Assembly (NCBI GenBank): GCA_025357945.1 | Contig: JANYLJ010000056.1 | Span: 60,646-124,645, forward strand | Origin: Gemmatimonadota bacterium | GTDB taxonomy: Bacteria > Gemmatimonadota > Gemmatimonadetes > Gemmatimonadales > GWC2-71-9 | Direction of reading: 5' to 3' | Length of the DNA stretch: 64,000 bases | Part shown: piece after piece, positions 1 to 64,000 of the stretch | Position numbering within the stretch: the stretch's first letter is position 1 | Layout of the letters: each line of letters starts with the position of its first letter | The notes under the pieces: generated by a model | What the model was told of the DNA's origin: nothing | Seen by the model: only the letters and a program-made list of their open reading frames with translations | Databases searched by the model: none | Translations under genes and position numbers: made by a program

Positions 1-662
1 AACCGCGCGGCCAGTTGCCTGGCAAATCGATGGCGAACTTGCGGCGGCAACGCGGGCGCACGACTGGCGAACCCGCGAAGCAACTGGAACTCGCCGTCGC
101 TGAGTTGTGGCGTGCCGGCGTCCGCGGCGCCAGCGGTCGATCCACGAGCCGATGCCGGAGCGACGGGCACCGGGACCGGTCGGTCCCGGACGACGACGGT
201 GCCGGCGACAAAATCGCCGAGGCGCTTGGCCTTGGGATGGAGGGCAATCAGGACAATGCCGATCATTCCGATCATGTCGATCGGCAGCAGCAGGTTTCGC
301 GCGGCCGCCTCGGCGAACGTGACACCATGCCCGGTGTCACGAATCACCCGGATGCCGAGCCACCGCTTGCCGGGCGTCTGTCCCTGCCGGAGTCCCTCGA
401 ACAGCGAGAAATACCCCCAGATGATCCCGTACACGATCACGATCCCGACGGCGAGAAACCACTTTGAAGGCCCCCGCACCGCCATGCCCGCGGTACCAAG
501 GCCAAGGATCGCCACCAACACCAGCACGAACACCAGCGCCCAATCCACCAATGCCGCGAGGGCACGGCTGCCGACACCGGCAATCTCGTAGTCGAGCACG
601 ACGTGCTCAGGCGTCTCGAGTTCGAGGTGCTGCCGAAAATCGGAGCTGCCGGGCTTGGACAT
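1..662 (-). CDS. RDD family membrane protein (3' end runs off the window)
   Basis: Not in the ORF track because there is no stop in the window. Hand translation of the reverse strand from ATG at 662 gives MSKPGSSDFRQHLELETPEHVVLDYEIAGVGSRALAALVDWALVFVLVLV...GKRWLGIRVIRDTGHGVTFAEAAARNLLLPIDMIG...KRLGDFVAGTVVVRDRP. The frame is open to position 1. This fits RDD-domain architecture. Confidence 0.75.
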   Translation of the reverse strand, partial: MSKPGSSDFRQHLELETPEHVVLDYEIAGVGSRALAALVDWALVFVLVLVAILGLGTAGMAVRGPSKWFLAVGIVIVYGIIWGYFSLFEGLRQGQTPGKRWLGIRVIRDTGHGVTFAEAAARNLLLPIDMIGMIGIVLIALHPKAKRLGDFVAGTVVVRDRPVPVPVAPASARGSTAGAADAGTPQLSDGEFQLLRGFASRAPALPPQVRHRFARQLAAR

Positions 663-758
663 GGGTGCCACGGGACGAGGGGGTGCCGGAAACGACCTGC
701 GACGGTAATGTACGGGCTCGCACCGAACACACCCAATCCGCTGCCTGGAGACCTTTGC

Positions 759-1526
759 ATGGCCGCCCCCGTCCTTCGGCCCCTGTCCACCGGCGAAGTG
801 CTCGATACGTCGTTCGGGCTGTACCGCTCCCTGTTCGCTCCGCTCCTGATCGTGGCACTCGTGTGCCGGACGATTCCTGTGGTACTCGGGATCTACCTGC
901 AACAGATCAGCAGTGGCTCGCTCGCAATATTTGACCACTGGGCGCTGTTGCTGGCCAACTTCGTCCTGGCGGTGGTCCTGAGCGCCATTGCCGTCGCTGC
1001 CACCACGTTCATCGTGTCGGGCGCTTACCTGGGTCACCCGATGGCCGGTGACATTGCGCTCCGCAAGGCGTTCCGATTGGTCGGTCCGTTGATACTGGTT
1101 TCCATCTTCAGTTCGATCGCCATCGGCCTCGGCTTCATCGTCCTGTTCGTGCCCGGTGTGATCCTCCTTTCCGGCCTGGTCCTCGCCACCGCTGTGCTCG
1201 TCCTCGAACAGCCGCTCAGCGCCCTCGGCGCGATGAACCGCTCCTGGGAACTCACCAAGGGGTTCCGTTTCAAGGTGCTCGTATCGGTGTTCGTGGCGGT
1301 ACTCCTCTTCGTCGTTCCAATGATGATTGTCAGCCTGATGTCCGCCGTCGGCACATGGACCGGCGTCTGGTCGCCGTTGATTTCCCAGGTCCTGATCGGG
1401 GTGCTGCAGATTTTCGTCTATCCGTTCTTCTACATCGTCATCACGGTGTTGTACTACGATCTGCGGGTCCGGAAGGAAGGATACGACCTGGAACTTCTCG
1501 CAACGGCAACGCAGCCGGCCGCATGA
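759..1526 (+). CDS. Polytopic membrane protein (GDPD-membrane-domain-like / DUF975-like)
   Basis: Part of ORF 603..1526. ATG at 759 begins MAAPVLRPLSTGEVLDTSFGLYRSLF, followed by about 6 hydrophobic segments. The C-terminus YYDLRVRKEGYDLELL is typical of this family. Diverges from the RDD gene. Confidence 0.7.
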   Translation: MAAPVLRPLSTGEVLDTSFGLYRSLFAPLLIVALVCRTIPVVLGIYLQQISSGSLAIFDHWALLLANFVLAVVLSAIAVAATTFIVSGAYLGHPMAGDIALRKAFRLVGPLILVSIFSSIAIGLGFIVLFVPGVILLSGLVLATAVLVLEQPLSALGAMNRSWELTKGFRFKVLVSVFVAVLLFVVPMMIVSLMSAVGTWTGVWSPLISQVLIGVLQIFVYPFFYIVITVLYYDLRVRKEGYDLELLATATQPAA

Positions 1527-2128
1527 ACGGGCAGCACCCGGACTCGCTCCGAGCGGTCCTCGATTCCGTTTTCGCTGCCCCCGCCTACAAGTGGGTGCAA
1601 CGACCCGATCCGTTCGCGGCACTCAAGCGCGTGCGCGACGCGATCTGGCATTGGTTCACCGGCCTGCACGACATGCACCCGTTCGGCTTCCGCGTCGTCC
1701 TCTACGCGCTGGTCCTCGCGATGCTCGCGGTCGTTGTTCGTGCCGGGTGGACGTTCATCAACACCGTCCATTCGACCGATCCGGCGCCGGCGGCCACGGG
1801 CCCGGGCCTCATCCCGCGAGACCAGGCGTGGTACCGTGGCGAGGCCGACCGCCTCGCTGCGTCCGGCCGCTTTGCCGAGGCGATCCAGGCGGACTTTCTG
1901 GCACTCGTGCTCGCGCTCGACGCCCGCAGCGTGCTGCGTTTCCATCCGAGCAAGACACCCGGTGAATATGTGCGTGAGTCTCAGCTGGCCCCCGGTGCGC
2001 GCGACGAATTCCGCGACCTGGTGCGCCGGCTGTATCGCTATGCGTTCGCGCGATCGCCGTGTGGTCCCGCGGAATTTGCGGATTGGCGCGCGAGCGCCAC
2101 CCCGGAACGGTATGCGTCCGCGAACTGA
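1523..2128 (+). CDS. DUF4129 domain protein
   Basis: Part of ORF 1355..2128. ATG at 1523 overlaps the upstream stop (ATGA). One TM segment (VVLYALVLAMLAVVV), then RFAEAIQADFLALVLALDARSVLRFHPSKTPGEY...LYRYAFA, which resembles the DUF4129 pattern. Family call is from memory. Confidence 0.65.
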   Translation: MNGQHPDSLRAVLDSVFAAPAYKWVQRPDPFAALKRVRDAIWHWFTGLHDMHPFGFRVVLYALVLAMLAVVVRAGWTFINTVHSTDPAPAATGPGLIPRDQAWYRGEADRLAASGRFAEAIQADFLALVLALDARSVLRFHPSKTPGEYVRESQLAPGARDEFRDLVRRLYRYAFARSPCGPAEFADWRASATPERYASAN

Positions 2129-3311
2129 CGCCGTCATCGGGCTCGGCGCCCTCACCGTCCTCATGACCGTTGCCGCGCTCGCCGGCCGGTCACGGGCGCC
2201 CGAGGCAGAAACCGCGCGAGTCGCCCACCCGTCGACCTTTCTCACCGGTCCCGGTGGTGCCCGCGGCTTGCTCGACGCGATCCAGCGCTTGGGGATCGAG
2301 GCGCAACGCTTCCGCGACCGCCCAAAGGAACTGGCGCGCTTCGAGGGCCGCCCACGTCAGCTCCTCGCCATTCTCGATCCGAGCGTGGACATCGCTGCGC
2401 CGGACCTCATGCTCCTGGTGCAATTCAACAAGTCCGCGGACCTGCTGCTGGCCGGCCATGGGGCTGAACAACTGATGCGTTGCTTCGGCTACAAGCTCGA
2501 GCGGCGTCGCTTCGATTCGGTGCGCGTGGATGGACCGCAGGCCGCGGCACCTTGGGTCCGCGCCGCACTCATCGCCACCGATCAGGCGGTCTACACCGAT
2601 TCCAGCCGAGCCGGAGACCTCGGCCGACTCAGCTGCAAGGTGCCGACATTCCGTTCCGTCACGACGTTACTGCTCTCGCCACGCGGCCCAGTCGTGCTCC
2701 GACTCGAGCGGGATTCCGGCCAACGGGTGATCCTGGTTTCCGATGCGCGCCTCCTCAGCAACCAGGCGCTCCGCGACACCGATGCCGGTCCGTTCGTGCT
2801 CGCGCTGCTGGTCGGACAATATGAGCACGTGCTGTTCGACGAATACCATCACGGCTACGGCGCCTCGGGATCGCTTGCCGCCGCTACCCTCGCCTGGAGT
2901 TGGCGCTCGCCGTGGGGCTGGGCAGCGTGGCAGTTGACCGCCGTGGGGGTGCTCGCCCTGCTGTCCGGCGCTATGCGCTTCGGCCCCGCCGTCCCCGGGA
3001 TTGCGCGCACTCGTCGCTCCACGCTCGAGCATGTGCGCGCACTTGCCACCGCGCTCTCCGCCGCGCACGGCTATGATGAGGCGATCGGCGCCATGGTGCG
3101 CGGCCTGCGCCGTCGCCTCGCCCCGCCGGCGATGCGTCCGCGCGGCGACTGGCACGCCTGGCTCGAACAGCAGGATCGCCGCGAGACCTCCGCGGGCGAA
3201 CGCGAGGCGCTCGCCACATTGACATCACTCACCCAACCAGGACAGCCGTCATCGAGCGTGCTGCATGCGGCGAACGCCGTGGAGGATCTTTGGCAGAATC
3301 TTCAGCGCTGA
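2112..3311 (+). CDS. DUF4350-like membrane-anchored protein
   Basis: Part of ORF 1734..3311. ATG at 2112 gives an N-terminal anchor (MRPRTDAVIGLGALTVLMTVAALAG). Later comes FDEYHHGYG followed by a second TM segment. Sits at the position usually held by DUF4350 in MoxR/DUF58 clusters. Confidence 0.6.
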   Translation: MRPRTDAVIGLGALTVLMTVAALAGRSRAPEAETARVAHPSTFLTGPGGARGLLDAIQRLGIEAQRFRDRPKELARFEGRPRQLLAILDPSVDIAAPDLMLLVQFNKSADLLLAGHGAEQLMRCFGYKLERRRFDSVRVDGPQAAAPWVRAALIATDQAVYTDSSRAGDLGRLSCKVPTFRSVTTLLLSPRGPVVLRLERDSGQRVILVSDARLLSNQALRDTDAGPFVLALLVGQYEHVLFDEYHHGYGASGSLAAATLAWSWRSPWGWAAWQLTAVGVLALLSGAMRFGPAVPGIARTRRSTLEHVRALATALSAAHGYDEAIGAMVRGLRRRLAPPAMRPRGDWHAWLEQQDRRETSAGEREALATLTSLTQPGQPSSSVLHAANAVEDLWQNLQR

Positions 3312-4273
3312 CCACCGACGAAGTCCGCCGCCATGCCGACGCAGCGAATCGGGTGCTCGGCGAACTGCAGCGCGTCGTGCTCGGCCAGCACGCCGTCCTG
3401 CGGGAGTCGCTGCTGGCATTGCTCGCGCGCGGACACGTCCTGCTGGAAGGGCCGCCGGGCACCGCCAAGACGCTCCTGGTGCGGTCGCTCAACCGCGCGC
3501 TTGGCCTCGAGTTCCGTCGGATCCAGTTCACACCGGACCTGATGCCGTCCGACATCACCGGCGTGAGCATCCTTGGCGGATCGGGCACGTTCACCTTTCG
3601 CCCCGGTCCGTTGTTTGCCGACCTCGTCCTGGCGGACGAGATCAATCGCGCGCCGGCCAAGACCCAGGCCGCGTTGCTCGAAGCAATGGAAGAGCGAAGT
3701 GCCACGGTCGACGGGATCAGCCACCCGATGAGTGCCAGCTTCACGGTGTTCGCGACACAGAACCCGATCGAGTTCGAAGGGACCTACCCGCTTCCGGAGG
3801 CTGAACTCGACCGGTTCCTGATCAAGAGCAAGCTCGACTATCCCGGCGCCGCCGTCGAGGAAGCCGTCCTGACGCGCGTGCTTGGCGGATTCGAGTCCTC
3901 GGACGTCGCGACGTTCGGCATCACGCAGGTGCTCGATGCCGACGGTCTGGCGCAACTTCGCGCTGCCGTGCGGCGGGTTCGCGTCGAACCGACACTCACG
4001 GCGTATATCACCGCGCTCGTGGGCGCGACACGAGACGCACCGGCACTGACGCTCGGCGCATCGCCGCGCGCGAGCGTGGCACTCCTCAAGCTCGCCCAGG
4101 CCGCCGCGCTCATCGACGGCCGCGAATACGCCATCCCCGACGACGTCAAGACACTCGCGGCACCGGTCCTCAGGCATCGCGTCATCGTCGCACCGGAACT
4201 CGAGTTGGAAGGTGTGTCCGCCGATGATGCGCTCGCCACATTGATCCAGCGTGTCGAGGCGCCGCGCGGGTGA
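3290..4273 (+). CDS. moxR: MoxR-family AAA+ ATPase
   Basis: ORF 3290..4273 with a TTG start and GGAGG 4 nt upstream. Walker A is LLEGPPGTAKT and Walker B is LVLADEINRAPAKTQAALLEAMEE. The C-terminal region is LGASPRASVALLKLAQAAALIDGREY. Confidence 0.9.
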   Translation: MAESSALTTDEVRRHADAANRVLGELQRVVLGQHAVLRESLLALLARGHVLLEGPPGTAKTLLVRSLNRALGLEFRRIQFTPDLMPSDITGVSILGGSGTFTFRPGPLFADLVLADEINRAPAKTQAALLEAMEERSATVDGISHPMSASFTVFATQNPIEFEGTYPLPEAELDRFLIKSKLDYPGAAVEEAVLTRVLGGFESSDVATFGITQVLDADGLAQLRAAVRRVRVEPTLTAYITALVGATRDAPALTLGASPRASVALLKLAQAAALIDGREYAIPDDVKTLAAPVLRHRVIVAPELELEGVSADDALATLIQRVEAPRG

Positions 4274-5592
4274 TCATCCCCTCGACGCGCTGGTTCGTCA
4301 GCGCGGCCGCGCTCGCGTTGCTGGCTCCCGTCGCGTCCGTGTGGCCGACAGCCACCAACGTTCTTTTCGCGGCAGATCTAGTATGGTTGGCGGCGCTGAT
4401 CGTGGACGTGCTGCGTATCGGCGCGATCGACGTGCCCACCTTTCCGGTGGTGCGCGAGGCGCCACCAGCGTTCTCGGTCGGGCGAGCACTGCCAGTGACC
4501 TATCGCTGGCGCAACCCATCACGCCTGAGACTCGTCGTCCGCGTGCGGGAAGTCGTCCCGCCACTGCTCACACCCGGCGCCGGCCGCGACCGCCTGCTCG
4601 TCCTGCCGCCGCGGGTCGAGACGCGCGACGAACAGCTCTTCGTGCCGGCGCATCGCGGCAAGGCGCACGCCGGTCTGCTCCATCTTCGCGTGCGCGGGCC
4701 CTGGGGACTTGCGTGGCGGCAAGGGAAGCGGGATTTGCCGTGGGACGTGATCGTGTATCCCTCCCTCAAGATGGCGGCCCTGCGGGCGCTCCCAGCGCAG
4801 ACCCAGAGGCGACGCGACGCCGGCTTCCGCAACATGCGCCGGATCGGCGAGGGCCGGCTGTTCGAGAGCATCAAGGAATGGGTGCCCGGTGATGAACTAC
4901 GATCCATCGACTGGAAGGCGACGGCACGACGCGGGAAGCTGATGAGCCGCCAGTACGAGGATGAACGTCGGCAGCAGGTGATGATGGTGATCGACGCCGG
5001 ACGGTTGCTCACCGCCGAGATCGACGGTCGGCCACGACTCGAGGCCGCCATCGACGCCGCGCTCGACCTGGCGCACAGCGCAGTCCAGCACGACGACAAC
5101 ATCGGCCTGCTCGTATTCGCCGACGAGATCCTGCAGTTCGTCCCGCCAACCCGCGGCCGCCGGGCGCTGCGCCAGGTACTCGACGCCCTCGCCGCCGTGG
5201 AAGGACGCCTGGTGGAACCCAACTATCCCGCCGCGTTCGCCTACCTTGCCGCGCGCAACCGCAAGCGTGCGCTGACCGTGCTCTTTACCGACGTCGTGGA
5301 CCGCACCGCGAGCGATGCCTTCGTGGCACACGCTGGCTCGCTCCGAGCGCGCCACCTTCCACTCGCCGTCACGTTGCGTGATCCGGGACTCGAACGACTG
5401 GCAACGTCGCGCGCGCTCACCGTTGACGATGCCTTCCAACGCGCCGCCGCCGAGGAGCTACTCGAAGCGCGGGACGCGGCGCTCGCCGAATTGAGATCGC
5501 ACGGGGTCCTGGTGCTCGACGTGCTGCCGGATGGTGCGGCGCGCGCCGTCGTCGATCAGTATGAGCGACTCAAGCGGCGCGCGATGGTCTGA
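4270..5592 (+). CDS. DUF58 protein (vWA-like fold, MoxR partner)
   Basis: ORF 4270..5592 with a GTGA overlap onto the moxR stop. Two N-terminal TM segments. Contains IDWKATARRGKLMSRQYEDERRQQVMMVIDAGRLL, characteristic of DUF58. Confidence 0.85.
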   Translation: MIIPSTRWFVSAAALALLAPVASVWPTATNVLFAADLVWLAALIVDVLRIGAIDVPTFPVVREAPPAFSVGRALPVTYRWRNPSRLRLVVRVREVVPPLLTPGAGRDRLLVLPPRVETRDEQLFVPAHRGKAHAGLLHLRVRGPWGLAWRQGKRDLPWDVIVYPSLKMAALRALPAQTQRRRDAGFRNMRRIGEGRLFESIKEWVPGDELRSIDWKATARRGKLMSRQYEDERRQQVMMVIDAGRLLTAEIDGRPRLEAAIDAALDLAHSAVQHDDNIGLLVFADEILQFVPPTRGRRALRQVLDALAAVEGRLVEPNYPAAFAYLAARNRKRALTVLFTDVVDRTASDAFVAHAGSLRARHLPLAVTLRDPGLERLATSRALTVDDAFQRAAAEELLEARDAALAELRSHGVLVLDVLPDGAARAVVDQYERLKRRAMV

Positions 5593-5595
5593 CCG

Positions 5596-6786
5596 ATGTC
5601 CCAACCCAACGTCATCATTCTGCTGATTGTCATCGCGACGGCAGTAGCGCTCGTCACCCGCCGCGTCCCAGTCCCCTACACTGCGGCCCTCGTGCTCACT
5701 GGCATCGCCCTCGCCGCGCTGCACCTGGTCGAACCACCCCACCTGACCCGGGAGCTGCTGTTCGCCGTGTTCCTCCCCGGTCTCGTGTTCGAAGCAGCCT
5801 TTCACCTGTCGTACGACGACCTCCGGCAGAACGCCCGCGCGATCGCCGCGTTGGCGATTCCGGGGGTCGCCGTGAACATCGCCATCACGGCCGCAATCCT
5901 GATGGCCTCGCGCGCCCTGTTCGGCACATCGCTGGAACTCGGCTGGCGCCAGGCGCTCACCTTTGCCGCCATCGTCGCGGCAACCGATCCGATCGCGGTG
6001 GTGGCACTGGTGCGATCGCTCGGTGCGCCGCGACGGCTCTCGCTCCTGCTCGAGGCCGAAAGTCTGCTGAACGACGGCACGGCGATCATCTTCTTCGGGC
6101 TGGTGCTCGCTGCCACCGCCGGCACCGCGATCGGTGGGCTCGCGCTGACCGTCGACTTTTTCCGGATCGTCGTGGTGGGGACCGTTGTCGGCCTCGCCGT
6201 CGGGGCGGCGGCATCACGGCTCACCCGTGTTGTCGACGAAGCGGTGATCGAAATCACCCTCACCGTCATCGCGGCCTACGGGTCGTTCGTGCTGGCCGAC
6301 CAGGTCGGCGGGTCGGGCGTCATCGCGACCGTCGTCGCGGGGGTGATCTACGGCAACCACGGGCTGCGCTCGGGCATGTCGGCATCGACGCGTGCCGCCG
6401 CGCAGTCGTTCTGGGACTACGTCGCGTTCCTGCTCAACTCGATCGTCTTCCTGCTGATCGGCTTTGCGGTGCAGTTGCCGTCGCTCCTGCACCATGTGCC
6501 GCTGGTCGTCGCGGCACTCCTCGCCGGCTGGATCGCCCGCGGCGTCATTGTGGGTGGCGTTGCCACAGCGCTGGCGATGACCAGCGAACGGATCCCGCGC
6601 GCGTGGGTGGTCCCGCTCATCTGGGGTGGCCTGCGCGGCGGACTCGCCATGGTGCTTGCGTTGAGCCTTCCCGCCGACTTCATCGGCCGCGACCTGGTGA
6701 TCACGGCGACCTTCGGCGTGGTGCTGGTATCGATCCTGTTGCAGGGTACCACCATGGCGCCGCTGCTGCGCCGTACCCGGGTCTAA
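5596..6786 (+). CDS. Cation/proton (Na+/H+) antiporter, CPA1/NhaP type
   Basis: ORF 5596..6786. Polytopic, with ATDPIAVVALVRSLGAPRRLSLLLEAESLLNDGTAIIFF, the conserved exchanger core. Confidence 0.85.
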   Translation: MSQPNVIILLIVIATAVALVTRRVPVPYTAALVLTGIALAALHLVEPPHLTRELLFAVFLPGLVFEAAFHLSYDDLRQNARAIAALAIPGVAVNIAITAAILMASRALFGTSLELGWRQALTFAAIVAATDPIAVVALVRSLGAPRRLSLLLEAESLLNDGTAIIFFGLVLAATAGTAIGGLALTVDFFRIVVVGTVVGLAVGAAASRLTRVVDEAVIEITLTVIAAYGSFVLADQVGGSGVIATVVAGVIYGNHGLRSGMSASTRAAAQSFWDYVAFLLNSIVFLLIGFAVQLPSLLHHVPLVVAALLAGWIARGVIVGGVATALAMTSERIPRAWVVPLIWGGLRGGLAMVLALSLPADFIGRDLVITATFGVVLVSILLQGTTMAPLLRRTRV

Positions 6787-6928
6787 CTACTTGCCGGCGG
6801 GATGGCGGAGCCGTTGAGCAGGCCATCGATTCGGACCTCCTGCTGTCGGATCTCCACGCACCGCCAGCGAATCGACCTGCGGCACGACTCCGCCACCCTG
6901 CCGGCTCGCACCACCGGGCTCCGCACGC

Positions 6929-6985
6929 GGAACCGAGGTCCTTCGACTCCACAACCGCTGTGCGGTTGTTTCGCTCAGGATGACA
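6929..6985 (-). repeat. Single unit of the dispersed palindromic repeat family (TGTCATCCTGAGCG...GGTTCC)
   Basis: By hand alignment, the reverse complement of 6929..6985 is 53/57 identical to 26932..26988. Contains a perfect 8-bp hairpin, ACAACCGC-TGT-GCGGTTGT, at 6951..6969. Overlaps the stop codon of the malic enzyme gene. Confidence 0.85.
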
Positions 6986-9521
6986 ACGCCGCCCGCCGTT
7001 CCCCGGCGTAGGCGAACGCCCGGCACCGCTCGGCGACCACGTCCAGGTCCACCGGCTGCCGCGCTTCGCCGGTTTCCATCGCCACCTTCGCCACCGCCAC
7101 CGCCACCCGCGGTGCCACCGAAAAGTCCAGCGCCGACGGGATGATGAAGTCTGGCCCGAGCTCCTCGTCTGTCACAGACGCGGCGATGGCGTGCGCCGCG
7201 GCGATTTTCATTTGATCATTGATCTGGCGCGCCCGCGTGTCGAGTGCGCCGCGGAAGATGCCGGGAAACGCCAGCGAGTTGTTGACCTGATTGGGGAGGT
7301 CGCTCCGCCCGGTGGCACACACCACGGCACCGGCCTTCTTCGCGTCGTCCGGAAAGATCTCCGGCGTCGGGTTGGCCAGCGCGAAGACGATCGCGTGCGC
7401 GTTCATGCTGGCGATCATCGCCGGCGTCGCCGCACCCGCCGCGGAGAGGCCGATGAAGAGGTCGCGCCCGCGCGCGGCGTCGCTGAGCGTGCCACGGACG
7501 TTGCCGCGGTTGGTGATCGCCGCCATTTCCTCCTTGATCCAGTTCATCCCGGCCGCGCGCCCCGCGTAGATGGTACCGGTCGTATCGCAGAGGATCACGT
7601 CGCCCACCCCCACCCGGATCAGGAGCTTGCTCACCGCAATGGCACTCGCACCGGCGCCATTGACGACGATCGAGATGTCGCGCAAGGCGCGTCCGGTGAT
7701 CTTGCACGCGTTCATCACGCCGGCCAGCACCACTACCGCTGTCCCATGCTGGTCGTCGTGGAAGATCGGAATGCTGGTCTCCCGCTTCAGCCGCTCTTCG
7801 ATGTAGAAGCAACGCGGCGCGGAGATGTCCTCCAGGTTGATGCCTCCAAACGTCGGCTCGAGTCGCTTCACGATCGCGACGATCTCATCCGGATCCTGCG
7901 TGGCCAGGCAGATCGGAAACGCCTCCACACCAGCAAACGTGTGGAACAGCACCGACTTCCCTTCCATGACCGGCATCGCGGCCCGCGCGCCGATGTTGCC
8001 GAGTCCGAGCACGGCGGAACCGTCCGACACAATCGCCACCAGGTTGCGCTTGATGGTGTAGTCGTACACCCACTCGGGATGCTCGGCGATCCACTCCGTC
8101 GGCTCGACCGCGCCCGGCGGCAGGTAGAACAGGCTCAGGATGTGCTCGTCAGTGATCGGCACCTTGCTCTTGATCTCGAGCACGCCCTGATAGCGCCGGT
8201 GGAGGTCGACCGATTGGGCGGCGTACGAGGCGGTCGAATCGACCGTGGCCAGCGGCACGGGGAAGCGGCCCTCGTCGATGAAGCGCCGGGTGCGCTCGGC
8301 GATCCAATCCGGGTCGACCGTCACCTTCGCCGCCCCGGTCGTGATCGCCGCCGTCGCGACCGCATGGGCGATTGCCGGGGCCGCCCGGAAGTCGAGCACC
8401 TTCGGGATGATGTAGTCCGCTGCCAGCGCGTCCGCGGTCACCACGCCGGCGAGCGCGACCGCGGCCGCGAGCAGCATCTCGTCATTCACCTCGCGCGCCC
8501 GCACATCGAGCAAGCCGCGGAAGAGCCCCGGAAACACCGACGCGATGTCCATCTGGTTGGGATACTGTGACTGCGCGGTGGCGACCACCGCGGCCCCCGC
8601 GGCACGCGCCGCGGCCGGCTCGATCTCCGGCACCGGGCCCGCGAAGGCGAAAATGATCGGACGCGTCGCCATGCTGCGAACCATATCCGGCGTGACGACA
8701 TCGCCCACCGAGAAGCCGATGAACAGATCGGCACCGCGAATCACCGTGGCGAGGTCACCCCGTACCCGGTCGGGATTGGTCTTCTTCGCCAACTGCCACT
8801 TGGCCCAATGCATGGTGTGCGGACGGTACGGCGACAGCGCGCCATGCCGGTCGCACACGATGATGTTCTGCACCCCGATCTTCAGCAGGATCTCGGCCGT
8901 GCCGATCCCCGCCGCACCGCTCCCATTGATGACAACCTTGAGCGCACCCGGCGCCTTGTCGACGATTTTCAGCGCGTTGAGCACGCCGGCCAGCACACCA
9001 ACCGCCACCGCCTCGCGGTGATTGTTGACCACCGGAATGTTCATCGCGCGCTGCAGCTCTTCGCCGATCGTGAGGCACGCCGGTGCGACGATGTCTTCGA
9101 GGCAGATGCCGCCGAACGTCGGCGCCAGTTCGATCACCGTCTCGACGATCTCGCTGATGTCGTGTGTGCCCAGGCAGATCGGCAGCGCATCGACGCCGGC
9201 GAAGGTCTTGAAGATGACGCTCTTCCCTTCCATCACCGGCAGGATCGCCTCGGGCCCGACCCGGCCGAGACCGAAGGCCGCCGATCCGTCGGACACGATG
9301 GCAACCGTATTGCCGCGCATCGTCTGCGCGAACGACTCGCTCGGGTGCTTCGCGATGTCGAGGCAGGGCTGGGCCACGCCGGGCGTGTACACGGTGCTGA
9401 GGACGCTGGCGTCCACAATGCGGACCTTGGAGGCCACCCCGATCAGTCCGGCTTGTTGCTGCCGGTAGGTCATCGCCTCACTGAGCGGCCGTTTGCCGCC
9501 GGGACTGGCTGATTCTGCCAT
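6975..9521 (-). CDS. Tandem-duplicated malic enzyme (two malic-enzyme units in one 848-aa chain)
   Basis: ORF 6975..9521. The C-terminal unit keeps the canonical motifs: VLGLGNIGARAAMPVMEGKSVLF, PTFGGINLEDI, FHDDQHGTA, NGAGASA, FALANPTPEI and GRSDLPNQVNNSLAFPGIFRGALD. The N-terminal unit is collinear, offset by about 422 aa, but degenerate: VNNHREAVA, FAFAGPVPEI and AQSQYPNQMDIASVFPGLFRGLLD. Confidence 0.85.
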   Translation of the reverse strand: MAESASPGGKRPLSEAMTYRQQQAGLIGVASKVRIVDASVLSTVYTPGVAQPCLDIAKHPSESFAQTMRGNTVAIVSDGSAAFGLGRVGPEAILPVMEGKSVIFKTFAGVDALPICLGTHDISEIVETVIELAPTFGGICLEDIVAPACLTIGEELQRAMNIPVVNNHREAVAVGVLAGVLNALKIVDKAPGALKVVINGSGAAGIGTAEILLKIGVQNIIVCDRHGALSPYRPHTMHWAKWQLAKKTNPDRVRGDLATVIRGADLFIGFSVGDVVTPDMVRSMATRPIIFAFAGPVPEIEPAAARAAGAAVVATAQSQYPNQMDIASVFPGLFRGLLDVRAREVNDEMLLAAAVALAGVVTADALAADYIIPKVLDFRAAPAIAHAVATAAITTGAAKVTVDPDWIAERTRRFIDEGRFPVPLATVDSTASYAAQSVDLHRRYQGVLEIKSKVPITDEHILSLFYLPPGAVEPTEWIAEHPEWVYDYTIKRNLVAIVSDGSAVLGLGNIGARAAMPVMEGKSVLFHTFAGVEAFPICLATQDPDEIVAIVKRLEPTFGGINLEDISAPRCFYIEERLKRETSIPIFHDDQHGTAVVVLAGVMNACKITGRALRDISIVVNGAGASAIAVSKLLIRVGVGDVILCDTTGTIYAGRAAGMNWIKEEMAAITNRGNVRGTLSDAARGRDLFIGLSAAGAATPAMIASMNAHAIVFALANPTPEIFPDDAKKAGAVVCATGRSDLPNQVNNSLAFPGIFRGALDTRARQINDQMKIAAAHAIAASVTDEELGPDFIIPSALDFSVAPRVAVAVAKVAMETGEARQPVDLDVVAERCRAFAYAGERRAALSS

Positions 9522-9554
9522 GGCGTCAAAACTAATCGCCGTGAAGTCCGCCGA

Positions 9555-9989
9555 TCACGACGCCGCGGCGATCTCGGCCGCCAGCGGTCGCCGCAGCCAG
9601 AAGAACCAGCCAGCGGCAGCGACCTGCAGGATCAGGCCGAAGCCGACGAGTAACGCGAGCGAGTGGCCATACAACAATCCCATCATGACGCTGCCGGCAA
9701 ACCACATCACGCCGTAGGCGCCGTTGAACAGGCCGAAGGCACTGCCGCGCTTGTGCATCGACACCACCTGGGCAATCCCGGCGCGCAATGATGCATCCTG
9801 CATACCGGGACCGAGGCCCCAGCACGCCACGATGAAACCTACCGGTACTGCACTCGCACCCAGCCCCTTCAGGAACGGGCCGGTGATGCTGTACGCCCCT
9901 TCGTACGTCATGTCGGCGAACAGCGAGACGAATCCCAGGTAGACGATGAAGCGGATCGCCGCGCTGCGCGGCGTGCGCTCGGCGGTCAT
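9555..9989 (-). CDS. MFS-transporter-like remnant (144 aa, possible in-frame internal deletion)
   Basis: ORF 9555..9989. The N-terminus (FVSLFADMTYEGAYSITGPFLKGLGAS) and C-terminus (HKRGSAFGLFNGAYGVMWFAGSVMMGLLY) resemble the first and last helices of about 400-aa MFS proteins. The middle appears to be missing. Confidence 0.5.
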   Translation of the reverse strand: MTAERTPRSAAIRFIVYLGFVSLFADMTYEGAYSITGPFLKGLGASAVPVGFIVACWGLGPGMQDASLRAGIAQVVSMHKRGSAFGLFNGAYGVMWFAGSVMMGLLYGHSLALLVGFGLILQVAAAGWFFWLRRPLAAEIAAAS

Positions 9990-10255
9990 GCGTCAGCTAC
10001 GGTCAGCCGGTTGATGACGATCACGATACCTCCTCTCCGGCAGGTTCGAAACCCGCCACGGAGCCTCTGCGGCTCGCCATCCCCGGTCCGTCCGCATAAG
10101 TTCCCGAGGGCGGGATCCAGCGGGGCCCCGCCGACGTATGGTTTCCAGCCGGTGCGGCGCAGCCGACACGTTACGTATTGCATCGTTAATGGGTCGCCCG
10201 CTGCGTCGACTGGCCGAGCTCGTTTCTCTTCTCTTCGGTGCACCGGAAAGGATTC

Positions 10256-11407
10256 ATGACCGCTACGACAATCACCTTCCCCCGGCGGGGTGCGGAAGAG
10301 TTTATCCGCGACGTCAAGGCACGGGTGACCGGTCATTTCACGGCGACGGGCCAGTCGATGAAGGCGGACTGGACGATGTGGCTCAAGACGGCCATCCTGC
10401 TGGCGATGGTCTTCGGCTCCTACGCCGCGATCCTGTCGAACCAGCTGAGCCTGCTCGCGATGCTCGGCCTCTGCTTCGTGATGGGCGTGGGCGTGGCCGG
10501 GATCGGCTTCGGGATTTCGCACGACGCCCTGCACGGCGCGTATTCGTCGAACGCCACGGTGAATCGCCTGCTCGGTTTCACCTTCGACCTGCTCGGCGCG
10601 AACAGCTACATGTGGAAGCTGACGCACAACGTCATTCACCACACCTACACGAACATCGAGGGCGTGGACGAGGACATCGACTTCGCGCCGTTCCTCCGCC
10701 TCTCGCCGCACGCGAAGCATGGTCCACAGCATCGCTACCAGCACCTGTACGGCTTCGCGACCTACAGCATCGCCACGCTCTTCTGGGTGTTCATCAAGGA
10801 CTACAAGTACTTCCTCAAGCGCGACCTCGGGCCCTACAAGAACAAGAAACACCCCGGCAGCGAAGTGGCCTTGCTGTTCGTTGGCAAGCTCGCCCACTAC
10901 AGCTGGCTGATCGTCATCCCGTTGCTGGTCCTGCACGTGACGTGGTGGCAGTTCCTGATCGGCTTCCTGACGGTTCACCTGACCGGCGGACTGATCCTCG
11001 GCGTCGTCTTTCAATTGGCCCATGTGGTGGAAGGCACCGACTATCCGCTCCCCGATGCCACCGGCTCGATGGAATACACCTGGCTGCTGCACGAGATGGT
11101 CACCACGGCGAATTTCGCGCCGAATAACAAGCTGGTGGGTTGGTATGTCGGCGGGCTGAACTACCAGATCGAGCACCACCTCTTCCCGAAGATCTGCAGC
11201 ATCCACTATCCGGCCATCAGCAAGATCGTCCGCGCAACGGCGGAAGAACACGGCGTGCCGTACAATTCACAGCCGACGCTTCGCGCCGCCGTCCGTTCGC
11301 ACTATCGCATGCTGAAGCAGCTGGGCCGCGATCCGGGCATGGCAACGAGCACCGCACCGGTGGCCAGTCGGTGGCAGCATCGCGCGACGGCGGCGGCCGG
11401 GAAGTAA
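10256..11407 (+). CDS. Membrane fatty-acid desaturase (front-end/Delta6-like His-box pattern)
   Basis: Part of ORF 10238..11407. ATG at 10256 follows GGAAAGGA. His boxes are HDALH, HNVIHH and QIEHH. Four or more TM segments. No cytochrome b5 domain. Confidence 0.9.
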   Translation: MTATTITFPRRGAEEFIRDVKARVTGHFTATGQSMKADWTMWLKTAILLAMVFGSYAAILSNQLSLLAMLGLCFVMGVGVAGIGFGISHDALHGAYSSNATVNRLLGFTFDLLGANSYMWKLTHNVIHHTYTNIEGVDEDIDFAPFLRLSPHAKHGPQHRYQHLYGFATYSIATLFWVFIKDYKYFLKRDLGPYKNKKHPGSEVALLFVGKLAHYSWLIVIPLLVLHVTWWQFLIGFLTVHLTGGLILGVVFQLAHVVEGTDYPLPDATGSMEYTWLLHEMVTTANFAPNNKLVGWYVGGLNYQIEHHLFPKICSIHYPAISKIVRATAEEHGVPYNSQPTLRAAVRSHYRMLKQLGRDPGMATSTAPVASRWQHRATAAAGK

Positions 11408-11492
11408 GCGGTCTCACCGCTTACCGCGTCGCGGCCGCAGCGCACTCCACGGGGCCAGCGAAACGACCATACCAGTGCCACCATATTGCGGC

Positions 11493-11837
11493 ATGAGCGA
11501 TCGAGTTGCCCAACGCGACCTCACGGTGCACGGCATCGCCCTCGAGGCGCAAACGCGCTGCAGCCACTATCACGGGCCACTCGACATCATCGCGATTCGA
11601 ATGAAGTGCTGCGGCGCGTACTACGCCTGTCGGTCCTGCCATGACGCCCTCGCCGATCACACGGTCGACGTGTGGTCAATGGCAGAAGGCGATCAGCCGG
11701 CCGTGCTCTGTGGTGCGTGCCGAACCGAGCTGACCATCAACGAATACTGCCGCAGCGGCGACCAGTGCCCGAACTGCGGCGCCGGCTTCAATCCGGGATG
11801 TCGCTCGCACCACCAGCTGTACTTCGCAAGCAGTTGA
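11493..11837 (+). CDS. CHY-type zinc-finger protein
   Basis: Part of ORF 11475..11837. The Cys/His pattern is CSHYH...CCGAYYACRSCHD...CGAC...CPNCGAGFNPGCRSHH. Start is either GTG 11475 or ATG 11493. Confidence 0.75.
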   Translation: MSDRVAQRDLTVHGIALEAQTRCSHYHGPLDIIAIRMKCCGAYYACRSCHDALADHTVDVWSMAEGDQPAVLCGACRTELTINEYCRSGDQCPNCGAGFNPGCRSHHQLYFASS

Positions 11838-11925
11838 CCTGCGCCAGTACCGCCAACACCGGGCGGGAAACCGCTTGCCCCCCACGAGCGTATTAGTAGC
11901 GGACATCACATCACGGAGCAGAACA

Positions 11926-12588
11926 ATGTTGCAGCGCAGATTGGAACGCATCACTGGAGTCGTCGCACTTGTCGTCGCGGCCGTGGTCATCTCGGGCACC
12001 CCCGCGGCGGCGCAAGCGCGACCCGCGGCGGCGCCCGCCAAGGCCGCGGCTCGCGACACCGTCGTGTTCGCGGGCGGCTGTTTCTGGGGCGTCCAGGCGG
12101 TATTCGCCCGGGTGAAGGGCGTGGTCAGTTCGCTTTCCGGATACGCTGGCGGCCAGCCCGCGAACCCGAGCTACGAAAAGGTCAGCACCGGTACAACGGG
12201 GCACGCCGAGTCGGTGCAGGTGATCTATGATCCGACGAAGGTGACCTACCAGCAATTGCTCGAGGTGTTCTTCGCCGTCGCCCACGATCCGACCGAGCTG
12301 AACCGCCAGGGCCCCGACGTTGGCACGCAGTATCGCTCGGCGGTGTTCTTCGGGAACCCCGACCAGCAGCGGGCGACCAGCGCGTACATCGCCAGGCTGA
12401 CCCAGGCCAGGACTTACCCGCATCCGATCGTGACGCAGGTGGCCGCGCTCAGCACGTTCTACCCCGCGGAGGGCTACCACCAGAACTATTTTGACACGCA
12501 TCCGGACCAGCCCTACATCGTGTATAACGACAAGCCCAAGGTGGAGCACCTGCGGCAGCAGTTCCCGCAGTTGTATCTGGCGAAGTAG
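11926..12588 (+). CDS. msrA: Peptide-methionine (S)-S-oxide reductase MsrA, secreted form
   Basis: Part of ORF 11875..12588. ATG at 11926 follows GGAGCA and gives the signal peptide MLQRRLERITGVVALVVAAVVISGTPAAAQA. The active site is VVFAGGCFWGVQAVF. Confidence 0.9.
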   Translation: MLQRRLERITGVVALVVAAVVISGTPAAAQARPAAAPAKAAARDTVVFAGGCFWGVQAVFARVKGVVSSLSGYAGGQPANPSYEKVSTGTTGHAESVQVIYDPTKVTYQQLLEVFFAVAHDPTELNRQGPDVGTQYRSAVFFGNPDQQRATSAYIARLTQARTYPHPIVTQVAALSTFYPAEGYHQNYFDTHPDQPYIVYNDKPKVEHLRQQFPQLYLAK

Positions 12589-12673
12589 CTTGGGATCTGG
12601 AGACTCGTGCAGCCCGGACCCGGCCGAGCGTCTCCCAGCACGTGGTTCTCACCCTTACTGCGGAGACGCATCC

Positions 12674-12823
12674 ATGTTCGCCATGCTAGCCGTCATACTG
12701 ATCGTGGCCTGGCTCCTCGGCTTCGGCGTATTCCACGTCGCCGGCGGGTTGATTCACATCCTGATCGTGGTCGCCCTGATTTCGTTCGTGTGGCACCTGT
12801 TCCGCGGACGCAAGGCCATCTGA
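12674..12823 (+). CDS. Small two-TM membrane protein (lmo0937/DUF5670-like, 49 aa)
   Basis: In-frame ATG inside ORF 12491..12823 gives MFAMLAVILIVAWLLGFGVFHVAGGLIHILIVVALISFVWHLFRGRKAI. GGAGAC lies 8 nt upstream. Confidence 0.6.
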   Translation: MFAMLAVILIVAWLLGFGVFHVAGGLIHILIVVALISFVWHLFRGRKAI

Positions 12824-12847
12824 ACGGCGCGGGCTGGGCGCTGGGGG

Positions 12848-14418
<1,571 letters not shown>

Positions 14419-14422
<4 letters not shown>

Positions 14423-15318
14423 GTGCGCTTGACCGCGTGACCGCCGAACTCATTCCGCAACGCCGCGATCACCTTCGCCGAGAACGATTCCTGCTGTCGC
14501 GAGCGCAACCGCGCCAGCAACGACAAGGTGATCACCGGCGCCGGCACGTCGAGCCGCATCGCCTCGTCCACCGTCCATCGCCCCTCGCCCGAGTCATCGA
14601 CGTACCCGCGCAGGTCGGCCAGGTCGCCGCTCTTGGCGAATGCCCGCTCGGCCAGCTCGTTGAGCCACGAGCGCACGACGCTCCCCTGATTCCAGAGCGC
14701 GGCGATCTGGTGCAGGTCGAGCGCGAAGTCGTTCGACGCATGCAGGATCTCGTAGCCCTCGGCGTAGGCCTGCAGCAAGCCGTACTCAATACCGTTGTGG
14801 ATCATCTTGACGTAGTGACCGGAGCCCGGCGGACCCATGCGCGCGTAGCCGTTCTCGGGGGCGAGCGTCCTGAAGATCGGCTCGCAGGTGCCGAACGCAG
14901 CCGCGGAGGCGCCCACCATCAGGCAGTAACCGACTTTGAGGCCCCAGACACCGCCGCTGGTGCCGGCGTCGATGAAGTCGACCCCCTTCCCGTTCAACGC
15001 CTCGGCCCGCCGCATCGAATCGCGGAAGTTCGAGTTGCCGCCGTCGATCACGATGTCGCCGGGCTGCAGAAGACCCGAGAGTTCGTCAATCGTCTGTTGC
15101 GTCGGGGCGCCGGCGGGGACCATCACCCATACCACGCGGGGTACGCTCAACTGTGAGCACAGCGCAGCGAGATCCGCGGCGCCGCTGGCACCCTTGGCAA
15201 CCGACGCCGCCACGGCGTCGACGCTACGATCGTACACGACAACTTCGTGGCCGCCGCCGAGGAGGCGTTCGACCATGTTACCGCCCATCCTGCCGAGGCC
15301 GATCATTGCGAGCCGCAT
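14419..15318 (-). CDS. gnd: 6-phosphogluconate dehydrogenase (short, decarboxylating type)
   Basis: ORF 14419..15318. N-terminal Rossmann motif MRLAMIGLGRMGGNMVERLL, plus GGNSNFRDS and VKMIHNGIEYG. Confidence 0.9.
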
Positions 15319-15321
15319 GAG

Positions 15322-16029
15322 TCAGGTATCCCCTTGTTGCAGGTGCCCGGCCGCGGCCTGGTCAAGGACCCAGGTTCCCGAGCGGGCGAGTTGTGCCGGC
15401 AGCGTGTTCGGCTGATCCGGACCTTCGAGTATGCGCGCCAGCAGTGCCGCCTTGTCGGCGCCGGCAACCATCACCAGCACTTGGCGCGCCGCGGCAATTA
15501 CCGACGGCGTGATCGTCATCCGCCTGACCTGCGGCTGAAGTGGTGGCGGCGGTGAAGCGACTGCCAACACGCGGCGATTGACTTCCAGCAACGCCGACGA
15601 GTTCGGAAAGAGCGAAGCGGTATGGCCGTCCGGTCCAACCCCGAGGAGGAGGAGGTCGAGTCGCGGCGGCAGCAGACGATCGTACTCCGTCGCCGCAGCA
15701 TCGACGTCCTGGCGTTCGGCCGCCATCCGGTGGATGCGTTGCACCGGGATTGCCACACGGTCGAGCAGCGCCTCACGCGCCATCCTGAAATTGCTGTCGG
15801 GATGCCCCGGGGGAACGGCCCGTTCATCGCCGAAGTAGATCGCGACATTCGCCCAGCGGATCGCGCTCGCCGCCAACGTCTGGTAGACCAGGACCGGCGT
15901 GCTGCCACCGCAGAGGGCCAACCCGCACTCGCCGCGCGCCGCGATTGCCGCGGCGATGCCCGCCATGATCATTCGTGCGGCGGTGCCCGCGAACGTTTCC
16001 GATGCCACGACGATTACCGATGGCGCCAT
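15322..16029 (-). CDS. pgl: 6-phosphogluconolactonase
   Basis: ORF 15322..16029. Contains LALCGGSTPVLVYQ and LLLLGVGPDGHTASLFP. First gene of the pgl-gnd-zwf operon. Confidence 0.9.
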   Translation of the reverse strand: MAPSVIVVASETFAGTAARMIMAGIAAAIAARGECGLALCGGSTPVLVYQTLAASAIRWANVAIYFGDERAVPPGHPDSNFRMAREALLDRVAIPVQRIHRMAAERQDVDAAATEYDRLLPPRLDLLLLGVGPDGHTASLFPNSSALLEVNRRVLAVASPPPPLQPQVRRMTITPSVIAAARQVLVMVAGADKAALLARILEGPDQPNTLPAQLARSGTWVLDQAAAGHLQQGDT

Positions 16030-16224
16030 CGGTGAAGGATAGTGCTCAGCCGCGGGAACGGAAAAGCGCGATGGCCTCGAGCAGGATCAGCACGCCGATC
16101 ACCACACCGATCCAGCGAAGCAGGCGCCGGTGCTTGGCGCCGCGCTCCCGCTTCAGGTCGTCAAGCACCTGGGGAAGAAGCAGCGGTCGCGGTACGTGCG
16201 GGCGATACGAACGACGCGGCGGTT

Positions 16225-17361
16225 TCAACCGAGGAAAGGTACCGGCACGAACGTCAGTGCGAAGACCGCCACGCACGCCAACCCGGTCAGCCGCCCGCCC
16301 CACAGGACCGGTCGGTCCGGGATCACGACCTCCGGATGGCTCCACTTGCCGCCGCCGATCGCGAACGTCAGCGCTGCCCACAGGTACCACATCGGCGAGC
16401 GGGTGCCGAGCACCACCAATCCGGCCGCACAGGCCATCGCGATCCAGCGCTGCCGCTTGCCGGCGAGGCCATAGACAACGTGTCCGCCATCGAGTTGCGA
16501 AAGCGGCAGCAGGTTGAGCCCCGTGATGAATAACCCGACCCATCCGGCGAACGCCTGCGGCGCGAGGAGCACCGCCCCATGTCCCGGAATGAGCCACTCG
16601 CGCAACGCATGGCTCAGGATGGAGTCACCAAGGAACACGGGCCGGCCGGCAAACAGAACGAATGACGGTGTCGCCGCCCCGGCCAGCCCGGCGCGTTGCG
16701 ACAACTGGTAGCCCCACAGCAGCACGCCGACCGCGACCAGAAACCCGGCCAGCGGACCCGCCGCACCAACATCAAGCAGCTGGCGCCGGTCATAGACCGG
16801 GCTCCGCAACCGGATGAATGCGCCGAGCCCACCGATCGGCGAGAGGTTGGGCGGCACCGGAATGAAGTAGGGCGGTGACACATCGATGGCATACCGGCGC
16901 GCCGCGAAATAGTGCCCCAATTCGTGGACCAACAGGATGCCGAGCAACGGCGCCGCGAACTCCCAGCCATACTCGAGCAGCATCCGCCAGCCACCCGTGA
17001 CCACAAATTCGCCGAACTCGATTACCCCCGTCACCGCCCCGCCGAGGCCCGGATGGGCCGACGGCCGGAGGTGGCCGGACACGACCGCGCCGGCGCCAAG
17101 GGTGCACAGGACAAAGAGCACCAGCAGGGCGCCGTGCCAGAGCCAGCGTTCCGGGCGGGCAGCGGCGGCACCGCGAATCAGGATCAGCCGGGTCCTGGCG
17201 TCGTCACCCCAGTACCAGGCGCCGGGCCATCGGCGCAGGAACGCCGCCAGCTCCGGGCTCGGCCCCCGGTGCTCGGGGCGGACCACGCCGTCGAGCACGT
17301 CGCGTGTCCCGGCAAGCGAAATCGACCGCCACCCCTCGAAGAAACCGGTCGGGTCGGTCAT
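16225..17361 (-). CDS. Site-2 protease family (M50) membrane metalloprotease
   Basis: Part of ORF 16225..17424. HExxH motif in [15 protein letters not shown]. Polytopic. Preferred start is ATG 17361 ([10 protein letters not shown]), with 17424 as the alternative. Confidence 0.85.
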
Positions 17362-17369
17362 CGGGCGGC

Positions 17370-17398
17370 TTGACGCGAGGTGGGCGGGACCGTATTGT
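17370..17398 (+). promoter_or_regulatory. Candidate sigma-70 promoter for rho (TTGACG-N17-TATTGT)
   Basis: TTGACG at 17370-17375, a 17-nt spacer, then TATTGT at 17393-17398. Lies about 165 nt upstream of the rho GTG start and just outside the divergent M50 gene. Confidence 0.45.
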
Positions 17399-17561
17399 CT
17401 GTTGCTTCCTGCAGTTCCGCACAACGTCCCTTCGCTTCTTCCGCGCGTACCGCGCGAGTCTCATACGCCAGATACGCTCGACACTCGATCATCAGACGCT
17501 CCGCCATCCCGGCCTTTCTTGGCGCCAGCCTGCGGCGGGAAAACTCCACCCGGAGAGCACC

Positions 17562-18809
17562 GTGGATATTGCTGAACTGAAGCAGAAGTCCGTTGCCGAG
17601 CTGCACGCGCTGGCGGCGGAACTCAACATCACCAACTACTCCGGCCTCCGCAAGCAGGACCTGATCTTCCGGATCGAGCAATCGCTGCTCGACAAGGACA
17701 CGGTCATCCGCGGCGAAGGCGTCCTCGAGATCCTCCCCGAAGGGTACGGCTTCCTTCGATCACAGGACTGGAACTACCTCTACGGTCCCGACGACATCTA
17801 TGTCTCACCCTCCCAGATCAAGCGCTTCGACCTGCGCACCGGCGACACGGTCACCGGTCAGGTGCGCCCCCCCAAGGAAGGGGAACGCTACCTCGCGCTC
17901 CTCAAGGTCGAGAGCGTCAACTACGAGGAACCGGACAAGACCAAGTCGCGAATCGCGTTCGACAACCTCAAGCCGCGCTACCCCGACCAGCGCATCCGTC
18001 TGGAGCTGAAGAACAACGACCTCGCGATGCGCGTCGTCGACCTGATGTCGCCGATCGGCAAGGGGCAGCGCGGCCTGATCGTGGCACCCCCCAAGGCCGG
18101 CAAGACGATCCTGCTCCAGAAGCTCGCCAACGCGATCACCGAGAACCATCCCGAGTGCTACCTCATCGTGCTCCTGATCGATGAGCGCCCCGAAGAAGTC
18201 ACCGACATGCAGGAGAACGTCGCCGCCGAGGTGATCGCCTCGACGTTCGACGAACCCGCCGACCGTCACGTGCAGGTGGCCGACATGGTGATCGAGAAGG
18301 CGCGCCGGCTCGTGGAACACGGTCGCGACGTGATCATCCTGCTCGACTCGATCACCCGCCTGGCCCGCGCCCACAACGTGGTGGTGCCGCACTCGGGCAA
18401 GATTCTTTCCGGCGGCGTGGACGCCAACGCCCTGCAGAAGCCAAAGCGGTTCTTCGGCGCCGCCCGGAACATCGAAGGCGGCGGTTCGCTCACCATCGTG
18501 GCGACCGCCCTGATCGACACCGGTTCGCGCATGGACGAGGTGATCTTCGAGGAGTTCAAGGGCACCGGTAACATGGAACTGGTGCTCGACCGCCGCCTCG
18601 CCGACCGGCGGATCTTTCCGGCGATCGACATCAACAAGTCCGGCACCCGCAAGGAAGAGTTGCTGCTCGACAAGGACGAACTCAACCGCGTCTACCTGCT
18701 CCGCAACTTCCTTGCCGACATGCCGGTCGTCGAGGCGATGGAGTTCCTGCTCGAGCGCATGAAACGGACCAAGACGAACAAGGAGTTCTTCGCGACCATG
18801 GCGCAGTGA
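17562..18809 (+). CDS. rho: Transcription termination factor Rho
   Basis: Part of ORF 17304..18809. GTG at 17562 follows GGAGAG and begins [23 protein letters not shown], a typical Rho N-terminus. Walker A is [17 protein letters not shown]. The ORF-track 5' extension overlaps the M50 gene and does not look protein-like. Confidence 0.95.
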
Positions 18810-19228
18810 TCCCCGCCACCGGCCGCGTCCTTGGCCTCGACTGGGGCACCTCCCGCATCGGCGTCGCCATCAGTGACGAAACCCAGCTCGTCGCCTCGCC
18901 ACTCGACACGCTCACGCGCCGGGCAGGTCGCCGTCTCCCGCTCGCCCAGTTCCTCACCATCATCACGCGCGAATGTCCCGTCGGCCTTGTCGCGGGGCTG
19001 CCGCTCGACGACTACGGCCGGGAAGGCGAGTCCGCATCCGCCGCGCGCGAAATGGGCCGCATCTTCGCCGCGCGCACCAACCTGCCGATCGAGTGGGTGG
19101 ACGAAAGCTTCAGCACCGCGCAAACACTCGAGGCGATGATCGCAATGGGCCGACGACCCACCATCAGCAACATCGATCGTTCGGCCGCCGCTGAGGTGCT
19201 GCAACAGTGGCTGGACAAACGGCGATGA
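18806..19228 (+). CDS. ruvX: Holliday-junction resolvase-like nuclease RuvX (YqgF)
   Basis: ORF 18806..19228 with a GTGA overlap onto the rho stop. Contains [28 protein letters not shown]. Confidence 0.9.
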
Positions 19229-20358
19229 GAGAGACCAGAGGAGAGGCGAGAGACGAGAGACGAGAGACGAGGGGAAAAGGCGAGATGACGAGGTCGGCCC
19301 TTCCCGCTTGTCTCGTCTCCCGTCTCTCGTCTCTCGTCTCTCCCTTTTCGTCTCTCGTCTCTCGTCTCTCGTCTCTCGTCTCTCCCTTTTCGTCTCTCGT
19401 CGCTCGTCGCTCGTCGCTCGCCGTTCTCGTCGCCCTCGTCGCGTGTTCCACCGGCGCGTTGGAGCGCGTCCCGATCCCGCCCGGTTCCACGGTGCGCGCC
19501 GCGGCGGAGTCGCTCGCCGCGCATGGCGTCATCCGCTCGCCAGCGTGGTTTCGCTTGCGCGCCCGGTTGGCGCACACGGATCGCACCGTCAAGGCCGGTA
19601 TCTACCAGTTCGCGCGCGGCAGCAGCACGGGCACCGTGCTCCGCCGCCTCAAGGCTGGCGATGCGGTGCGCTTCCGGATCACGCTGCCGAGCGGAGGCAC
19701 GTTGTTCGACTTGGCGCGGAGTGCCCACGTAACACTCGACATTCCCAGCGACAGCATCGTGGCGGCCGGAAGCGATTCAGCGGTACTGCAGCGATTCGAA
19801 CTGCCAGGGCCGAGTGTCGAGGGATGGCTGCTGCCGGAGAGTTTTGACTTTGGCGGCTTCGATGCCGCCCGCGACGTCATCGCCCGGTTTGTGACGGCGC
19901 GGCAGCACGCGTGGGACTCCACCTGGGATGCGCGAGCCGCCGCACAGCACCTCGATCGCAAGGCCCTGATAACGCTCGCAAGCATCGTGGCCGCCGAGGC
20001 GAAGGATCCGGCCGAGCAGCCAATGATCGCGGCGGTCTACCGCAATCGGCTGAAGCAACACATGCCGCTGCAGGCAGATCCGACGATCCAGTATGCCTGG
20101 CTGCTCCGCACCGGTAGCCGGAAGGGACGGCTGTACAACGGTGACTACCTGCTCGACTCACCGTGGAACAGCTATCGACATCCGGGACTGCCGCCGGGAC
20201 CGATCGGCAATCCATCGCGCGAAGCGATTGAAGCCGTCCTCAACCCCGCCAGGATGTCCTACCTCTATTTCGTGGCCGGGCCGGATGGGAAAAGTCTGTT
20301 CGCGACGACGTACGCGGAGCACCGGAGGAACATCACGCGCGTGCGGGGTGACGAATGA
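19225..20358 (+). CDS. mltG: Endolytic murein transglycosylase MltG (YceG)
   Basis: Part of ORF 19207..20358. Conserved core: YRNRLKQHMPLQADPTIQYAW...NSYRHPGLPPGPIGNPSREAIEAVLNP. The start is uncertain: ATG 19225 (ATGA overlap with ruvX), GTG 19207 or ATG 19285. All three lie upstream of the repeat-encoded segment and the hydrophobic anchor LAVLVALVAC. Confidence 0.85.
   Translation: MRETRGEARDERRETRGKGEMTRSALPACLVSRLSSLVSPFSSLVSRLSSLVSPFSSLVARRSSLAVLVALVACSTGALERVPIPPGSTVRAAAESLAAHGVIRSPAWFRLRARLAHTDRTVKAGIYQFARGSSTGTVLRRLKAGDAVRFRITLPSGGTLFDLARSAHVTLDIPSDSIVAAGSDSAVLQRFELPGPSVEGWLLPESFDFGGFDAARDVIARFVTARQHAWDSTWDARAAAQHLDRKALITLASIVAAEAKDPAEQPMIAAVYRNRLKQHMPLQADPTIQYAWLLRTGSRKGRLYNGDYLLDSPWNSYRHPGLPPGPIGNPSREAIEAVLNPARMSYLYFVAGPDGKSLFATTYAEHRRNITRVRGDE
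19241..19420. repeat. Heptanucleotide (CGTCTCT/GAGAGAC)-based tandem and inverted repeat block
   Basis: GAGAGACGAGAGACGAGAGACG at 19248-19269 is the perfect reverse complement of CGTCTCTCGTCTCTCGTCTCTC at 19321-19342. Five more heptamers follow at 19349-19384, then CGCTCGT-type units to about 19420. Confidence 0.9.
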
Positions 20359-20422
20359 GGTCCTCCCGTGCCGTGGTCGGGCACCGCCGTTGCGACCGAT
20401 ACGGCGGCGAGGACCTCGCGGG

Positions 20423-21037
20423 TCACCTTTCACCATAGGTCCGCGCCGCCCCCTCAATATCCGCCACCGCCAGGATCCCCCGCACCACCGCAACACCCGC
20501 AAACCCCGCCGCACGCGCCACCGCCACATCGTCAGGCACCACGCTACCGATCACGACGCACGGCTTCCCGCCTGCCCGCGCGAGAATGGTCCGCGCGCCC
20601 GCGAACCCGAGGGCCGCACCCGCGTCGTGCTTCGTTGCCGTGTCATTCAGCGGTCCGACCCCCCAGTAGTCCGCATCCTTGCCGCGCAGGATTTCGGCTT
20701 CGGTGCCCACCGACGCGCCGATCACGAACCCCGGCGGAACGATTCGTCGCGCCAAGGCCGGCGGCAGATCGTCCGGGCCGAGGTGCACCCCCGCGGCACC
20801 AGCCGCGAGTGCCACATCGACCCGATCGTTCACGAACAGTGGCACGCCTAACTCCGCCACGAGGCGGCGCGCCAGGTCGAAGAGCAACCGGTCGGAAGCC
20901 TGCTTGAGCCGCAGTTGCACCGCCGTCACACCACCGCGCGCCGCCGCCTGACAAACGGCCACAATGTCACGCCGGCCAAGGAGGGCGTCGTCGGTCACCA
21001 GCAGGAGCCGGAGGGCGGCAGCTAGATTCTCGCGCAT
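20423..21037 (-). CDS. thiE: Thiamine-phosphate synthase
   Basis: The 3' part of track ORF 20423..22216. ATG at 21037 gives MRENLAAALRLLLVTDD...VTAVQLRLKQAS...VHLGPDD...IGASVGT...DYWGVGPL. The ORF-track 5' extension is antisense to the rlmI-like gene. Confidence 0.85.
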   Translation of the reverse strand: MRENLAAALRLLLVTDDALLGRRDIVAVCQAAARGGVTAVQLRLKQASDRLLFDLARRLVAELGVPLFVNDRVDVALAAGAAGVHLGPDDLPPALARRIVPPGFVIGASVGTEAEILRGKDADYWGVGPLNDTATKHDAGAALGFAGARTILARAGGKPCVVIGSVVPDDVAVARAAGFAGVAVVRGILAVADIEGAARTYGER

Positions 21038-21049
21038 GAGGACAGCAAG

Positions 21050-22204
21050 ATGAGCTGGGCGACAGTCTCGGCGCGCGGGGCCGCGCGTTGGGCCGCCGGT
21101 CACCCGTGGATCTATCGCAGCGACGTCGTGAGTAATCCGGACGCCCCGGGGATCGTGCCGGTGCGCGACAATCGCGGCAAGTTCCTCGGCCAGGCGCTCT
21201 GCTCGCCCCGCTCCGAGATCCGGCTTCGGCTGCTCGAACGCAGCGATGCGCCGATCAGCCCCGCCTGGTGGCAAGCCCAGTTCGAGCGGTGCCGCGAGCG
21301 TCGGCAGACGATTGATGCCAACGCCTGGCGCGCGGTGCACGCCGAGGGAGACGGCCTGCCCGCGTTGATCGTGGACCGGTATGACCGCTGGCTCGTTGTT
21401 CAGCTCCTCTCGGCGGCGCTCGAGACCCAGCGCGGGCCGATCATCGACGCCCTTCGGGCAACCTTCCACCCCGACGGCATCCTGTTCCGCCATGATGTCC
21501 CGACGCGCAAGCTCGAAGGGCTGGACGACACGGTCGAACTCGCCTGGGGCAACGTGCCCGAGCGAGTCGAGGTGCGCGAGGGAGACGTCCGCTGGTTCGC
21601 GGCACCGTGGACCGGCCAGAAGACCGGCGCGTTTCTCGACCAGCGCGACAACCGACTCCTGATGGGCGGGCTCGTCCCCGCCGGCGGAAGCGCGCTCGAC
21701 TGCTTTGCCTATCACGGCTCGTTCGCGCTGCACCTCGCCCGGCGGGCGGGTGCCGTGGCCGCGCTCGACGTGAGTCAGGAGGCGCTCGCCCGGGGCGCCG
21801 AGAACGCGGCGCTCAATGGCGTCACCAATATCGAGTGGATCGGCGGTGACGCGTTCGACGTCCTCGCCGAGTGGGGGAAGGACGGCCGCCGATTCGATGT
21901 CGTCGTCGTCGACCCGCCGGCCTTTGCCAAGAGCAAGGCACACGTCGCCGCTGCCTTGCGCGGATATCACGAAATCAACCGCCGAGCGATGCACCTGGTG
22001 GCACCCGGCGGCTGGCTGCTGACCGCCAGCTGCTCGTTCCACGTCCCGCGACCACAGTTTCTCGAGATGGTCGCCCGCGCGGCCGCCGGCACCGGCCGGC
22101 GGTTCACACTGCACCGGATTCTTGGGCCTGGTGTGGATCATCCGGAGGTGATCACGATTCCGGAGACGGGGTACTTGAAGGGCGTGATTCTCCGGGCGGA
22201 TTGA
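21050..22204 (+). CDS. rlmI: Class I SAM-dependent rRNA methyltransferase, RlmI/YccW-like (PUA + MTase)
   Basis: ORF 21050..22204. N-terminal GHPWIYRSDV (PUA-like), a SAM-binding region ALDCFAYHGSFALHLA, and DVVVVDPPAFAKSK. The symbol assignment is tentative. Confidence 0.8.
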   Translation: MSWATVSARGAARWAAGHPWIYRSDVVSNPDAPGIVPVRDNRGKFLGQALCSPRSEIRLRLLERSDAPISPAWWQAQFERCRERRQTIDANAWRAVHAEGDGLPALIVDRYDRWLVVQLLSAALETQRGPIIDALRATFHPDGILFRHDVPTRKLEGLDDTVELAWGNVPERVEVREGDVRWFAAPWTGQKTGAFLDQRDNRLLMGGLVPAGGSALDCFAYHGSFALHLARRAGAVAALDVSQEALARGAENAALNGVTNIEWIGGDAFDVLAEWGKDGRRFDVVVVDPPAFAKSKAHVAAALRGYHEINRRAMHLVAPGGWLLTASCSFHVPRPQFLEMVARAAAGTGRRFTLHRILGPGVDHPEVITIPETGYLKGVILRAD

Positions 22205-22235
22205 CGCGCCGCCCACAATTCACGACTTTGCAGCC

Positions 22236-23093
22236 ATGCTTTCCGCGCAACAACTGCTCAGCACCCCCAACAGGCGGCGTCCGCTCCGCTCGCTGCGCCA
22301 GCAGTACGATCTGTACATCATGGACCGGATCGAGCACTACAAGAACAGGATCTCGCGCGAGGAGCTCCTGCGACAGGCCGACGAGGCGATGATCGATCTC
22401 CGCGGCGACGAGCAATTCCTGCTCACCGAAGTCCTCGCCCAGACCGCGGTCGATGAGTACATCAAGAAGCGTCTCGGCATTCGCGGGTTCGCCAGCTGGC
22501 GAAAGTCCTTCCCCAAGTTGCGCGCTGCGCAGCGGGACCCGACCCACTGGGGCCTGGCTGCCAATCACCTGGTCGCCAGCCTCGCGCCGCGAGTGGAACC
22601 CGACGATCCGGTCCTGGTCGTCGGTTGCGGGGCCGAGTCGTGCGCCTACCTCCTCGCCGCCCACGACACCGCAGTGACCTTTCTCGATCGCGACTTCGGT
22701 GTCGTGGGCCGGGCCGAGGATCGCATCGCGATGGAGTCGCTCTCCTCCACCTTCGAGGCCATCTGCGTGCAGTTCGGCAAATGGCTCCCCTGTATCAGCG
22801 GCAACTACCAGTTGGTGGTGCTCGACGCCGGGACGCTCGCCTCGCTGAACCCGAACGAACGCCGGGTGCTCCTGGCGGAAATCCAGTCGCTGACGGCCCC
22901 CGGCGGCCTCCATGCGCTGGTGCCCGATGCGCTGGGAACCGGGCCCGAAGGGCTGGCCGGCCACTACGCCACCTGGCAGCGGGAGTCGGTTCCTCATGCC
23001 GGGCGGCGGGCGCGTGGGGCACCATCGCGCGGTGCGTTGTTCGTCAAGCCGGCGGCAGAAGTCGCCGACCAGCGCCAAGGCGTGAGGGCGTAG
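22236..23093 (+). CDS. Hypothetical protein with methyltransferase-like Rossmann segment
   Basis: ORF 22236..23093. VLVVGCGAESCAYLLAAHDTAVTFLDRD resembles SAM-MTase motif I. I recognise no other family. Confidence 0.55.
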   Translation: MLSAQQLLSTPNRRRPLRSLRQQYDLYIMDRIEHYKNRISREELLRQADEAMIDLRGDEQFLLTEVLAQTAVDEYIKKRLGIRGFASWRKSFPKLRAAQRDPTHWGLAANHLVASLAPRVEPDDPVLVVGCGAESCAYLLAAHDTAVTFLDRDFGVVGRAEDRIAMESLSSTFEAICVQFGKWLPCISGNYQLVVLDAGTLASLNPNERRVLLAEIQSLTAPGGLHALVPDALGTGPEGLAGHYATWQRESVPHAGRRARGAPSRGALFVKPAAEVADQRQGVRA

Positions 23094-23126
23094 GCAGGTC
23101 GGCTGCGGTCGGAATCTCCGAGCCGT

Positions 23127-23166
23127 TAAAAGCGCATCGGGCCGGCAGCATGCCGGCCCGATTTAC
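23127..23166. terminator. Bidirectional intrinsic terminator hairpin
   Basis: A perfect 10-bp stem, CGGGCCGGCA-GCA-TGCCGGCCCG (23138-23160), flanked by AAAA (23127-23130) and ATTT. Lies between the convergent 22236..23093 (+) and 23202..23306 (-) genes. Confidence 0.6.
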
Positions 23167-23201
23167 TTGCGCTCGCGAAGTTAAACGCGAGTGCCGCGAA
23201 A

Positions 23202-23306
23202 CTACTTTTTCTTCGCGGCCTTCTTCTTACCACGCTTCGCGGTCTTCTTCGCGCCGCGCTTCGCGGCCTTCTTGCCGCGCTTCGCGGCCTTCTTACGAGC
23301 TGCCAT
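23202..23306 (-). CDS. Small highly basic Lys/Ala/Arg-rich protein (34 aa, histone-H1-tail-like)
   Basis: Below the ORF-track size cutoff. The reverse strand reads GGGAGGCTCC-ATG GCA GCT CGT AAG AAG..., giving MAARKKAAKRGKKAAKRGAKKTAKRGKKKAAKKK then a stop. Strong SD (GGAGG, 4-nt spacing). The terminator hairpin lies about 40 nt downstream. Confidence 0.55.
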   Translation of the reverse strand: MAARKKAAKRGKKAAKRGAKKTAKRGKKKAAKKK

Positions 23307-23398
23307 GGAGCCTCCCTGAAGAGTTGGTTGCGTGAGTCATCGTCGTACGCGCGATGATCACGGCGACGACCCCGGCACCTTGTGCGGAGTAGCGTCGG

Positions 23399-23426
23399 CA
23401 TATACAAGATCGAAATTTTCCCGCAA
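23399..23426 (-). promoter_or_regulatory. Candidate sigma-70 promoter for the small basic protein gene
   Basis: The reverse strand reads TTGCGG-N16-TATATG, about 90 nt upstream of ATG 23306. The match is weak to moderate. Confidence 0.3.
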
Positions 23427-23970
23427 CGCGCAATACCCCCCGCTGATCCGAACCACCGGCGGCGTGTCGGCTCGCGTCCGCCCACGGTGCTGGCGGAACC
23501 GGTTCGGACACCGTTTGGCCTCGCTGGTACACCAACACGCGACACGCGTTCGCGTCGTGTGTACTCGCCAACAATGGCGTGTTCGCCACGCAACGATCGC
23601 GCTGAACTCCAGTATCGGCACTTGTTTGCGCGTGATTGATATCGGACGCGCGCGCCGCGAACGGAATCCTCGCGCGCCAGGCGGCGCAACACATCACGAG
23701 TGCACCGATTCGCCGACACCGACGGCGTGAACGCAAAAAATCCCCGGTACTGGTCCCGAGTCGGTCGGTGCGCGTCAACCCGGAAATCCCCCGCGAAAGC
23801 ACTTTTTTCACACCCGCGAGTCGGCCGGGGGTCGTTGCGACACCGAGAGGAGGCGCAGCAATGCTGTGCCCATACCGCCAGATTTTTCCGCGCGCGGTCG
23901 GTTTCTCTCGCCTCTCATCCCTCGTCTCTCTTCTGTATATTCCCGCCGTTCTCCAATCGTCAGGTGTCGC

Positions 23971-25014
23971 ATGCTCGCACTCATCAAGCCAGCTCCCGGT
24001 ATCGGCATGGAACTGGTCGAGCGTCCCGTTCCCACGTTCGGTACTCGCGATATTCTCATCAAGGTGCATCACGCCGGTGTGTGTGGTACCGACCTGCACA
24101 TCTGGGAATGGGATGCCTGGGCCGCCGGACGATTGCGGCCACCGGTCGTGATCGGACACGAGTTCGCCGGCGAGATCGCCGACCTCGGTGCCGAGACGCG
24201 CGCCGAGGGACTCTTCGCGGTCGGTGACCTTGTGACGGCCGAAGGCCACGTCATCTGCGGCCACTGCGTGCCGTGCCGCACCGGCAACGGCCATCTCTGC
24301 GTCCGGACCTCGGTCATTGGCGTGGACCGCGACGGTGCCTTCGCCGAATACATCGCCATGCCCGCCTCGAACGTGATGCACCTGGACGGCATCCCCACCG
24401 AAATCGGCGCCATCATGGACCCGATCGGGAATGCGGTACACACGGCGCTCGAGGGTGGCGATATCGCGGGGAGCACTGCCCTTGTCCTCGGCTGCGGACC
24501 GATCGGCTGTTTCGCTGTCGGCGTCCTCCGCGCAGCCGGCGCGTCGCTGGTGATCGCCTCCGACTTCAACGACACCCGCCGCGAGCTCGCCACCAGGATG
24601 GGTGCCCACCACGTCTTCCATCCCCAGGACGACGACGTCGTGGCGCGCGCCCACGAACTCACCGGCGGTCTCGGCGTCGACCTGGTCTGTGAAATGAGCG
24701 GCCACCCATCCGGTCACGCGACGGCGTTCGCTGCCGCGCGACCGGGCGCCCGGGTCAACCTGCTCGGCACGCCGAGCCGCACGACCGAAGTCGACTTTGC
24801 TCGCGACGTGATCTTCAAGGGGCTGACCCTCTACGGCGTCACCGGCCGGAAGATGTATTCCACCTGGATTCACATGAAACGCCTGTTGCAATCGGGACAG
24901 CTCGATCCCCGGCCGGTGATCACCCACCGCTTCCCGATGGAGCGGATCGCCGATGCGATCGGCGTGATCAAGGATGGGTCCGCCGGCAAGGTCATCCTCG
25001 AGGTCGCCCGATGA
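23971..25014 (+). CDS. tdh: L-threonine 3-dehydrogenase
   Basis: Part of ORF 23866..25014. ATG at 23971 gives MLALIKPAPGIGMELVERPVPTFGTRDILIKVHHAGVCGTDLHIWEWD. Zn-ADH fold with GCGPIG. Confidence 0.95.
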   Translation: MLALIKPAPGIGMELVERPVPTFGTRDILIKVHHAGVCGTDLHIWEWDAWAAGRLRPPVVIGHEFAGEIADLGAETRAEGLFAVGDLVTAEGHVICGHCVPCRTGNGHLCVRTSVIGVDRDGAFAEYIAMPASNVMHLDGIPTEIGAIMDPIGNAVHTALEGGDIAGSTALVLGCGPIGCFAVGVLRAAGASLVIASDFNDTRRELATRMGAHHVFHPQDDDVVARAHELTGGLGVDLVCEMSGHPSGHATAFAAARPGARVNLLGTPSRTTEVDFARDVIFKGLTLYGVTGRKMYSTWIHMKRLLQSGQLDPRPVITHRFPMERIADAIGVIKDGSAGKVILEVAR

Positions 25015-26219
25015 GTGACGCCGCCAACCCGCTCGAACACCGACTGCGCGACCAGCTGGCGCAGTTCCGCAACGATGGCGTCTACAAGCAGTTCAACCAC
25101 CTCGAATCGCCGCAGGCACCGCGCGTGCGCATGGAAGGACGCGGCCAGGTCATCATCCTCTCGTCCAACAACTACCTCGGGCTGTGCGACGACAAGGTGG
25201 TCATGGCGGCCGGCAAGGGCGCCATCGACCAGTTCGGCGCGGGCACCGCGTCGGTCCGCTTCATCTGCGGTACGTTCACCATTCACCGCGAACTGGAAGC
25301 CGCCTGTGCCCGCCTGGTCGGCACTGACGCGTCCGTGTCATTCGTCAGCTGCTGGAACGCCAACGAAGCCCTGCCAGCGACCGTCCTCACCGACCGGGAC
25401 ATCATCCTTTCCGACCAGCTGAATCACGCCTCGATCATCGATGCCCTGCGGCTGGCCAAGTCGATCACCAAATGCGAGACCGGCGTGTTCAAGCACGGCG
25501 ACTACGCCGACCTCGACCAGAAGCTTGCCGCCGCTTCGGCCAAACAGGTCAAGATCGTGGTGAGCGATGGCGTGTTCTCGATGGAAGGCTCGATCGTGAA
25601 TCTGCCCGCCCTCATCGCGGTGTGCCGCAAGCATGGTGCGCTCGTCTGGCTCGATGACTCGCACGCGACCGGCGTCCTCGGCGCCCGAGGGCGGGGCACC
25701 GCCGAGCACTTCGGCCTGCACGGTCAGGTCGACATCATCACCTCGACCCTCGGCAAGGCGCTCGGCGGCGGCGCCGGCGGGTTCGTCGCCGGCTCCTCGG
25801 CACTCTGCGATTACCTCATGCAACGCGCCCGTCCCCAGCTCTTTACCAACGCCCTCCCCGCCACGGTCGCCGCCTCGGCACTGGCCGCCATCGAGGTCCT
25901 TGAGGCCGAGCCGGAACGGGTCGCCAGGCTGCGGGAAAACACCGGCTATTTCCGCCAGGGGCTCCTCACGCTCGGGTTTCGACCCCTTGCGGGCGATACT
26001 CCTATCGTCCCTGTGATTCTCGGTGAAACCGCGGCCGCGATCCGGATGAGCGAGCTCCTGCTGGACGAGGGCGTTTTCGTCACCGGCTTCGGTTTTCCCG
26101 TGGTGCCCCAGGGGCAGGCGCGGGTGCGCTGCCAGATCTCGGCGGGGCATACCCGTGAGGACCTGGACCAGGCGCTCGCCGCCTTCGCTCGAGTCGGCCG
26201 GCAGCTCGGCCTGATCTGA
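25011..26219 (+). CDS. kbl: Glycine C-acetyltransferase (2-amino-3-ketobutyrate CoA ligase)
   Basis: ORF 25011..26219 with an ATGA overlap onto tdh. PLP-lysine context ITSTLGKALGG, and FICGTFTIHRELE. Confidence 0.95.
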   Translation: MSDAANPLEHRLRDQLAQFRNDGVYKQFNHLESPQAPRVRMEGRGQVIILSSNNYLGLCDDKVVMAAGKGAIDQFGAGTASVRFICGTFTIHRELEAACARLVGTDASVSFVSCWNANEALPATVLTDRDIILSDQLNHASIIDALRLAKSITKCETGVFKHGDYADLDQKLAAASAKQVKIVVSDGVFSMEGSIVNLPALIAVCRKHGALVWLDDSHATGVLGARGRGTAEHFGLHGQVDIITSTLGKALGGGAGGFVAGSSALCDYLMQRARPQLFTNALPATVAASALAAIEVLEAEPERVARLRENTGYFRQGLLTLGFRPLAGDTPIVPVILGETAAAIRMSELLLDEGVFVTGFGFPVVPQGQARVRCQISAGHTREDLDQALAAFARVGRQLGLI

Positions 26220-26276
26220 GCCCGCGGTCTGTTCCTTGCGGCTTTCGGTCCTAACGTTCTTTCAGGAGACCACCCG

Positions 26277-26915
26277 ATGATGCTCTTCCGACACCGTGTC
26301 GCGATCGCTGCCGTGGTACTCGCCGCCGCCATGCATGGGACGGCCGCTGCACAGCGCAACGACTCGTACACGTGGAAGCTCGGACTCAATGTCGGCGCGA
26401 TGGCGTTCCAGACCGTCGGCCAGGCGCAAACCACCGTGGTGCCTTCCGGTGGCGCCCACTTCCTGATCATGGCACATCGGGGCGGCTTGCTGGTCGGTGT
26501 TGATGAAGGGGTGGGCAAGAATGAGCACGCCACCGGCAACGTGCTGTTCAACGACATCCGCCGCTACCAGGCGGTGCTCATGGCCTTTCCCGTCTCGGGA
26601 CCGCTCGAGCCGTACTTCGGCGGTGGCGTCGGCATCCTGCAGATCGTCGGCCCGCGCGTGGATCGCAACCTGATCACCGATCCGTCCCAGCAAGCGAGCA
26701 TCCTCGCCGATGCCCGGGACCGGAGTGCCACGGGGTTCCTCACCATCCTCGCCGGCATTCAGGGGCGCTGGAAGCGGTTCACCGTGTTCGCGCAGTACGA
26801 AGCGGCTACGTCGCCGAGCGACGACAAGCTGCTCCACGGCTCGACGCAGTCGCTGCTCGGCGGCATTCGCATCGGGCTCGGCAGCGCGCGAGAGGGTGTC
26901 AGCGCGGGGAATTAG
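26277..26915 (+). CDS. Secreted outer-membrane beta-barrel-like protein (hypothetical)
   Basis: ORF 26277..26915. Signal peptide MMLFRHRVAIAAVVLAAAMHGTAAAQ. Alternating beta-strand-like pattern. RBS CAGGAG. Confidence 0.65.
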   Translation: MMLFRHRVAIAAVVLAAAMHGTAAAQRNDSYTWKLGLNVGAMAFQTVGQAQTTVVPSGGAHFLIMAHRGGLLVGVDEGVGKNEHATGNVLFNDIRRYQAVLMAFPVSGPLEPYFGGGVGILQIVGPRVDRNLITDPSQQASILADARDRSATGFLTILAGIQGRWKRFTVFAQYEAATSPSDDKLLHGSTQSLLGGIRIGLGSAREGVSAGN

Positions 26916-26931
26916 TCGCGAGTCGTGAGTG

Positions 26932-27069
26932 TGTCATCCTGAGCGAAACAACCGCGAAGCTGTTGTGAAGTCGAAGGACCTCGGTTCCACGCATGGAGCG
27001 TTGCTTCTGCGCACGGAACCGGGGTCCTTCGACTACGCGCACCTGCGGTTCGCTCCGCTCAGGATGACA
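26932..27069. repeat. 138-bp palindromic (MITE/REP-like) element made of two inverted units
   Basis: Perfect 14-bp termini: TGTCATCCTGAGCG (26932-26945) and CGCTCAGGATGACA (27056-27069). Inner inverted repeat: GTCGAAGGACCTCGGTTCC (26970-26988) and GGAACCGGGGTCCTTCGAC (27015-27033). Sits between convergent genes. Confidence 0.85.
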
Positions 27070-27078
27070 ACACTGCGT

Positions 27079-27630
27079 TCACCCCTCACGTCCCACGTCC
27101 CACGTCCCACGTCCGAGCACAAACCGCAACGGCCACGCCACCGCCCGCGTGATCCCAATCCGCGGTGTCACCTCGATCGACACTCCTCCCGGTGTGCGCC
27201 TCGCCGGACCCAACCGCAACGGACTCGCTTTCGTCACCGCCATGCCGTTGTGTTCGCCGGTGATCGCGAACGCCTGACCGACCTTGCCCGGCCCGTTCGT
27301 CAGCTGGGTGTCAGACACGCGACCGCGCCGCTCGCGGATGACGTCGATTCCCCCGATCGGCACAACGGCACGGATCAGCACGGCGGCACCATCGTCGTCG
27401 GTGGGTGCGGTGAGATTGAGGCACCAGTGGATACCGTACGACCGGTAGACGTACCAGGTCCCGGTGGCCGCATAGATCCCGTTGTAAAGCCGATGCCGGC
27501 GACCACGCCAGGCATGTGATGCGGCATCGTGTACGCCGAGATACGCTTCGGTTTCCATGATAACCCCGGAAACACGCGCGCCTCCGAGATCGGAGGCGAG
27601 CGTACGCCCAAGGAGACCGCGCGCCACCAC
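27079..27630 (-). CDS. mpg: DNA-3-methyladenine glycosylase (Mpg/AAG family)
   Basis: ORF 27079..27630. Contains MVARGLLGRTL...VIMETEAYLGVHDAASHAWRGRR...YVYRSYGIHWCLNL. Confidence 0.9.
   Translation of the reverse strand: MVARGLLGRTLASDLGGARVSGVIMETEAYLGVHDAASHAWRGRRHRLYNGIYAATGTWYVYRSYGIHWCLNLTAPTDDDGAAVLIRAVVPIGGIDVIRERRGRVSDTQLTNGPGKVGQAFAITGEHNGMAVTKASPLRLGPARRTPGGVSIEVTPRIGITRAVAWPLRFVLGRGTWDVGREG
27087..27114. repeat. Heptanucleotide tandem repeat (CACGTCC)x4
   Basis: Four perfect copies read directly at 27087-27114. They encode the last residues of Mpg (GTWDVGR...). Confidence 0.9.
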
Positions 27631-27644
27631 GATGGCGCGTGGGC

Positions 27645-29324
27645 TCAGCCGGCGCGCGGCTTCGAAGTCCGCGGTTTCGATGCCTTCTTCGCCTTCGCCG
27701 GCTTGGGCTTCGCCACGCTGAGCGTCGCCGGCAGAGCAGTCTCCGCTTTGGGCTTTTGCCCACCGCGCTTGCCACGGCGACTCTTGGGACCCCGATCGCC
27801 TGCTGCGGCAACCGGTTCCGCCGACGCGACGAGCGTTGCAACGGGCGGGACCTCCCTCGGTGCGGCGGCGGCGGCCGCTGGCGGCACAGCGTCGCCGTTG
27901 CGATCGACGACACCCACCATCTGCAATGCCGGCGGCCGGGTCGCCGTTCGCGAGCCACCACGGAAGCGCAGCGCGGCCGGTTGGCGGACGATCGGGGCCG
28001 CAGTGCCTGCTGCGTTCACGGCGGTGTCGGCCGGCGGACGCATCTGCAACGCCAGGTCCGCCTTGTGTTGCGAGATTTCGTACTGATCCTCCGCGACCAT
28101 GCGCACATCGGCGATTTCGGCGTCGTTGGCCTGGCGCAGCAACTTGTCGAATCGCGCCGGATCGAGTAGCGAATCTTCCTTGCCATGTAACGCGGCCATC
28201 CGGGCGCGCAGCGTCTCGTGTGGCGCCGGCGCCGGCAACTCACCCAGTGCCCGCGACATCAAGTGAAACGCCTCGGCCAACGTGAGGCCGGTCATCAAAC
28301 TCGCAGCACGAACCGACGGTGCTGGTGTCGCTGACGTGACCGCCGTGGCCGACGACGCGGCATCGTCAGCGGCGGAGCCGCGGCCGCGACCGCGGCCACC
28401 CCGACGGCGACGCGACGGGTGGCCCTCGGCATCCTTTGCGGCGGGCACCGATTCGGCCGGCGACACCGCTGAAGCCGCCCCCCCGCGCGTCCGCCTGGCC
28501 GGCACACCCGCCGCGGCCGCCGTGCCAGCGATCGGCGCCACGTCCAGCTGCCCATTCTCCTGCTTGATCACCTGAATCACCCGTCGCGCGCCAGCCTCGG
28601 TGACGAACTTGCTGAACCGGTTGTAGCCGGCGTTGGCCTCATCAAAACTCGGGTCGATCTGCTGCATGACCTGCTTGAGTCGGTCGGCGCGCATCACATC
28701 ACGATTCTGCACCATCTGCGCGACCGCCTCGCCTACCAGCTGCCACGGATCACGCGGCGGTCCGGGAACGTCGGCTTCCTTGCTCAGCCCGGCGAGGTCG
28801 CTGTAGGAGTAGTACTCGTCGCAATTCTGGATCAGGATGTCGCTCGCCGACTCACGGATGCCGACGCCGATGACATACTTGCCGTACTCCTTCAGTTTGA
28901 GCACCAGCGAGGAGAAGTCGCTATCGCCCGACAGCAGGATGAAGGTGCCGATCTCGGGCCGGGTGAATACCAGCTCGACCGCATCGACCGCCAGGCGGAT
29001 GTCCGTAGCGTTCTTCTTGTTGGTCCCGAACGCCGGCGCGAAGATCAGGTCGATCGACGATTCCGACAGCGACACGATGTACTGCGGATAGCGACGCCAG
29101 TCGGCATAGGCGCGCTGCACCGACACCTTGCCCTTGACGATGTCGCTGTTGAGCAGGGTGCGCAGTTCCTTGGCGAGGTCGGACCGCACGCCGAGGGTGA
29201 CGTTGTCGAAGTCGATGAGGAGCGCCGCGTTCGGCGCGTGATGGATGGGTGCCGCGCTGGGCACATGATGGGCGGGGGCGGCGGCTTGCTGCCGACCGGC
29301 CCGACGAACGGGTTGCGGATTCAC
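27645..29324 (-). CDS. NYN-domain (LabA/DUF88-like) protein with OST-HTH/LOTUS domains and basic tail
   Basis: ORF 27645..29324, GTG start. NYN core: ALLIDFDNVTLGV...KKNATDIRLAVDAVELVF...FILLSGDSDFSSLVLKLKEYGKYVIGVG. A LOTUS-like segment follows: LKQVMQQIDPSFDEANAGYNRFSKFVTEAG. The C-terminus is rich in K, R, P and A. Confidence 0.8.
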   Translation of the reverse strand: MNPQPVRRAGRQQAAAPAHHVPSAAPIHHAPNAALLIDFDNVTLGVRSDLAKELRTLLNSDIVKGKVSVQRAYADWRRYPQYIVSLSESSIDLIFAPAFGTNKKNATDIRLAVDAVELVFTRPEIGTFILLSGDSDFSSLVLKLKEYGKYVIGVGIRESASDILIQNCDEYYSYSDLAGLSKEADVPGPPRDPWQLVGEAVAQMVQNRDVMRADRLKQVMQQIDPSFDEANAGYNRFSKFVTEAGARRVIQVIKQENGQLDVAPIAGTAAAAGVPARRTRGGAASAVSPAESVPAAKDAEGHPSRRRRGGRGRGRGSAADDAASSATAVTSATPAPSVRAASLMTGLTLAEAFHLMSRALGELPAPAPHETLRARMAALHGKEDSLLDPARFDKLLRQANDAEIADVRMVAEDQYEISQHKADLALQMRPPADTAVNAAGTAAPIVRQPAALRFRGGSRTATRPPALQMVGVVDRNGDAVPPAAAAAAPREVPPVATLVASAEPVAAAGDRGPKSRRGKRGGQKPKAETALPATLSVAKPKPAKAKKASKPRTSKPRAG

Positions 29325-29571
29325 GACGGTACCATTGTGTTGGCCGTCCCCGGTCTCGGCGTCAGCCGCGCGATTCGCTCATGCGCGATGCAGCGGCCAC
29401 GTCGACGATCGAGACAGCAGGTGATGCGGTGCGGCACCAGGGTGGCGCTCGCCCTCGCTTGTCCGACGAACCCAGCTGGCTCTGCAATCGGACAGCCTGA
29501 AGAATAGACGCGACGAGGCGGTCTGCGCCAGCGCGAGCGAATAACCGTCCAGCGGATCCACGCGGGCACGT

Positions 29572-30630
29572 TCAGGCGAACGGGCCCTCCGCACTGGTCA
29601 CCCGCGGCAGCACGAGACGGAACGAGAAGCGCGTCCCTTCACCCTGCGCCGTGCTGACCGAGAGTTCGGCACCCATCGCCTCCACGAGTTTGCGGCAGAT
29701 CGACAGCCCGAGCCCCGAGCCGGAAAACGCGTAGTCACCGCTCTGCTGGCGCCGCCGGAACGGTTCGAACAACGTCGGCATCGCGGCAGCAGGCACGCCC
29801 CGGCCGGTATCCCGCACCGAACATTCCACGATCTCGTCGGTCACTTCCGTCAGCTTCACCTCGACGTACCCTTCAGCGGTGAACTTGAGGGCGTTGGTCG
29901 TCAGGTTCAGCAGCACGCGATTGAGCGCACCGGGATGGCCGCGGCGACGATCGCTCGGCGGGCCTTCGCAGCGCAACTCCAGCCCCTTCTCTTCCGCGAT
30001 CGGCAACACAATGTCCCGCACCGCCTCCATCACTTCCGCCACGGAGAACGCCTGGGTGTCGTGACTGATCAGACGATCGCCGCCGCGAACCAGTTCGATG
30101 ACGTCACTCGCGACCGCATTGAGGCCGAACGCCGCGGAGTACACCAGGCCGAGTTGACGTTCCTGCAATGGCGTGAGGGGTCCGCTGCGCCCACGCAGCA
30201 TCGTTTCGGCAAGGAAGAGGATCGAGGTGAGCGGTGAGCGGAGATCGTGCGCGACTTCGACGATCAGGTCGAGTCCGCTCGGTCCCGTCATCCGCTCCTG
30301 GAAGTGTTCGGACCAGCGTGGCTCAAGCGACGTCGCCACCGACTCGACCGCGCACAGCAGGGGGAGGCATTCTGCCGGTGCGAGGCGCTCACCCTGCTGG
30401 ATCACGCGGCGGCGGAGCAGCGTCACGATCCGGCGGGTGAGTGGCGAGGCCGGTCCGGCTTCAGGTTGGGCCTTGCCATCCGCCGCATCCTGCACGCGCG
30501 CCACCACATCCGCCAATCCCGCAGCGACTTCTGCTTGCGAAATAGCATCCTCGGAAAACGCGCGCCAATCCTCGACCAGCGCGTCGGCCACTGTGTCCAG
30601 GTGCTGACGTGCGGCAGCGCCGAGAGGCAT
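29572..30630 (-). CDS. Soluble sensor histidine kinase (HisKA + HATPase_c)
   Basis: ORF 29572..30630. H-box EVAHDLRSPLTSILFLAETM. N and G boxes: LLNLTTNALKFT, DTGRGV, GSGLGLSICRKLVE. No TM segment. Immediately downstream of the response regulator gene, with one nucleotide between the regulator's stop and the kinase's start codon. Confidence 0.85.
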   Translation of the reverse strand: MPLGAAARQHLDTVADALVEDWRAFSEDAISQAEVAAGLADVVARVQDAADGKAQPEAGPASPLTRRIVTLLRRRVIQQGERLAPAECLPLLCAVESVATSLEPRWSEHFQERMTGPSGLDLIVEVAHDLRSPLTSILFLAETMLRGRSGPLTPLQERQLGLVYSAAFGLNAVASDVIELVRGGDRLISHDTQAFSVAEVMEAVRDIVLPIAEEKGLELRCEGPPSDRRRGHPGALNRVLLNLTTNALKFTAEGYVEVKLTEVTDEIVECSVRDTGRGVPAAAMPTLFEPFRRRQQSGDYAFSGSGLGLSICRKLVEAMGAELSVSTAQGEGTRFSFRLVLPRVTSAEGPFA

Positions 30631-30631
30631 G

Positions 30632-32182
30632 CTACTCGCCGTGGTCGTCGCGCTGGAGCCCGTGCTTCTCCATCAACCGGTAGAGCGTCGTGCGGTCGAT
30701 GTTCGCCTGGCGGGCGGCCTTGGACATGTTTCCGGCCGCGCGGGCCACCAGACGGGTGAGGTAATCGCGTTCGAATTGCGAAACCACCTGGTCCTTCACC
30801 TCGTGGAACGGTCCGTCCAGCATCGGCACGGGCGCCCGCTCCGACGCCACTTCCGCGTCATCGAAGATCGGGATGTCGCCCGGTTCGATCAGCTGTTCCG
30901 GCTCCACCAGCACGGCGACGTGCTCAATGGCATTCTGCAGCTCGCGCACGTTGCCGCGCCAGGGCAGCGAACGCAGATACTCGATGCTCGATTCGCTCAA
31001 GCGCGGCGCACGATCCGGCATTTGCCGGTGGCGATGCCAGAATACGCCAAGAAAGTGATTGGCGAGTATGGCGATGTCCTCGACCCGCTGGCGAAGCGGC
31101 GGCAGCGTGATCGGCACCACGCGGAGGCGATAGAAGAGGTCGCCACGCAGGACGCCCCGCTCCACCGCTTCCTGCGGATCGCGGTTGGTCGCCGAGATGA
31201 AGCGCACGTCCACCGGATCACCCGCCGTTTCGGCACCGACGCGACGCACCACACCGTCCTGGACGACCCGGAGCAACTTCGCCTGCAGCGGCAGCGACAT
31301 CTCGGTGAGTTCGTCGAGGAAGAGCGTACCACCGTTGGCGGTCTCGAGCAGGCCGGGCTTGTCGCGGTCCGCGCCCGTGAAGGCACCCTTGCGATGGCCG
31401 AACATTTCCGACTCGAGCAGCGGTTCGGGCAGGGCGGCGCAATTGATCGGCACCATGGCCTTCTTCGCCCGGCGCGAGTGCTGATGGATGAACTGGGCGA
31501 TGACTTCCTTGCCGGTGCCACTCTCGCCGCTGATGAACACCGACGCATCGGTCGGCGCGACCTTGCGCGCCAGATCCACGGCCTTGCGAAACGCCGGCGA
31601 GATCCCGATCAGCGTGTGGGTATCGGATTGCGAGTGCTGGCGCAGCACCTGAAGCCGGAGGTCGGCCGCTTCCCGGCCCTTGAGGACCGCGTGCGACGCC
31701 CGGCCGATCAACACCTGCAGGTGCGTGGCCGAGAACGGCTTGGGCAGGTAATCCCATGCCCCCATGCGCAGCGCCTCGATGCTCGATGTCACACTCGGAT
31801 TGCCGGTCATCACGACGACCAGGCAGTCGCGGTTCGCTTCCAGCGAGGCGTTCAGGAGGTCGAGCCCCGACACCTGCGACATGAACAGGTCGACCAGCAC
31901 CAGGTCGAACTGGCGCCGTTGCACCATTTCCAGCGCTTCCTCCCCCCGCCCTGCCAGGGTCACGCTGTATCCCTCGCCGCGCAACACGGACGCACAGCTC
32001 TCGCGGAGTGTGCGCTCGTCGTCGACGATCAGAATCCGGATCGACGCCTTGACGTCCGCCGGAAATGACAATGCATCCCGGCTGGCAGGCGACTCCGAGG
32101 GGCCAACGTTCGAGCCGGCCCCGGTAACAGCGGTCATGACGGTACTCCTGGCAGCCTTGGTGGCGTGGGATCTGTCCTGCAC
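30632..32182 (-). CDS. Sigma-54-dependent response regulator (NtrC family; PrsR-like by locus context)
   Basis: ORF 30632..32182. Receiver domain RILIVDDERTLRESCASVL...DLVLVDLFM. AAA+ domain GESGTGKEVIAQFIH plus ESEMFGHRKGAFTGA (GAFTGA). C-terminal Fis-type HTH: AAGNMSKAARQANIDRTTLYRLMEKHG. The start may lie downstream at MTAVTG. Confidence 0.9.
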   Translation of the reverse strand: MQDRSHATKAARSTVMTAVTGAGSNVGPSESPASRDALSFPADVKASIRILIVDDERTLRESCASVLRGEGYSVTLAGRGEEALEMVQRRQFDLVLVDLFMSQVSGLDLLNASLEANRDCLVVVMTGNPSVTSSIEALRMGAWDYLPKPFSATHLQVLIGRASHAVLKGREAADLRLQVLRQHSQSDTHTLIGISPAFRKAVDLARKVAPTDASVFISGESGTGKEVIAQFIHQHSRRAKKAMVPINCAALPEPLLESEMFGHRKGAFTGADRDKPGLLETANGGTLFLDELTEMSLPLQAKLLRVVQDGVVRRVGAETAGDPVDVRFISATNRDPQEAVERGVLRGDLFYRLRVVPITLPPLRQRVEDIAILANHFLGVFWHRHRQMPDRAPRLSESSIEYLRSLPWRGNVRELQNAIEHVAVLVEPEQLIEPGDIPIFDDAEVASERAPVPMLDGPFHEVKDQVVSQFERDYLTRLVARAAGNMSKAARQANIDRTTLYRLMEKHGLQRDDHGE

Positions 32183-32349
32183 TCGTCAAGGCGAAAAGCG
32201 TGCCGAAACTGTGGTGCCGGTCCATCGCTGACGGGCGTTATGAAGTTACACCGTTGCTTCAACGGCGCAGGTGTGTCGTAATAACATCATAATCGTTGCC
32301 GCAATGCAACAGAGGTGTCGCATGAAGTCTGGGCTATTGGCGCAGGTTG

Positions 32350-32366
32350 CGGTATCATGCTTGCAT
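32350..32366 (+). promoter_or_regulatory. Weak sigma-54 -24/-12 candidate upstream of the tyrosine-kinase gene
   Basis: CGGTATCATGCTTGCAT has GG and GC at the correct 12-nt register and a perfect TTGCAT -12 element, but a poor -24 element. About 60 nt upstream of ATG 32426. Confidence 0.3.
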
Positions 32367-32425
32367 AGTCGCCGACAGGAATCCGCTGCTCTTCACTGGA
32401 CCCGGTTACCTCGAACGCAGGCGTC

Positions 32426-34843
32426 ATGACGAACCTTGCCCCGCAACGCGGATCGCTGCCGGCCCCCCTCGGGCCGCTGAGTTTCAATCCCGGATCGCCG
32501 CTCGGCAGTGCCAGCGGCGGCCCGCGAACCAGCCCGCTGGTGCGCTACTTCGGCGCGGTCAAGCGGGCCAAATGGCTGGTGCTCCTGTTGACCCTCCTCG
32601 GGCTCGGCGGCGGCTACCTGATGAGCAAGTTGCGGCCGCAGCAGTTCGTCGTAAGGGCCAAGCTGCAGATCGCCCCGACCGACAACCCGACCTTCCAGTC
32701 CGACCAGTGGACGATCTACCTGAAGAGCTACTCGATCGTCAACCCGGTGGTCCTCAGCCGGCGGCTGTACATCCAGGGACCGAAGCGGGTTGGCGGACCA
32801 CCGGCGCCACTCGGCCCGAGCGGACCGGCCGCTGGGCTGTTCAACGGCTTTTCGCTGGCGCCCCGATCGACCGCCGGATCCTATCGGCTGAAGGTCAGTT
32901 CGGACGGGCGCAGTTGGGACTTCACCAACACCCTCAACTCGCAGAAGGAGCGCGGCGCGGTCGGCGATAGCGTCGGCCGGGCATTCGGCTTCCAGTGGTT
33001 GCCGGTCATCGAGCACCGCTGGGCGGGACAGACCTTCGATTTCGACGTGATGACCCCGCGCGAGGCAGCCGATGCGCTCAACTCGCAGCTCGATGTTTCG
33101 GTGGTGCCATACAAGAATCCCCGGTTCATCATTCTCTCGCTCGATGGCCAGGATGCCGACGCGACCGCGGGGACGCTCAACGAGTTGATCGACGTGTTCG
33201 TTGCTGCAGCGGGGATAACCAAGCGCCACGACGTGACCACGGCCGCCGCGGGGCTCGACTCGCAGCTGACCCTGGCCAAGGCGAAGCTCGACGCCGACGA
33301 CCGGGCGCTGCAGCAGTATCAGATCAAGACGATCACGCTGCCGCGGGAGGTATTTCCGGTTGCCCCCGGCCTGCAATCCACCACGACCGGGGCCTACAGC
33401 GAGTACGTCACCAAGCGCAATGAGGTCGCCAAGCTCCGGAAGCAACGGCGTGATCTCGCCGGCGCACTGGCCAAGATCGAGCGAGGCGAAGGTGCCGCCG
33501 ACCAGTACGCCATGAATCCGGTCACCAAACTGTCGCCGGAGCTGATGAGCTACATCACGGAACTGGTCCAGAACGAGCAGCTCTACCAGACCCTGCATGC
33601 GCGCTATACCGATTCTGCGGTCAGCTTCGACGGCAAGATCAACATGCCGCGGCTGCGAGACGACATTCATCGCCTGCGGGCGGCAACGATCCCGATGTAC
33701 ACCCGAGAAGTCCTCAGCACCCTGGATGGCCTGATCGCCAGCGCCGATTCGGAAGTGGTGGCCGGGCGGGGTGAACTGCAGGATATTCCGCAGCGTTCGA
33801 TCACGGAGGCCGAACTCCAGCGCAACCGGACCTTCGACGAGGGCATCGTCGGCGACCTCACCAAGCAGTATCACGCCGCCAAGGCGCGCGAAGTGAGTGC
33901 GGTTCCGGATGTCGCAATCCTCGACCCTGCCGTCGCTCCGCTCAAGCCCACCAAGAACAAGTCGGTGGTGTTGATCGCGATGGGCGCGATCATCGGCCTG
34001 GGTGCCGCCCTCGGACTCGCACTGCTCCTCGACATGACCGACAAGCGGGTACGCTACGCCGATCAGATCACCAGCGGCCTCGGGCTCACAATTCTCGGCG
34101 TGATCCCCGAGATCCGCCGGGCCAAGGGCCAGCAGCCGTCGGCCGACGAGGCCGCCCAGGTGATCGAGTCGTTCCGGACCGTGCGCCTCAATCTCTCGCA
34201 CGCGCTGGGTGAAGGTCCGGTGCTCCTCACCATTTCGAGCCCGTCGCCCGGCGACGGCAAGTCGCTGGTCGCGTCGAACCTCGCGCTGTCGTTCGCCGAG
34301 TCCGGCTACCGGACGCTACTGATCGACGGTGACGCCCGCCGGGGTGAGCTGCATCGCACCTTCGGCACCGAACGACGCCCGGGGCTGCTGGATTTCCTGT
34401 CCGGCGAGTTGGCCATGGATCAGCTGGTGCGTACCACGACGCACAGCCAGCTCAAGCTGATCACCGGCGGCAGTCGCAAGCGCAATGCTCCCGAGCTGCT
34501 CGGCACCCCGCGCATGCGCGAGTTGCTGACCGCCATGCGCAACCAGTTCGACGTCATCATCGTGGATACACCGCCGCTGGGAGCCGGGATCGACCCGTTC
34601 GTCCTGAGCACCCTGACTGGCAACCTCATGCTGGTGGTGCGGGCCGGGGCCACCGAGCGCGACCTGACCGAAGCGAAGCTGCAGATTGTGGACCAACTTC
34701 CGATCCGGCTCGTCGGCGCGGTGATGAACGACGTGCGCTCGACCATGAACGACTACAAGTACTACTCCTTCAGTTACGGTTACGGGGCAGTGGACGAACC
34801 GCTCGAGCCCAAGGCGCTGGTCGCCGACGCCAGGAGTTCCTGA
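32426..34843 (+). CDS. Polysaccharide co-polymerase / tyrosine autokinase (Wzc, GumC/ExoP-like)
   Basis: ORF 32426..34843. N-terminal Wzz-like domain with two TM segments and a long coiled periplasmic region. C-terminal kinase with Walker A SPSPGDGKS, A' LLIDGDARRG and B VIIVDTPP. Tyr-rich tail NDYKYYSFSYGYG. Confidence 0.9.
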   Translation: MTNLAPQRGSLPAPLGPLSFNPGSPLGSASGGPRTSPLVRYFGAVKRAKWLVLLLTLLGLGGGYLMSKLRPQQFVVRAKLQIAPTDNPTFQSDQWTIYLKSYSIVNPVVLSRRLYIQGPKRVGGPPAPLGPSGPAAGLFNGFSLAPRSTAGSYRLKVSSDGRSWDFTNTLNSQKERGAVGDSVGRAFGFQWLPVIEHRWAGQTFDFDVMTPREAADALNSQLDVSVVPYKNPRFIILSLDGQDADATAGTLNELIDVFVAAAGITKRHDVTTAAAGLDSQLTLAKAKLDADDRALQQYQIKTITLPREVFPVAPGLQSTTTGAYSEYVTKRNEVAKLRKQRRDLAGALAKIERGEGAADQYAMNPVTKLSPELMSYITELVQNEQLYQTLHARYTDSAVSFDGKINMPRLRDDIHRLRAATIPMYTREVLSTLDGLIASADSEVVAGRGELQDIPQRSITEAELQRNRTFDEGIVGDLTKQYHAAKAREVSAVPDVAILDPAVAPLKPTKNKSVVLIAMGAIIGLGAALGLALLLDMTDKRVRYADQITSGLGLTILGVIPEIRRAKGQQPSADEAAQVIESFRTVRLNLSHALGEGPVLLTISSPSPGDGKSLVASNLALSFAESGYRTLLIDGDARRGELHRTFGTERRPGLLDFLSGELAMDQLVRTTTHSQLKLITGGSRKRNAPELLGTPRMRELLTAMRNQFDVIIVDTPPLGAGIDPFVLSTLTGNLMLVVRAGATERDLTEAKLQIVDQLPIRLVGAVMNDVRSTMNDYKYYSFSYGYGAVDEPLEPKALVADARSS

Positions 34844-34917
34844 GGGACACAAAATACGATCGGCCCGCCAACGGCGAGCCGATCATCGCTTCGGGCGCCG
34901 CCGATTCGTTCGCCGCC

Positions 34918-36006
34918 TCAGCTGGCCAGCGCCAGCGTCACCTGATCGACGAGTTGCTCGCCGTTTGAAGGAAGTGCCTCGGGGTGCGTACCGGCCACCA
35001 CCGTGGCCCGGAGTTGATCCGCTCCGAGCCCCGCAGCGCCGGAGATCACCTTCCCCAATCGATCGGCCAGGCGGACCGCATCATCCGCGTTGGTACCCGG
35101 CGCGATCACCGCGAGCGTGCTGTCCCCCAGATGTCCCAGGGCGTCGGTTGCCCGCCCGCTGGCCTTGAACGCGGGCACCGCAACGCGCAGTCGGTCGGCC
35201 GAGTCGGAATCCCGGATCGACCACGCCACGCACGCGAACGCGCGGCCGAGTCGGCGTGCCTCGGCAAGCAGTTCGGTGGCACGGCGCGCCAGCCCGAAAC
35301 GGCTGTACAGCCCAGTGGCGTCGTCGATCAGCGCACCGCGTCGCAGCCGGCGCGTTTCCCGGTACGCCGCGAGATAGATATTGATCTTGTGCAGCAGCGC
35401 CTCGGCGTCGAGTGGCTGGCCATAGAACTCCCAGGCACCCGCCGCGTAGGCGTTGAGCCGTTGCGGGCGCCCCGACGGTCCGGCGGTTGTAATGATGATG
35501 GGGAGCGACGGACCAAAGCGCGGGTTGGCTCGCAGCTGGCGACACACGTCGGTGCCCGAAAAATCCGGGAGTTGCTGGTCGAGGATGACGAGATCCGGAT
35601 CCGTTTCGGCGACAACGCGAAGAACCGTTCCGGCGGTGTACGCGTGCATCACCTGATACCCGGCGGCCGCCAGAATCGTCTCGACGGCCCGTGCCGTCCA
35701 TTCCTGGTCGTTGGCAATAACGATCAGCGGGGGTGCCTGATCAGTTGGTGTGGCATCCAAGCTCGACAAGAGTCCCCCGGAGGGCGAGTCACCCAACGAC
35801 GTGTTAGACCGATGCACAGTCGCGACAGTATTGAGACACCGCGTCACAGCCTGGCACAATTCATCAGGGCCAGAGCGCGCCACGCGCATCGACCCTAAGT
35901 CGTTGGCAATAAATAGCTTCCAGCCAGTTGGTGGCGCCAGGCGGCTGCCGCATCGCCGCCGTGGCGATGTCGGCTCTTGTGCAATGTCCCTGCCGTCAGC
36001 CATCAT
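34918..36006 (-). CDS. Response-regulator receiver fused to a degenerate GGDEF-like domain
   Basis: ORF 34918..36006. Receiver: LIVIANDQEW...DLVILDQQLPDFSGTDVCRQLR...LPIIITT. Then DDATGLYSRFGL... with LGHLGDSTLAVIAPG where GGDEF would be expected. The true start may be internal, for example ATG 35889. Confidence 0.7.
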   Translation of the reverse strand: MMADGRDIAQEPTSPRRRCGSRLAPPTGWKLFIANDLGSMRVARSGPDELCQAVTRCLNTVATVHRSNTSLGDSPSGGLLSSLDATPTDQAPPLIVIANDQEWTARAVETILAAAGYQVMHAYTAGTVLRVVAETDPDLVILDQQLPDFSGTDVCRQLRANPRFGPSLPIIITTAGPSGRPQRLNAYAAGAWEFYGQPLDAEALLHKINIYLAAYRETRRLRRGALIDDATGLYSRFGLARRATELLAEARRLGRAFACVAWSIRDSDSADRLRVAVPAFKASGRATDALGHLGDSTLAVIAPGTNADDAVRLADRLGKVISGAAGLGADQLRATVVAGTHPEALPSNGEQLVDQVTLALAS

Positions 36007-36110
36007 CCCGCCGCGCTGGTAGTTGTGGGCATCCGGTCAGCGCCGCTGTGGCGCGCCTGCAGTCGCCTGTGGTGGCCACACGACACCGGTGACTCGGATC
36101 CGCCACGGTG

Positions 36111-36125
36111 TGGCAGCAATCTTGC
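36111..36125 (+). promoter_or_regulatory. Sigma-54 -24/-12 promoter candidate (TGGCAGCAATCTTGC)
   Basis: Matches TGGCAC-N5-TTGC at 9 of the 10 specified positions, including GG and GC in the correct register. Lies 117 nt upstream of GTG 36242, which heads the export/priming/exosortase operon. Confidence 0.5.
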
Positions 36126-36241
36126 CAAAAAGGTGCCACCTGGCTTGGCTGACGACTCGCATGCACCACCGGAATAGCGAGCACGAGATGTGCGTTGTAT
36201 TGATTCGTCTGTGTCGGCCGCCCTTTTTCTGGAGTTCCCGC

Positions 36242-37036
36242 GTGAGGATCCGTTCGATCGTTGCAGCAGGGCTGGTCGCGTTCGCGGCTTGGTCGTCACC
36301 GCAGCCACTGGCCGGCCAACAGAGCGGCCCGGCGATCATGGCCGCGAGCCGATCGATGGTGACGCGCACCGAATTACAGGCCGCCCTGGACGAACTGCAG
36401 CGCGGTCTGGCATCGAGCGGGTACAGCTCGGCGATTCGCGGCGCGAAGCGGGCGGAGGCGGACGTCATCCGCGATCGGTTGACCGAAGGCGACATCCGCC
36501 AAGGCGACCAGATCAAGGTCGATATTCTGGGCGACCCAGGCCTGAGCACCACTTACACCATCACGCCGGCGCGTACGTTGACCTTGCCCGCCGGGGTGGA
36601 AATCCTGATGCGTGGCGTGCTGCGATCGGAGGTCCAGGATTATCTGACGAAGGAATTCAAGCGATACATCGTTGACCCGTCGGTCACGGCGACGACGTTC
36701 GTCCGCATCTCGATGTTCGGGGCGCTCAACAAGCCCGGCTTCTTCGCCGCGCCCGCGTCGATGCTCCTGAGCCAGGAGATCATGACCGATGGCCTGGGTC
36801 CCGCGAACAACGTGCGCTGGGACAAGTCGACCATCAAGCGGGGAGACCGCGTGATCGTCGATGGCCCGGCCTTCGAAGCGGCGGTGCGCCAGGGCCTGAC
36901 GCTGGACCAGCTGAACGTGCAGGCCGGTGACCGGATCGACCTCGCCGCGAAACCCGCGAGCGGGCTTTTCTTTCGCATCCTCGGCGCGGTGACTGCGCTG
37001 GGCGGGTTGATCTATCTCGTCCGCATCGTCCGATAA
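36242..37036 (+). CDS. Polysaccharide export protein (Wza-like, Poly_export + SLBB)
   Basis: Part of ORF 36023..37036. GTG at 36242 follows GGAG and gives the signal-like VRIRSIVAAGLVAFAAWSSP. Contains GDQIKVDILGDPGLSTTYTITPARTLTLPAGVEILMRGVLRSEVQDYLTKEFKRYIVDPSV. Confidence 0.75.
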   Translation: MRIRSIVAAGLVAFAAWSSPQPLAGQQSGPAIMAASRSMVTRTELQAALDELQRGLASSGYSSAIRGAKRAEADVIRDRLTEGDIRQGDQIKVDILGDPGLSTTYTITPARTLTLPAGVEILMRGVLRSEVQDYLTKEFKRYIVDPSVTATTFVRISMFGALNKPGFFAAPASMLLSQEIMTDGLGPANNVRWDKSTIKRGDRVIVDGPAFEAAVRQGLTLDQLNVQAGDRIDLAAKPASGLFFRILGAVTALGGLIYLVRIVR

Positions 37037-37045
37037 CGCGACCCA

Positions 37046-37813
37046 ATGTCCGGTCCGGTAACGTCCTCCATGCCGCACGCAGACGAGACGTCCTTGTCGC
37101 GACCGCGCGATGCCGTCGCCCTCGTGGCCACGGCTGAGCAGCGCCCGCTGTCACGCGATGAGCGCGTCATTCGCGCCCTCAACGTCGTGGTCGCCACGGT
37201 GATCCTCATCCTGAGCCTGCCGGCGTGGCTGCTGATCGCGATTGCCGTAAAGCTGACCTCGCGGGGACCGGTCCTCTACACCCAGATCCGGGTCGGGCTC
37301 GATGTCCGCAGCGGCCCCGACCGCGGCAAGCGCAGTGGCCGCGCCACCGCGACACGGCGCGGCACCGACATGGGCGGGCGGCTGTTCACCATTGTAAAGT
37401 TCCGCACCATGAAAGTGGACGCCGAAGCCTCAGGCAAGGCCGTCTGGGCCTCGGCCAACGACCATCGGTTGACGATGATCGGCGGATTCCTGCGCAGCTG
37501 CCGCCTGGACGAGTTGCCGCAGCTGCTGAACGTGATCAAGGGTGACATGAACCTGGTCGGGCCGCGGCCGGAGCGCCCGCAGCTGTTCACCGAATTGCGA
37601 GCGCAGATTCCCGACTACCAGCGACGCCAGAAGGTGCGGCCGGGCATCACCGGCCACGCGCAGGTGAACCTCCAGTACGACACCACCGTCGAGGACGTCG
37701 AGCTCAAGGTGCAGCGCGACCTGGAGTACATCGCGAAGCGCAGCGCGTGGGAAGACGTCAAGATCATGCTGAAGACCATCCCGGTGATGCTCTTCCGGAG
37801 GGGCGGATGGTAG
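37046..37813 (+). CDS. Polyprenyl-phosphate glycosyl-1-phosphate transferase (bacterial sugar transferase, priming enzyme)
   Basis: ORF 37046..37813. Contains KFRTMKVDAE...NDHRLTMIGGFLRSCRLDELPQLLNVIKGDMNLVGPRPERP. Carries an Arg/Gly-rich insertion just before KFRTM. Confidence 0.9.
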   Translation: MSGPVTSSMPHADETSLSRPRDAVALVATAEQRPLSRDERVIRALNVVVATVILILSLPAWLLIAIAVKLTSRGPVLYTQIRVGLDVRSGPDRGKRSGRATATRRGTDMGGRLFTIVKFRTMKVDAEASGKAVWASANDHRLTMIGGFLRSCRLDELPQLLNVIKGDMNLVGPRPERPQLFTELRAQIPDYQRRQKVRPGITGHAQVNLQYDTTVEDVELKVQRDLEYIAKRSAWEDVKIMLKTIPVMLFRRGGW

Positions 37814-38715
37814 CAGCCGGTGCGGACCTGGTCCGCACCCGTCCACTGCGCGAGTTGCTGACGCGCCCCCGGTCGGTTGCCGTGTGGTTGCCAACGGGCG
37901 TCGCCGCGGCCGCATTCGTCCTGCTGTTCGCCAGCCCGGTGGGTACGCTGGTCCACGACTGGTTACATGAAGACGACGCGAACTACGGGCTGCTGCTGTT
38001 TCCCGTCGCCCTCTGGCTGGCATGGCGCGAGGGCCTGCTGGCCGACGCTTACCCCGACACGCGAAGCGGGTCATTCGTCATCGCCGGCGCCGTGCTGATT
38101 CGCCTGCTGGGATCGATCGCGTCGGAGTTCTTCACCCAGCGCTTTTCGATCTGGCTGGCGATTCTCGGCATCGTGGTCTTCTGCTTCGGGTGGCGCCAGG
38201 CGCGACACTGGTGGCTGGCGCTCACCATCCTGCTGCTCGCCATCCCACTGCCCGCGCTGCTGATCAACTCGCTGGCGATCCCGCTGCAGTTTCGCGCCTC
38301 GAGCCTCGGCACCCTGCTGATCAAGTGGCGGCACATCCCGGTGCGGACCGAGGGCAACGTGATCCAGATTCCCAACGCCACGCTGTTCGTGGCGGAAGCG
38401 TGCAGTGGGCTACGCTCGCTGTCGGCCCTGGTCGCGTTGGGCGTGCTGCTCAGCGGCATGTATCTCCGCACGGTCACCGCGCGCGTGCTGCTGGTGTTGC
38501 TCGTCGTCCCGATCGCGATCCTGCTCAATGGTGTTCGAATTTTCCTTACCGCGTTCCTGGTGTACTTCGTCGATCCCGAACTCGCCAACGGGCTCGCGCA
38601 CGAACGGCAGGGACTGGCGATGTTCGTGGTGGCCTTTGCGGCGCTCGGCGCGGTGACGGCCGTGGCGCACCTGATCGAGGCGCGTCTGAGCCGGAGGACG
38701 CAGGCACATGCCTAG
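37807..38715 (+). CDS. Exosortase (EpsH/Xrt family)
   Basis: Part of ORF 37747..38715. ATG at 37807 overlaps the upstream stop. Polytopic, with the catalytic-Cys motif VAEACSGLRSLSALVALG and the Arg motif LLNGVRIFLTAFLVYF. Confidence 0.85.
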   Translation: MVAAGADLVRTRPLRELLTRPRSVAVWLPTGVAAAAFVLLFASPVGTLVHDWLHEDDANYGLLLFPVALWLAWREGLLADAYPDTRSGSFVIAGAVLIRLLGSIASEFFTQRFSIWLAILGIVVFCFGWRQARHWWLALTILLLAIPLPALLINSLAIPLQFRASSLGTLLIKWRHIPVRTEGNVIQIPNATLFVAEACSGLRSLSALVALGVLLSGMYLRTVTARVLLVLLVVPIAILLNGVRIFLTAFLVYFVDPELANGLAHERQGLAMFVVAFAALGAVTAVAHLIEARLSRRTQAHA

Positions 38716-39349
38716 CCGGTCGCGCTGGATCCCGGCGGTACTCCTCTCGGCCGGATGCCTTGTCAACGCCATCGTCGCCGCGCGCCGTGCCGGTCCGATC
38801 CCGTTGCGCGCGGAACTTTCCAGCGTCGCGACCCGGCTCCAGGGATTTGCCGCAACCGATGACACCGTCTCCACCGCGGTGCGCCGCGTCGCGGGAATGT
38901 CGTCGTACATCCTGCGCGACTATGGGCCGGCGGCCGCGCCCCTCTTTTCGGTCTACGTCGGTTATTACGACGAGCAGCGACAGGGCAAGAGCATCCACTC
39001 GCCGAAGAACTGCCTGCCCGGAGACGGCTGGGAATCCGTCGAGGCCGGTGCGATCGCCGTCGCCACGACGTCGGGAACCGTCACCGTCAACCGATACCGG
39101 GTGGCGAAGAACAACTACGCATCCATGGTCTACTACTGGTACCAGGGCCGCGGCCGCGTGGCGCACGACGAATTCCGCGTCAAGTTCGACTTGTTGCGGG
39201 ATGCGGCGCTGCGCGGGCGGACCGAGGAGGCGCTCGTGCGCATCGTGGTCCCGATCCACGGAAACGACGTCGCGATGGCGGACAGCCTGGCGCGAAAGCT
39301 GGTTTCGCCGCTCGTTGCCGACATGGATCGCGTGCTGCCGCGGCTTTGA
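38708..39349 (+). CDS. EpsI family exosortase-associated protein
   Basis: ORF 38708..39349, with an 8-nt overlap onto the exosortase gene. N-terminal anchor. Hallmark motif SIHSPKNCLPGDGWE. Confidence 0.8.
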   Translation: MPSRSRWIPAVLLSAGCLVNAIVAARRAGPIPLRAELSSVATRLQGFAATDDTVSTAVRRVAGMSSYILRDYGPAAAPLFSVYVGYYDEQRQGKSIHSPKNCLPGDGWESVEAGAIAVATTSGTVTVNRYRVAKNNYASMVYYWYQGRGRVAHDEFRVKFDLLRDAALRGRTEEALVRIVVPIHGNDVAMADSLARKLVSPLVADMDRVLPRL

Positions 39350-39360
39350 CTGATTCCGGA

Positions 39361-40746
39361 ATGCCCGTGAAGCAGAAGCAGAAGATCGCGATCGTCGGTG
39401 CGGGATTGTGCGGATCGGTGCTGGCTGCCCGCCTGCGGACGGTGTTCGACGTCACCGTAGTGGAGCAGGCGCGAAAGAAGCGACCGTTGTACCACGAGAT
39501 CAGCTGCGGCGATGGCGGCATCAACTCGTCCATCAATCGCGCCGCCGGCCTGGGTGGCACCACCAACTACTGGCACAACGCGCTCATCGAGCTCGCCGAC
39601 GACGAGCTCGGCGACCTCGGGCTTGATCCCGCGCGTTTCGCGCCATACTACCGCCGGGCATGGTCGCTCTTCCTGTCCGACTCGGACCTGGCCCGTTGTC
39701 AGGCGATCCGCGACACCAACGCCCAGGCGCTGCCCCCCGGCCGCGTGGCCCACATGGTCGTGCCCCAGTCCCGCGTCAACCTGTGGCAGCACGCGCAGCG
39801 CGCCTATCCCGGTGAGCCGGTCACCGTGTTATACGGGCACGCCGAGCGGCTGACGCTGGGCACCAATGGCGCGCCGGAGCACGTGCTGGTACACACCGAC
39901 GCCGGACCAGTGAAGCTCCGGGCGGATCACTATATCCTCGCCGCTGGTGGCCTTGCCAGCCCGGTCCTGCTGGCGAATTCACTCGGTATCAGCGAAGCTC
40001 GCTTCGGCGGCTATCACGATCATCCCATGGCGTACGTGGCCAAGCTGCGGCTCCGTCCCGACAGCACGCTGCGCGAACTCTCCTGCCGCGACACCGTCGC
40101 CGGCAGCGTTCGCAGCGGTTTCGTCTACGAGGCCGACGGACTGAAGACCGCCTTCTACTTGCGTCCCGCCCTGTCGCTCCGCCTCGGCTCGATCACCGGC
40201 GAAGCGCGCTACGTACTTTCTGACTTGCGGAACGATCCCGTCTCGCCCAGGAAGATCATCCAGCTGCTCACCAACATCGAGGCGTTGCGGGAGGCGCTCC
40301 TCTTCAAGACCCGAGCCGGCTTTCGCGGCGATTACTACTCGGTGCTGATGCTCGGTGAGCAGCGCGCCACTGATTCGCGCGGGATCCAGGTGTCGGCCGG
40401 TCGGCCGCCAGCGCTCAACTGGCAGGTGAGCGCCGACGAGCGGGCCGCGTACCAGCGCTGCTTTACGCAGTTCCTCGCCGCAATGTCCAGCCAGATCGCC
40501 GCCAGCAACGTGATCCCGCCGGACCAGTGGGAATACCGGACCGCAGCGCACCATTCCGGGGCGGCGCGGGACTTCCTGGCGCCAGCCGATGGCAGCGCCC
40601 TCGGCTGGTTCGCGGTCGCCGGCATGCCTGCCGTATCCGTGTGCGATGCGTCACTGTTGCGGCGCGGCGGCGTGGCCAACAGCGGGCTGACGCTGGTCGC
40701 GCTCTCTCACCAACTGGCCGACGCACTCGCGGCGCAATCGACATGA
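39361..40746 (+). CDS. FAD-dependent oxidoreductase (GMC-like)
   Basis: Part of ORF 39346..40746. ATG at 39361 gives MPVKQKQKIAIVGAGLCGSVLAARL (a GxGxxG FAD fold). The C-terminal part resembles the GMC oxidoreductase C-domain. Confidence 0.65.
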   Translation: MPVKQKQKIAIVGAGLCGSVLAARLRTVFDVTVVEQARKKRPLYHEISCGDGGINSSINRAAGLGGTTNYWHNALIELADDELGDLGLDPARFAPYYRRAWSLFLSDSDLARCQAIRDTNAQALPPGRVAHMVVPQSRVNLWQHAQRAYPGEPVTVLYGHAERLTLGTNGAPEHVLVHTDAGPVKLRADHYILAAGGLASPVLLANSLGISEARFGGYHDHPMAYVAKLRLRPDSTLRELSCRDTVAGSVRSGFVYEADGLKTAFYLRPALSLRLGSITGEARYVLSDLRNDPVSPRKIIQLLTNIEALREALLFKTRAGFRGDYYSVLMLGEQRATDSRGIQVSAGRPPALNWQVSADERAAYQRCFTQFLAAMSSQIAASNVIPPDQWEYRTAAHHSGAARDFLAPADGSALGWFAVAGMPAVSVCDASLLRRGGVANSGLTLVALSHQLADALAAQST

Positions 40747-41396
40747 CGCCCGCGGCCGAGTACCGCCCCAATCCGGTTCGGCAGGCGCTGCGGTCCGCCC
40801 TGATCAGCGTGGTACCGCGGACCCGGCTGATTGCATCGCTCCCGCCGGGCGACCGCGTCGTGGCACTGACGTTCGACGACGGACCGCATCCCGAGTGGAC
40901 GCCTCGCATTCTCGACGTCCTCGCCCGGCACGGCGCCCGCGCGACCTTCTTCGTTGTCGGCGCGCAGGCGGCGCTGCATCCCGACATCGTGCGACGCATC
41001 GCCGCCGAAGGCCACGCCGTGGGCCACCATTCGTGGACCCATTCCGAGCCGGCGACCACGCCGACGCGGCTCCTGCTCGCCGAAAACCGACGAACCCGGC
41101 AGTTCCTCGAAGCTCTCCTCGACCGGCCCGCCCCGCTCTTTCGCCCGCCGCACGGCAAGCTGACGCCGCTGAAGCTGCTTGGCGCCTGGGCGCAGGGAAA
41201 CGTGCTGGTGCTCTGGAACCGTGACCCCAAGGACTACCAGATGCCAAGCGCCACGGAACTTCGCACTTGGGTCAGCAGGCAACCGCTCTTGGCGGGAGAC
41301 ATCGTGCTCTTGCACGACACTCATGCGCACACCGCAGCGGCGCTGCCGCACCTGCTCGACAGTTGCGCGGTGCCATTCACGGCCCTCAACGCCTGA
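40743..41396 (+). CDS. Polysaccharide deacetylase (CE4/NodB)
   Basis: Part of ORF 40527..41396 with an ATGA overlap at 40743. Motifs: VALTFDDGPHPEWTPRILDVLARHGARATFFVVG and GHAVGHHSWTHS. Confidence 0.85.
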   Translation: MTPAAEYRPNPVRQALRSALISVVPRTRLIASLPPGDRVVALTFDDGPHPEWTPRILDVLARHGARATFFVVGAQAALHPDIVRRIAAEGHAVGHHSWTHSEPATTPTRLLLAENRRTRQFLEALLDRPAPLFRPPHGKLTPLKLLGAWAQGNVLVLWNRDPKDYQMPSATELRTWVSRQPLLAGDIVLLHDTHAHTAAALPHLLDSCAVPFTALNA

Positions 41397-42616
41397 TGAC
41401 CAACGTGCCCGTTGCGAATCCCGCTTCGCCGAAGGTGACCCATCTCTACTTCGGCACCGACTGGGAGGGGGAGAATCGCACCTCGGCGCATCACGTCGCG
41501 CGGTGGCTCGCGGAACGCGCGCCGGTGATGTATTTCGAGTGTCCCGGCATGCGCGCGCCACGATCCACCGGCCGCGATATCCGCCGAATCATCGCGAAGC
41601 TCATCGCCGCCGTCGGCCCGCCGCGACGGCCGTCAGCCGGGGTCGAAGTGCGGACGCTGCTGCAACTGCCGTTTCACCGGCTACCGGGCATCGCCGCGTT
41701 CAACCGATGGATCCTGCTCCGTTCCGTCCGCCGCGTGGTCGCGCGCGTGCGCCGCGGCGGGGGACAGATCGTGTCATGGTTCCTGTCGCCCCATATCGGT
41801 GTACTCGCGGGACGGTTGGGCGAGGACCTAGCGGTGCAGTACTGCGTCGATGATTACGCATCGTTTCCCGGTGTCGATGCGGACGCCATCGCCACCATGG
41901 ACGAGGCGCTCAGCCGTAATGCGGACCTCGTCTTCGTTACATCAGAAACCATGGTGCCGCGCAAGCAGGCAGTCGCCAAGCGCGTGGTCCTGTCACCGCA
42001 CGGCGTCGACGTCGAGCATTTCCGGAAGGCCACCGACGCGGGGATACCGTTGCCGGAAGAGGTGCGCTCGCTCACCGGCGCGGTGATCGGATTCTTCGGG
42101 CTGATCGAGGCCTGGATCGACCTCGACCTGGTGCAGACGCTGGCCGATCGGCATCCCGAGTGGACCTTCGTCATGATCGGACGAGTCGCCGTTCCCGCAG
42201 CGCAGGTCCCGGTGCGAAGGAATATTCTCTTCCTGGGTGCCCGACCATACCAGCAACTGCCCGACTACGGCCGCCGATTCGACGTCAGCATCATACCCTA
42301 CCGGTTCACCCAGCAGGTGCACCACGCCAATCCGATCAAGCTCCGTGAATACCTGGCAATGGAAAAACCGATCGTGTCGGTACCCACGCCGGAGATAACG
42401 AAGTTTGCCGACGTGGTGCGCATCGCCACGACGGCGGATGAATGGGAGATGGCGATCCGGGATGCCCTGGCCGCACCCGATCCCGCGGGTGAGCGTGCGG
42501 CGATGCGAGCTGCAGCCGACGCGATGACCTGGAACGCACGGCTCACCCGTGTCGACGCGATCGTCGCCGATGCGCTGGCCGGCCGGACGTTCGACCCACC
42601 GCCGGTCTCGCGATGA
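41396..42616 (+). CDS. Glycosyltransferase (GT1/GT4-like)
   Basis: Part of ORF 41267..42616. ATG at 41396 overlaps the upstream stop. C-terminal half: IGFFGLIEAWIDLDLV...FLGARPYQQLPDY...ANPIKLREYLAMEKPIVS. Confidence 0.7.
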   Translation: MTNVPVANPASPKVTHLYFGTDWEGENRTSAHHVARWLAERAPVMYFECPGMRAPRSTGRDIRRIIAKLIAAVGPPRRPSAGVEVRTLLQLPFHRLPGIAAFNRWILLRSVRRVVARVRRGGGQIVSWFLSPHIGVLAGRLGEDLAVQYCVDDYASFPGVDADAIATMDEALSRNADLVFVTSETMVPRKQAVAKRVVLSPHGVDVEHFRKATDAGIPLPEEVRSLTGAVIGFFGLIEAWIDLDLVQTLADRHPEWTFVMIGRVAVPAAQVPVRRNILFLGARPYQQLPDYGRRFDVSIIPYRFTQQVHHANPIKLREYLAMEKPIVSVPTPEITKFADVVRIATTADEWEMAIRDALAAPDPAGERAAMRAAADAMTWNARLTRVDAIVADALAGRTFDPPPVSR

Positions 42617-43536
42617 ATCGCCCCGTCGCGGTCACCGGAGCAACCGGTCGGATTGGTACTCCGCTGGTCGAGGCACTGCTTCGCGCCGGGCGCGTGGTTC
42701 GTGCCCTCTCGCGCCGCGCGCAACCGCCGCGATCGGGCGTCGAATGGGTGGTGGGTGACCTGCTCGACACCAGGGCCGTCGCGGCGCTGGTGGCCGACGC
42801 CGAAATGGTGTTCCACGCCGGCGGCCAGCTGCACGGTGAACCCGATGTCGTCCAACGCTCATTGGTGCAGGGTACCGAGACGGTTCTTCGGGCCGCGCGA
42901 GCTGTACGGGTCGTCCATCTCAGTTCGCTCGTGGTGCTCGATACCGGGTCGCCGGCGAGTCCGTACGTCATCGACGAAAGCTGCCCGCTCGAGCCATTTC
43001 CCCAACGCCGGGGCAGCTATACCCGCGCGAAGTCGGCGGCCGAAGCGTTAGCGCGGACCGCGGCCGTACAACAGGATGTGGTCATCGTGCGTCCTGGCCT
43101 CGTCGTGTCCGGCGCTGACGGTGCGATGCCACCCGCAATCGGCATGCAAGTGGGCCCGGTGGTTTTTTTCGTCGGTCCGGGCGATGGGATATTACCGGTG
43201 GTTCACGCCGAAGACGTCGCATCGGGGTTGCTGTGTGCCGCGGCTCGACTGGAACGCGGCGAACTGCTCCACCTCGTCGATCCGATGCCGGTTTCGCGTG
43301 CCGCGCTGCTGCGCCGAATCGTCGCGGGCGGCGACTTCAGGCTGCCGGTCCCGAGCGGTACCGCCGCGTTGTTGCTGGCGCGGTGCGTCGTGAGCGCCGG
43401 TCAACACCAGCTGGCGAATCCTGCCTATCGCGTGCTGTCTGCCGGGATGCCGCACCAGTGGAGCGCCGAGCGCGCGGCGGCGCTCGGCTGGCATCCCGAC
43501 GCGCTGCGATCCTGGTTCGCGACGGCCGCAGGATAG
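42613..43536 (+). CDS. NAD-dependent epimerase/dehydratase family protein
   Basis: ORF 42613..43536 with an ATGA-type overlap. Rossmann motif VAVTGATGRIGTPLVEALLRAG, and YTRAKSAAE (YxxxK). Confidence 0.8.
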   Translation: MNRPVAVTGATGRIGTPLVEALLRAGRVVRALSRRAQPPRSGVEWVVGDLLDTRAVAALVADAEMVFHAGGQLHGEPDVVQRSLVQGTETVLRAARAVRVVHLSSLVVLDTGSPASPYVIDESCPLEPFPQRRGSYTRAKSAAEALARTAAVQQDVVIVRPGLVVSGADGAMPPAIGMQVGPVVFFVGPGDGILPVVHAEDVASGLLCAAARLERGELLHLVDPMPVSRAALLRRIVAGGDFRLPVPSGTAALLLARCVVSAGQHQLANPAYRVLSAGMPHQWSAERAAALGWHPDALRSWFATAAG

Positions 43537-43561
43537 CGCCGCAGACGCCAGCGAACGCGTC

Positions 43562-44086
43562 CTACTCCTGTCCGACGACCAGCCCCTGTCCCTGCAGCCG
43601 CTTCGCGGTTTCATCCGGCCGCGGGCTCGCCTGTATCCCGCGAACGCCCAGCCAGAGCATCGTCAGCGCGAACCAACCCGCAAACCCTTCGGCCTTCAAC
43701 CCGGCGAGGGTGAAGCCCTTCAGGTTGTTCTGGGCGACCAGCCGCCGCGACTGCAGAAAATCCAGGGTAAAGAACGGCACCATCACGATCACGATAGCGC
43801 CCAGCAGCACCGCCGCAATCGCCGCACCACGGACGGCGCCACGCTGGCCGCCGAGCGTCCCCAGGGCGGCGATCAACGCCAGTTCCACCGCAATCTGCGG
43901 GGTCGATGCGAACAGCAACCCGATCACCTGGAATCGGTATTGTGCGCTAACGGCTTGGGTCGCCATGGCGGTCACGACCACGTCGGCGAACGCCGAAATG
44001 ATCGTCACCACCAGTACGGCGATGAGCGCCGGGAAGAGCAGCTGCGATCGACCGGAAAGGAGCGGAGTGGTGGACGTCGAAGCCAT
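43562..44086 (-). CDS. Hypothetical membrane protein (4 TM)
   Basis: Part of ORF 43562..44248. ATG at 44086 gives MASTSTTPLLSGRSQLLFPALIAVLVVTIISAF. It is one of only two opposite-strand genes interrupting the plus-strand run from 32426 to 52716; the other is 34918..36006. Confidence 0.5.
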   Translation of the reverse strand: MASTSTTPLLSGRSQLLFPALIAVLVVTIISAFADVVVTAMATQAVSAQYRFQVIGLLFASTPQIAVELALIAALGTLGGQRGAVRGAAIAAVLLGAIVIVMVPFFTLDFLQSRRLVAQNNLKGFTLAGLKAEGFAGWFALTMLWLGVRGIQASPRPDETAKRLQGQGLVVGQE

Positions 44087-44233
44087 GCGGACTCCTCGGA
44101 AGCAACAAGGTTGGTTCCCGCCGCAGGTCTGGAAGCGGGGGGCGGTGTACGCGGTCGGAAAACAACAGCACCCCGACAGCAAAGCAAGTCGCGGGCCGAT
44201 TGCCCCGTTTCTTGCTTGTCCAGCCGAGGGACC

Positions 44234-45382
44234 ATGCGAGTTCTTCACCTGACCGTATCAGCCGCCCACGGCGGCCGTCGGGACGCGATCCTGACCTTGA
44301 TCGATCATCTCCGGCCCTTGGGCGCGGAGTGCGGCTTTGTTGCACTCCGCAACACCGCCGATGAGGTTGCTCAGTTCGCGCTGCAACTGGACTATTTTGA
44401 TGGGTTGCAACTTGCCACGCGACCGACACTGACCGAATTGGCGCATATCGCCCGTCTATGCCGGGCGTGGAAGACCGATATTGTCCATGCTCACGACGCC
44501 GCGAGCCACTATGTGGCGGCTATGCTACGCTTGGTATCACCGAAGCTACGGGTCGTGATGACTTTCCACCGCACCCTTGGGGTCGATTCCGAAGGCCTGC
44601 AAAACCGCCTCCGCAACGCGCTCCTCCTGCCACTGGTTCATCGGGTTGTGACTGCTTCGGAAGAACGGCGGGCTTATTTCCGTTCGAAGACGACGATACC
44701 TGCCGCCAAGGTTGCGGTCATCCCATACGGGATCGACCTGACGCGGTATCACCCGGACCGAGGACAACGAGACGCGGTGCGGGCGGAACTCGGGCTGGCA
44801 CCGGAAACAGCGTTGATCGTTGCGATCGGGCATTTTGGCCCCGAGAAGGGGCTCGATCAGGTTCTCGCCGGCGCCGCGCTGGCTGCCGCTGGTCTTGCCG
44901 GCGTTCGCTGGCATCTGGTGATCCTGGGGAGCGGGTCCGCCGACCAGACCGCCGCGTTGGGAGAGCTGAGCGGACGCCTGCTCGGCGATCGGGCGACCTG
45001 GGTTGGGTTTCGGACCGACGTGCCGCGTTGGTTGCAGGCGGCCGACCTGCTGATCCATGCGCCACGGATGGAGGCGTTCGGCCTCGTGGTGATCCAAGGC
45101 ATGGCGTGTGGTCTGCCAGTGGTCGCGACGGCGGTGGGCGGTCTCCCGGAAATCGTGGCGGATGGTGTGACCGGACGGCTGGTGGCGGCGGGCGACATCG
45201 CCGGGTTCGGGGCCGCGATCGCGGCGTTGTTGACGGACCCCGCCTCGCGATGCCGCATGGGAGCGGCGGCGCTGGCGCGGGCGCGCGACCGCTACGACGC
45301 CCGGCTGATGGCTGCGCGTCATCTGGCGCTGTATCGTGCAATTCTTGGTCGCCGCCCAGCGGCCCTCCCTACGACACCGTGA
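44234..45382 (+). CDS. Glycosyltransferase family 4
   Basis: Part of ORF 43940..45382. ATG at 44234 gives MRVLHLTVSAAHGGRRDAILTL. Contains the EAFGLVVIQGMACGLPVVATAVGGLPEIV motif. Confidence 0.85.
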   Translation: MRVLHLTVSAAHGGRRDAILTLIDHLRPLGAECGFVALRNTADEVAQFALQLDYFDGLQLATRPTLTELAHIARLCRAWKTDIVHAHDAASHYVAAMLRLVSPKLRVVMTFHRTLGVDSEGLQNRLRNALLLPLVHRVVTASEERRAYFRSKTTIPAAKVAVIPYGIDLTRYHPDRGQRDAVRAELGLAPETALIVAIGHFGPEKGLDQVLAGAALAAAGLAGVRWHLVILGSGSADQTAALGELSGRLLGDRATWVGFRTDVPRWLQAADLLIHAPRMEAFGLVVIQGMACGLPVVATAVGGLPEIVADGVTGRLVAAGDIAGFGAAIAALLTDPASRCRMGAAALARARDRYDARLMAARHLALYRAILGRRPAALPTTP

Positions 45383-45422
45383 GCAAGCCAATGAACCGCC
45401 ACATTCAGTGCGGTGGCCGCCG

Positions 45423-46544
45423 ATGATGCCGCCAGGGCCCCCTTGGGGCGTGGTGCATTGTGTCTTTTCGGTCGGCGTCGGCGGGCAGGAAGTTGTCATT
45501 CTGTCGCTGGCGGCCAATGCCAATCGTGAACTATTTGCGCCGCGGGTACTCTGCTTCGAGGGTGCCGGCGAGTTGGCCCCCCGGTTCGAAGCTCGCGGCG
45601 TCCATGTGGACGTACTCGCGCGTCCTGCTGGCACCAGACAATTGGGCACCCTGATAGCGCTGCGTCGCTACCTGCGCGCGCGCCGCCCGGCAATCCTGCA
45701 CACCCACAACCCGACGCCTCATCAGTACGGCGCGATCGCCCGGCTCGCGGCAGGCGTTCCGGTCCTGGTGCACACGAAACACGGTCGAAACGAGGCCTTG
45801 AGCCCAAAGAGCAGACGGTATGAACGCCTGGCCGGACGGCTGACCGATGCGGTGGTGCCGGTTTCGATCGATGCAGCCAACGTGGCGCAGTCGCTCGAGG
45901 GTGTTCCTGCGCACCGCATCCGGGTGATTCACAATGGCGTCGACGTCGCCGACATCGCGCCCCGCCTCAGCGCTCAACCGGGGTGGCGTGTCGTCCATGT
46001 GGCGCGGCTGAACATCGTCAAGGATCAGGCGACCTTGCTACGTGCCGCCCGACTGGTGCTGGATCGCGAGCCGCGCTTCCGGCTCGACCTCGTCGGCGAC
46101 GGCGAAATGCGTCCGGAGCTCGAACGCCTGGCTGCCGAGCTTTGTCTCGGCGACGCGGTGCGGTTCCACGGATTTCATGACGACGTGCGGCCGTTTCTTG
46201 CCGCGGCGGACCTGTTCGTGCTCTCATCGTTGAGCGAAGGGATCGCGATCACACTGCTGGAAGCGATGGCGGCGGGATTGCCGGTGGTGGCAACGGACGT
46301 GGGTGGCAACAGTGAGGTAGTCGTCCACGACGAAACCGGGTTGCTGGTCCCGGTCGGCAATCCGGCGGCGTTGGCCGACGGGCTGTTGCGGATGCTCGGT
46401 GATCCTGCGGCCGCCGGACGGATGGGTCGTGCCGGACGCGAACGGGTCGCGACCAACTTTGCGCTGAAAACGACGATCGATGAGTACGAATCGCTCTATC
46501 TCGAGCTGCTCCACCGTCGCTTCGGTCGGGACCGCGTCCTGTGA
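45423..46544 (+). CDS. Glycosyltransferase family 4
   Basis: Part of ORF 45336..46544. Contains VVHCVFSVGVGGQEVVILSLA and SEGIAITLLEAMAAGLPVVATDVGGNSEVV. The start is approximate. Confidence 0.85.
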   Translation: MMPPGPPWGVVHCVFSVGVGGQEVVILSLAANANRELFAPRVLCFEGAGELAPRFEARGVHVDVLARPAGTRQLGTLIALRRYLRARRPAILHTHNPTPHQYGAIARLAAGVPVLVHTKHGRNEALSPKSRRYERLAGRLTDAVVPVSIDAANVAQSLEGVPAHRIRVIHNGVDVADIAPRLSAQPGWRVVHVARLNIVKDQATLLRAARLVLDREPRFRLDLVGDGEMRPELERLAAELCLGDAVRFHGFHDDVRPFLAAADLFVLSSLSEGIAITLLEAMAAGLPVVATDVGGNSEVVVHDETGLLVPVGNPAALADGLLRMLGDPAAAGRMGRAGRERVATNFALKTTIDEYESLYLELLHRRFGRDRVL

Positions 46545-47920
46545 CGGCCGACCAGCTGAGCATCGCCGGTTGGCGCGGCATGATTCACCTGTACGAAGCG
46601 GGTGTGCTGCGGCGCTACGTGTTTCGACACTGGCAGGCACTTGAGGCCTCGCAGTGGTACACGCCAGGCCAGCTGCAAGCACTTCAGTTCGAGCGCCTGC
46701 GCCGCCTGCTGCTGCACGCGCAGGCGAAGTCCCCGTGGTACCGCGATACCTGGCGGGCCCGCGGTCTCGATCTGCGAACGCTGGCTGCGCCGGGTGACTT
46801 CCACCGGTGGCCGATCATCGACCGGGAAACCATCCGAACCCACCGCATGGCAATGCGAAGCACGGCGGCTGGCACCAGGCTGATCCACAAGGCCACGGGA
46901 GGGTCGAGTGGTGTGCCGTTGCATTTCGATCTCGACCACGGCAGCAACGATTGGCGCATGGGGGCGTGGCACCGCGGGTACCGCTGGGGTGGTGCCGAGC
47001 CGGGCACCCGTCAATGGTACCTTTGGGGCGTGGCACCGACGTCGGCCTCGGCGTGGCGAAAGCGGAAGGACCGGCTCTACGATGCGTTGTACCGACGCAC
47101 AACCGCGAGTTGCTTCGCCCTGGGCACCGCCACGGTGGACCGGTTCCTCGCGTCGCTGGTGCGGACGCGCCCGCACGCGATCGTGGCGTACACCAACGCG
47201 ATCTACGAATTCGCGCGGATGCTCGAAGCTCGCGGGCTGGTACCACCGTCCCCCCGCAGCATCGTGGTGGGGGCGGAGCGACTGCACGACTACCAGCGCG
47301 AGACGATCGAGCGCGTGTTTCGTTCGCCGGTGTTCGAGACCTATGGATCGCGGGAGTTCATGCTGATTGGCGCTGAGTGTGACCGGCACGCCGGCCTGCA
47401 CCTGACGCACGAAAACCTGCTGGTCGAACTGGTGGACGACGATGGCCTGCCGGTGCAACCGGGGACCGAGGGCAACGTCGTGGTCACGGATCTCATGAAC
47501 TTCGGCATGCCGTTCATCCGGTATGCCAACGGCGACCGCGCAATCGCGGCGCCAGCGGGCTGCTCCTGCGGCAGGGGGTTGCCATTGCTGGAGACGGTGA
47601 CCGGGCGACGCCTCGACATCCTCACTACGCCGGACGGCCGCAGCTTGCCAGGCGAGTTTTTCCCCCACATCCTGAAAGACCTGCCGGCGATCGATCGGTA
47701 CCAGGTGGTACAGGAGCGGGCCGACACGATCGCGATCCGGATCGTGGCGCCGGCGTGGACTCCGGCGGATGAGGCCTGGCTCCGGCGCGAGGTGACCGCG
47801 GTGGCGGGTACGGCAATCCACCTCGACGTCGAACGGGTGAGCCAGATCGCGCTGACGGCGGCTGGAAAATTGCAAGTCGTGGTCAATCGGCTGGCATCAT
47901 CCCAGCGGGAGCGGGCATGA
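46541..47920 (+). CDS. Phenylacetate-CoA ligase family protein (CapK / F390-synthetase-like adenylating enzyme)
   Basis: ORF 46541..47920 with an overlap onto the upstream stop. Contains QLQALQFERLRRLLLHAQAKSPWYRDTW...FHRWPIIDRETI...TGGSSGVPL...YGSREF...VTDLMNFGMPFIRYANGD. Confidence 0.8.
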   Translation: MTADQLSIAGWRGMIHLYEAGVLRRYVFRHWQALEASQWYTPGQLQALQFERLRRLLLHAQAKSPWYRDTWRARGLDLRTLAAPGDFHRWPIIDRETIRTHRMAMRSTAAGTRLIHKATGGSSGVPLHFDLDHGSNDWRMGAWHRGYRWGGAEPGTRQWYLWGVAPTSASAWRKRKDRLYDALYRRTTASCFALGTATVDRFLASLVRTRPHAIVAYTNAIYEFARMLEARGLVPPSPRSIVVGAERLHDYQRETIERVFRSPVFETYGSREFMLIGAECDRHAGLHLTHENLLVELVDDDGLPVQPGTEGNVVVTDLMNFGMPFIRYANGDRAIAAPAGCSCGRGLPLLETVTGRRLDILTTPDGRSLPGEFFPHILKDLPAIDRYQVVQERADTIAIRIVAPAWTPADEAWLRREVTAVAGTAIHLDVERVSQIALTAAGKLQVVVNRLASSQRERA

Positions 47921-49389
47921 CGACCCTGGGCGCCAACGATCCCTTCGCAACCGACATCGTCGCAGCCGTTCGCAAGGTCACGGACGCGGTGCCGAAGCGG
48001 CCCCGTGCGGGACTGTTCTCGCTCATTTCAGCCAGCCCGATTGAACGAGCGTTCGCCCCCATAATCGGGCTGTACCTGGGATACACCGTGGTCCGCCTGC
48101 CCGAAGTGTTCCAACCGCTGGCAGTGCCCCACCTGCCGATGGTGCTGATGCTGGTGTTCATCGGGATACTCGGAATGGCGATACCGACAGACGGCTGGCG
48201 CCTGTTCTGGCATCAATCGAAGCCGCTCAGGATCGTGACGGCGTTATTGGTGGTCGCCATCGTGACGGCCCCCCTCGGGATCTGGCCGAGCGAGTCGTTC
48301 CTGTTCCTCGGCGATCACTATTTCACGGCGGTGCTGATCTTCGTCTCGTGCCTGGTGTTCCTGCGAGATCGTCGCAGCTTGCGCCTGGCCGCCACCATTT
48401 ATGTGCTCTGCGCCGCAACGGTGTCGGTCAAAGTCTTGCACGACTACGATCCGAACGCGGTGGTGTACAACGAAGACGGTGACCCCGTCAGTCCCGAGGC
48501 CCTCGCGGCGCGCCCCGAACTTCGCCGCCTGCAGTCGGTCGGCATCTCGCTCGATCCCAATGATTTCGGCGCCGTCCTCTGCACCACCTTCCCGCTGGCC
48601 CTGTGGCTCTCGGTGGGAAGTTTTGCCCGCCGGGTGTTCTGGACCGGTATCGCCGTGCTGTTCGTGGTGGCCGTCGTGCCAACCCAGTCGCGTGGCTCCG
48701 AACTTGGCTTCGTGGCGGGGGCAATTGTGGTCGTCAGTCTCGGCGCGCGGGGCTGGCGACGATGGCTGAACGCCGCATTGATCCTCAGCTGCGTGGCCCT
48801 CTTCGTGATGATGGCGACCGGCATCGGCGCCGGCGAGCGCTTTGCCGATTTCGGCAGCGATGACTACAACGTGTCGGGCAGCGAAGGCCGCCTGTTCTTC
48901 TGGAAACAGGGCTTCATCTGGATGCTCAAGCGGCCGTGGGGCTATGGTATCAGCAACTTCTCCACCTACTTCGGCATCCTCAACGGCCAGGAGCGCGCGG
49001 CACACAGCACCTGGGTGCAGTACGGCATGGAACTCGGCGTCGCAGGGCTGGTGCTCTTTGTCACGTTGTGTGTCCTGCTGGTCAAGGGGCTGCGCCGACT
49101 CCGGGCTCACGCCACGTTGCTGCGGACACAGCATCCAGCGGCGAAGGACGAGGAAGTGCTCACCGGACACATGCTCGCGGTGCTGGCCGGGGTGCTCGTC
49201 ACGGGGACCTTCCTCTCCAACGCGTACTATCCGCTGATGTACATGTCCCTCGGCATGGCGGCCGCGGTACTGATCGGTTCACCGCTCGCCGGCACGGTGC
49301 CAGCGGCACCGCCCGCGGCCGCCAGCGTCGGGCATCCTCGGGCCCGCCGCCGACTCCGCACCTTCCCGGGACCGGCGCCAGCCGGTTGA
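47917..49389 (+). CDS. O-antigen ligase/Wzy-like polymerase family membrane protein
   Basis: ORF 47917..49389. About 10-12 TM segments with a large loop, VPTQSRGSELGF...ERAAHSTWVQYGMELGVAG, typical of the Wzy_C/O-antigen ligase domain. Confidence 0.8.
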   Translation: MTTLGANDPFATDIVAAVRKVTDAVPKRPRAGLFSLISASPIERAFAPIIGLYLGYTVVRLPEVFQPLAVPHLPMVLMLVFIGILGMAIPTDGWRLFWHQSKPLRIVTALLVVAIVTAPLGIWPSESFLFLGDHYFTAVLIFVSCLVFLRDRRSLRLAATIYVLCAATVSVKVLHDYDPNAVVYNEDGDPVSPEALAARPELRRLQSVGISLDPNDFGAVLCTTFPLALWLSVGSFARRVFWTGIAVLFVVAVVPTQSRGSELGFVAGAIVVVSLGARGWRRWLNAALILSCVALFVMMATGIGAGERFADFGSDDYNVSGSEGRLFFWKQGFIWMLKRPWGYGISNFSTYFGILNGQERAAHSTWVQYGMELGVAGLVLFVTLCVLLVKGLRRLRAHATLLRTQHPAAKDEEVLTGHMLAVLAGVLVTGTFLSNAYYPLMYMSLGMAAAVLIGSPLAGTVPAAPPAAASVGHPRARRRLRTFPGPAPAG

Positions 49390-49391
49390 GC

Positions 49392-50546
49392 ATGCGGCTA
49401 TTAGTGATCACCAGTGTCTTCCCCTCGTCGCGTCGGCCGACCAAGGGAACCTTCAATCGCGCGCTGGTCGCCGAGCTCCGCGCAGCCGGCGACGACGTCC
49501 GCGTCGTCTCGCCAATCCCGTGGACCGACCTGTTTCGCATGCGGGTCATTGCGCGGCCGGAGCCGGCGACGACATACCAGGTGTGGTGGTATCCGCCGCG
49601 TCTCGCCCACCCGACCCATCATCGCTGGATGTCCCATTCGGTGCTGCCTGCGGCCCTGCGCGCGACGCAATCGTGGCAGCCGGATCTCGTGCTCGGATAC
49701 TGGACCCATCCGGACGGAACCGTGGCGCTCAGGATTGCCAAACGGCTCGGTGTACCCGGCGCGCTGCTGGTCGGCGGCTCCGACATTCAGCTGCTCACTC
49801 GCAACGCCGCCCGACGGAAGGTCATCGTCGCCACGCTGCGCGCAGCTGACCGCGTATTCGCCGTGGGAAGTCCGCTGCGGGACGCCGTGATCGCCCTGGG
49901 CGTGCCACCAACCCGCGTAAGCACCGTTGTTCAAGGCGTCGACCGCAAACGATTTCACCCCCGGTCACCCGAGCGCGCGCGGGCTCATCTCGGCCTGCCG
50001 CGCGATCGCCCGATTGTCCTGTGGGTCGGCCGCATGGTGCCGGTCAAGGGACTCGACGTGCTGATGCGCAGCTGGATCGAAGTCGCTCGCGATCCGGCGC
50101 GTCCACTGCTGCTGCTGATCGGCGACGGCGAAGAACGCGCCGCGCTCGAACGCGCGGCGGCGAAGCTGTCGGACAGCATACGCCTGGTGGGGTCGATCGC
50201 CAATGATGCGCTGCCCGACTGGTACCGCGCCGCCGACTGCGTCGTGCTGCCATCGCGGTCCGAGGGTGTGCCCAACGTACTCGTGGAGGGCCTGGCGTGC
50301 GGCACACCGTACATCGCGAGCGCGGTGGGCGGCGTCACGACGCTCAACGACGAGGAAAGCATCACCGTGCCGCCTGAGGATGTCGCGGCGCTGACCGCGG
50401 CGCTATTGACACGAGTGCGGCTCCCGCCGATGTCGCGACGCTCGGTCGTGGATATGCCGGATCGCCAGGAAACCGTTGCCTCACTGCGTGAACAGTTGCG
50501 TTCGGTAATCGATTCCGGCGACCGCACGATCGAGCCCGTCCCATGA
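49392..50546 (+). CDS. Glycosyltransferase family 4
   Basis: Part of ORF 48936..50546. ATG at 49392 gives MRLLVITSVFPSSRRPTKGTFNRALV. Contains SEGVPNVLVEGLACGTPYIASAVGG. Confidence 0.85.
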   Translation: MRLLVITSVFPSSRRPTKGTFNRALVAELRAAGDDVRVVSPIPWTDLFRMRVIARPEPATTYQVWWYPPRLAHPTHHRWMSHSVLPAALRATQSWQPDLVLGYWTHPDGTVALRIAKRLGVPGALLVGGSDIQLLTRNAARRKVIVATLRAADRVFAVGSPLRDAVIALGVPPTRVSTVVQGVDRKRFHPRSPERARAHLGLPRDRPIVLWVGRMVPVKGLDVLMRSWIEVARDPARPLLLLIGDGEERAALERAAAKLSDSIRLVGSIANDALPDWYRAADCVVLPSRSEGVPNVLVEGLACGTPYIASAVGGVTTLNDEESITVPPEDVAALTAALLTRVRLPPMSRRSVVDMPDRQETVASLREQLRSVIDSGDRTIEPVP

Positions 50547-51580
50547 AGCTCCCTCGCAACGCACAGGCCTGGCTGCCCGGGTGGTACCAGGCGCGGCGCC
50601 GCCACCGGGCCCATCGGTTCGACCCGGCGAAGCCGGTCACGGTACACTTGATGTTTGCAGACCACTTCGAACCGTACTGGGGCAAGCCGACCGACGTGGT
50701 CGCGCGCGCGCGCGTGGCGGCGTGGGCGAAACGTTGGCCCGAGATCGCCGAACGTCAGCGCGACGACGAGGGCAGGCCGGCGCGCTGGACGTTCTTTTAC
50801 CCGCAGGAGGAGTACCGGCCCGAGTTGCTGGAATCGTTGGCCGGCCTGGCCCGGCGCGGCGTGGCCGACGTGGAGGTCCACATTCACCACGACGGCGAAG
50901 GTGAAGCGGACTTCATGCACCGGATGCGAACATTCATCAGCACCTTGTCGCGCGATCACGGGTTGCTGCACCAGCAGGACGGCCGCACGGTGTTCGGCTT
51001 CATCCACGGCAATTGGGCGCTCGACAACTCGCGCCCCGACGGTCGCTGGTGCGGCCTGAACAACGAGTTGACCCTGCTCGGCCAGCTCGGCTGTTACGCC
51101 GATTTCACCATGCCCGCAGCACCCGACGCGTGCCAGACGCGCTTGGTGAACGCGATCTATTGGGCGGTGGATGATCCGGCACGCCCCAAGTCCCACGACA
51201 CTGGTCCGCTGGTGACAAGAGACGGCGCGCCACCGGCCGACGCACTGCTTTGTGTGCAGGGTCCCTTGACGTTGCGACGTCACCCTCGCTGGCGGGTGAT
51301 CCCGTCACTCGAAGTCGGCGAGCTCGCGGCGTATGCGCCGCCGTCACCCGCCCGTGCGAAATGCTGGATCGACACCGCGCCACGGCTTGGCAACGATCTC
51401 TTCCTCAAGCTCTATACCCATGGCGCACCCGAGAAGAACGCGGGCCCGCTGCTGGGCGGCTTCAGCGAGAGTGCCATCAACCAGGTTCGCACCGAGTGCC
51501 GGCGACGCGGGTATCAACTCCGCTTCGCCACGGCATGGGAACTCTGTCACGCCATTGGCGCGGGGCCGTTCGCGGGATGA
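50543..51580 (+). CDS. Conserved hypothetical protein (possible carbohydrate esterase/deacetylase-superfamily fold)
   Basis: ORF 50543..51580, translationally coupled on both sides. His/Asp-rich segments: HLMFADHFEPYWG, DVEVHIHHDGEGEADF and FGFIHGNWALDNS. I recognise no confident family. Confidence 0.7.
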   Translation: MKLPRNAQAWLPGWYQARRRHRAHRFDPAKPVTVHLMFADHFEPYWGKPTDVVARARVAAWAKRWPEIAERQRDDEGRPARWTFFYPQEEYRPELLESLAGLARRGVADVEVHIHHDGEGEADFMHRMRTFISTLSRDHGLLHQQDGRTVFGFIHGNWALDNSRPDGRWCGLNNELTLLGQLGCYADFTMPAAPDACQTRLVNAIYWAVDDPARPKSHDTGPLVTRDGAPPADALLCVQGPLTLRRHPRWRVIPSLEVGELAAYAPPSPARAKCWIDTAPRLGNDLFLKLYTHGAPEKNAGPLLGGFSESAINQVRTECRRRGYQLRFATAWELCHAIGAGPFAG

Positions 51581-52716
51581 GGTATCGCACCGAAGAGCAT
51601 CGCGGCCCGGCAGCCTTCGCCGCGCTGGAACCGGAGTGGAACGACCTGGTGTCGCGCGCGGTCGATACCAACGCCTCGGACATGTGGCCGATCATGCACG
51701 GGGCGTGGCAGGTCGCCCAGGATTATGTGGTGCCACGGATCTTCGTGGTACGCGATCGCGACGATCGCGCGGTGGCGATCCTGCCGCTCGGCGCAACATC
51801 AGCAGGTTACCCGCCCTTCACCCGCACCGAACTCCTGGCCATCGCGCCGGGGCTACTGGACGACAACGGGTTGCTGCTCGATGAGGCGCACCGCGACGGC
51901 GTGGCACCGTTGATCGAAGCCGTACTGCTCCAGTTGACGAGCGAAGGTTGCCTGACTGACGTGCGGCCGGTACCGCGGGTCAACCTGCTGGCGCAGACGG
52001 CCGAACATCTCGGGTCGCCGCTGCAGGCCAGATACATTCCGCCAAGCCGCGTTGCGCCACTGCCGCCCCACCCGGGAACGTGGCAGGATGTGCTCCACGA
52101 CGCCGGGGCCCGGCGCGAGATCCGCCGTTGCCAGCGCCGCCTCAACGACAAGTTCGGCGCCGCGCCGACCAGCGCAACCAGCGCGGATGAGGTGCGTCGA
52201 GTGGTGTCGCGCTTCGTCGCGCTGCACGTTCGTGAACAGGCACTGAAGGGACGGTTGAGCAAACTCGCGTCAGCGATGGCCCGTCAGCAGTTTCCAAACT
52301 ACATCGTTGATCTGCATCGTCGCGGTGACGCCGAGGTCATCGGCATCACGACGCCCGATGGCGTGCTGTTGGCGGGGTACATCTTCCTCAGGCACCGCGG
52401 CAGGGCGACCGGTTACCGCACCGCGTTCAACTCCGATTATCGGGCGTTCGGGCCCGGTGCGGTGGCGCTCGCCGCCGCGATCGACCGCGCCATCGTGCTG
52501 GGCGACAACGAATGGAGCTTCGGCTGCGGCGGGGACTTGTACAAGAACCGTTGGGCTGAACCGCAGGCGGCATATGTTCGCATCGTCGGACTGCGCCGGA
52601 CGCCGCGGCGCATCATATCGCGGGCGTGGGAGCGTGGGCTCGCGGGTATCGCCCGCCTCGCCCGGGTACCGCGTCCACACGAATCCCCTGGAGCAGAGGC
52701 GCCGGACGAGGTCTGA
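51577..52716 (+). CDS. GNAT/FemAB-like acyltransferase (CelD/BioF2-like, exosortase-locus type)
   Basis: Part of ORF 51250..52716 with an ATGA overlap at 51577. MRYRTEEHRGPAAFAALEPEWNDLVSRA... and the C-terminal GYRTAFNSDYRAFGPGAVALAAAIDRAI resemble the Acetyltransf_6/FemAB-type fold. Confidence 0.65.
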   Translation: MRYRTEEHRGPAAFAALEPEWNDLVSRAVDTNASDMWPIMHGAWQVAQDYVVPRIFVVRDRDDRAVAILPLGATSAGYPPFTRTELLAIAPGLLDDNGLLLDEAHRDGVAPLIEAVLLQLTSEGCLTDVRPVPRVNLLAQTAEHLGSPLQARYIPPSRVAPLPPHPGTWQDVLHDAGARREIRRCQRRLNDKFGAAPTSATSADEVRRVVSRFVALHVREQALKGRLSKLASAMARQQFPNYIVDLHRRGDAEVIGITTPDGVLLAGYIFLRHRGRATGYRTAFNSDYRAFGPGAVALAAAIDRAIVLGDNEWSFGCGGDLYKNRWAEPQAAYVRIVGLRRTPRRIISRAWERGLAGIARLARVPRPHESPGAEAPDEV

Positions 52717-52748
52717 AGCCTGGCGATTTCCCGTCGGAATAAAGGCCG

Positions 52749-52791
52749 GAATCGTCAACGCCTCGCCGACCAGTCGAGGCGGCGACGATTC
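52749..52791. terminator. Long hairpin between convergent genes (candidate bidirectional terminator)
   Basis: GAATCGTC-AA-CGCCTCG-[CCGACCAGT]-CGAGGCG-GC-GACGATTC gives 15 paired bp with a symmetric 2-nt internal loop. No clear U-tract. Confidence 0.45.
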
Positions 52792-52835
52792 TGGTTCGCG
52801 GGCGTTCCACCTTCGCCACGAGACACCTGCCAGCG

Positions 52836-55800
52836 TTACGGAACGTGACCCGTACCCGCTGGCGGCGTCGCCTTCGGCGGCGCATTGAGCATCAGTTGCT
52901 GCAGTCGACCGGTCAGCGCAGCGGTCAGCCGGATTTGCGCCCGATCGACCCACGCCAGGAAGTCGCCGATATCGTACTTCCCGTTGCCGTTGCCCTGGAC
53001 ATCGAGCACGGTGCGCTGGTCGTCGGTGAGCACATTGGCATGGAAGAGGTCCTCCACCGCAGCGGTGGGATCCGGCAGCGAAACCGACACGACCTCGAGG
53101 GTGTCCACGTAAATCCCGCGGATACTGGCATCGCGCTGCAGCTGCACCTGCACGGTGTCGATGTACAGACCCACCGGCAGCGTGATGGCCGCACGCTGCC
53201 AGACCAGGGGAGAACCGACCAACCCTTGAGCGGTGAGGATCCGGAGGCGCGACGCCGTGGTACTCGCCGACCACATGTCGGACGGCGCCGCGCCGCCATC
53301 CAGCTGCACGATGGCCGAGTCGATCGTGGGCGACACGATGCTGGAACCGCGGCCGACGGCGAAGATCCTGGTCCGCCGGCTCCCCGGGTGCATCCCAATC
53401 ACCACCTGCCGGGCAGTGACGCGAACCGTGTCGTACACCGTCGCGGGTGATCCGCCTGCCGCGCCGGGCGCCGTGACGGTGATGGTGTCGACCCAGGTAC
53501 CCACGGCGAGGCTGCTCACGTTGCGGGTCCAGGTCACCGTACCGCTACCGGTCCCGTTACTGGTGCCCAACACATTCCAGTTCTTGCGGTTGGCCGCGGT
53601 CCACGGCGTCGCTGCAGCGTTGGTGCCCGAGAGGACAACAGCGGCATTGTCCCCGCCGACATTGCTTCCCTGCACCACCGCCACGTTGCGTGACGAAGGA
53701 CTCACCGCGAGCACGACCGGCACCGGCGCGGCGGTGATACGGAGGGTATCGACCAGCGTGGCGCTCGATCCGTTCGATGTCGTAACCGTGAACGTGTCGA
53801 CATAGGTGCCGACGCCGAGGCCGTTGGCGGAGCGGTTCCACGCGAAGGCGCCGTTGCCGGTACCGCTGCTCGTCGACGGCGTGTTCCATCCCTGACGCCG
53901 GGTCACCGACCACGCGGTCGATCCGGCGTTCGTGCCGGTCAGCGTGACCGTGCCGTTGTCACCGGGGGCGCTGCCGCCCTGTTGGACCACCACATTGCGG
54001 GACGCGGGGCTCACCGCCACCACCACCGGCACCGGCGCTGCCGTGATGCGCAACGTGTCGTAGATCACGGCGGGCGAGCCGTTCGCGGCACCGGGAGCGG
54101 TCACGGTAATCGTGTCGACGTACACACCTGCCGCCATTCCCGCCGCGGCGCGCGTCCACGCGACCGTGCCAGAACCACTGCCGCTCGCCATCGTGAGAGT
54201 GGTCCAGCTCTTCCGCTTGCTGGCGTTCCACCCGATCGACGCGGCGTTGGTTCCCGTCAGCGTGACGGTCGCATTGTCGCCCGGAGCGGGGCTCCCCTGC
54301 TGGACCACCACGCTCCGCGCGGCCGGACTCACCGCCAGCACGACCGGCCCAGCCGCGCTGGTGACTTGCAGCGTGTCGTAGATCACAGCCGGTGAGCCGT
54401 TCGCCGCACCCGGCGCGGTCACCGTGATGGTGTCGACGTACACGCCGACTCCGAGACCCGCAGCCGCCCGACTCCACGCCACCGTACCGCTGCCGGTACC
54501 GCTCGCGGTGGTGAGCGTGGTCCAGCTTTTCTTCCTGCTCGCGCTCCACGCGGTTGACGCCGCGTTGGTGCCGGTCAGCGTGACCGCGGCGTTGTCGCTC
54601 GGCGCGTTGGTACCCTGCATCACCGCGACGTTGCGCGAAGTCGGGCTGACCGCGAGCACGAGGGGCACCGCAGCGGCGGTAATCCGAACGGTATCGTACA
54701 GTGTCGCGGGCGACCCGCTGGCCGCACCCGGGGCGATCACTCTGATGGTGTCGACATACGTGCCCGCCGTCAGGCCGGCCACGTTACGGTTCCAGGCGAT
54801 TGTGCCGCTGCCGGTTCCGCTGGCGACCGTGAAAGTGTTCCAGGCCTTGTGATTGATCGCCGTCCAGGTGGTCGACCCGGCATTGGTTCCCGTCAACGTG
54901 ACGGTCGCGTTGTCGCTGGGCGCGCTGCCGCCCTGCAGGACCGAGACGTTACGCGACCCGGGACTCAGCACCAGCACGATGGGCACCGCGCCGGCCGTGA
55001 CCCGCATGGTATCGTAGATCACGGCCGGTGAGCCGGTCGCCGCACCCGGTGCGTTCACCGTGATCGTGTCGACGTACACACCGATTCCGAGGCCCGCCGC
55101 GGCCCGGCTCCATGCCACCGTGCCACTCCCGGTACCGCTCGCGGTTGTCAGCGTGGTCCAACTCTGCTTCCTGGTTGCCGTCCACCCGGTCGACGCCGCG
55201 TTGGTGCCGGTCAGCGTGACCGCGGCGTTGTCGCTCGGCGCGTTGGTACCCTGCGTCACCGCGACATTGCGCGAAGCCGGGCTCACCGCCAGCACGACGG
55301 GAACCGCAGCGGCAGTGATCCGCAAGGTGTCGTAGATCGCCGCGGGTGAGCCGCTCGCTGCTCCTGGCGCTGTCACGGTGATGGTGTCGACATACACGCC
55401 GACACCAAGCCCGGACGCCGAACGGCTCCACGACACCGTGCCGCTGCCGGTGCCGCTCGCGATGGTGAGCGTGGTCCAGCTCTTCTTCTTCGTCGCGGAC
55501 CAGGCCGTCGTCGCGGCACCGGTTCCCGACAGGGTAACGCCGGCAGCGTCAGTCGGCGCAGTGCCGCCCAACGTGACCGACACGTTGCGCGACACCGCCG
55601 ACAACGACAGCGTCAACGGTGGCGAGCCGCCACCCTGGAGCGAGTTGAGGGCCCGCACCAGACCCCAGCCGGTGTTCTGGTCGTAGCCGGGCGCGTCGAT
55701 ATCGAGCGCACCGTTCTGCAAGGCAGCACGAACACCGGCGAGCGTGATGTTCGGGTTCTGTTGTACCAGCAGCGCGACCGTTCCGGTCACGTGCGGCGTC

Positions 55801-56951
55801 GCCATCGAAGTGCCCGACTTGTACCCGTAGGTGCCGCCGGGAAGCGTGCTTTCGATGTTCTCGCCCGGTGCGGCGATCGCGATCTCGGGGCCGATGGCGG
55901 AGAAGCCTGACCGCGTATTCGACGCCGTCAGCGACGCGACCGCGATGGCGGAAGGGAAGGCCGCGGGGAACTCGACCGGACCGCCGCTGTTGTTGCCCGC
56001 CGCTGCCACGAAGAAGGTGCCGCGCGCCGCCGCCTGATCGACCGCAATCTGGTAGGTGTACGACCAGCTCCCGCCCAGGCTGGCGTTGATCACCCGGATG
56101 CCGTTGTTCGCCGCCCAGTTCACCGCCGCGATCTGGGTCGAGATCCAGGCGCCGCAGCCGCCGCTGAGATCCTCGAACACCTTGATCGCATAAATCGCTG
56201 CTTCGGGCGCCACGCCCACGACGCCGAAACTGTTGTCGCGGCCGGCGATCGTGCCGGCAACGTGGGTACCGTGACCGTTGCACGACGGAATGTCATCGGT
56301 CCAGTCGCCCGGGTTGGTGCCACCAGTCACGGCGTTGTAACCGCCGGCGTAGCCGAGGTCGGGATGACCCGGATCGCCGCCGGAATCCATGACGCCGACC
56401 TTGACGCCGGTGCCGCGGAACCCTTGCGCCCAGGCTCCCGGAGCGGTGATCTGACTGATCCCCCACGGCAGGTCCTGGCTGCGGTACCGCAAGCCTCCCG
56501 AACCAACGGCATCCGCCGCGGTGGTCCGCGGGTACGCGTGGTGATCAGCCCGAGTGGATTGGAGGTAAACCACATGGTCCGCTTCCATCATGAGCACGTT
56601 GGCATCGGCGTTAAGTGCCGCGAGGCGAGCCGGGTCGACGCGGGCGAAGAGCGCGCCGATCATCGGCGCCATCTGGCTGACCGAGATTCCCGGTGAACTT
56701 TCGAGCCGATTCTTGACCTGATTCAACTCGATGTCGCTCAGCGGGTTGGCACCGGGCGCCAACAATCGCGCCTGGACGTTCGCCGACTTGAGCAGGATGA
56801 TTACCCGGCCGCCAGCGGCGTTGACGGAATCGGCCAATCGGGCCAACAGCTGGGGCGACCGCGCCTGCGCCGTCGCCCGTGCGGGCATGCCACAAACGGG
56901 CGCGCCGATCAACAGCGCCAATCCAAACCGGGTAGTCCACCGCATCAGCAT
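52836..56951 (-). CDS. Secreted S8 (subtilisin-like) serine protease with seven tandem ~106-aa repeats and a dockerin/EF-hand-like C-terminal motif
   Basis: Part of ORF 52836..57071. ATG at 56951 gives the signal peptide MLMRWTTRFGLALLIGAPVCGMPARATAQA. Catalytic triad motifs: VGVMDSGGD, NGHGTHVAGT and SGTSMATPHVTG. The repeats are described in the next feature. The C-terminus contains LDVQGNGNGKYDIGDFLAWVDR. Confidence 0.9.
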   Translation of the reverse strand: MLMRWTTRFGLALLIGAPVCGMPARATAQARSPQLLARLADSVNAAGGRVIILLKSANVQARLLAPGANPLSDIELNQVKNRLESSPGISVSQMAPMIGALFARVDPARLAALNADANVLMMEADHVVYLQSTRADHHAYPRTTAADAVGSGGLRYRSQDLPWGISQITAPGAWAQGFRGTGVKVGVMDSGGDPGHPDLGYAGGYNAVTGGTNPGDWTDDIPSCNGHGTHVAGTIAGRDNSFGVVGVAPEAAIYAIKVFEDLSGGCGAWISTQIAAVNWAANNGIRVINASLGGSWSYTYQIAVDQAAARGTFFVAAAGNNSGGPVEFPAAFPSAIAVASLTASNTRSGFSAIGPEIAIAAPGENIESTLPGGTYGYKSGTSMATPHVTGTVALLVQQNPNITLAGVRAALQNGALDIDAPGYDQNTGWGLVRALNSLQGGGSPPLTLSLSAVSRNVSVTLGGTAPTDAAGVTLSGTGAATTAWSATKKKSWTTLTIASGTGSGTVSWSRSASGLGVGVYVDTITVTAPGAASGSPAAIYDTLRITAAAVPVVLAVSPASRNVAVTQGTNAPSDNAAVTLTGTNAASTGWTATRKQSWTTLTTASGTGSGTVAWSRAAAGLGIGVYVDTITVNAPGAATGSPAVIYDTMRVTAGAVPIVLVLSPGSRNVSVLQGGSAPSDNATVTLTGTNAGSTTWTAINHKAWNTFTVASGTGSGTIAWNRNVAGLTAGTYVDTIRVIAPGAASGSPATLYDTVRITAAAVPLVLAVSPTSRNVAVMQGTNAPSDNAAVTLTGTNAASTAWSASRKKSWTTLTTASGTGSGTVAWSRAAAGLGVGVYVDTITVTAPGAANGSPAVIYDTLQVTSAAGPVVLAVSPAARSVVVQQGSPAPGDNATVTLTGTNAASIGWNASKRKSWTTLTMASGSGSGTVAWTRAAAGMAAGVYVDTITVTAPGAANGSPAVIYDTLRITAAPVPVVVAVSPASRNVVVQQGGSAPGDNGTVTLTGTNAGSTAWSVTRRQGWNTPSTSSGTGNGAFAWNRSANGLGVGTYVDTFTVTTSNGSSATLVDTLRITAAPVPVVLAVSPSSRNVAVVQGSNVGGDNAAVVLSGTNAAATPWTAANRKNWNVLGTSNGTGSGTVTWTRNVSSLAVGTWVDTITVTAPGAAGGSPATVYDTVRVTARQVVIGMHPGSRRTRIFAVGRGSSIVSPTIDSAIVQLDGGAAPSDMWSASTTASRLRILTAQGLVGSPLVWQRAAITLPVGLYIDTVQVQLQRDASIRGIYVDTLEVVSVSLPDPTAAVEDLFHANVLTDDQRTVLDVQGNGNGKYDIGDFLAWVDRAQIRLTAALTGRLQQLMLNAPPKATPPAGTGHVP
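53391..55616 (-). repeat. Seven tandem coding repeats, ~318-bp period (BACON/Ig-like units), plus a degenerate eighth copy to ~53080
   Basis: Consensus unit: LAVSPxSRNVxVxQGxxAPxDNAxVTLTGTNAxSTxWxAxxxKSWTTLTxASGTGSGTVAWSRAAAGLGVGVYVDTITVTAPGAAxGSPAVIYDTLRITAAxVPVV. Antisense track ORFs start at 55378, 55060 and 54424, spaced by 318 and 636 nt, which confirms the period. Confidence 0.85.
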
Positions 56952-57031
56952 GCTTTTGAGACTCCTGTCCACGACAGCGAGACCGAGAAAGATCGGGCGG
57001 CGCTTCGCCGAGCCGCTACTGTCAAGATTGT

Positions 57032-57048
57032 ATGCACATCGCTTGCCA
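57032..57048 (-). promoter_or_regulatory. Sigma-54 -24/-12 promoter candidate for the S8 protease gene
   Basis: The reverse strand reads TGGCAAGCGATGTGCAT, with GG and GC in the correct 12-nt register. About 80 nt upstream of ATG 56951. Confidence 0.45.
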
Positions 57049-57407
57049 ACCATAAATCGCCGTGAAAACACTGATGGCGCGACCGTATTGTCCGGCGATA
57101 TGGCGGTTCAGGCCTGATAGTATCGTCAAATAAATGGACAAGCATAGAGCGACCAGAGAAGCATCCGGGGCGGAACGCCGCCACCGCGAATGGTGCACCG
57201 CCTCAACAGCAGGGCGTTGGCTCCTGGCCAGTCGCACGCGTCGCGGCCACGCAACAGATTGTTGTTGCGGCCGCACCATAAAGCGTCCGAACTAGCCGAG
57301 CGCTGACTGATGCGAATGGCTGATCTTCTGAGCGTAACAAATTGTCACGCAATGAGTTAGCGTTTGTGAAATCACTGGTACCGGGCCGCATGGCGGTCGG
57401 ATTCTGA

Positions 57408-57422
57408 TGGCATGCCGTGTGC
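57408..57422 (+). promoter_or_regulatory. Sigma-54 -24/-12 promoter candidate for the PEP-CTERM protein gene
   Basis: TGGCATGCCGTGTGC has the same TGGCA-N7-TGC layout as the protease and export-operon candidates. About 50 nt upstream of ATG 57473. Confidence 0.45.
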
Positions 57423-57472
57423 GTTCAACCGGGCCGTAAGCAATTGCAATCACCCCGAAAGTTGGAGCATTC

Positions 57473-58180
57473 ATGCTGCGCCGAATTGTCAGTAGCGTCG
57501 CCCTCGCAGCCGTCTTCGCGACCGGCGCGCAAGCTCAGAGTCCGTTCCTGGAAAACTTCACCTTCGTCTCGGCCGGCACCAGCGGGCAGCAGTTCAACGA
57601 CTACTTCGGCCGGTTCAACAACGCCGATGTTGCCAATCTTGGTGTCGCGTTCCCGACCGGGCCGACGACCCAGTTCCAGGTCTGGTGCGCCGACGAGGTC
57701 GATGGCGTCGCGGTGGGCGACACGTACAACGTGTGGGTCACGCCGTTGTCGGCCAGCGACTTCTCGAAGACCTACAAGCCCCTCGGCGCACCGACGAACT
57801 ACCGCAGGGCGGCCGGGTTGTCGACCCAGATGAGCGGTACCGCGATTAGCGCCGCCAACGACAACGTCCAGTACTCGATCTGGGACGTGTTGGGCTACAG
57901 CCGGCCGCCGACGCCGGAGCCCGGCTACAACTTTACCGACTACAACTCGACCACGGTCAATGCGGACGAGGCGATCGCCAACACGTTCCTCAACAACGTG
58001 AACCTCAATCAGTGGCTGGTCATCACAGCCACGACCAGGGACGGCCGCAAGCAGGAGTTGCTGTTCAACGACACGTCGCGTCCGTTCGAGACGCCGGTGC
58101 CGGAGCCGGGTACGATGGCGATGCTCGCGCTCGGACTGGTTGGCATGGCTGGCGCCGGATTCCGCCGTCGCCGGAAGTAG
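57473..58180 (+). CDS. PEP-CTERM sorting-domain secreted protein
   Basis: ORF 57473..58180. Signal peptide MLRRIVSSVALAAVFATGAQAQ. The C-terminus VPEPGTMAMLALGLVGMAGAGFRRRRK has a PEP motif, a TM helix and an Arg cluster. Confidence 0.9.
   Translation: MLRRIVSSVALAAVFATGAQAQSPFLENFTFVSAGTSGQQFNDYFGRFNNADVANLGVAFPTGPTTQFQVWCADEVDGVAVGDTYNVWVTPLSASDFSKTYKPLGAPTNYRRAAGLSTQMSGTAISAANDNVQYSIWDVLGYSRPPTPEPGYNFTDYNSTTVNADEAIANTFLNNVNLNQWLVITATTRDGRKQELLFNDTSRPFETPVPEPGTMAMLALGLVGMAGAGFRRRRK
58097..58177 (+). other. PEP-CTERM sorting signal (predicted exosortase recognition/cleavage region)
   Basis: The last 27 codons of the CDS encode VPEPGTMAMLALGLVGMAGAGFRRRRK. Confidence 0.85.
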
Positions 58181-58211
58181 TATTCGCGACCACAACTGAC
58201 GAGTCCGGCGA

Positions 58212-58250
58212 GCGGGCCTCGAAGTCATCTTCGAGGCCCGCTTCCGTTTC
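58212..58250 (+). terminator. Intrinsic terminator after the PEP-CTERM gene
   Basis: GCGGGCCTCGAAG-TCAT-CTTCGAGGCCCGC forms a perfect 13-bp stem, followed by TTCCGTTTC. Confidence 0.65.
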
Positions 58251-58278
58251 CCCCCTCCGCGATGGTTCTTTCCCGCCT

Positions 58279-59289
58279 GTGAGCGCTATCCCCTCCGAGC
58301 CACCGCGCCCGGATCCCACCGTGACCGTGGTGATCCCCATGCGCAACGAAGCCGGTTGCATCGCCAGTTGCATCGAGTCGATCCGCGCCAACGCGCTGCC
58401 CGCGGGCGTCACCATCGAAGTGCTGGTACTCGACGGCGACAGCACCGATGACTCCGCGGCGATGGTGGCGAACCTGGCCAAGCGGGATCCGCGGATCCGG
58501 TTGTTGCCCAACCCTGACCGGCTGCAGGCCGCCGCGTTCAACCGCGGGCTGGCCGTGGCACGCGGTCAGTACCTGATGCGCATGGACGCGCACTCATGGT
58601 ACGAACCGGACTACATCGCGGAGTGCCTGCGCTTGCTCGAGCACACCGGCGCCGGCAACGTCGGTGGGGTACAGCGGGCCGAGGGAACGTCATGGCTCAC
58701 TTGCGCGATAGCCGCCGCCGTGTCGTCGCGATTTGCCGCGGGCGACGCGCAGTATCGCAACGCGACGAAACCGGCGTTCACCGACACCGTGTATCTGGGG
58801 GCGTGGCGAACCGCGACGCTGCGCGAACTGGGAGGGATGCGGGCCGACTGGGCGGTAAACGAAGACTACGAGATGAACGTCAGGCTCCGGGCCGCGGGTG
58901 GCACGGTATACCTGTCACCCACGATCCGGTCGACCTACCGGGTTCGCAGTTCGTTGGCGAAGCTCGCGCGTCAGTATGCTCGCTATGGTTTCTGGAAGGT
59001 GCGCACGCTGCTCGAGCACCCGGGCTCGCTTCGCTGGCGGCAGCTGGTGGCGCCGGCTTTCGTGGTGTCGCTGGTGCTCACGCCCTGGCTGGTGTCCCGC
59101 TTCGGTGCCTGGGGCGCAACGCACCTGGCGCTCTACGCCATGGCGAACGTGTCGGCAAGCGTGGTCGTCGCCCGGCGTTCGCGCGTCGCGCTGTTACCGG
59201 CACTCCCGGTGGTGTTTCTCATCATTCACTGTAGTTGGGGGGCCGGATTTCTCGCCGGTGTGGCGTGGTGGCCGTTCCGTCGTGACTAG
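58279..59289 (+). CDS. Glycosyltransferase family 2
   Basis: Part of ORF 58012..59289. GTG at 58279 is the first in-frame start after the terminator. Contains TVTVVIPMRNEAGCI...VLVLDGDSTDDS...YLMRMDAHSWYEPDYI. C-terminal TM segments. Confidence 0.85.
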   Translation: MSAIPSEPPRPDPTVTVVIPMRNEAGCIASCIESIRANALPAGVTIEVLVLDGDSTDDSAAMVANLAKRDPRIRLLPNPDRLQAAAFNRGLAVARGQYLMRMDAHSWYEPDYIAECLRLLEHTGAGNVGGVQRAEGTSWLTCAIAAAVSSRFAAGDAQYRNATKPAFTDTVYLGAWRTATLRELGGMRADWAVNEDYEMNVRLRAAGGTVYLSPTIRSTYRVRSSLAKLARQYARYGFWKVRTLLEHPGSLRWRQLVAPAFVVSLVLTPWLVSRFGAWGATHLALYAMANVSASVVVARRSRVALLPALPVVFLIIHCSWGAGFLAGVAWWPFRRD

Positions 59290-59353
59290 GACCGCGCTGG
59301 TACGCATGCCGCGCGGCGTTCGGATGGCTGGCCGCGGACCGGCGTCTCCCGCC

Positions 59354-59767
59354 TCAGCGCACCAGCACGGCGCGGTAGCCGTCGAGCACCTGCAAGGCGT
59401 ACGTGCCACGCGCAGCGGCAGCGGCGACGGTCGCCCGATATTGTGACGTGTGCGACAGATCGGGTACGAAGATGCGGGCCACGTCGCCGTTGCCTACCAC
59501 GCCGGTCACCAGGAGATTGGCGCTGCCGGCATCGATGGCGGCGAACCCGTCGTAGCTGACAATCTTGACGCTGTCGATCGCCGGTCCGCTGACACTGAAC
59601 TGCACCGCACCGTCGTCGGTGCGCGGCGTGGACAGCTGCAGGGTGAGCCAGCCGCCGGTGGGACCCGGCGGCGGGGTGGTCGGCAAGTTTGCGCTCGAAC
59701 TGCACCCGGCGAGAGCGAACAGTACCAGCGGCACCAGCTTGCCGAACGTGTGGCCGATACGGTTCAT
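59354..59767 (-). CDS. Hypothetical lipoprotein
   Basis: Part of ORF 59354..59824. ATG at 59767 gives MNRIGHTFGKLVPLVLFALAGCSSS (lipobox LAGC). Confidence 0.65.
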   Translation of the reverse strand: MNRIGHTFGKLVPLVLFALAGCSSSANLPTTPPPGPTGGWLTLQLSTPRTDDGAVQFSVSGPAIDSVKIVSYDGFAAIDAGSANLLVTGVVGNGDVARIFVPDLSHTSQYRATVAAAAARGTYALQVLDGYRAVLVR

Positions 59768-60102
59768 GACGATGCCAACTCCCGACCCGGGTTGTTCCCG
59801 GCCAATGGCGAGCCGGGAGTTCACGCTGGCGGCTGGGCGGGCGTGGCACTCGATCGGCTGAGTGCGGTAGCTCCCTGGCTCTGCGAACCCGGATTTCCCC
59901 GGGGGTGCTCTGGGCAGCGTCTAGCTGTTCTGCCGGGAGAGTATCGTCACATACCTGTCAAATTGTAGTGGATTCGAACCGGCCTTTTGCCTGCTTACAA
60001 ATTATCGCCAAGTCTATTGATATATATGAACTTACACAACACCAAATGAGATGATCAGTGGCATCAGAACGCGCTAACTGTATATTTATTGATCGGTTTA
60101 TC

Positions 60103-61347
60103 ATGGCTCAACGCCAGTTCTGGTGGACCCTCGCCGCTGGGTGGCTGATGGTGATCCTCTGGCTCACCTTGCGCTCGGCGCCGGACCAGGCGGCCCGCGT
60201 GATGGAATTGCCGTGGTACTGCGTGTTGTGCGGCGAAGCCGGCGTCGCCGACATCATCCTCAACCTGCTGCTGTTCGCACCCCTGGGTGTCGCTGCGGCC
60301 GCCTTGCAACTGCCGCGCTGGCGCGCCTTCGCATTCGCGGTCGCGTTGACCGTCGCAATCGAGACGATCCAGGCGAAGTTTCTCGTTGGCCGAGACGGAT
60401 CGCTCGGCGACGTGTTCGCCAATTCAGGTGGTGCGGTGCTGGGTTGGCTCCTCTACCCCGGCCTGAGGCAGCTCGGTCGTCCATCGCCCGCGGTTGCACG
60501 CGCTGGTGTGGCTGTGGTGCTCTGCCTCAGTACCGCGACGTGGTTCGCGACGGGGATCGGCCTCCAGCCCGCGCTCAGCACGGCGGTGCCGTGGGTCGGC
60601 CAGTTGCAGCACCAGTGGCCCGGGCACGACGCCTTTCCGGGAACCATCAACGCGGCGGCAATCAATGGCGTTGCGGTCCCCAACGATCCGCTCGACCGGC
60701 CCGCGTCGCTTGGGAAATCGGTCGACCTTCACGTGATGCTGACCCGTACGCTGCCGCTGCCGGCACGCCGGACGTCGCTGGTGCGAATTGTCGATGGGCT
60801 CGGCCACCCGCAAATCTCCCTGGCCGAGTCAGGGGCTGACCTCATCGCGGAGTTGCAGTTGCGGGCGAGTCGCTGGGGTTTTCACACGCCCGAGTGGGCG
60901 TTTCGCGGCGCCATGGCGGTGCCGGCGGGCAAGCGATGGCAGGTCGACGTGCGCTGGACCAGCGACCGGGTCACCATGACCACGGCGGCCGAAGGCGGTG
61001 CGAACGTAATCGCGCGCACGCACCCGTTGTCGATCGCGCTTGGCTGGGTGTTCATCCACCCGTTCGTCCGAGTGGTGGCATCGAGCGGCCGCTTCTGGAA
61101 CTGTGTCTGGCTCGGCTGCTGGTTCGGATTGGTGGGATGGCTCGCCGGAGCGCTGAACTGGCGGGCCGTTGCGACGGCAGCCGCGTTGCAGCTGGCGACC
61201 CTGCTCCTCGCGGCTCTGCTTACGAGTGCGCCATGGCACGTTGATGAACTGATGGTGGCGCTCGCGGTAGCCGCGGTGGTCGCGGCGGCGGCCCGGCGAC
61301 TCGCCGCCAGGCCGCCGCCGGGCCCCGTCCCGCTCAATTCAGGATGA
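60103..61347 (+). CDS. VanZ-like membrane protein with large C-terminal extension
   Basis: Part of ORF 60058..61347. ATG at 60103 gives MAQRQFWWTLAAGWLMVILWLTL...DIILNLLLFAPLG...IETIQAKFLVGRDGSLGDVFANSGGAVLG (VanZ core). About 280 further aa follow, ending in two TM segments. Confidence 0.7.
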   Translation: MAQRQFWWTLAAGWLMVILWLTLRSAPDQAARVMELPWYCVLCGEAGVADIILNLLLFAPLGVAAAALQLPRWRAFAFAVALTVAIETIQAKFLVGRDGSLGDVFANSGGAVLGWLLYPGLRQLGRPSPAVARAGVAVVLCLSTATWFATGIGLQPALSTAVPWVGQLQHQWPGHDAFPGTINAAAINGVAVPNDPLDRPASLGKSVDLHVMLTRTLPLPARRTSLVRIVDGLGHPQISLAESGADLIAELQLRASRWGFHTPEWAFRGAMAVPAGKRWQVDVRWTSDRVTMTTAAEGGANVIARTHPLSIALGWVFIHPFVRVVASSGRFWNCVWLGCWFGLVGWLAGALNWRAVATAAALQLATLLLAALLTSAPWHVDELMVALAVAAVVAAAARRLAARPPPGPVPLNSG

Positions 61348-62329
61348 TGTCCAGCGGACCGCGCGGCTTGACGACCCAGGTGCCGTCGCCCTGAGGCACC
61401 AGCACGCCGCGGAACGTTCCGGTGCGCCCCGGCGGAAACAGGGTGCGCGGGGCACCGAGCAATTGATCAACCAATACATTCACCGTCACACCCGGCGTCG
61501 CCGGATCGGCGACCTTGACGATGAAGTCGGGGCTGGCTGCCACGGTGTCACGAATGACAACGTTGCTGAGCTGGACGAGCGTGGCATCGAGCGCGCCCTC
61601 CTTGGCATTCAGCGCTTCCGCCACGGTCACGATCCGCGGCAGCGGAGCGAGGCCAACACCGTAGGTCAGGAACAACCCGTCGCGAAGAACCGCCTGCCCG
61701 GACTGCTGGCCGGTGGTGCCGAGCACGAGCACGGAGTCGCCGATATTGTTGCCATTGCCGCCGAACCGCGGCCGGGCACCGGTGATGCGAAGGGTACCGC
61801 TGGTGTCGACCAGGAACGCGCTGGAATCCCTGAAGTCCTGCAGCGGTGCGACCACCTTGCCACGCACCAGCACGCGCCGGCCGGCCGGCAGCCGGCGCGC
61901 CGCGGCGAGCGACACCTCGGTGTAGCCGAGCCGGACGACCCGGCTGCTCTGGATCGAATCGATCCGGCTCAACAGCCGGACCACGCCGGTGTCACCGGCG
62001 ACGACGCCCACCGAATCGGCCAGCGCATGGCGGTCGATCACCAGTCGGTAGCTGCCGATCGGCACCGAGTCGAACACGGCCAGGCCCGAGGCGTTGGTGA
62101 TTGCGATCCGGAGCGTGTCCGTCCCGCTGCGCGCGAGCAAGGCGACGCGAACACCCGACACGACGGTATCGAGAGGCGTGAGCGTAAGCGAACCGTCGCG
62201 GTCGAAGTAGACACCCACGCCGATCGCACCGGCGGCGAGCGACGGCAGCGTCAGCCGTTCGCCGGCGTTGGTGCAGGCGGCGGCGAGGAACGCCAGCAGG
62301 AGCGGATATCTGGCAGCGCGCATTACCAT
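61334..62329 (-). CDS. Hypothetical lipoprotein with carboxypeptidase-regulatory-like domain
   Basis: ORF 61334..62329. MVMRAARYPLLLAFLAAACTNAG is lipobox-like. VRVALLARSGTDTLRIAITNASGLAVFDSVPIGSYRLVI resembles a CarbopepD_reg-like fold. The start overlaps the TBDR stop. Confidence 0.65.
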   Translation of the reverse strand: MVMRAARYPLLLAFLAAACTNAGERLTLPSLAAGAIGVGVYFDRDGSLTLTPLDTVVSGVRVALLARSGTDTLRIAITNASGLAVFDSVPIGSYRLVIDRHALADSVGVVAGDTGVVRLLSRIDSIQSSRVVRLGYTEVSLAAARRLPAGRRVLVRGKVVAPLQDFRDSSAFLVDTSGTLRITGARPRFGGNGNNIGDSVLVLGTTGQQSGQAVLRDGLFLTYGVGLAPLPRIVTVAEALNAKEGALDATLVQLSNVVIRDTVAASPDFIVKVADPATPGVTVNVLVDQLLGAPRTLFPPGRTGTFRGVLVPQGDGTWVVKPRGPLDIILN

Positions 62330-64000
62330 TTCTCCATCCGGATGCCAACACGGATAATTCGCGGCTCGCCGCGGCGGCTCAACAATTGTCCGAACGACGG
62401 ATTCGCGATCAGGGGCAACACCGTGTGGCCGCTCGCGTCGATGGTGATGGAACCCTTCGGATTCACCAGCACCGCGGCGTGGTCGTACAGCCCGGTGGTA
62501 CTGCCGAGTATGCTGAAACCGTCAAGCGTCAGCGCCCAGCCGTGGCTGATGGTCAAGGCAGCGTGCAGGTCGAGCGCATGCACGGCGGGGTCGCGGCAGC
62601 TGTTGCGCGCCGCGATGGCACCCGCTTGCGAAGCGAGACAGGCGTGCGCCCCGCTGAGTTCGGTCATGCCGGGAATCGCCGATCCCACAAAGGCGGGATC
62701 GTTGTTGACCGATCCGTCGCCGTTGGCATCAACGCCGGAGCGGAAGCCGGGCGTGAACGGCAGACCGGAGCGGTATCGAAATCGCGCCGCGAGCGAAAGC
62801 CCGGTCCTGCCGGCCGCGCCATACGTCAGCGTCGCCGCCACGCGATGCGGAATGTCGAAGTCCGACCGCCCGTCTTCCCAGCGAGCGCCATTGAGTCCGT
62901 CGGGGAACGGCGAAAGTCGGTCGGCCGGATCGGCCGAGAGTTCGCCGGGAAGATTGTCCGTGGTGCGCGAGTAGGTGTATGAGAGCAACGCGCCAAACTG
63001 TTGCGAGAGGCGCCGCTCCAGCGTGACCGACGCCTCGTAGTAGTCGTTGTAGCCGGTGCTGCTGAGTCCGTACACAAAGTCGAATTCCGGAAAGCGCCGA
63101 TTGGATGCCACGGCGGCCGTGAGCAAGCCGCCGTACTGCTCGAGCGACCCGTAGATCGGGCGCTTGTCGCTGCCAATGGTCACATCGCCACCGACCCGGT
63201 TGAGGTCCTGGCGCTGCAACAGGTAGTCACTGTGCCGATAGCCGAGGGCGATGGTCAGGGTGGTGGCCGTCGCGACCTGTTGTGACAGCGACAAGTCCGT
63301 CTTGACCGCTCGCGGCAGTCGCACGTCGGGACCGAACATCGTCAGTGCCTGTCCGGCGCTGGTGCCGATGGCGGGACCAACCTGCGGCCAGGCCAGCGTA
63401 CCGGTGGCCCGCCGGACCTCGACGCCGCCGTCGAACTGGGCCGCCTCGGCCAAGGCCGCGAGATCGTATTGTCCGGGGACGACGCCGAACGCACCGCGCA
63501 ACGTCGTCCTGCCGCTCCCGCTCGGATCCCAGAAGAACCCGGCCCGGGGACCGAAGCCGCCACTTTTGGTGGTGCCGGGAAGAAGATTATTCTTCACATT
63601 GGCCACCCTGCCCCACGCCGCGTTGAAGGTGATCGCGTCGGCCGGCAGTGACTCGTGATCCAGGCGTACGCCGCCGAACAACTGCAGCGCCGGCGTCGCC
63701 TGCCAACTATCCTCGACCAGCACGCTGAGATCGTTGATGCCCAGGTCGGGTGTGGGCGTGGTGCGCAAAGTCTGGTAGAACGCGCCCCGTCCGGCAGTGA
63801 ACGTCGGCAGGTCGCCGAACAGAAAGCGCCCGGCGCTTCCCGGCAGCCAGTCGTATGTGACCTGGCGGTGCAGCACGGCGCCGCCGGCCTTGACCGTGTG
63901 GGCGCCGAGATGCAAGGCGACGGTTTCGGAGAAGTCGGCTGCCGTCTCGCGGAAGCTGCCTGGCAGGATGACCGCACCACCAATCGCGAACGCGTCGCCA
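62323..64000 (-). CDS. TonB-dependent receptor, C-terminal beta-barrel part (5' end beyond window)
   Basis: Track ORF 62323..63915 begins at an internal TTG. I checked that the frame stays open to position 64000. The beta-barrel-like sequence ends in ...RIIRVGIRMEKW, with a terminal aromatic residue. Confidence 0.8.
   Translation of the reverse strand, partial: GDAFAIGGAVILPGSFRETAADFSETVALHLGAHTVKAGGAVLHRQVTYDWLPGSAGRFLFGDLPTFTAGRGAFYQTLRTTPTPDLGINDLSVLVEDSWQATPALQLFGGVRLDHESLPADAITFNAAWGRVANVKNNLLPGTTKSGGFGPRAGFFWDPSGSGRTTLRGAFGVVPGQYDLAALAEAAQFDGGVEVRRATGTLAWPQVGPAIGTSAGQALTMFGPDVRLPRAVKTDLSLSQQVATATTLTIALGYRHSDYLLQRQDLNRVGGDVTIGSDKRPIYGSLEQYGGLLTAAVASNRRFPEFDFVYGLSSTGYNDYYEASVTLERRLSQQFGALLSYTYSRTTDNLPGELSADPADRLSPFPDGLNGARWEDGRSDFDIPHRVAATLTYGAAGRTGLSLAARFRYRSGLPFTPGFRSGVDANGDGSVNNDPAFVGSAIPGMTELSGAHACLASQAGAIAARNSCRDPAVHALDLHAALTISHGWALTLDGFSILGSTTGLYDHAAVLVNPKGSITIDASGHTVLPLIANPSFGQLLSRRGEPRIIRVGIRMEKW

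Follow-up and report, generated by a model that had tools for sequence, protein, structure and literature searches.

Sequence evidence for a divergent pair of sigma-54-type promoters around a candidate shared enhancer in a Gemmatimonadales exosortase locus

In this work, we describe the 520-bp divergent intergenic region between an S8 protease gene and a PEP-CTERM gene of a Gemmatimonadales bacterium, which is likely to be a pair of sigma-54-dependent promoters arranged around a common central enhancer, with the NtrC-family response regulator encoded in the same locus as the likeliest activator. We analysed a 64,000-nucleotide stretch of genomic DNA (hereafter ‘the window’, 66.6% G+C) together with orthologous loci and found two outward-facing -24/-12 elements, a dyad of fixed spacing between them and further elements of the same kind before other genes of the locus (Table 1). 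A preliminary description of this DNA had proposed that both genes are under the control of sigma-54 and of the locus-encoded activator, a proposal that is supported as far as sequence analysis goes.

The locus is an exosortase/EPS system, in which a PEP-CTERM-tailed substrate and an EpsH-family exosortase are both present. The substrate gene is the sole PEP-CTERM gene within the window, and its product matches TIGR02595 with 26.7 bits (cutoff 16) as well as PF07589; we collected 22 homologues of this protein, and all those whose source is named are labelled Gemmatimonadales. The protease ATG at 56951 is preceded by AGGAG, and the export operon also encodes an O-antigen-ligase-like protein and several glycosyltransferases. 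The histidine kinase encoded at 29572-30630 is presumed to be the partner kinase of the activator. None of the 43 open reading frames scanned in the window is rpoN, and the presence of the activator suggests that the genome carries this gene.

Table 1 Genes and regulatory features of the locus, in window coordinates.
Feature	Position	Strand	Details
Histidine kinase gene	29572-30630	-	352 aa; HisKA and HATPase_c; immediately downstream of the activator gene
NtrC-family activator gene	30632-32137	-	REC, Sigma54_activat with GAFTGA, AAA lid, HTH_8
Second dyad copy	32295-32325		GTTGC-cgcaat-GCAACA-gagg-TGTCGC; between the divergent activator and tyrosine-kinase genes
-24/-12-like element, tyrosine-kinase gene	32350-32364 (32366 with AT)	+	CGGTATCATGCTTGC(AT) = CGGTATCATGCTTGCAT; 62 nt before the gene
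Wzc-like tyrosine-kinase gene	32426-34843	+	
Response-regulator gene	34918 to ~35820	-	
-24/-12-like element, response-regulator gene	35981-35995	-	CGGCAGGGACATTGC(AC); upstream of the gene; CGGCAGGGAGATTGCAC in L013, CGGCAGAAACATTGCAC in L014
-24/-12 element, export operon	36111-36125	+	TGGCAGCAATCTTGC(C); 117 nt before the GTG at 36242; palindromic, also a - strand match
Export/exosortase operon	from 36242 (GTG)	+	Polysaccharide export protein, priming glycosyltransferase, exosortase, EpsI
Exosortase gene	37747-38715		TIGR02602, 157 bits (cutoff 105.55)
EpsI gene	38708-39349		TIGR02914, 105.5 bits
S8 (subtilase) protease gene	52836-56951	-	1371 aa; signal peptide; PF00082, 195 bits
CAGT at predicted protease start (+2 to +5)	57018-57021	-	Invariant in 8 of 8 loci of alignment A3; 12-15 nt downstream of the -12 GC
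Protease-side -24/-12 element	57048-57034 (57032 with AT)	-	TGGCAAGCGATGTGC(AT); TGGCAA-N6-GTGCAT
Second conserved block	57119-57135		AGTATCGTCAAATAAAT; TTTGACG on the - strand; precedes the protease-side -24 by 73-76 nt
Tripartite dyad	57240-57268		GTCGC-ggccac-GCAACA-gattgt-TGTTGC; between the two promoter elements
PEP-CTERM-side -24/-12 element	57408-57422	+	TGGCATGCCGTGTGC; TGGCAT-N6-GTGC
PEP-CTERM sorting-domain protein gene	57473-58180	+	235 aa; signal peptide; tail VPEPGTMAMLALGLVGMAGAGFRRRRK
Glycosyltransferase gene	downstream of 58180	+	
VanZ-like protein gene	60058-61347	+	

Two -24/-12 elements in the divergent region

The preliminary description placed one -24/-12 motif about 50 nt before the PEP-CTERM gene and another about 80 nt before the protease gene, and we find both where it put them, 51 nt from the ATG at 57473 and 83 nt from the ATG at 56951, with GG and GC 12 nt apart, which is the canonical register. 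Both are exact matches to TGGCA-N7-TGC, with a -12 that reads GTGC where the canonical sequence is TTGC. As a sigma-54 promoter we considered a TGGCAC-N5-TTGCW-like motif (GG and GC dinucleotides separated by 10 nt) that faces a gene and lies within a few hundred nucleotides of its start, and both elements agree with this definition in motif, register, orientation and distance. Scans of the 520-bp region for terminators, Rfam families and usefully oriented sigma-70 consensus promoters were negative.

Across the whole window, TGGCA-N7-TGC has six matches, compared to 2.68 ± 1.61 in dinucleotide shuffles, where 3 of 100 shuffles reach six. One palindromic site (TGGCAGCAATCTTGCCA) accounts for two of them, at 36111 (+) and 36113 (-), which leaves five distinct sites, and the two that are not intergenic (9299 and 15741) fall within coding sequence. 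Intergenic DNA, which by a rough gene map makes up 7.2 kb (11.3%) of the window, contains four matches at three sites, compared to a mean of 0.35 over 1,000 dinucleotide shuffles (P(≥3) = 0.005; P(≥4) = 0/1,000). The earlier chance estimates of about 2 for the window and 0.15 for intergenic DNA were thus of the right order, and the argument built on them, that three correctly oriented intergenic sites are improbable by chance, holds at the computed P(≥3), with the orientation correct at every site. A looser 16-mer consensus, TGGCAYG-N4-TTGCW with two mismatches allowed, shows no enrichment over the whole window (16 matches compared to 17.5 expected), so that the signal comes from the strict core and from its conservation. 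A candidate sixth promoter at 59844 (TGGCACTCGATCGGC, one mismatch) was dropped because a c-di-GMP-I riboswitch on the opposite strand contains it.

Orthologous loci were reached through the PEP-CTERM homologues, which yielded a set of 11, that is, the locus of the window (W) and L001, L002, L004, L006, L008, L010, L012, L015, L076 and L078, whose PEP-CTERM proteins are 38-75% identical to that of W. A divergent S8 protease gene lies upstream in 7 of the 10 further loci, which is every locus with an identifiable upstream gene, and in all contigs that are long enough the next gene after the PEP-CTERM gene encodes a glycosyltransferase. On the PEP-CTERM side, TGGCAY-N6-TGC is exact in all 11 loci, with the T of TGGCA 65-84 nt before the ATG, and the N6 spacer and the flanks diverge between loci (variants TGGCATGCCGTGTGCG, TGGCATGCGGCGTGCG, TGGCATATGCCCTGCG, TGGCATACCGTATGCT, TGGCATACCCCATGCG, TGGCACGAGCTATGCT, TGGCATGCAGCATGCG and TGGCATAGGCCGTGCA). 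The left TGG is invariant and has no mirrored CCA on the right; conservation is therefore asymmetric, which fits a sigma-54 site and not a palindromic operator. The sigma-54 promoter on this side is very likely real, and the predicted transcript would start at ~57433-57435, with a 5′ UTR of ~40 nt.

For the protease side, we anchored the alignment on the conserved TTTGACG block (- strand). The element is found at the same offset in 7 of the 11 loci, is weaker or displaced in two and degenerate in two. At 73-76 nt from the block, W and L078 carry TGGCAA-N6-TGCAT, and L006, L008, L010, L012 and L015 carry TGGAAC-N6-TGCAT(A/T). The weaker version is that of L004 (TGGTCC...CTGCA), and the element of L076 (TGGTACGTGGCTTGCG) is displaced by ~30 nt. 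Degenerate sequences are found in L001, the nearest relative of W, where the aligned position reads CTGCATGCTAGCTGCAT and the -24 GG has become TG, and in L002, also a close relative, where the GC is shifted by 1 nt. By a strict scan the motif had appeared unique to W, a view that was overturned by anchoring on TTTGACG and allowing TGGAAC, with L078 confirming the element within the W clade. The -12 GC is invariant in all eight loci of the protease-side alignment (A3), as is a short CAGT downstream of it (Table 1).

A c-di-GMP-I riboswitch lies in the protease 5′ UTR of L008 and L015, ~40 nt downstream of the protease-side element; it scores 54.4 bits in L008, above the Rfam gathering score, and 42.3 bits with the related c-di-GMP-I-GGC model in L015, below the gathering score. 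Because the riboswitch begins there, the transcript of these two loci must start in the short interval after the element, and in W the predicted start is ~57022. The TTTGACG block itself (57119-57135) may bind an accessory protein or an activator.

The central dyad and the locus activator

Between the two promoter elements lies a dyad of three half-sites, GTKGC-N6-GCMACA-N4-6-TGTYGC, with the locus consensus CGTTGCG-N5-GCAACA-AnTTGTTGTTG. It is present in all 11 loci and always starts 168-171 nt upstream of the PEP-side TGGCA; this constant distance of ~16 helical turns is the kind of spacing that a looping enhancer would require. Its distance to the protease-side TGG is 179-192 nt in the six loci measured. 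The 28-mer of W occurs once in the window, and the core GTTGC-N6-GCAAC is not enriched across it (3 matches compared to 3.03 expected), so that it is position and conservation that make the case for the dyad. On these grounds, we regard 57240-57268 as a candidate enhancer (UAS) common to both promoters. No IHF site is proposed, as an IHF-like CAA-N4-TTR ~57 nt upstream of the PEP-side -24 and the CGTCAAAT block matched the E. coli consensus partially and inconsistently.

The preliminary description had also pointed to an NtrC-family enhancer-binding protein with a GAFTGA loop at 30632-32182. Domain searches bear this out (PF00158 with 221 bits, in addition to REC, AAA lid and HTH_8), with the likely start at the ATG at 32137 and not at 32182, so that an AAA+ activator with GAFTGA is encoded in this genome. 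The activator is syntenic in two relatives, L014 and L013, in which it is 90% and 89% identical, respectively, with an identical HTH; the export protein is 70-71% identical in the same two, and the PEP-CTERM protein on the L014 contig only 38%.

The main argument that links this protein to the dyad is a second copy of the dyad in the activator/tyrosine-kinase control region, 55 nt before the -24 element of the tyrosine-kinase gene, on the basis of which the locus activator would bind the dyad. In relatives, this copy reads GTTGC-N6-ACAACA (L014) and GTGGC-N6-GCCACA-N4-TGTGGC (L013). From the conserved dyad that both control regions share, we infer that the locus activator, rather than another, acts at the divergent promoters.

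Elements of the -24/-12 type also stand before other genes of the system. The site at 36111, which the preliminary description had counted as a further intergenic promoter match, is conserved as TGGCCACGATCTTGCC in L013 and TGGCCGCAATCTTGCC in L014, both of the form TGGCC-N6-TTGCC with the T of TGGC 128-132 nt before the export gene start codon; in W, we see no convincing dyad around this promoter. Upstream of the response-regulator gene, CGGCAG-N5-ATTGCAC is conserved at 154-175 nt in W, L013 and L014, and the element before the tyrosine-kinase gene is identical in L013 and reads CGGTATCATGTTTGCGT in L014. In all, conserved -24/-12 elements precede five transcription units of the exosortase system.

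In the mechanism that we propose, sigma-54 RNA polymerase would bind TGGCAT-N6-GTGC on the plus strand to transcribe the PEP-CTERM gene and TGGCAA-N6-GTGCAT on the minus strand to transcribe the S8 protease gene, and both closed complexes would await an AAA+ enhancer-binding protein seated on the dyad. Distances of ~170 bp to one promoter and ~190 bp to the other mean that the DNA would have to loop for the bound protein to reach either complex. The likeliest activator is the REC-AAA+-HTH response regulator together with the adjacent histidine kinase, and one circuit would also drive the tyrosine-kinase gene, the response-regulator gene and the export/exosortase operon, such that polysaccharide machinery, sorting enzyme, substrate and protease would be switched on together.

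Alternative explanations

That the motifs are chance matches or the operators of a symmetric protein, and not promoters, is extremely improbable. TGGCA-N7-TGC does contain a GCA...TGC inverted repeat, which extends to GCATAC-C-GTATGC in L006 and L010, and the looser consensus shows no enrichment in the window; however, the exact match of the PEP-side element in every orthologous locus at a fixed distance from the start codon, the unpartnered and thus asymmetric TGG, the enrichment in intergenic DNA and the correct orientation at all sites already disfavour this explanation. It is also quite unlikely, though less so, that the PEP-side element is the only sigma-54 promoter of the two. The protease gene would then be read from a promoter of the housekeeping sigma factor, the -10 of which (TACAAT in W, TATTAT in L001 and L002) coincides in part with the motif, and the in-register GG of W would be incidental. 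Such -10-like hexamers do overlap the protease-side -12 region in the W clade, the -12 region is TGCATA-like in most loci and overlaps an A/T-rich -10-like hexamer, and L001 and L002 lack a proper -24 GG/GC register yet keep TATTAT and CAGT. Against this, there is no conserved -35 on the protease side at 16-18 nt, the TGG is kept exactly one helical turn before the TGC in 7 of the 11 loci (L078, a locus near to W, among them), distant loci have poor -10-like hexamers (TAAGAA, TAGGAA) and the sigma-70 scan finds nothing there. With this evidence, we consider the protease promoter to be probably of the sigma-54 type.

A further alternative accepts both sigma-54 promoters and assigns them to an activator encoded elsewhere, with the dyad bound by that protein or by an unrelated factor and the locus activator serving other targets. 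We find this somewhat unlikely. Several activators are the norm in genomes that have sigma-54 (PMC3162934), the dyad core shows no statistical enrichment, the half-sites of L013 (GTGGC/GCCACA/TGTGGC) are altered despite the identical HTH of its activator and the 36111 promoter region of W is without a clear dyad. On the other side, the protein encoded at 30632-32137 is the only activator found in the EPS locus of the window, it is syntenic and unusually well conserved next to other proteins of the locus (89-90% compared to 38-70% identity), a copy of the dyad lies in its own divergent control region, and an activator encoded beside its targets is the usual arrangement.

Relation to known PEP-CTERM regulation

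PEP-CTERM/exosortase systems are common among bacteria of soils and sediments. To our knowledge, descriptions of how they are regulated are confined to the proteobacterial PrsK/PrsR ‘PEP-CTERM box’, and tests of this regulation to RpoN dependence in floc-forming Betaproteobacteria.

Of 167 proteobacterial PEP-CTERM genes, 99 have an upstream sigma-54 motif (Haft et al. 2006, PMC1569441), which is preceded at ~63 nt by a 17-mer ending in TTTACA; by phylogenetic profile, these motifs were tied to PrsK, PrsR and PrsT, and only Proteobacteria were said to share them (PMC1569441). The pepA gene of Aquincola is RpoN-dependent, with a mapped start site and a TGGCAC/CTGCTT promoter (PMC9850573). More broadly, sigma-54 promoters and activators are genomically associated with EPS synthesis and export and with the cell exterior across phyla (Francke et al. 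2011, PMC3162934); the terms PEP-CTERM and exosortase do not occur in the text of that study, and Gemmatimonas appears only in a taxonomic figure legend. No paper that connects sigma-54 with PEP-CTERM genes of Gemmatimonadota came up in our literature search.

The locus described here follows the pattern of the PEP-CTERM box system without belonging to it. In common, both have a -24/-12 element ~50-70 nt before single PEP-CTERM genes with long upstream regions, a conserved upstream motif that is presumed to be the activator site, and a response regulator of the REC-AAA+-Fis-type-HTH architecture encoded near exosortase/EPS genes. The best NCBIfam match of the activator is TIGR02915 (PrsR), but its 376.2 bits are below the cutoff of 502.6 and close to the 369.9 bits of AtoC. 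Unlike PrsK, the 352-aa kinase is short and generic, and PrsK is absent from its 25 best families; PrsT was not found among the open reading frames scanned in the window. Compared by description with motif 1 of the proteobacterial system, the region has no TTTACA in 57300-57407 and instead carries the GTKGC dyad array at 168-171 nt. Whereas the known motifs are proteobacterial, the host here belongs to Gemmatimonadales, and -24/-12 sites are also found before the divergent protease gene and the exosortase operon.

The geometry also has counterparts outside PEP-CTERM systems. In E. coli, zraP-zraSR and hyc-hyp have outward-facing -24/-12 promoters with dyad-symmetric activator sites between them, and the region studied here resembles these in having two such promoter elements in one intergenic region around a central dyad. 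It differs from them in its genes, activator and signal and in its larger spacing (~170 and ~190 bp), and the common use of the site by both promoters is here putative.

We therefore see the locus as a lineage-specific variant or extension, in another phylum, of a known regulatory scheme, which is not a new mechanism and will not surprise a specialist. Its interest is that a poorly studied and rarely cultured phylum would follow the same logic, sigma-54 with a two-component activator, with a different enhancer, kinase and geometry. It also provides concrete cis-elements for annotating Gemmatimonadota genomes and a regulon model of biofilm and floc formation that can be tested. A broader possibility, which we put forward tentatively and consider somewhat less than even, is that Gemmatimonadales run the whole exosortase system from one PrsKR-independent sigma-54 circuit, with a single, highly conserved response-regulator activator, tripartite GTKGC dyad enhancers and an added layer of c-di-GMP-I riboswitches within the locus. 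If true, the circuit would span the tyrosine kinase, the response regulator, the export/exosortase operon, the secreted S8 protease and the PEP-CTERM substrate, and in the protease/PEP-CTERM region one enhancer would be common to two divergent promoters at a fixed 168-171 bp (~16 helical turns) from the PEP-CTERM one.

The PEP-CTERM-side motif also occurs beyond the orthologous loci. Among PEP-CTERM genes elsewhere in metagenomes, seven have the exact motif upstream on the plus strand, six of them at 66-99 nt from the predicted start, compared to none on the control strand, and YGGCAT-N6-TTGC with one mismatch is found at many more metagenome PEP-CTERM loci.

Elements upstream of other PEP-CTERM genes

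Beyond the orthologous loci, YGGCAT-N6-TTGC-like elements were found at many further PEP-CTERM genes, located on metagenome contigs with a G+C content of 60-67% (L017, L018, L025, L027, L035, L043, L045, L049, L055, L059, L060, L068 and L072). Most of these elements lie no more than about 100 nt before the predicted start, and the opposite strand at these loci has almost no such matches. At two of the loci the element lies slightly inside the called start, and these overlapping starts are probably wrong. L018 has an additional element, GCTGC-N6-GCAACA, at a distance of about 155 nt upstream.

Candidate sites at the activator, kinase, regulator and export genes

Similar sites precede further genes of the locus (see the table). 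The one in front of the Wzc-like tyrosine-kinase gene is accompanied by a copy of the tripartite dyad, the candidate enhancer, within the control region that separates this gene from the divergent activator gene, and both the site and the dyad copy are kept in L013 and L014, the two relatives' loci compared for these regions. Judged from protein comparison (window 30632-32137 against L013:4430-6124 and L014:4276-5778), the NtrC-family activator is under unusually strong constraint, because it retains 89-90% identity between genomes, compared with 70-71% for the export proteins and 38% for the PEP-CTERM protein on L014's own contig. The L013 copy reads GSFTGA instead of GAFTGA.

The site upstream of the response-regulator gene, whose product comprises a REC domain and an uncharacterised C-terminal part, has likewise been kept in both L013 and L014, where 154-175 nt separate it from the start of the gene. 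The export-operon site has this same gene on its other side and is palindromic in the window as well as in L013 and L014, with GG-N10-GC present on either strand, and it could in principle be active in both directions. The export gene's predicted 5' UTR contains a conserved block that had no match in Rfam, even at a permissive threshold.

Candidate regulatory features in the window and in two relatives' loci (L008, L015)
Feature	Sequence	Position	Strand	Remark
Dyad copy	GTTGC/GCAACA/TGTCGC	window 32295-32325		55 nt upstream of the kinase site
Kinase -24/-12-like site	CGGTATCATGCTTGCAT	window 32350-32366	+	62 nt before the gene
Response-regulator -24/-12-like site	CGGCAGGGACATTGCAC	window 35981-35995	-	upstream of the gene
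Export-operon site	TGGCAGCAATCTTGCCA	window 36111-36127		palindromic
Export 5'-UTR block	GAGCACGAGATGTGCGTTGTATTG (L013 GAGCACGGGTTGTGCATTATTCGG, L014 GAGCATGGGATGTGCTTTTATCG)	window 36177-36205		
Block upstream of protease-side -24/-12 element	AGTATCGTCAAATAAAT	window 57119-57135		TTTGACG on - strand; 73-76 nt upstream of the -24 element
c-di-GMP-I riboswitch (GEMM-I, RF01051)		window 59825-59919	-	32 bits
Second c-di-GMP-I riboswitch		L008 5431-5522	-	5' UTR of S8 protease gene
Second c-di-GMP-I riboswitch		L015 931-1022	-	5' UTR of S8 protease gene

The probable protease promoter region

The longest open reading frame of the S8 protease (window 52836-57071) opens with GTG at 57071 and thereby includes the minus-strand -24/-12 motif. 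The ATG at 56951, which has AGGAG 8 nt upstream and is followed by a signal-peptide-like N-terminus, is likely the true start. The start called in the orthologous locus L002 (5603) may be wrongly placed; it, too, overlaps the stretch where the promoter element lies. The block farther upstream is kept in nearly all orthologous loci and could be the site of an accessory protein or a second activator site.

c-di-GMP-I riboswitches

A c-di-GMP-I riboswitch lies on the upstream side of a small minus-strand gene (about 59354-59770/59824, 139-156 aa) without a Pfam domain. At 32 bits, the window's copy falls slightly short of the gathering score of 35 and is therefore not reported by a default scan; orthologous copies pass this threshold (L004 35.4, L006 41.5 and L008 38.9 bits). 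The window's protease 5' UTR is only ~70 nt long and has no c-di-GMP-I riboswitch. In L008 and L015, a riboswitch follows directly downstream of the protease-side -24/-12 element, an arrangement that would place the protease there under double control by sigma-54 and c-di-GMP. Across a 6-way alignment, copies of the riboswitch beside the small gene are 81% identical, and two stem changes (GCACTC/GAGTGC versus GCGCTC/GAGCGC, and CCCGG/CCGGG versus CCCGCG/CGCGGG) apparently are compensatory when judged by eye.
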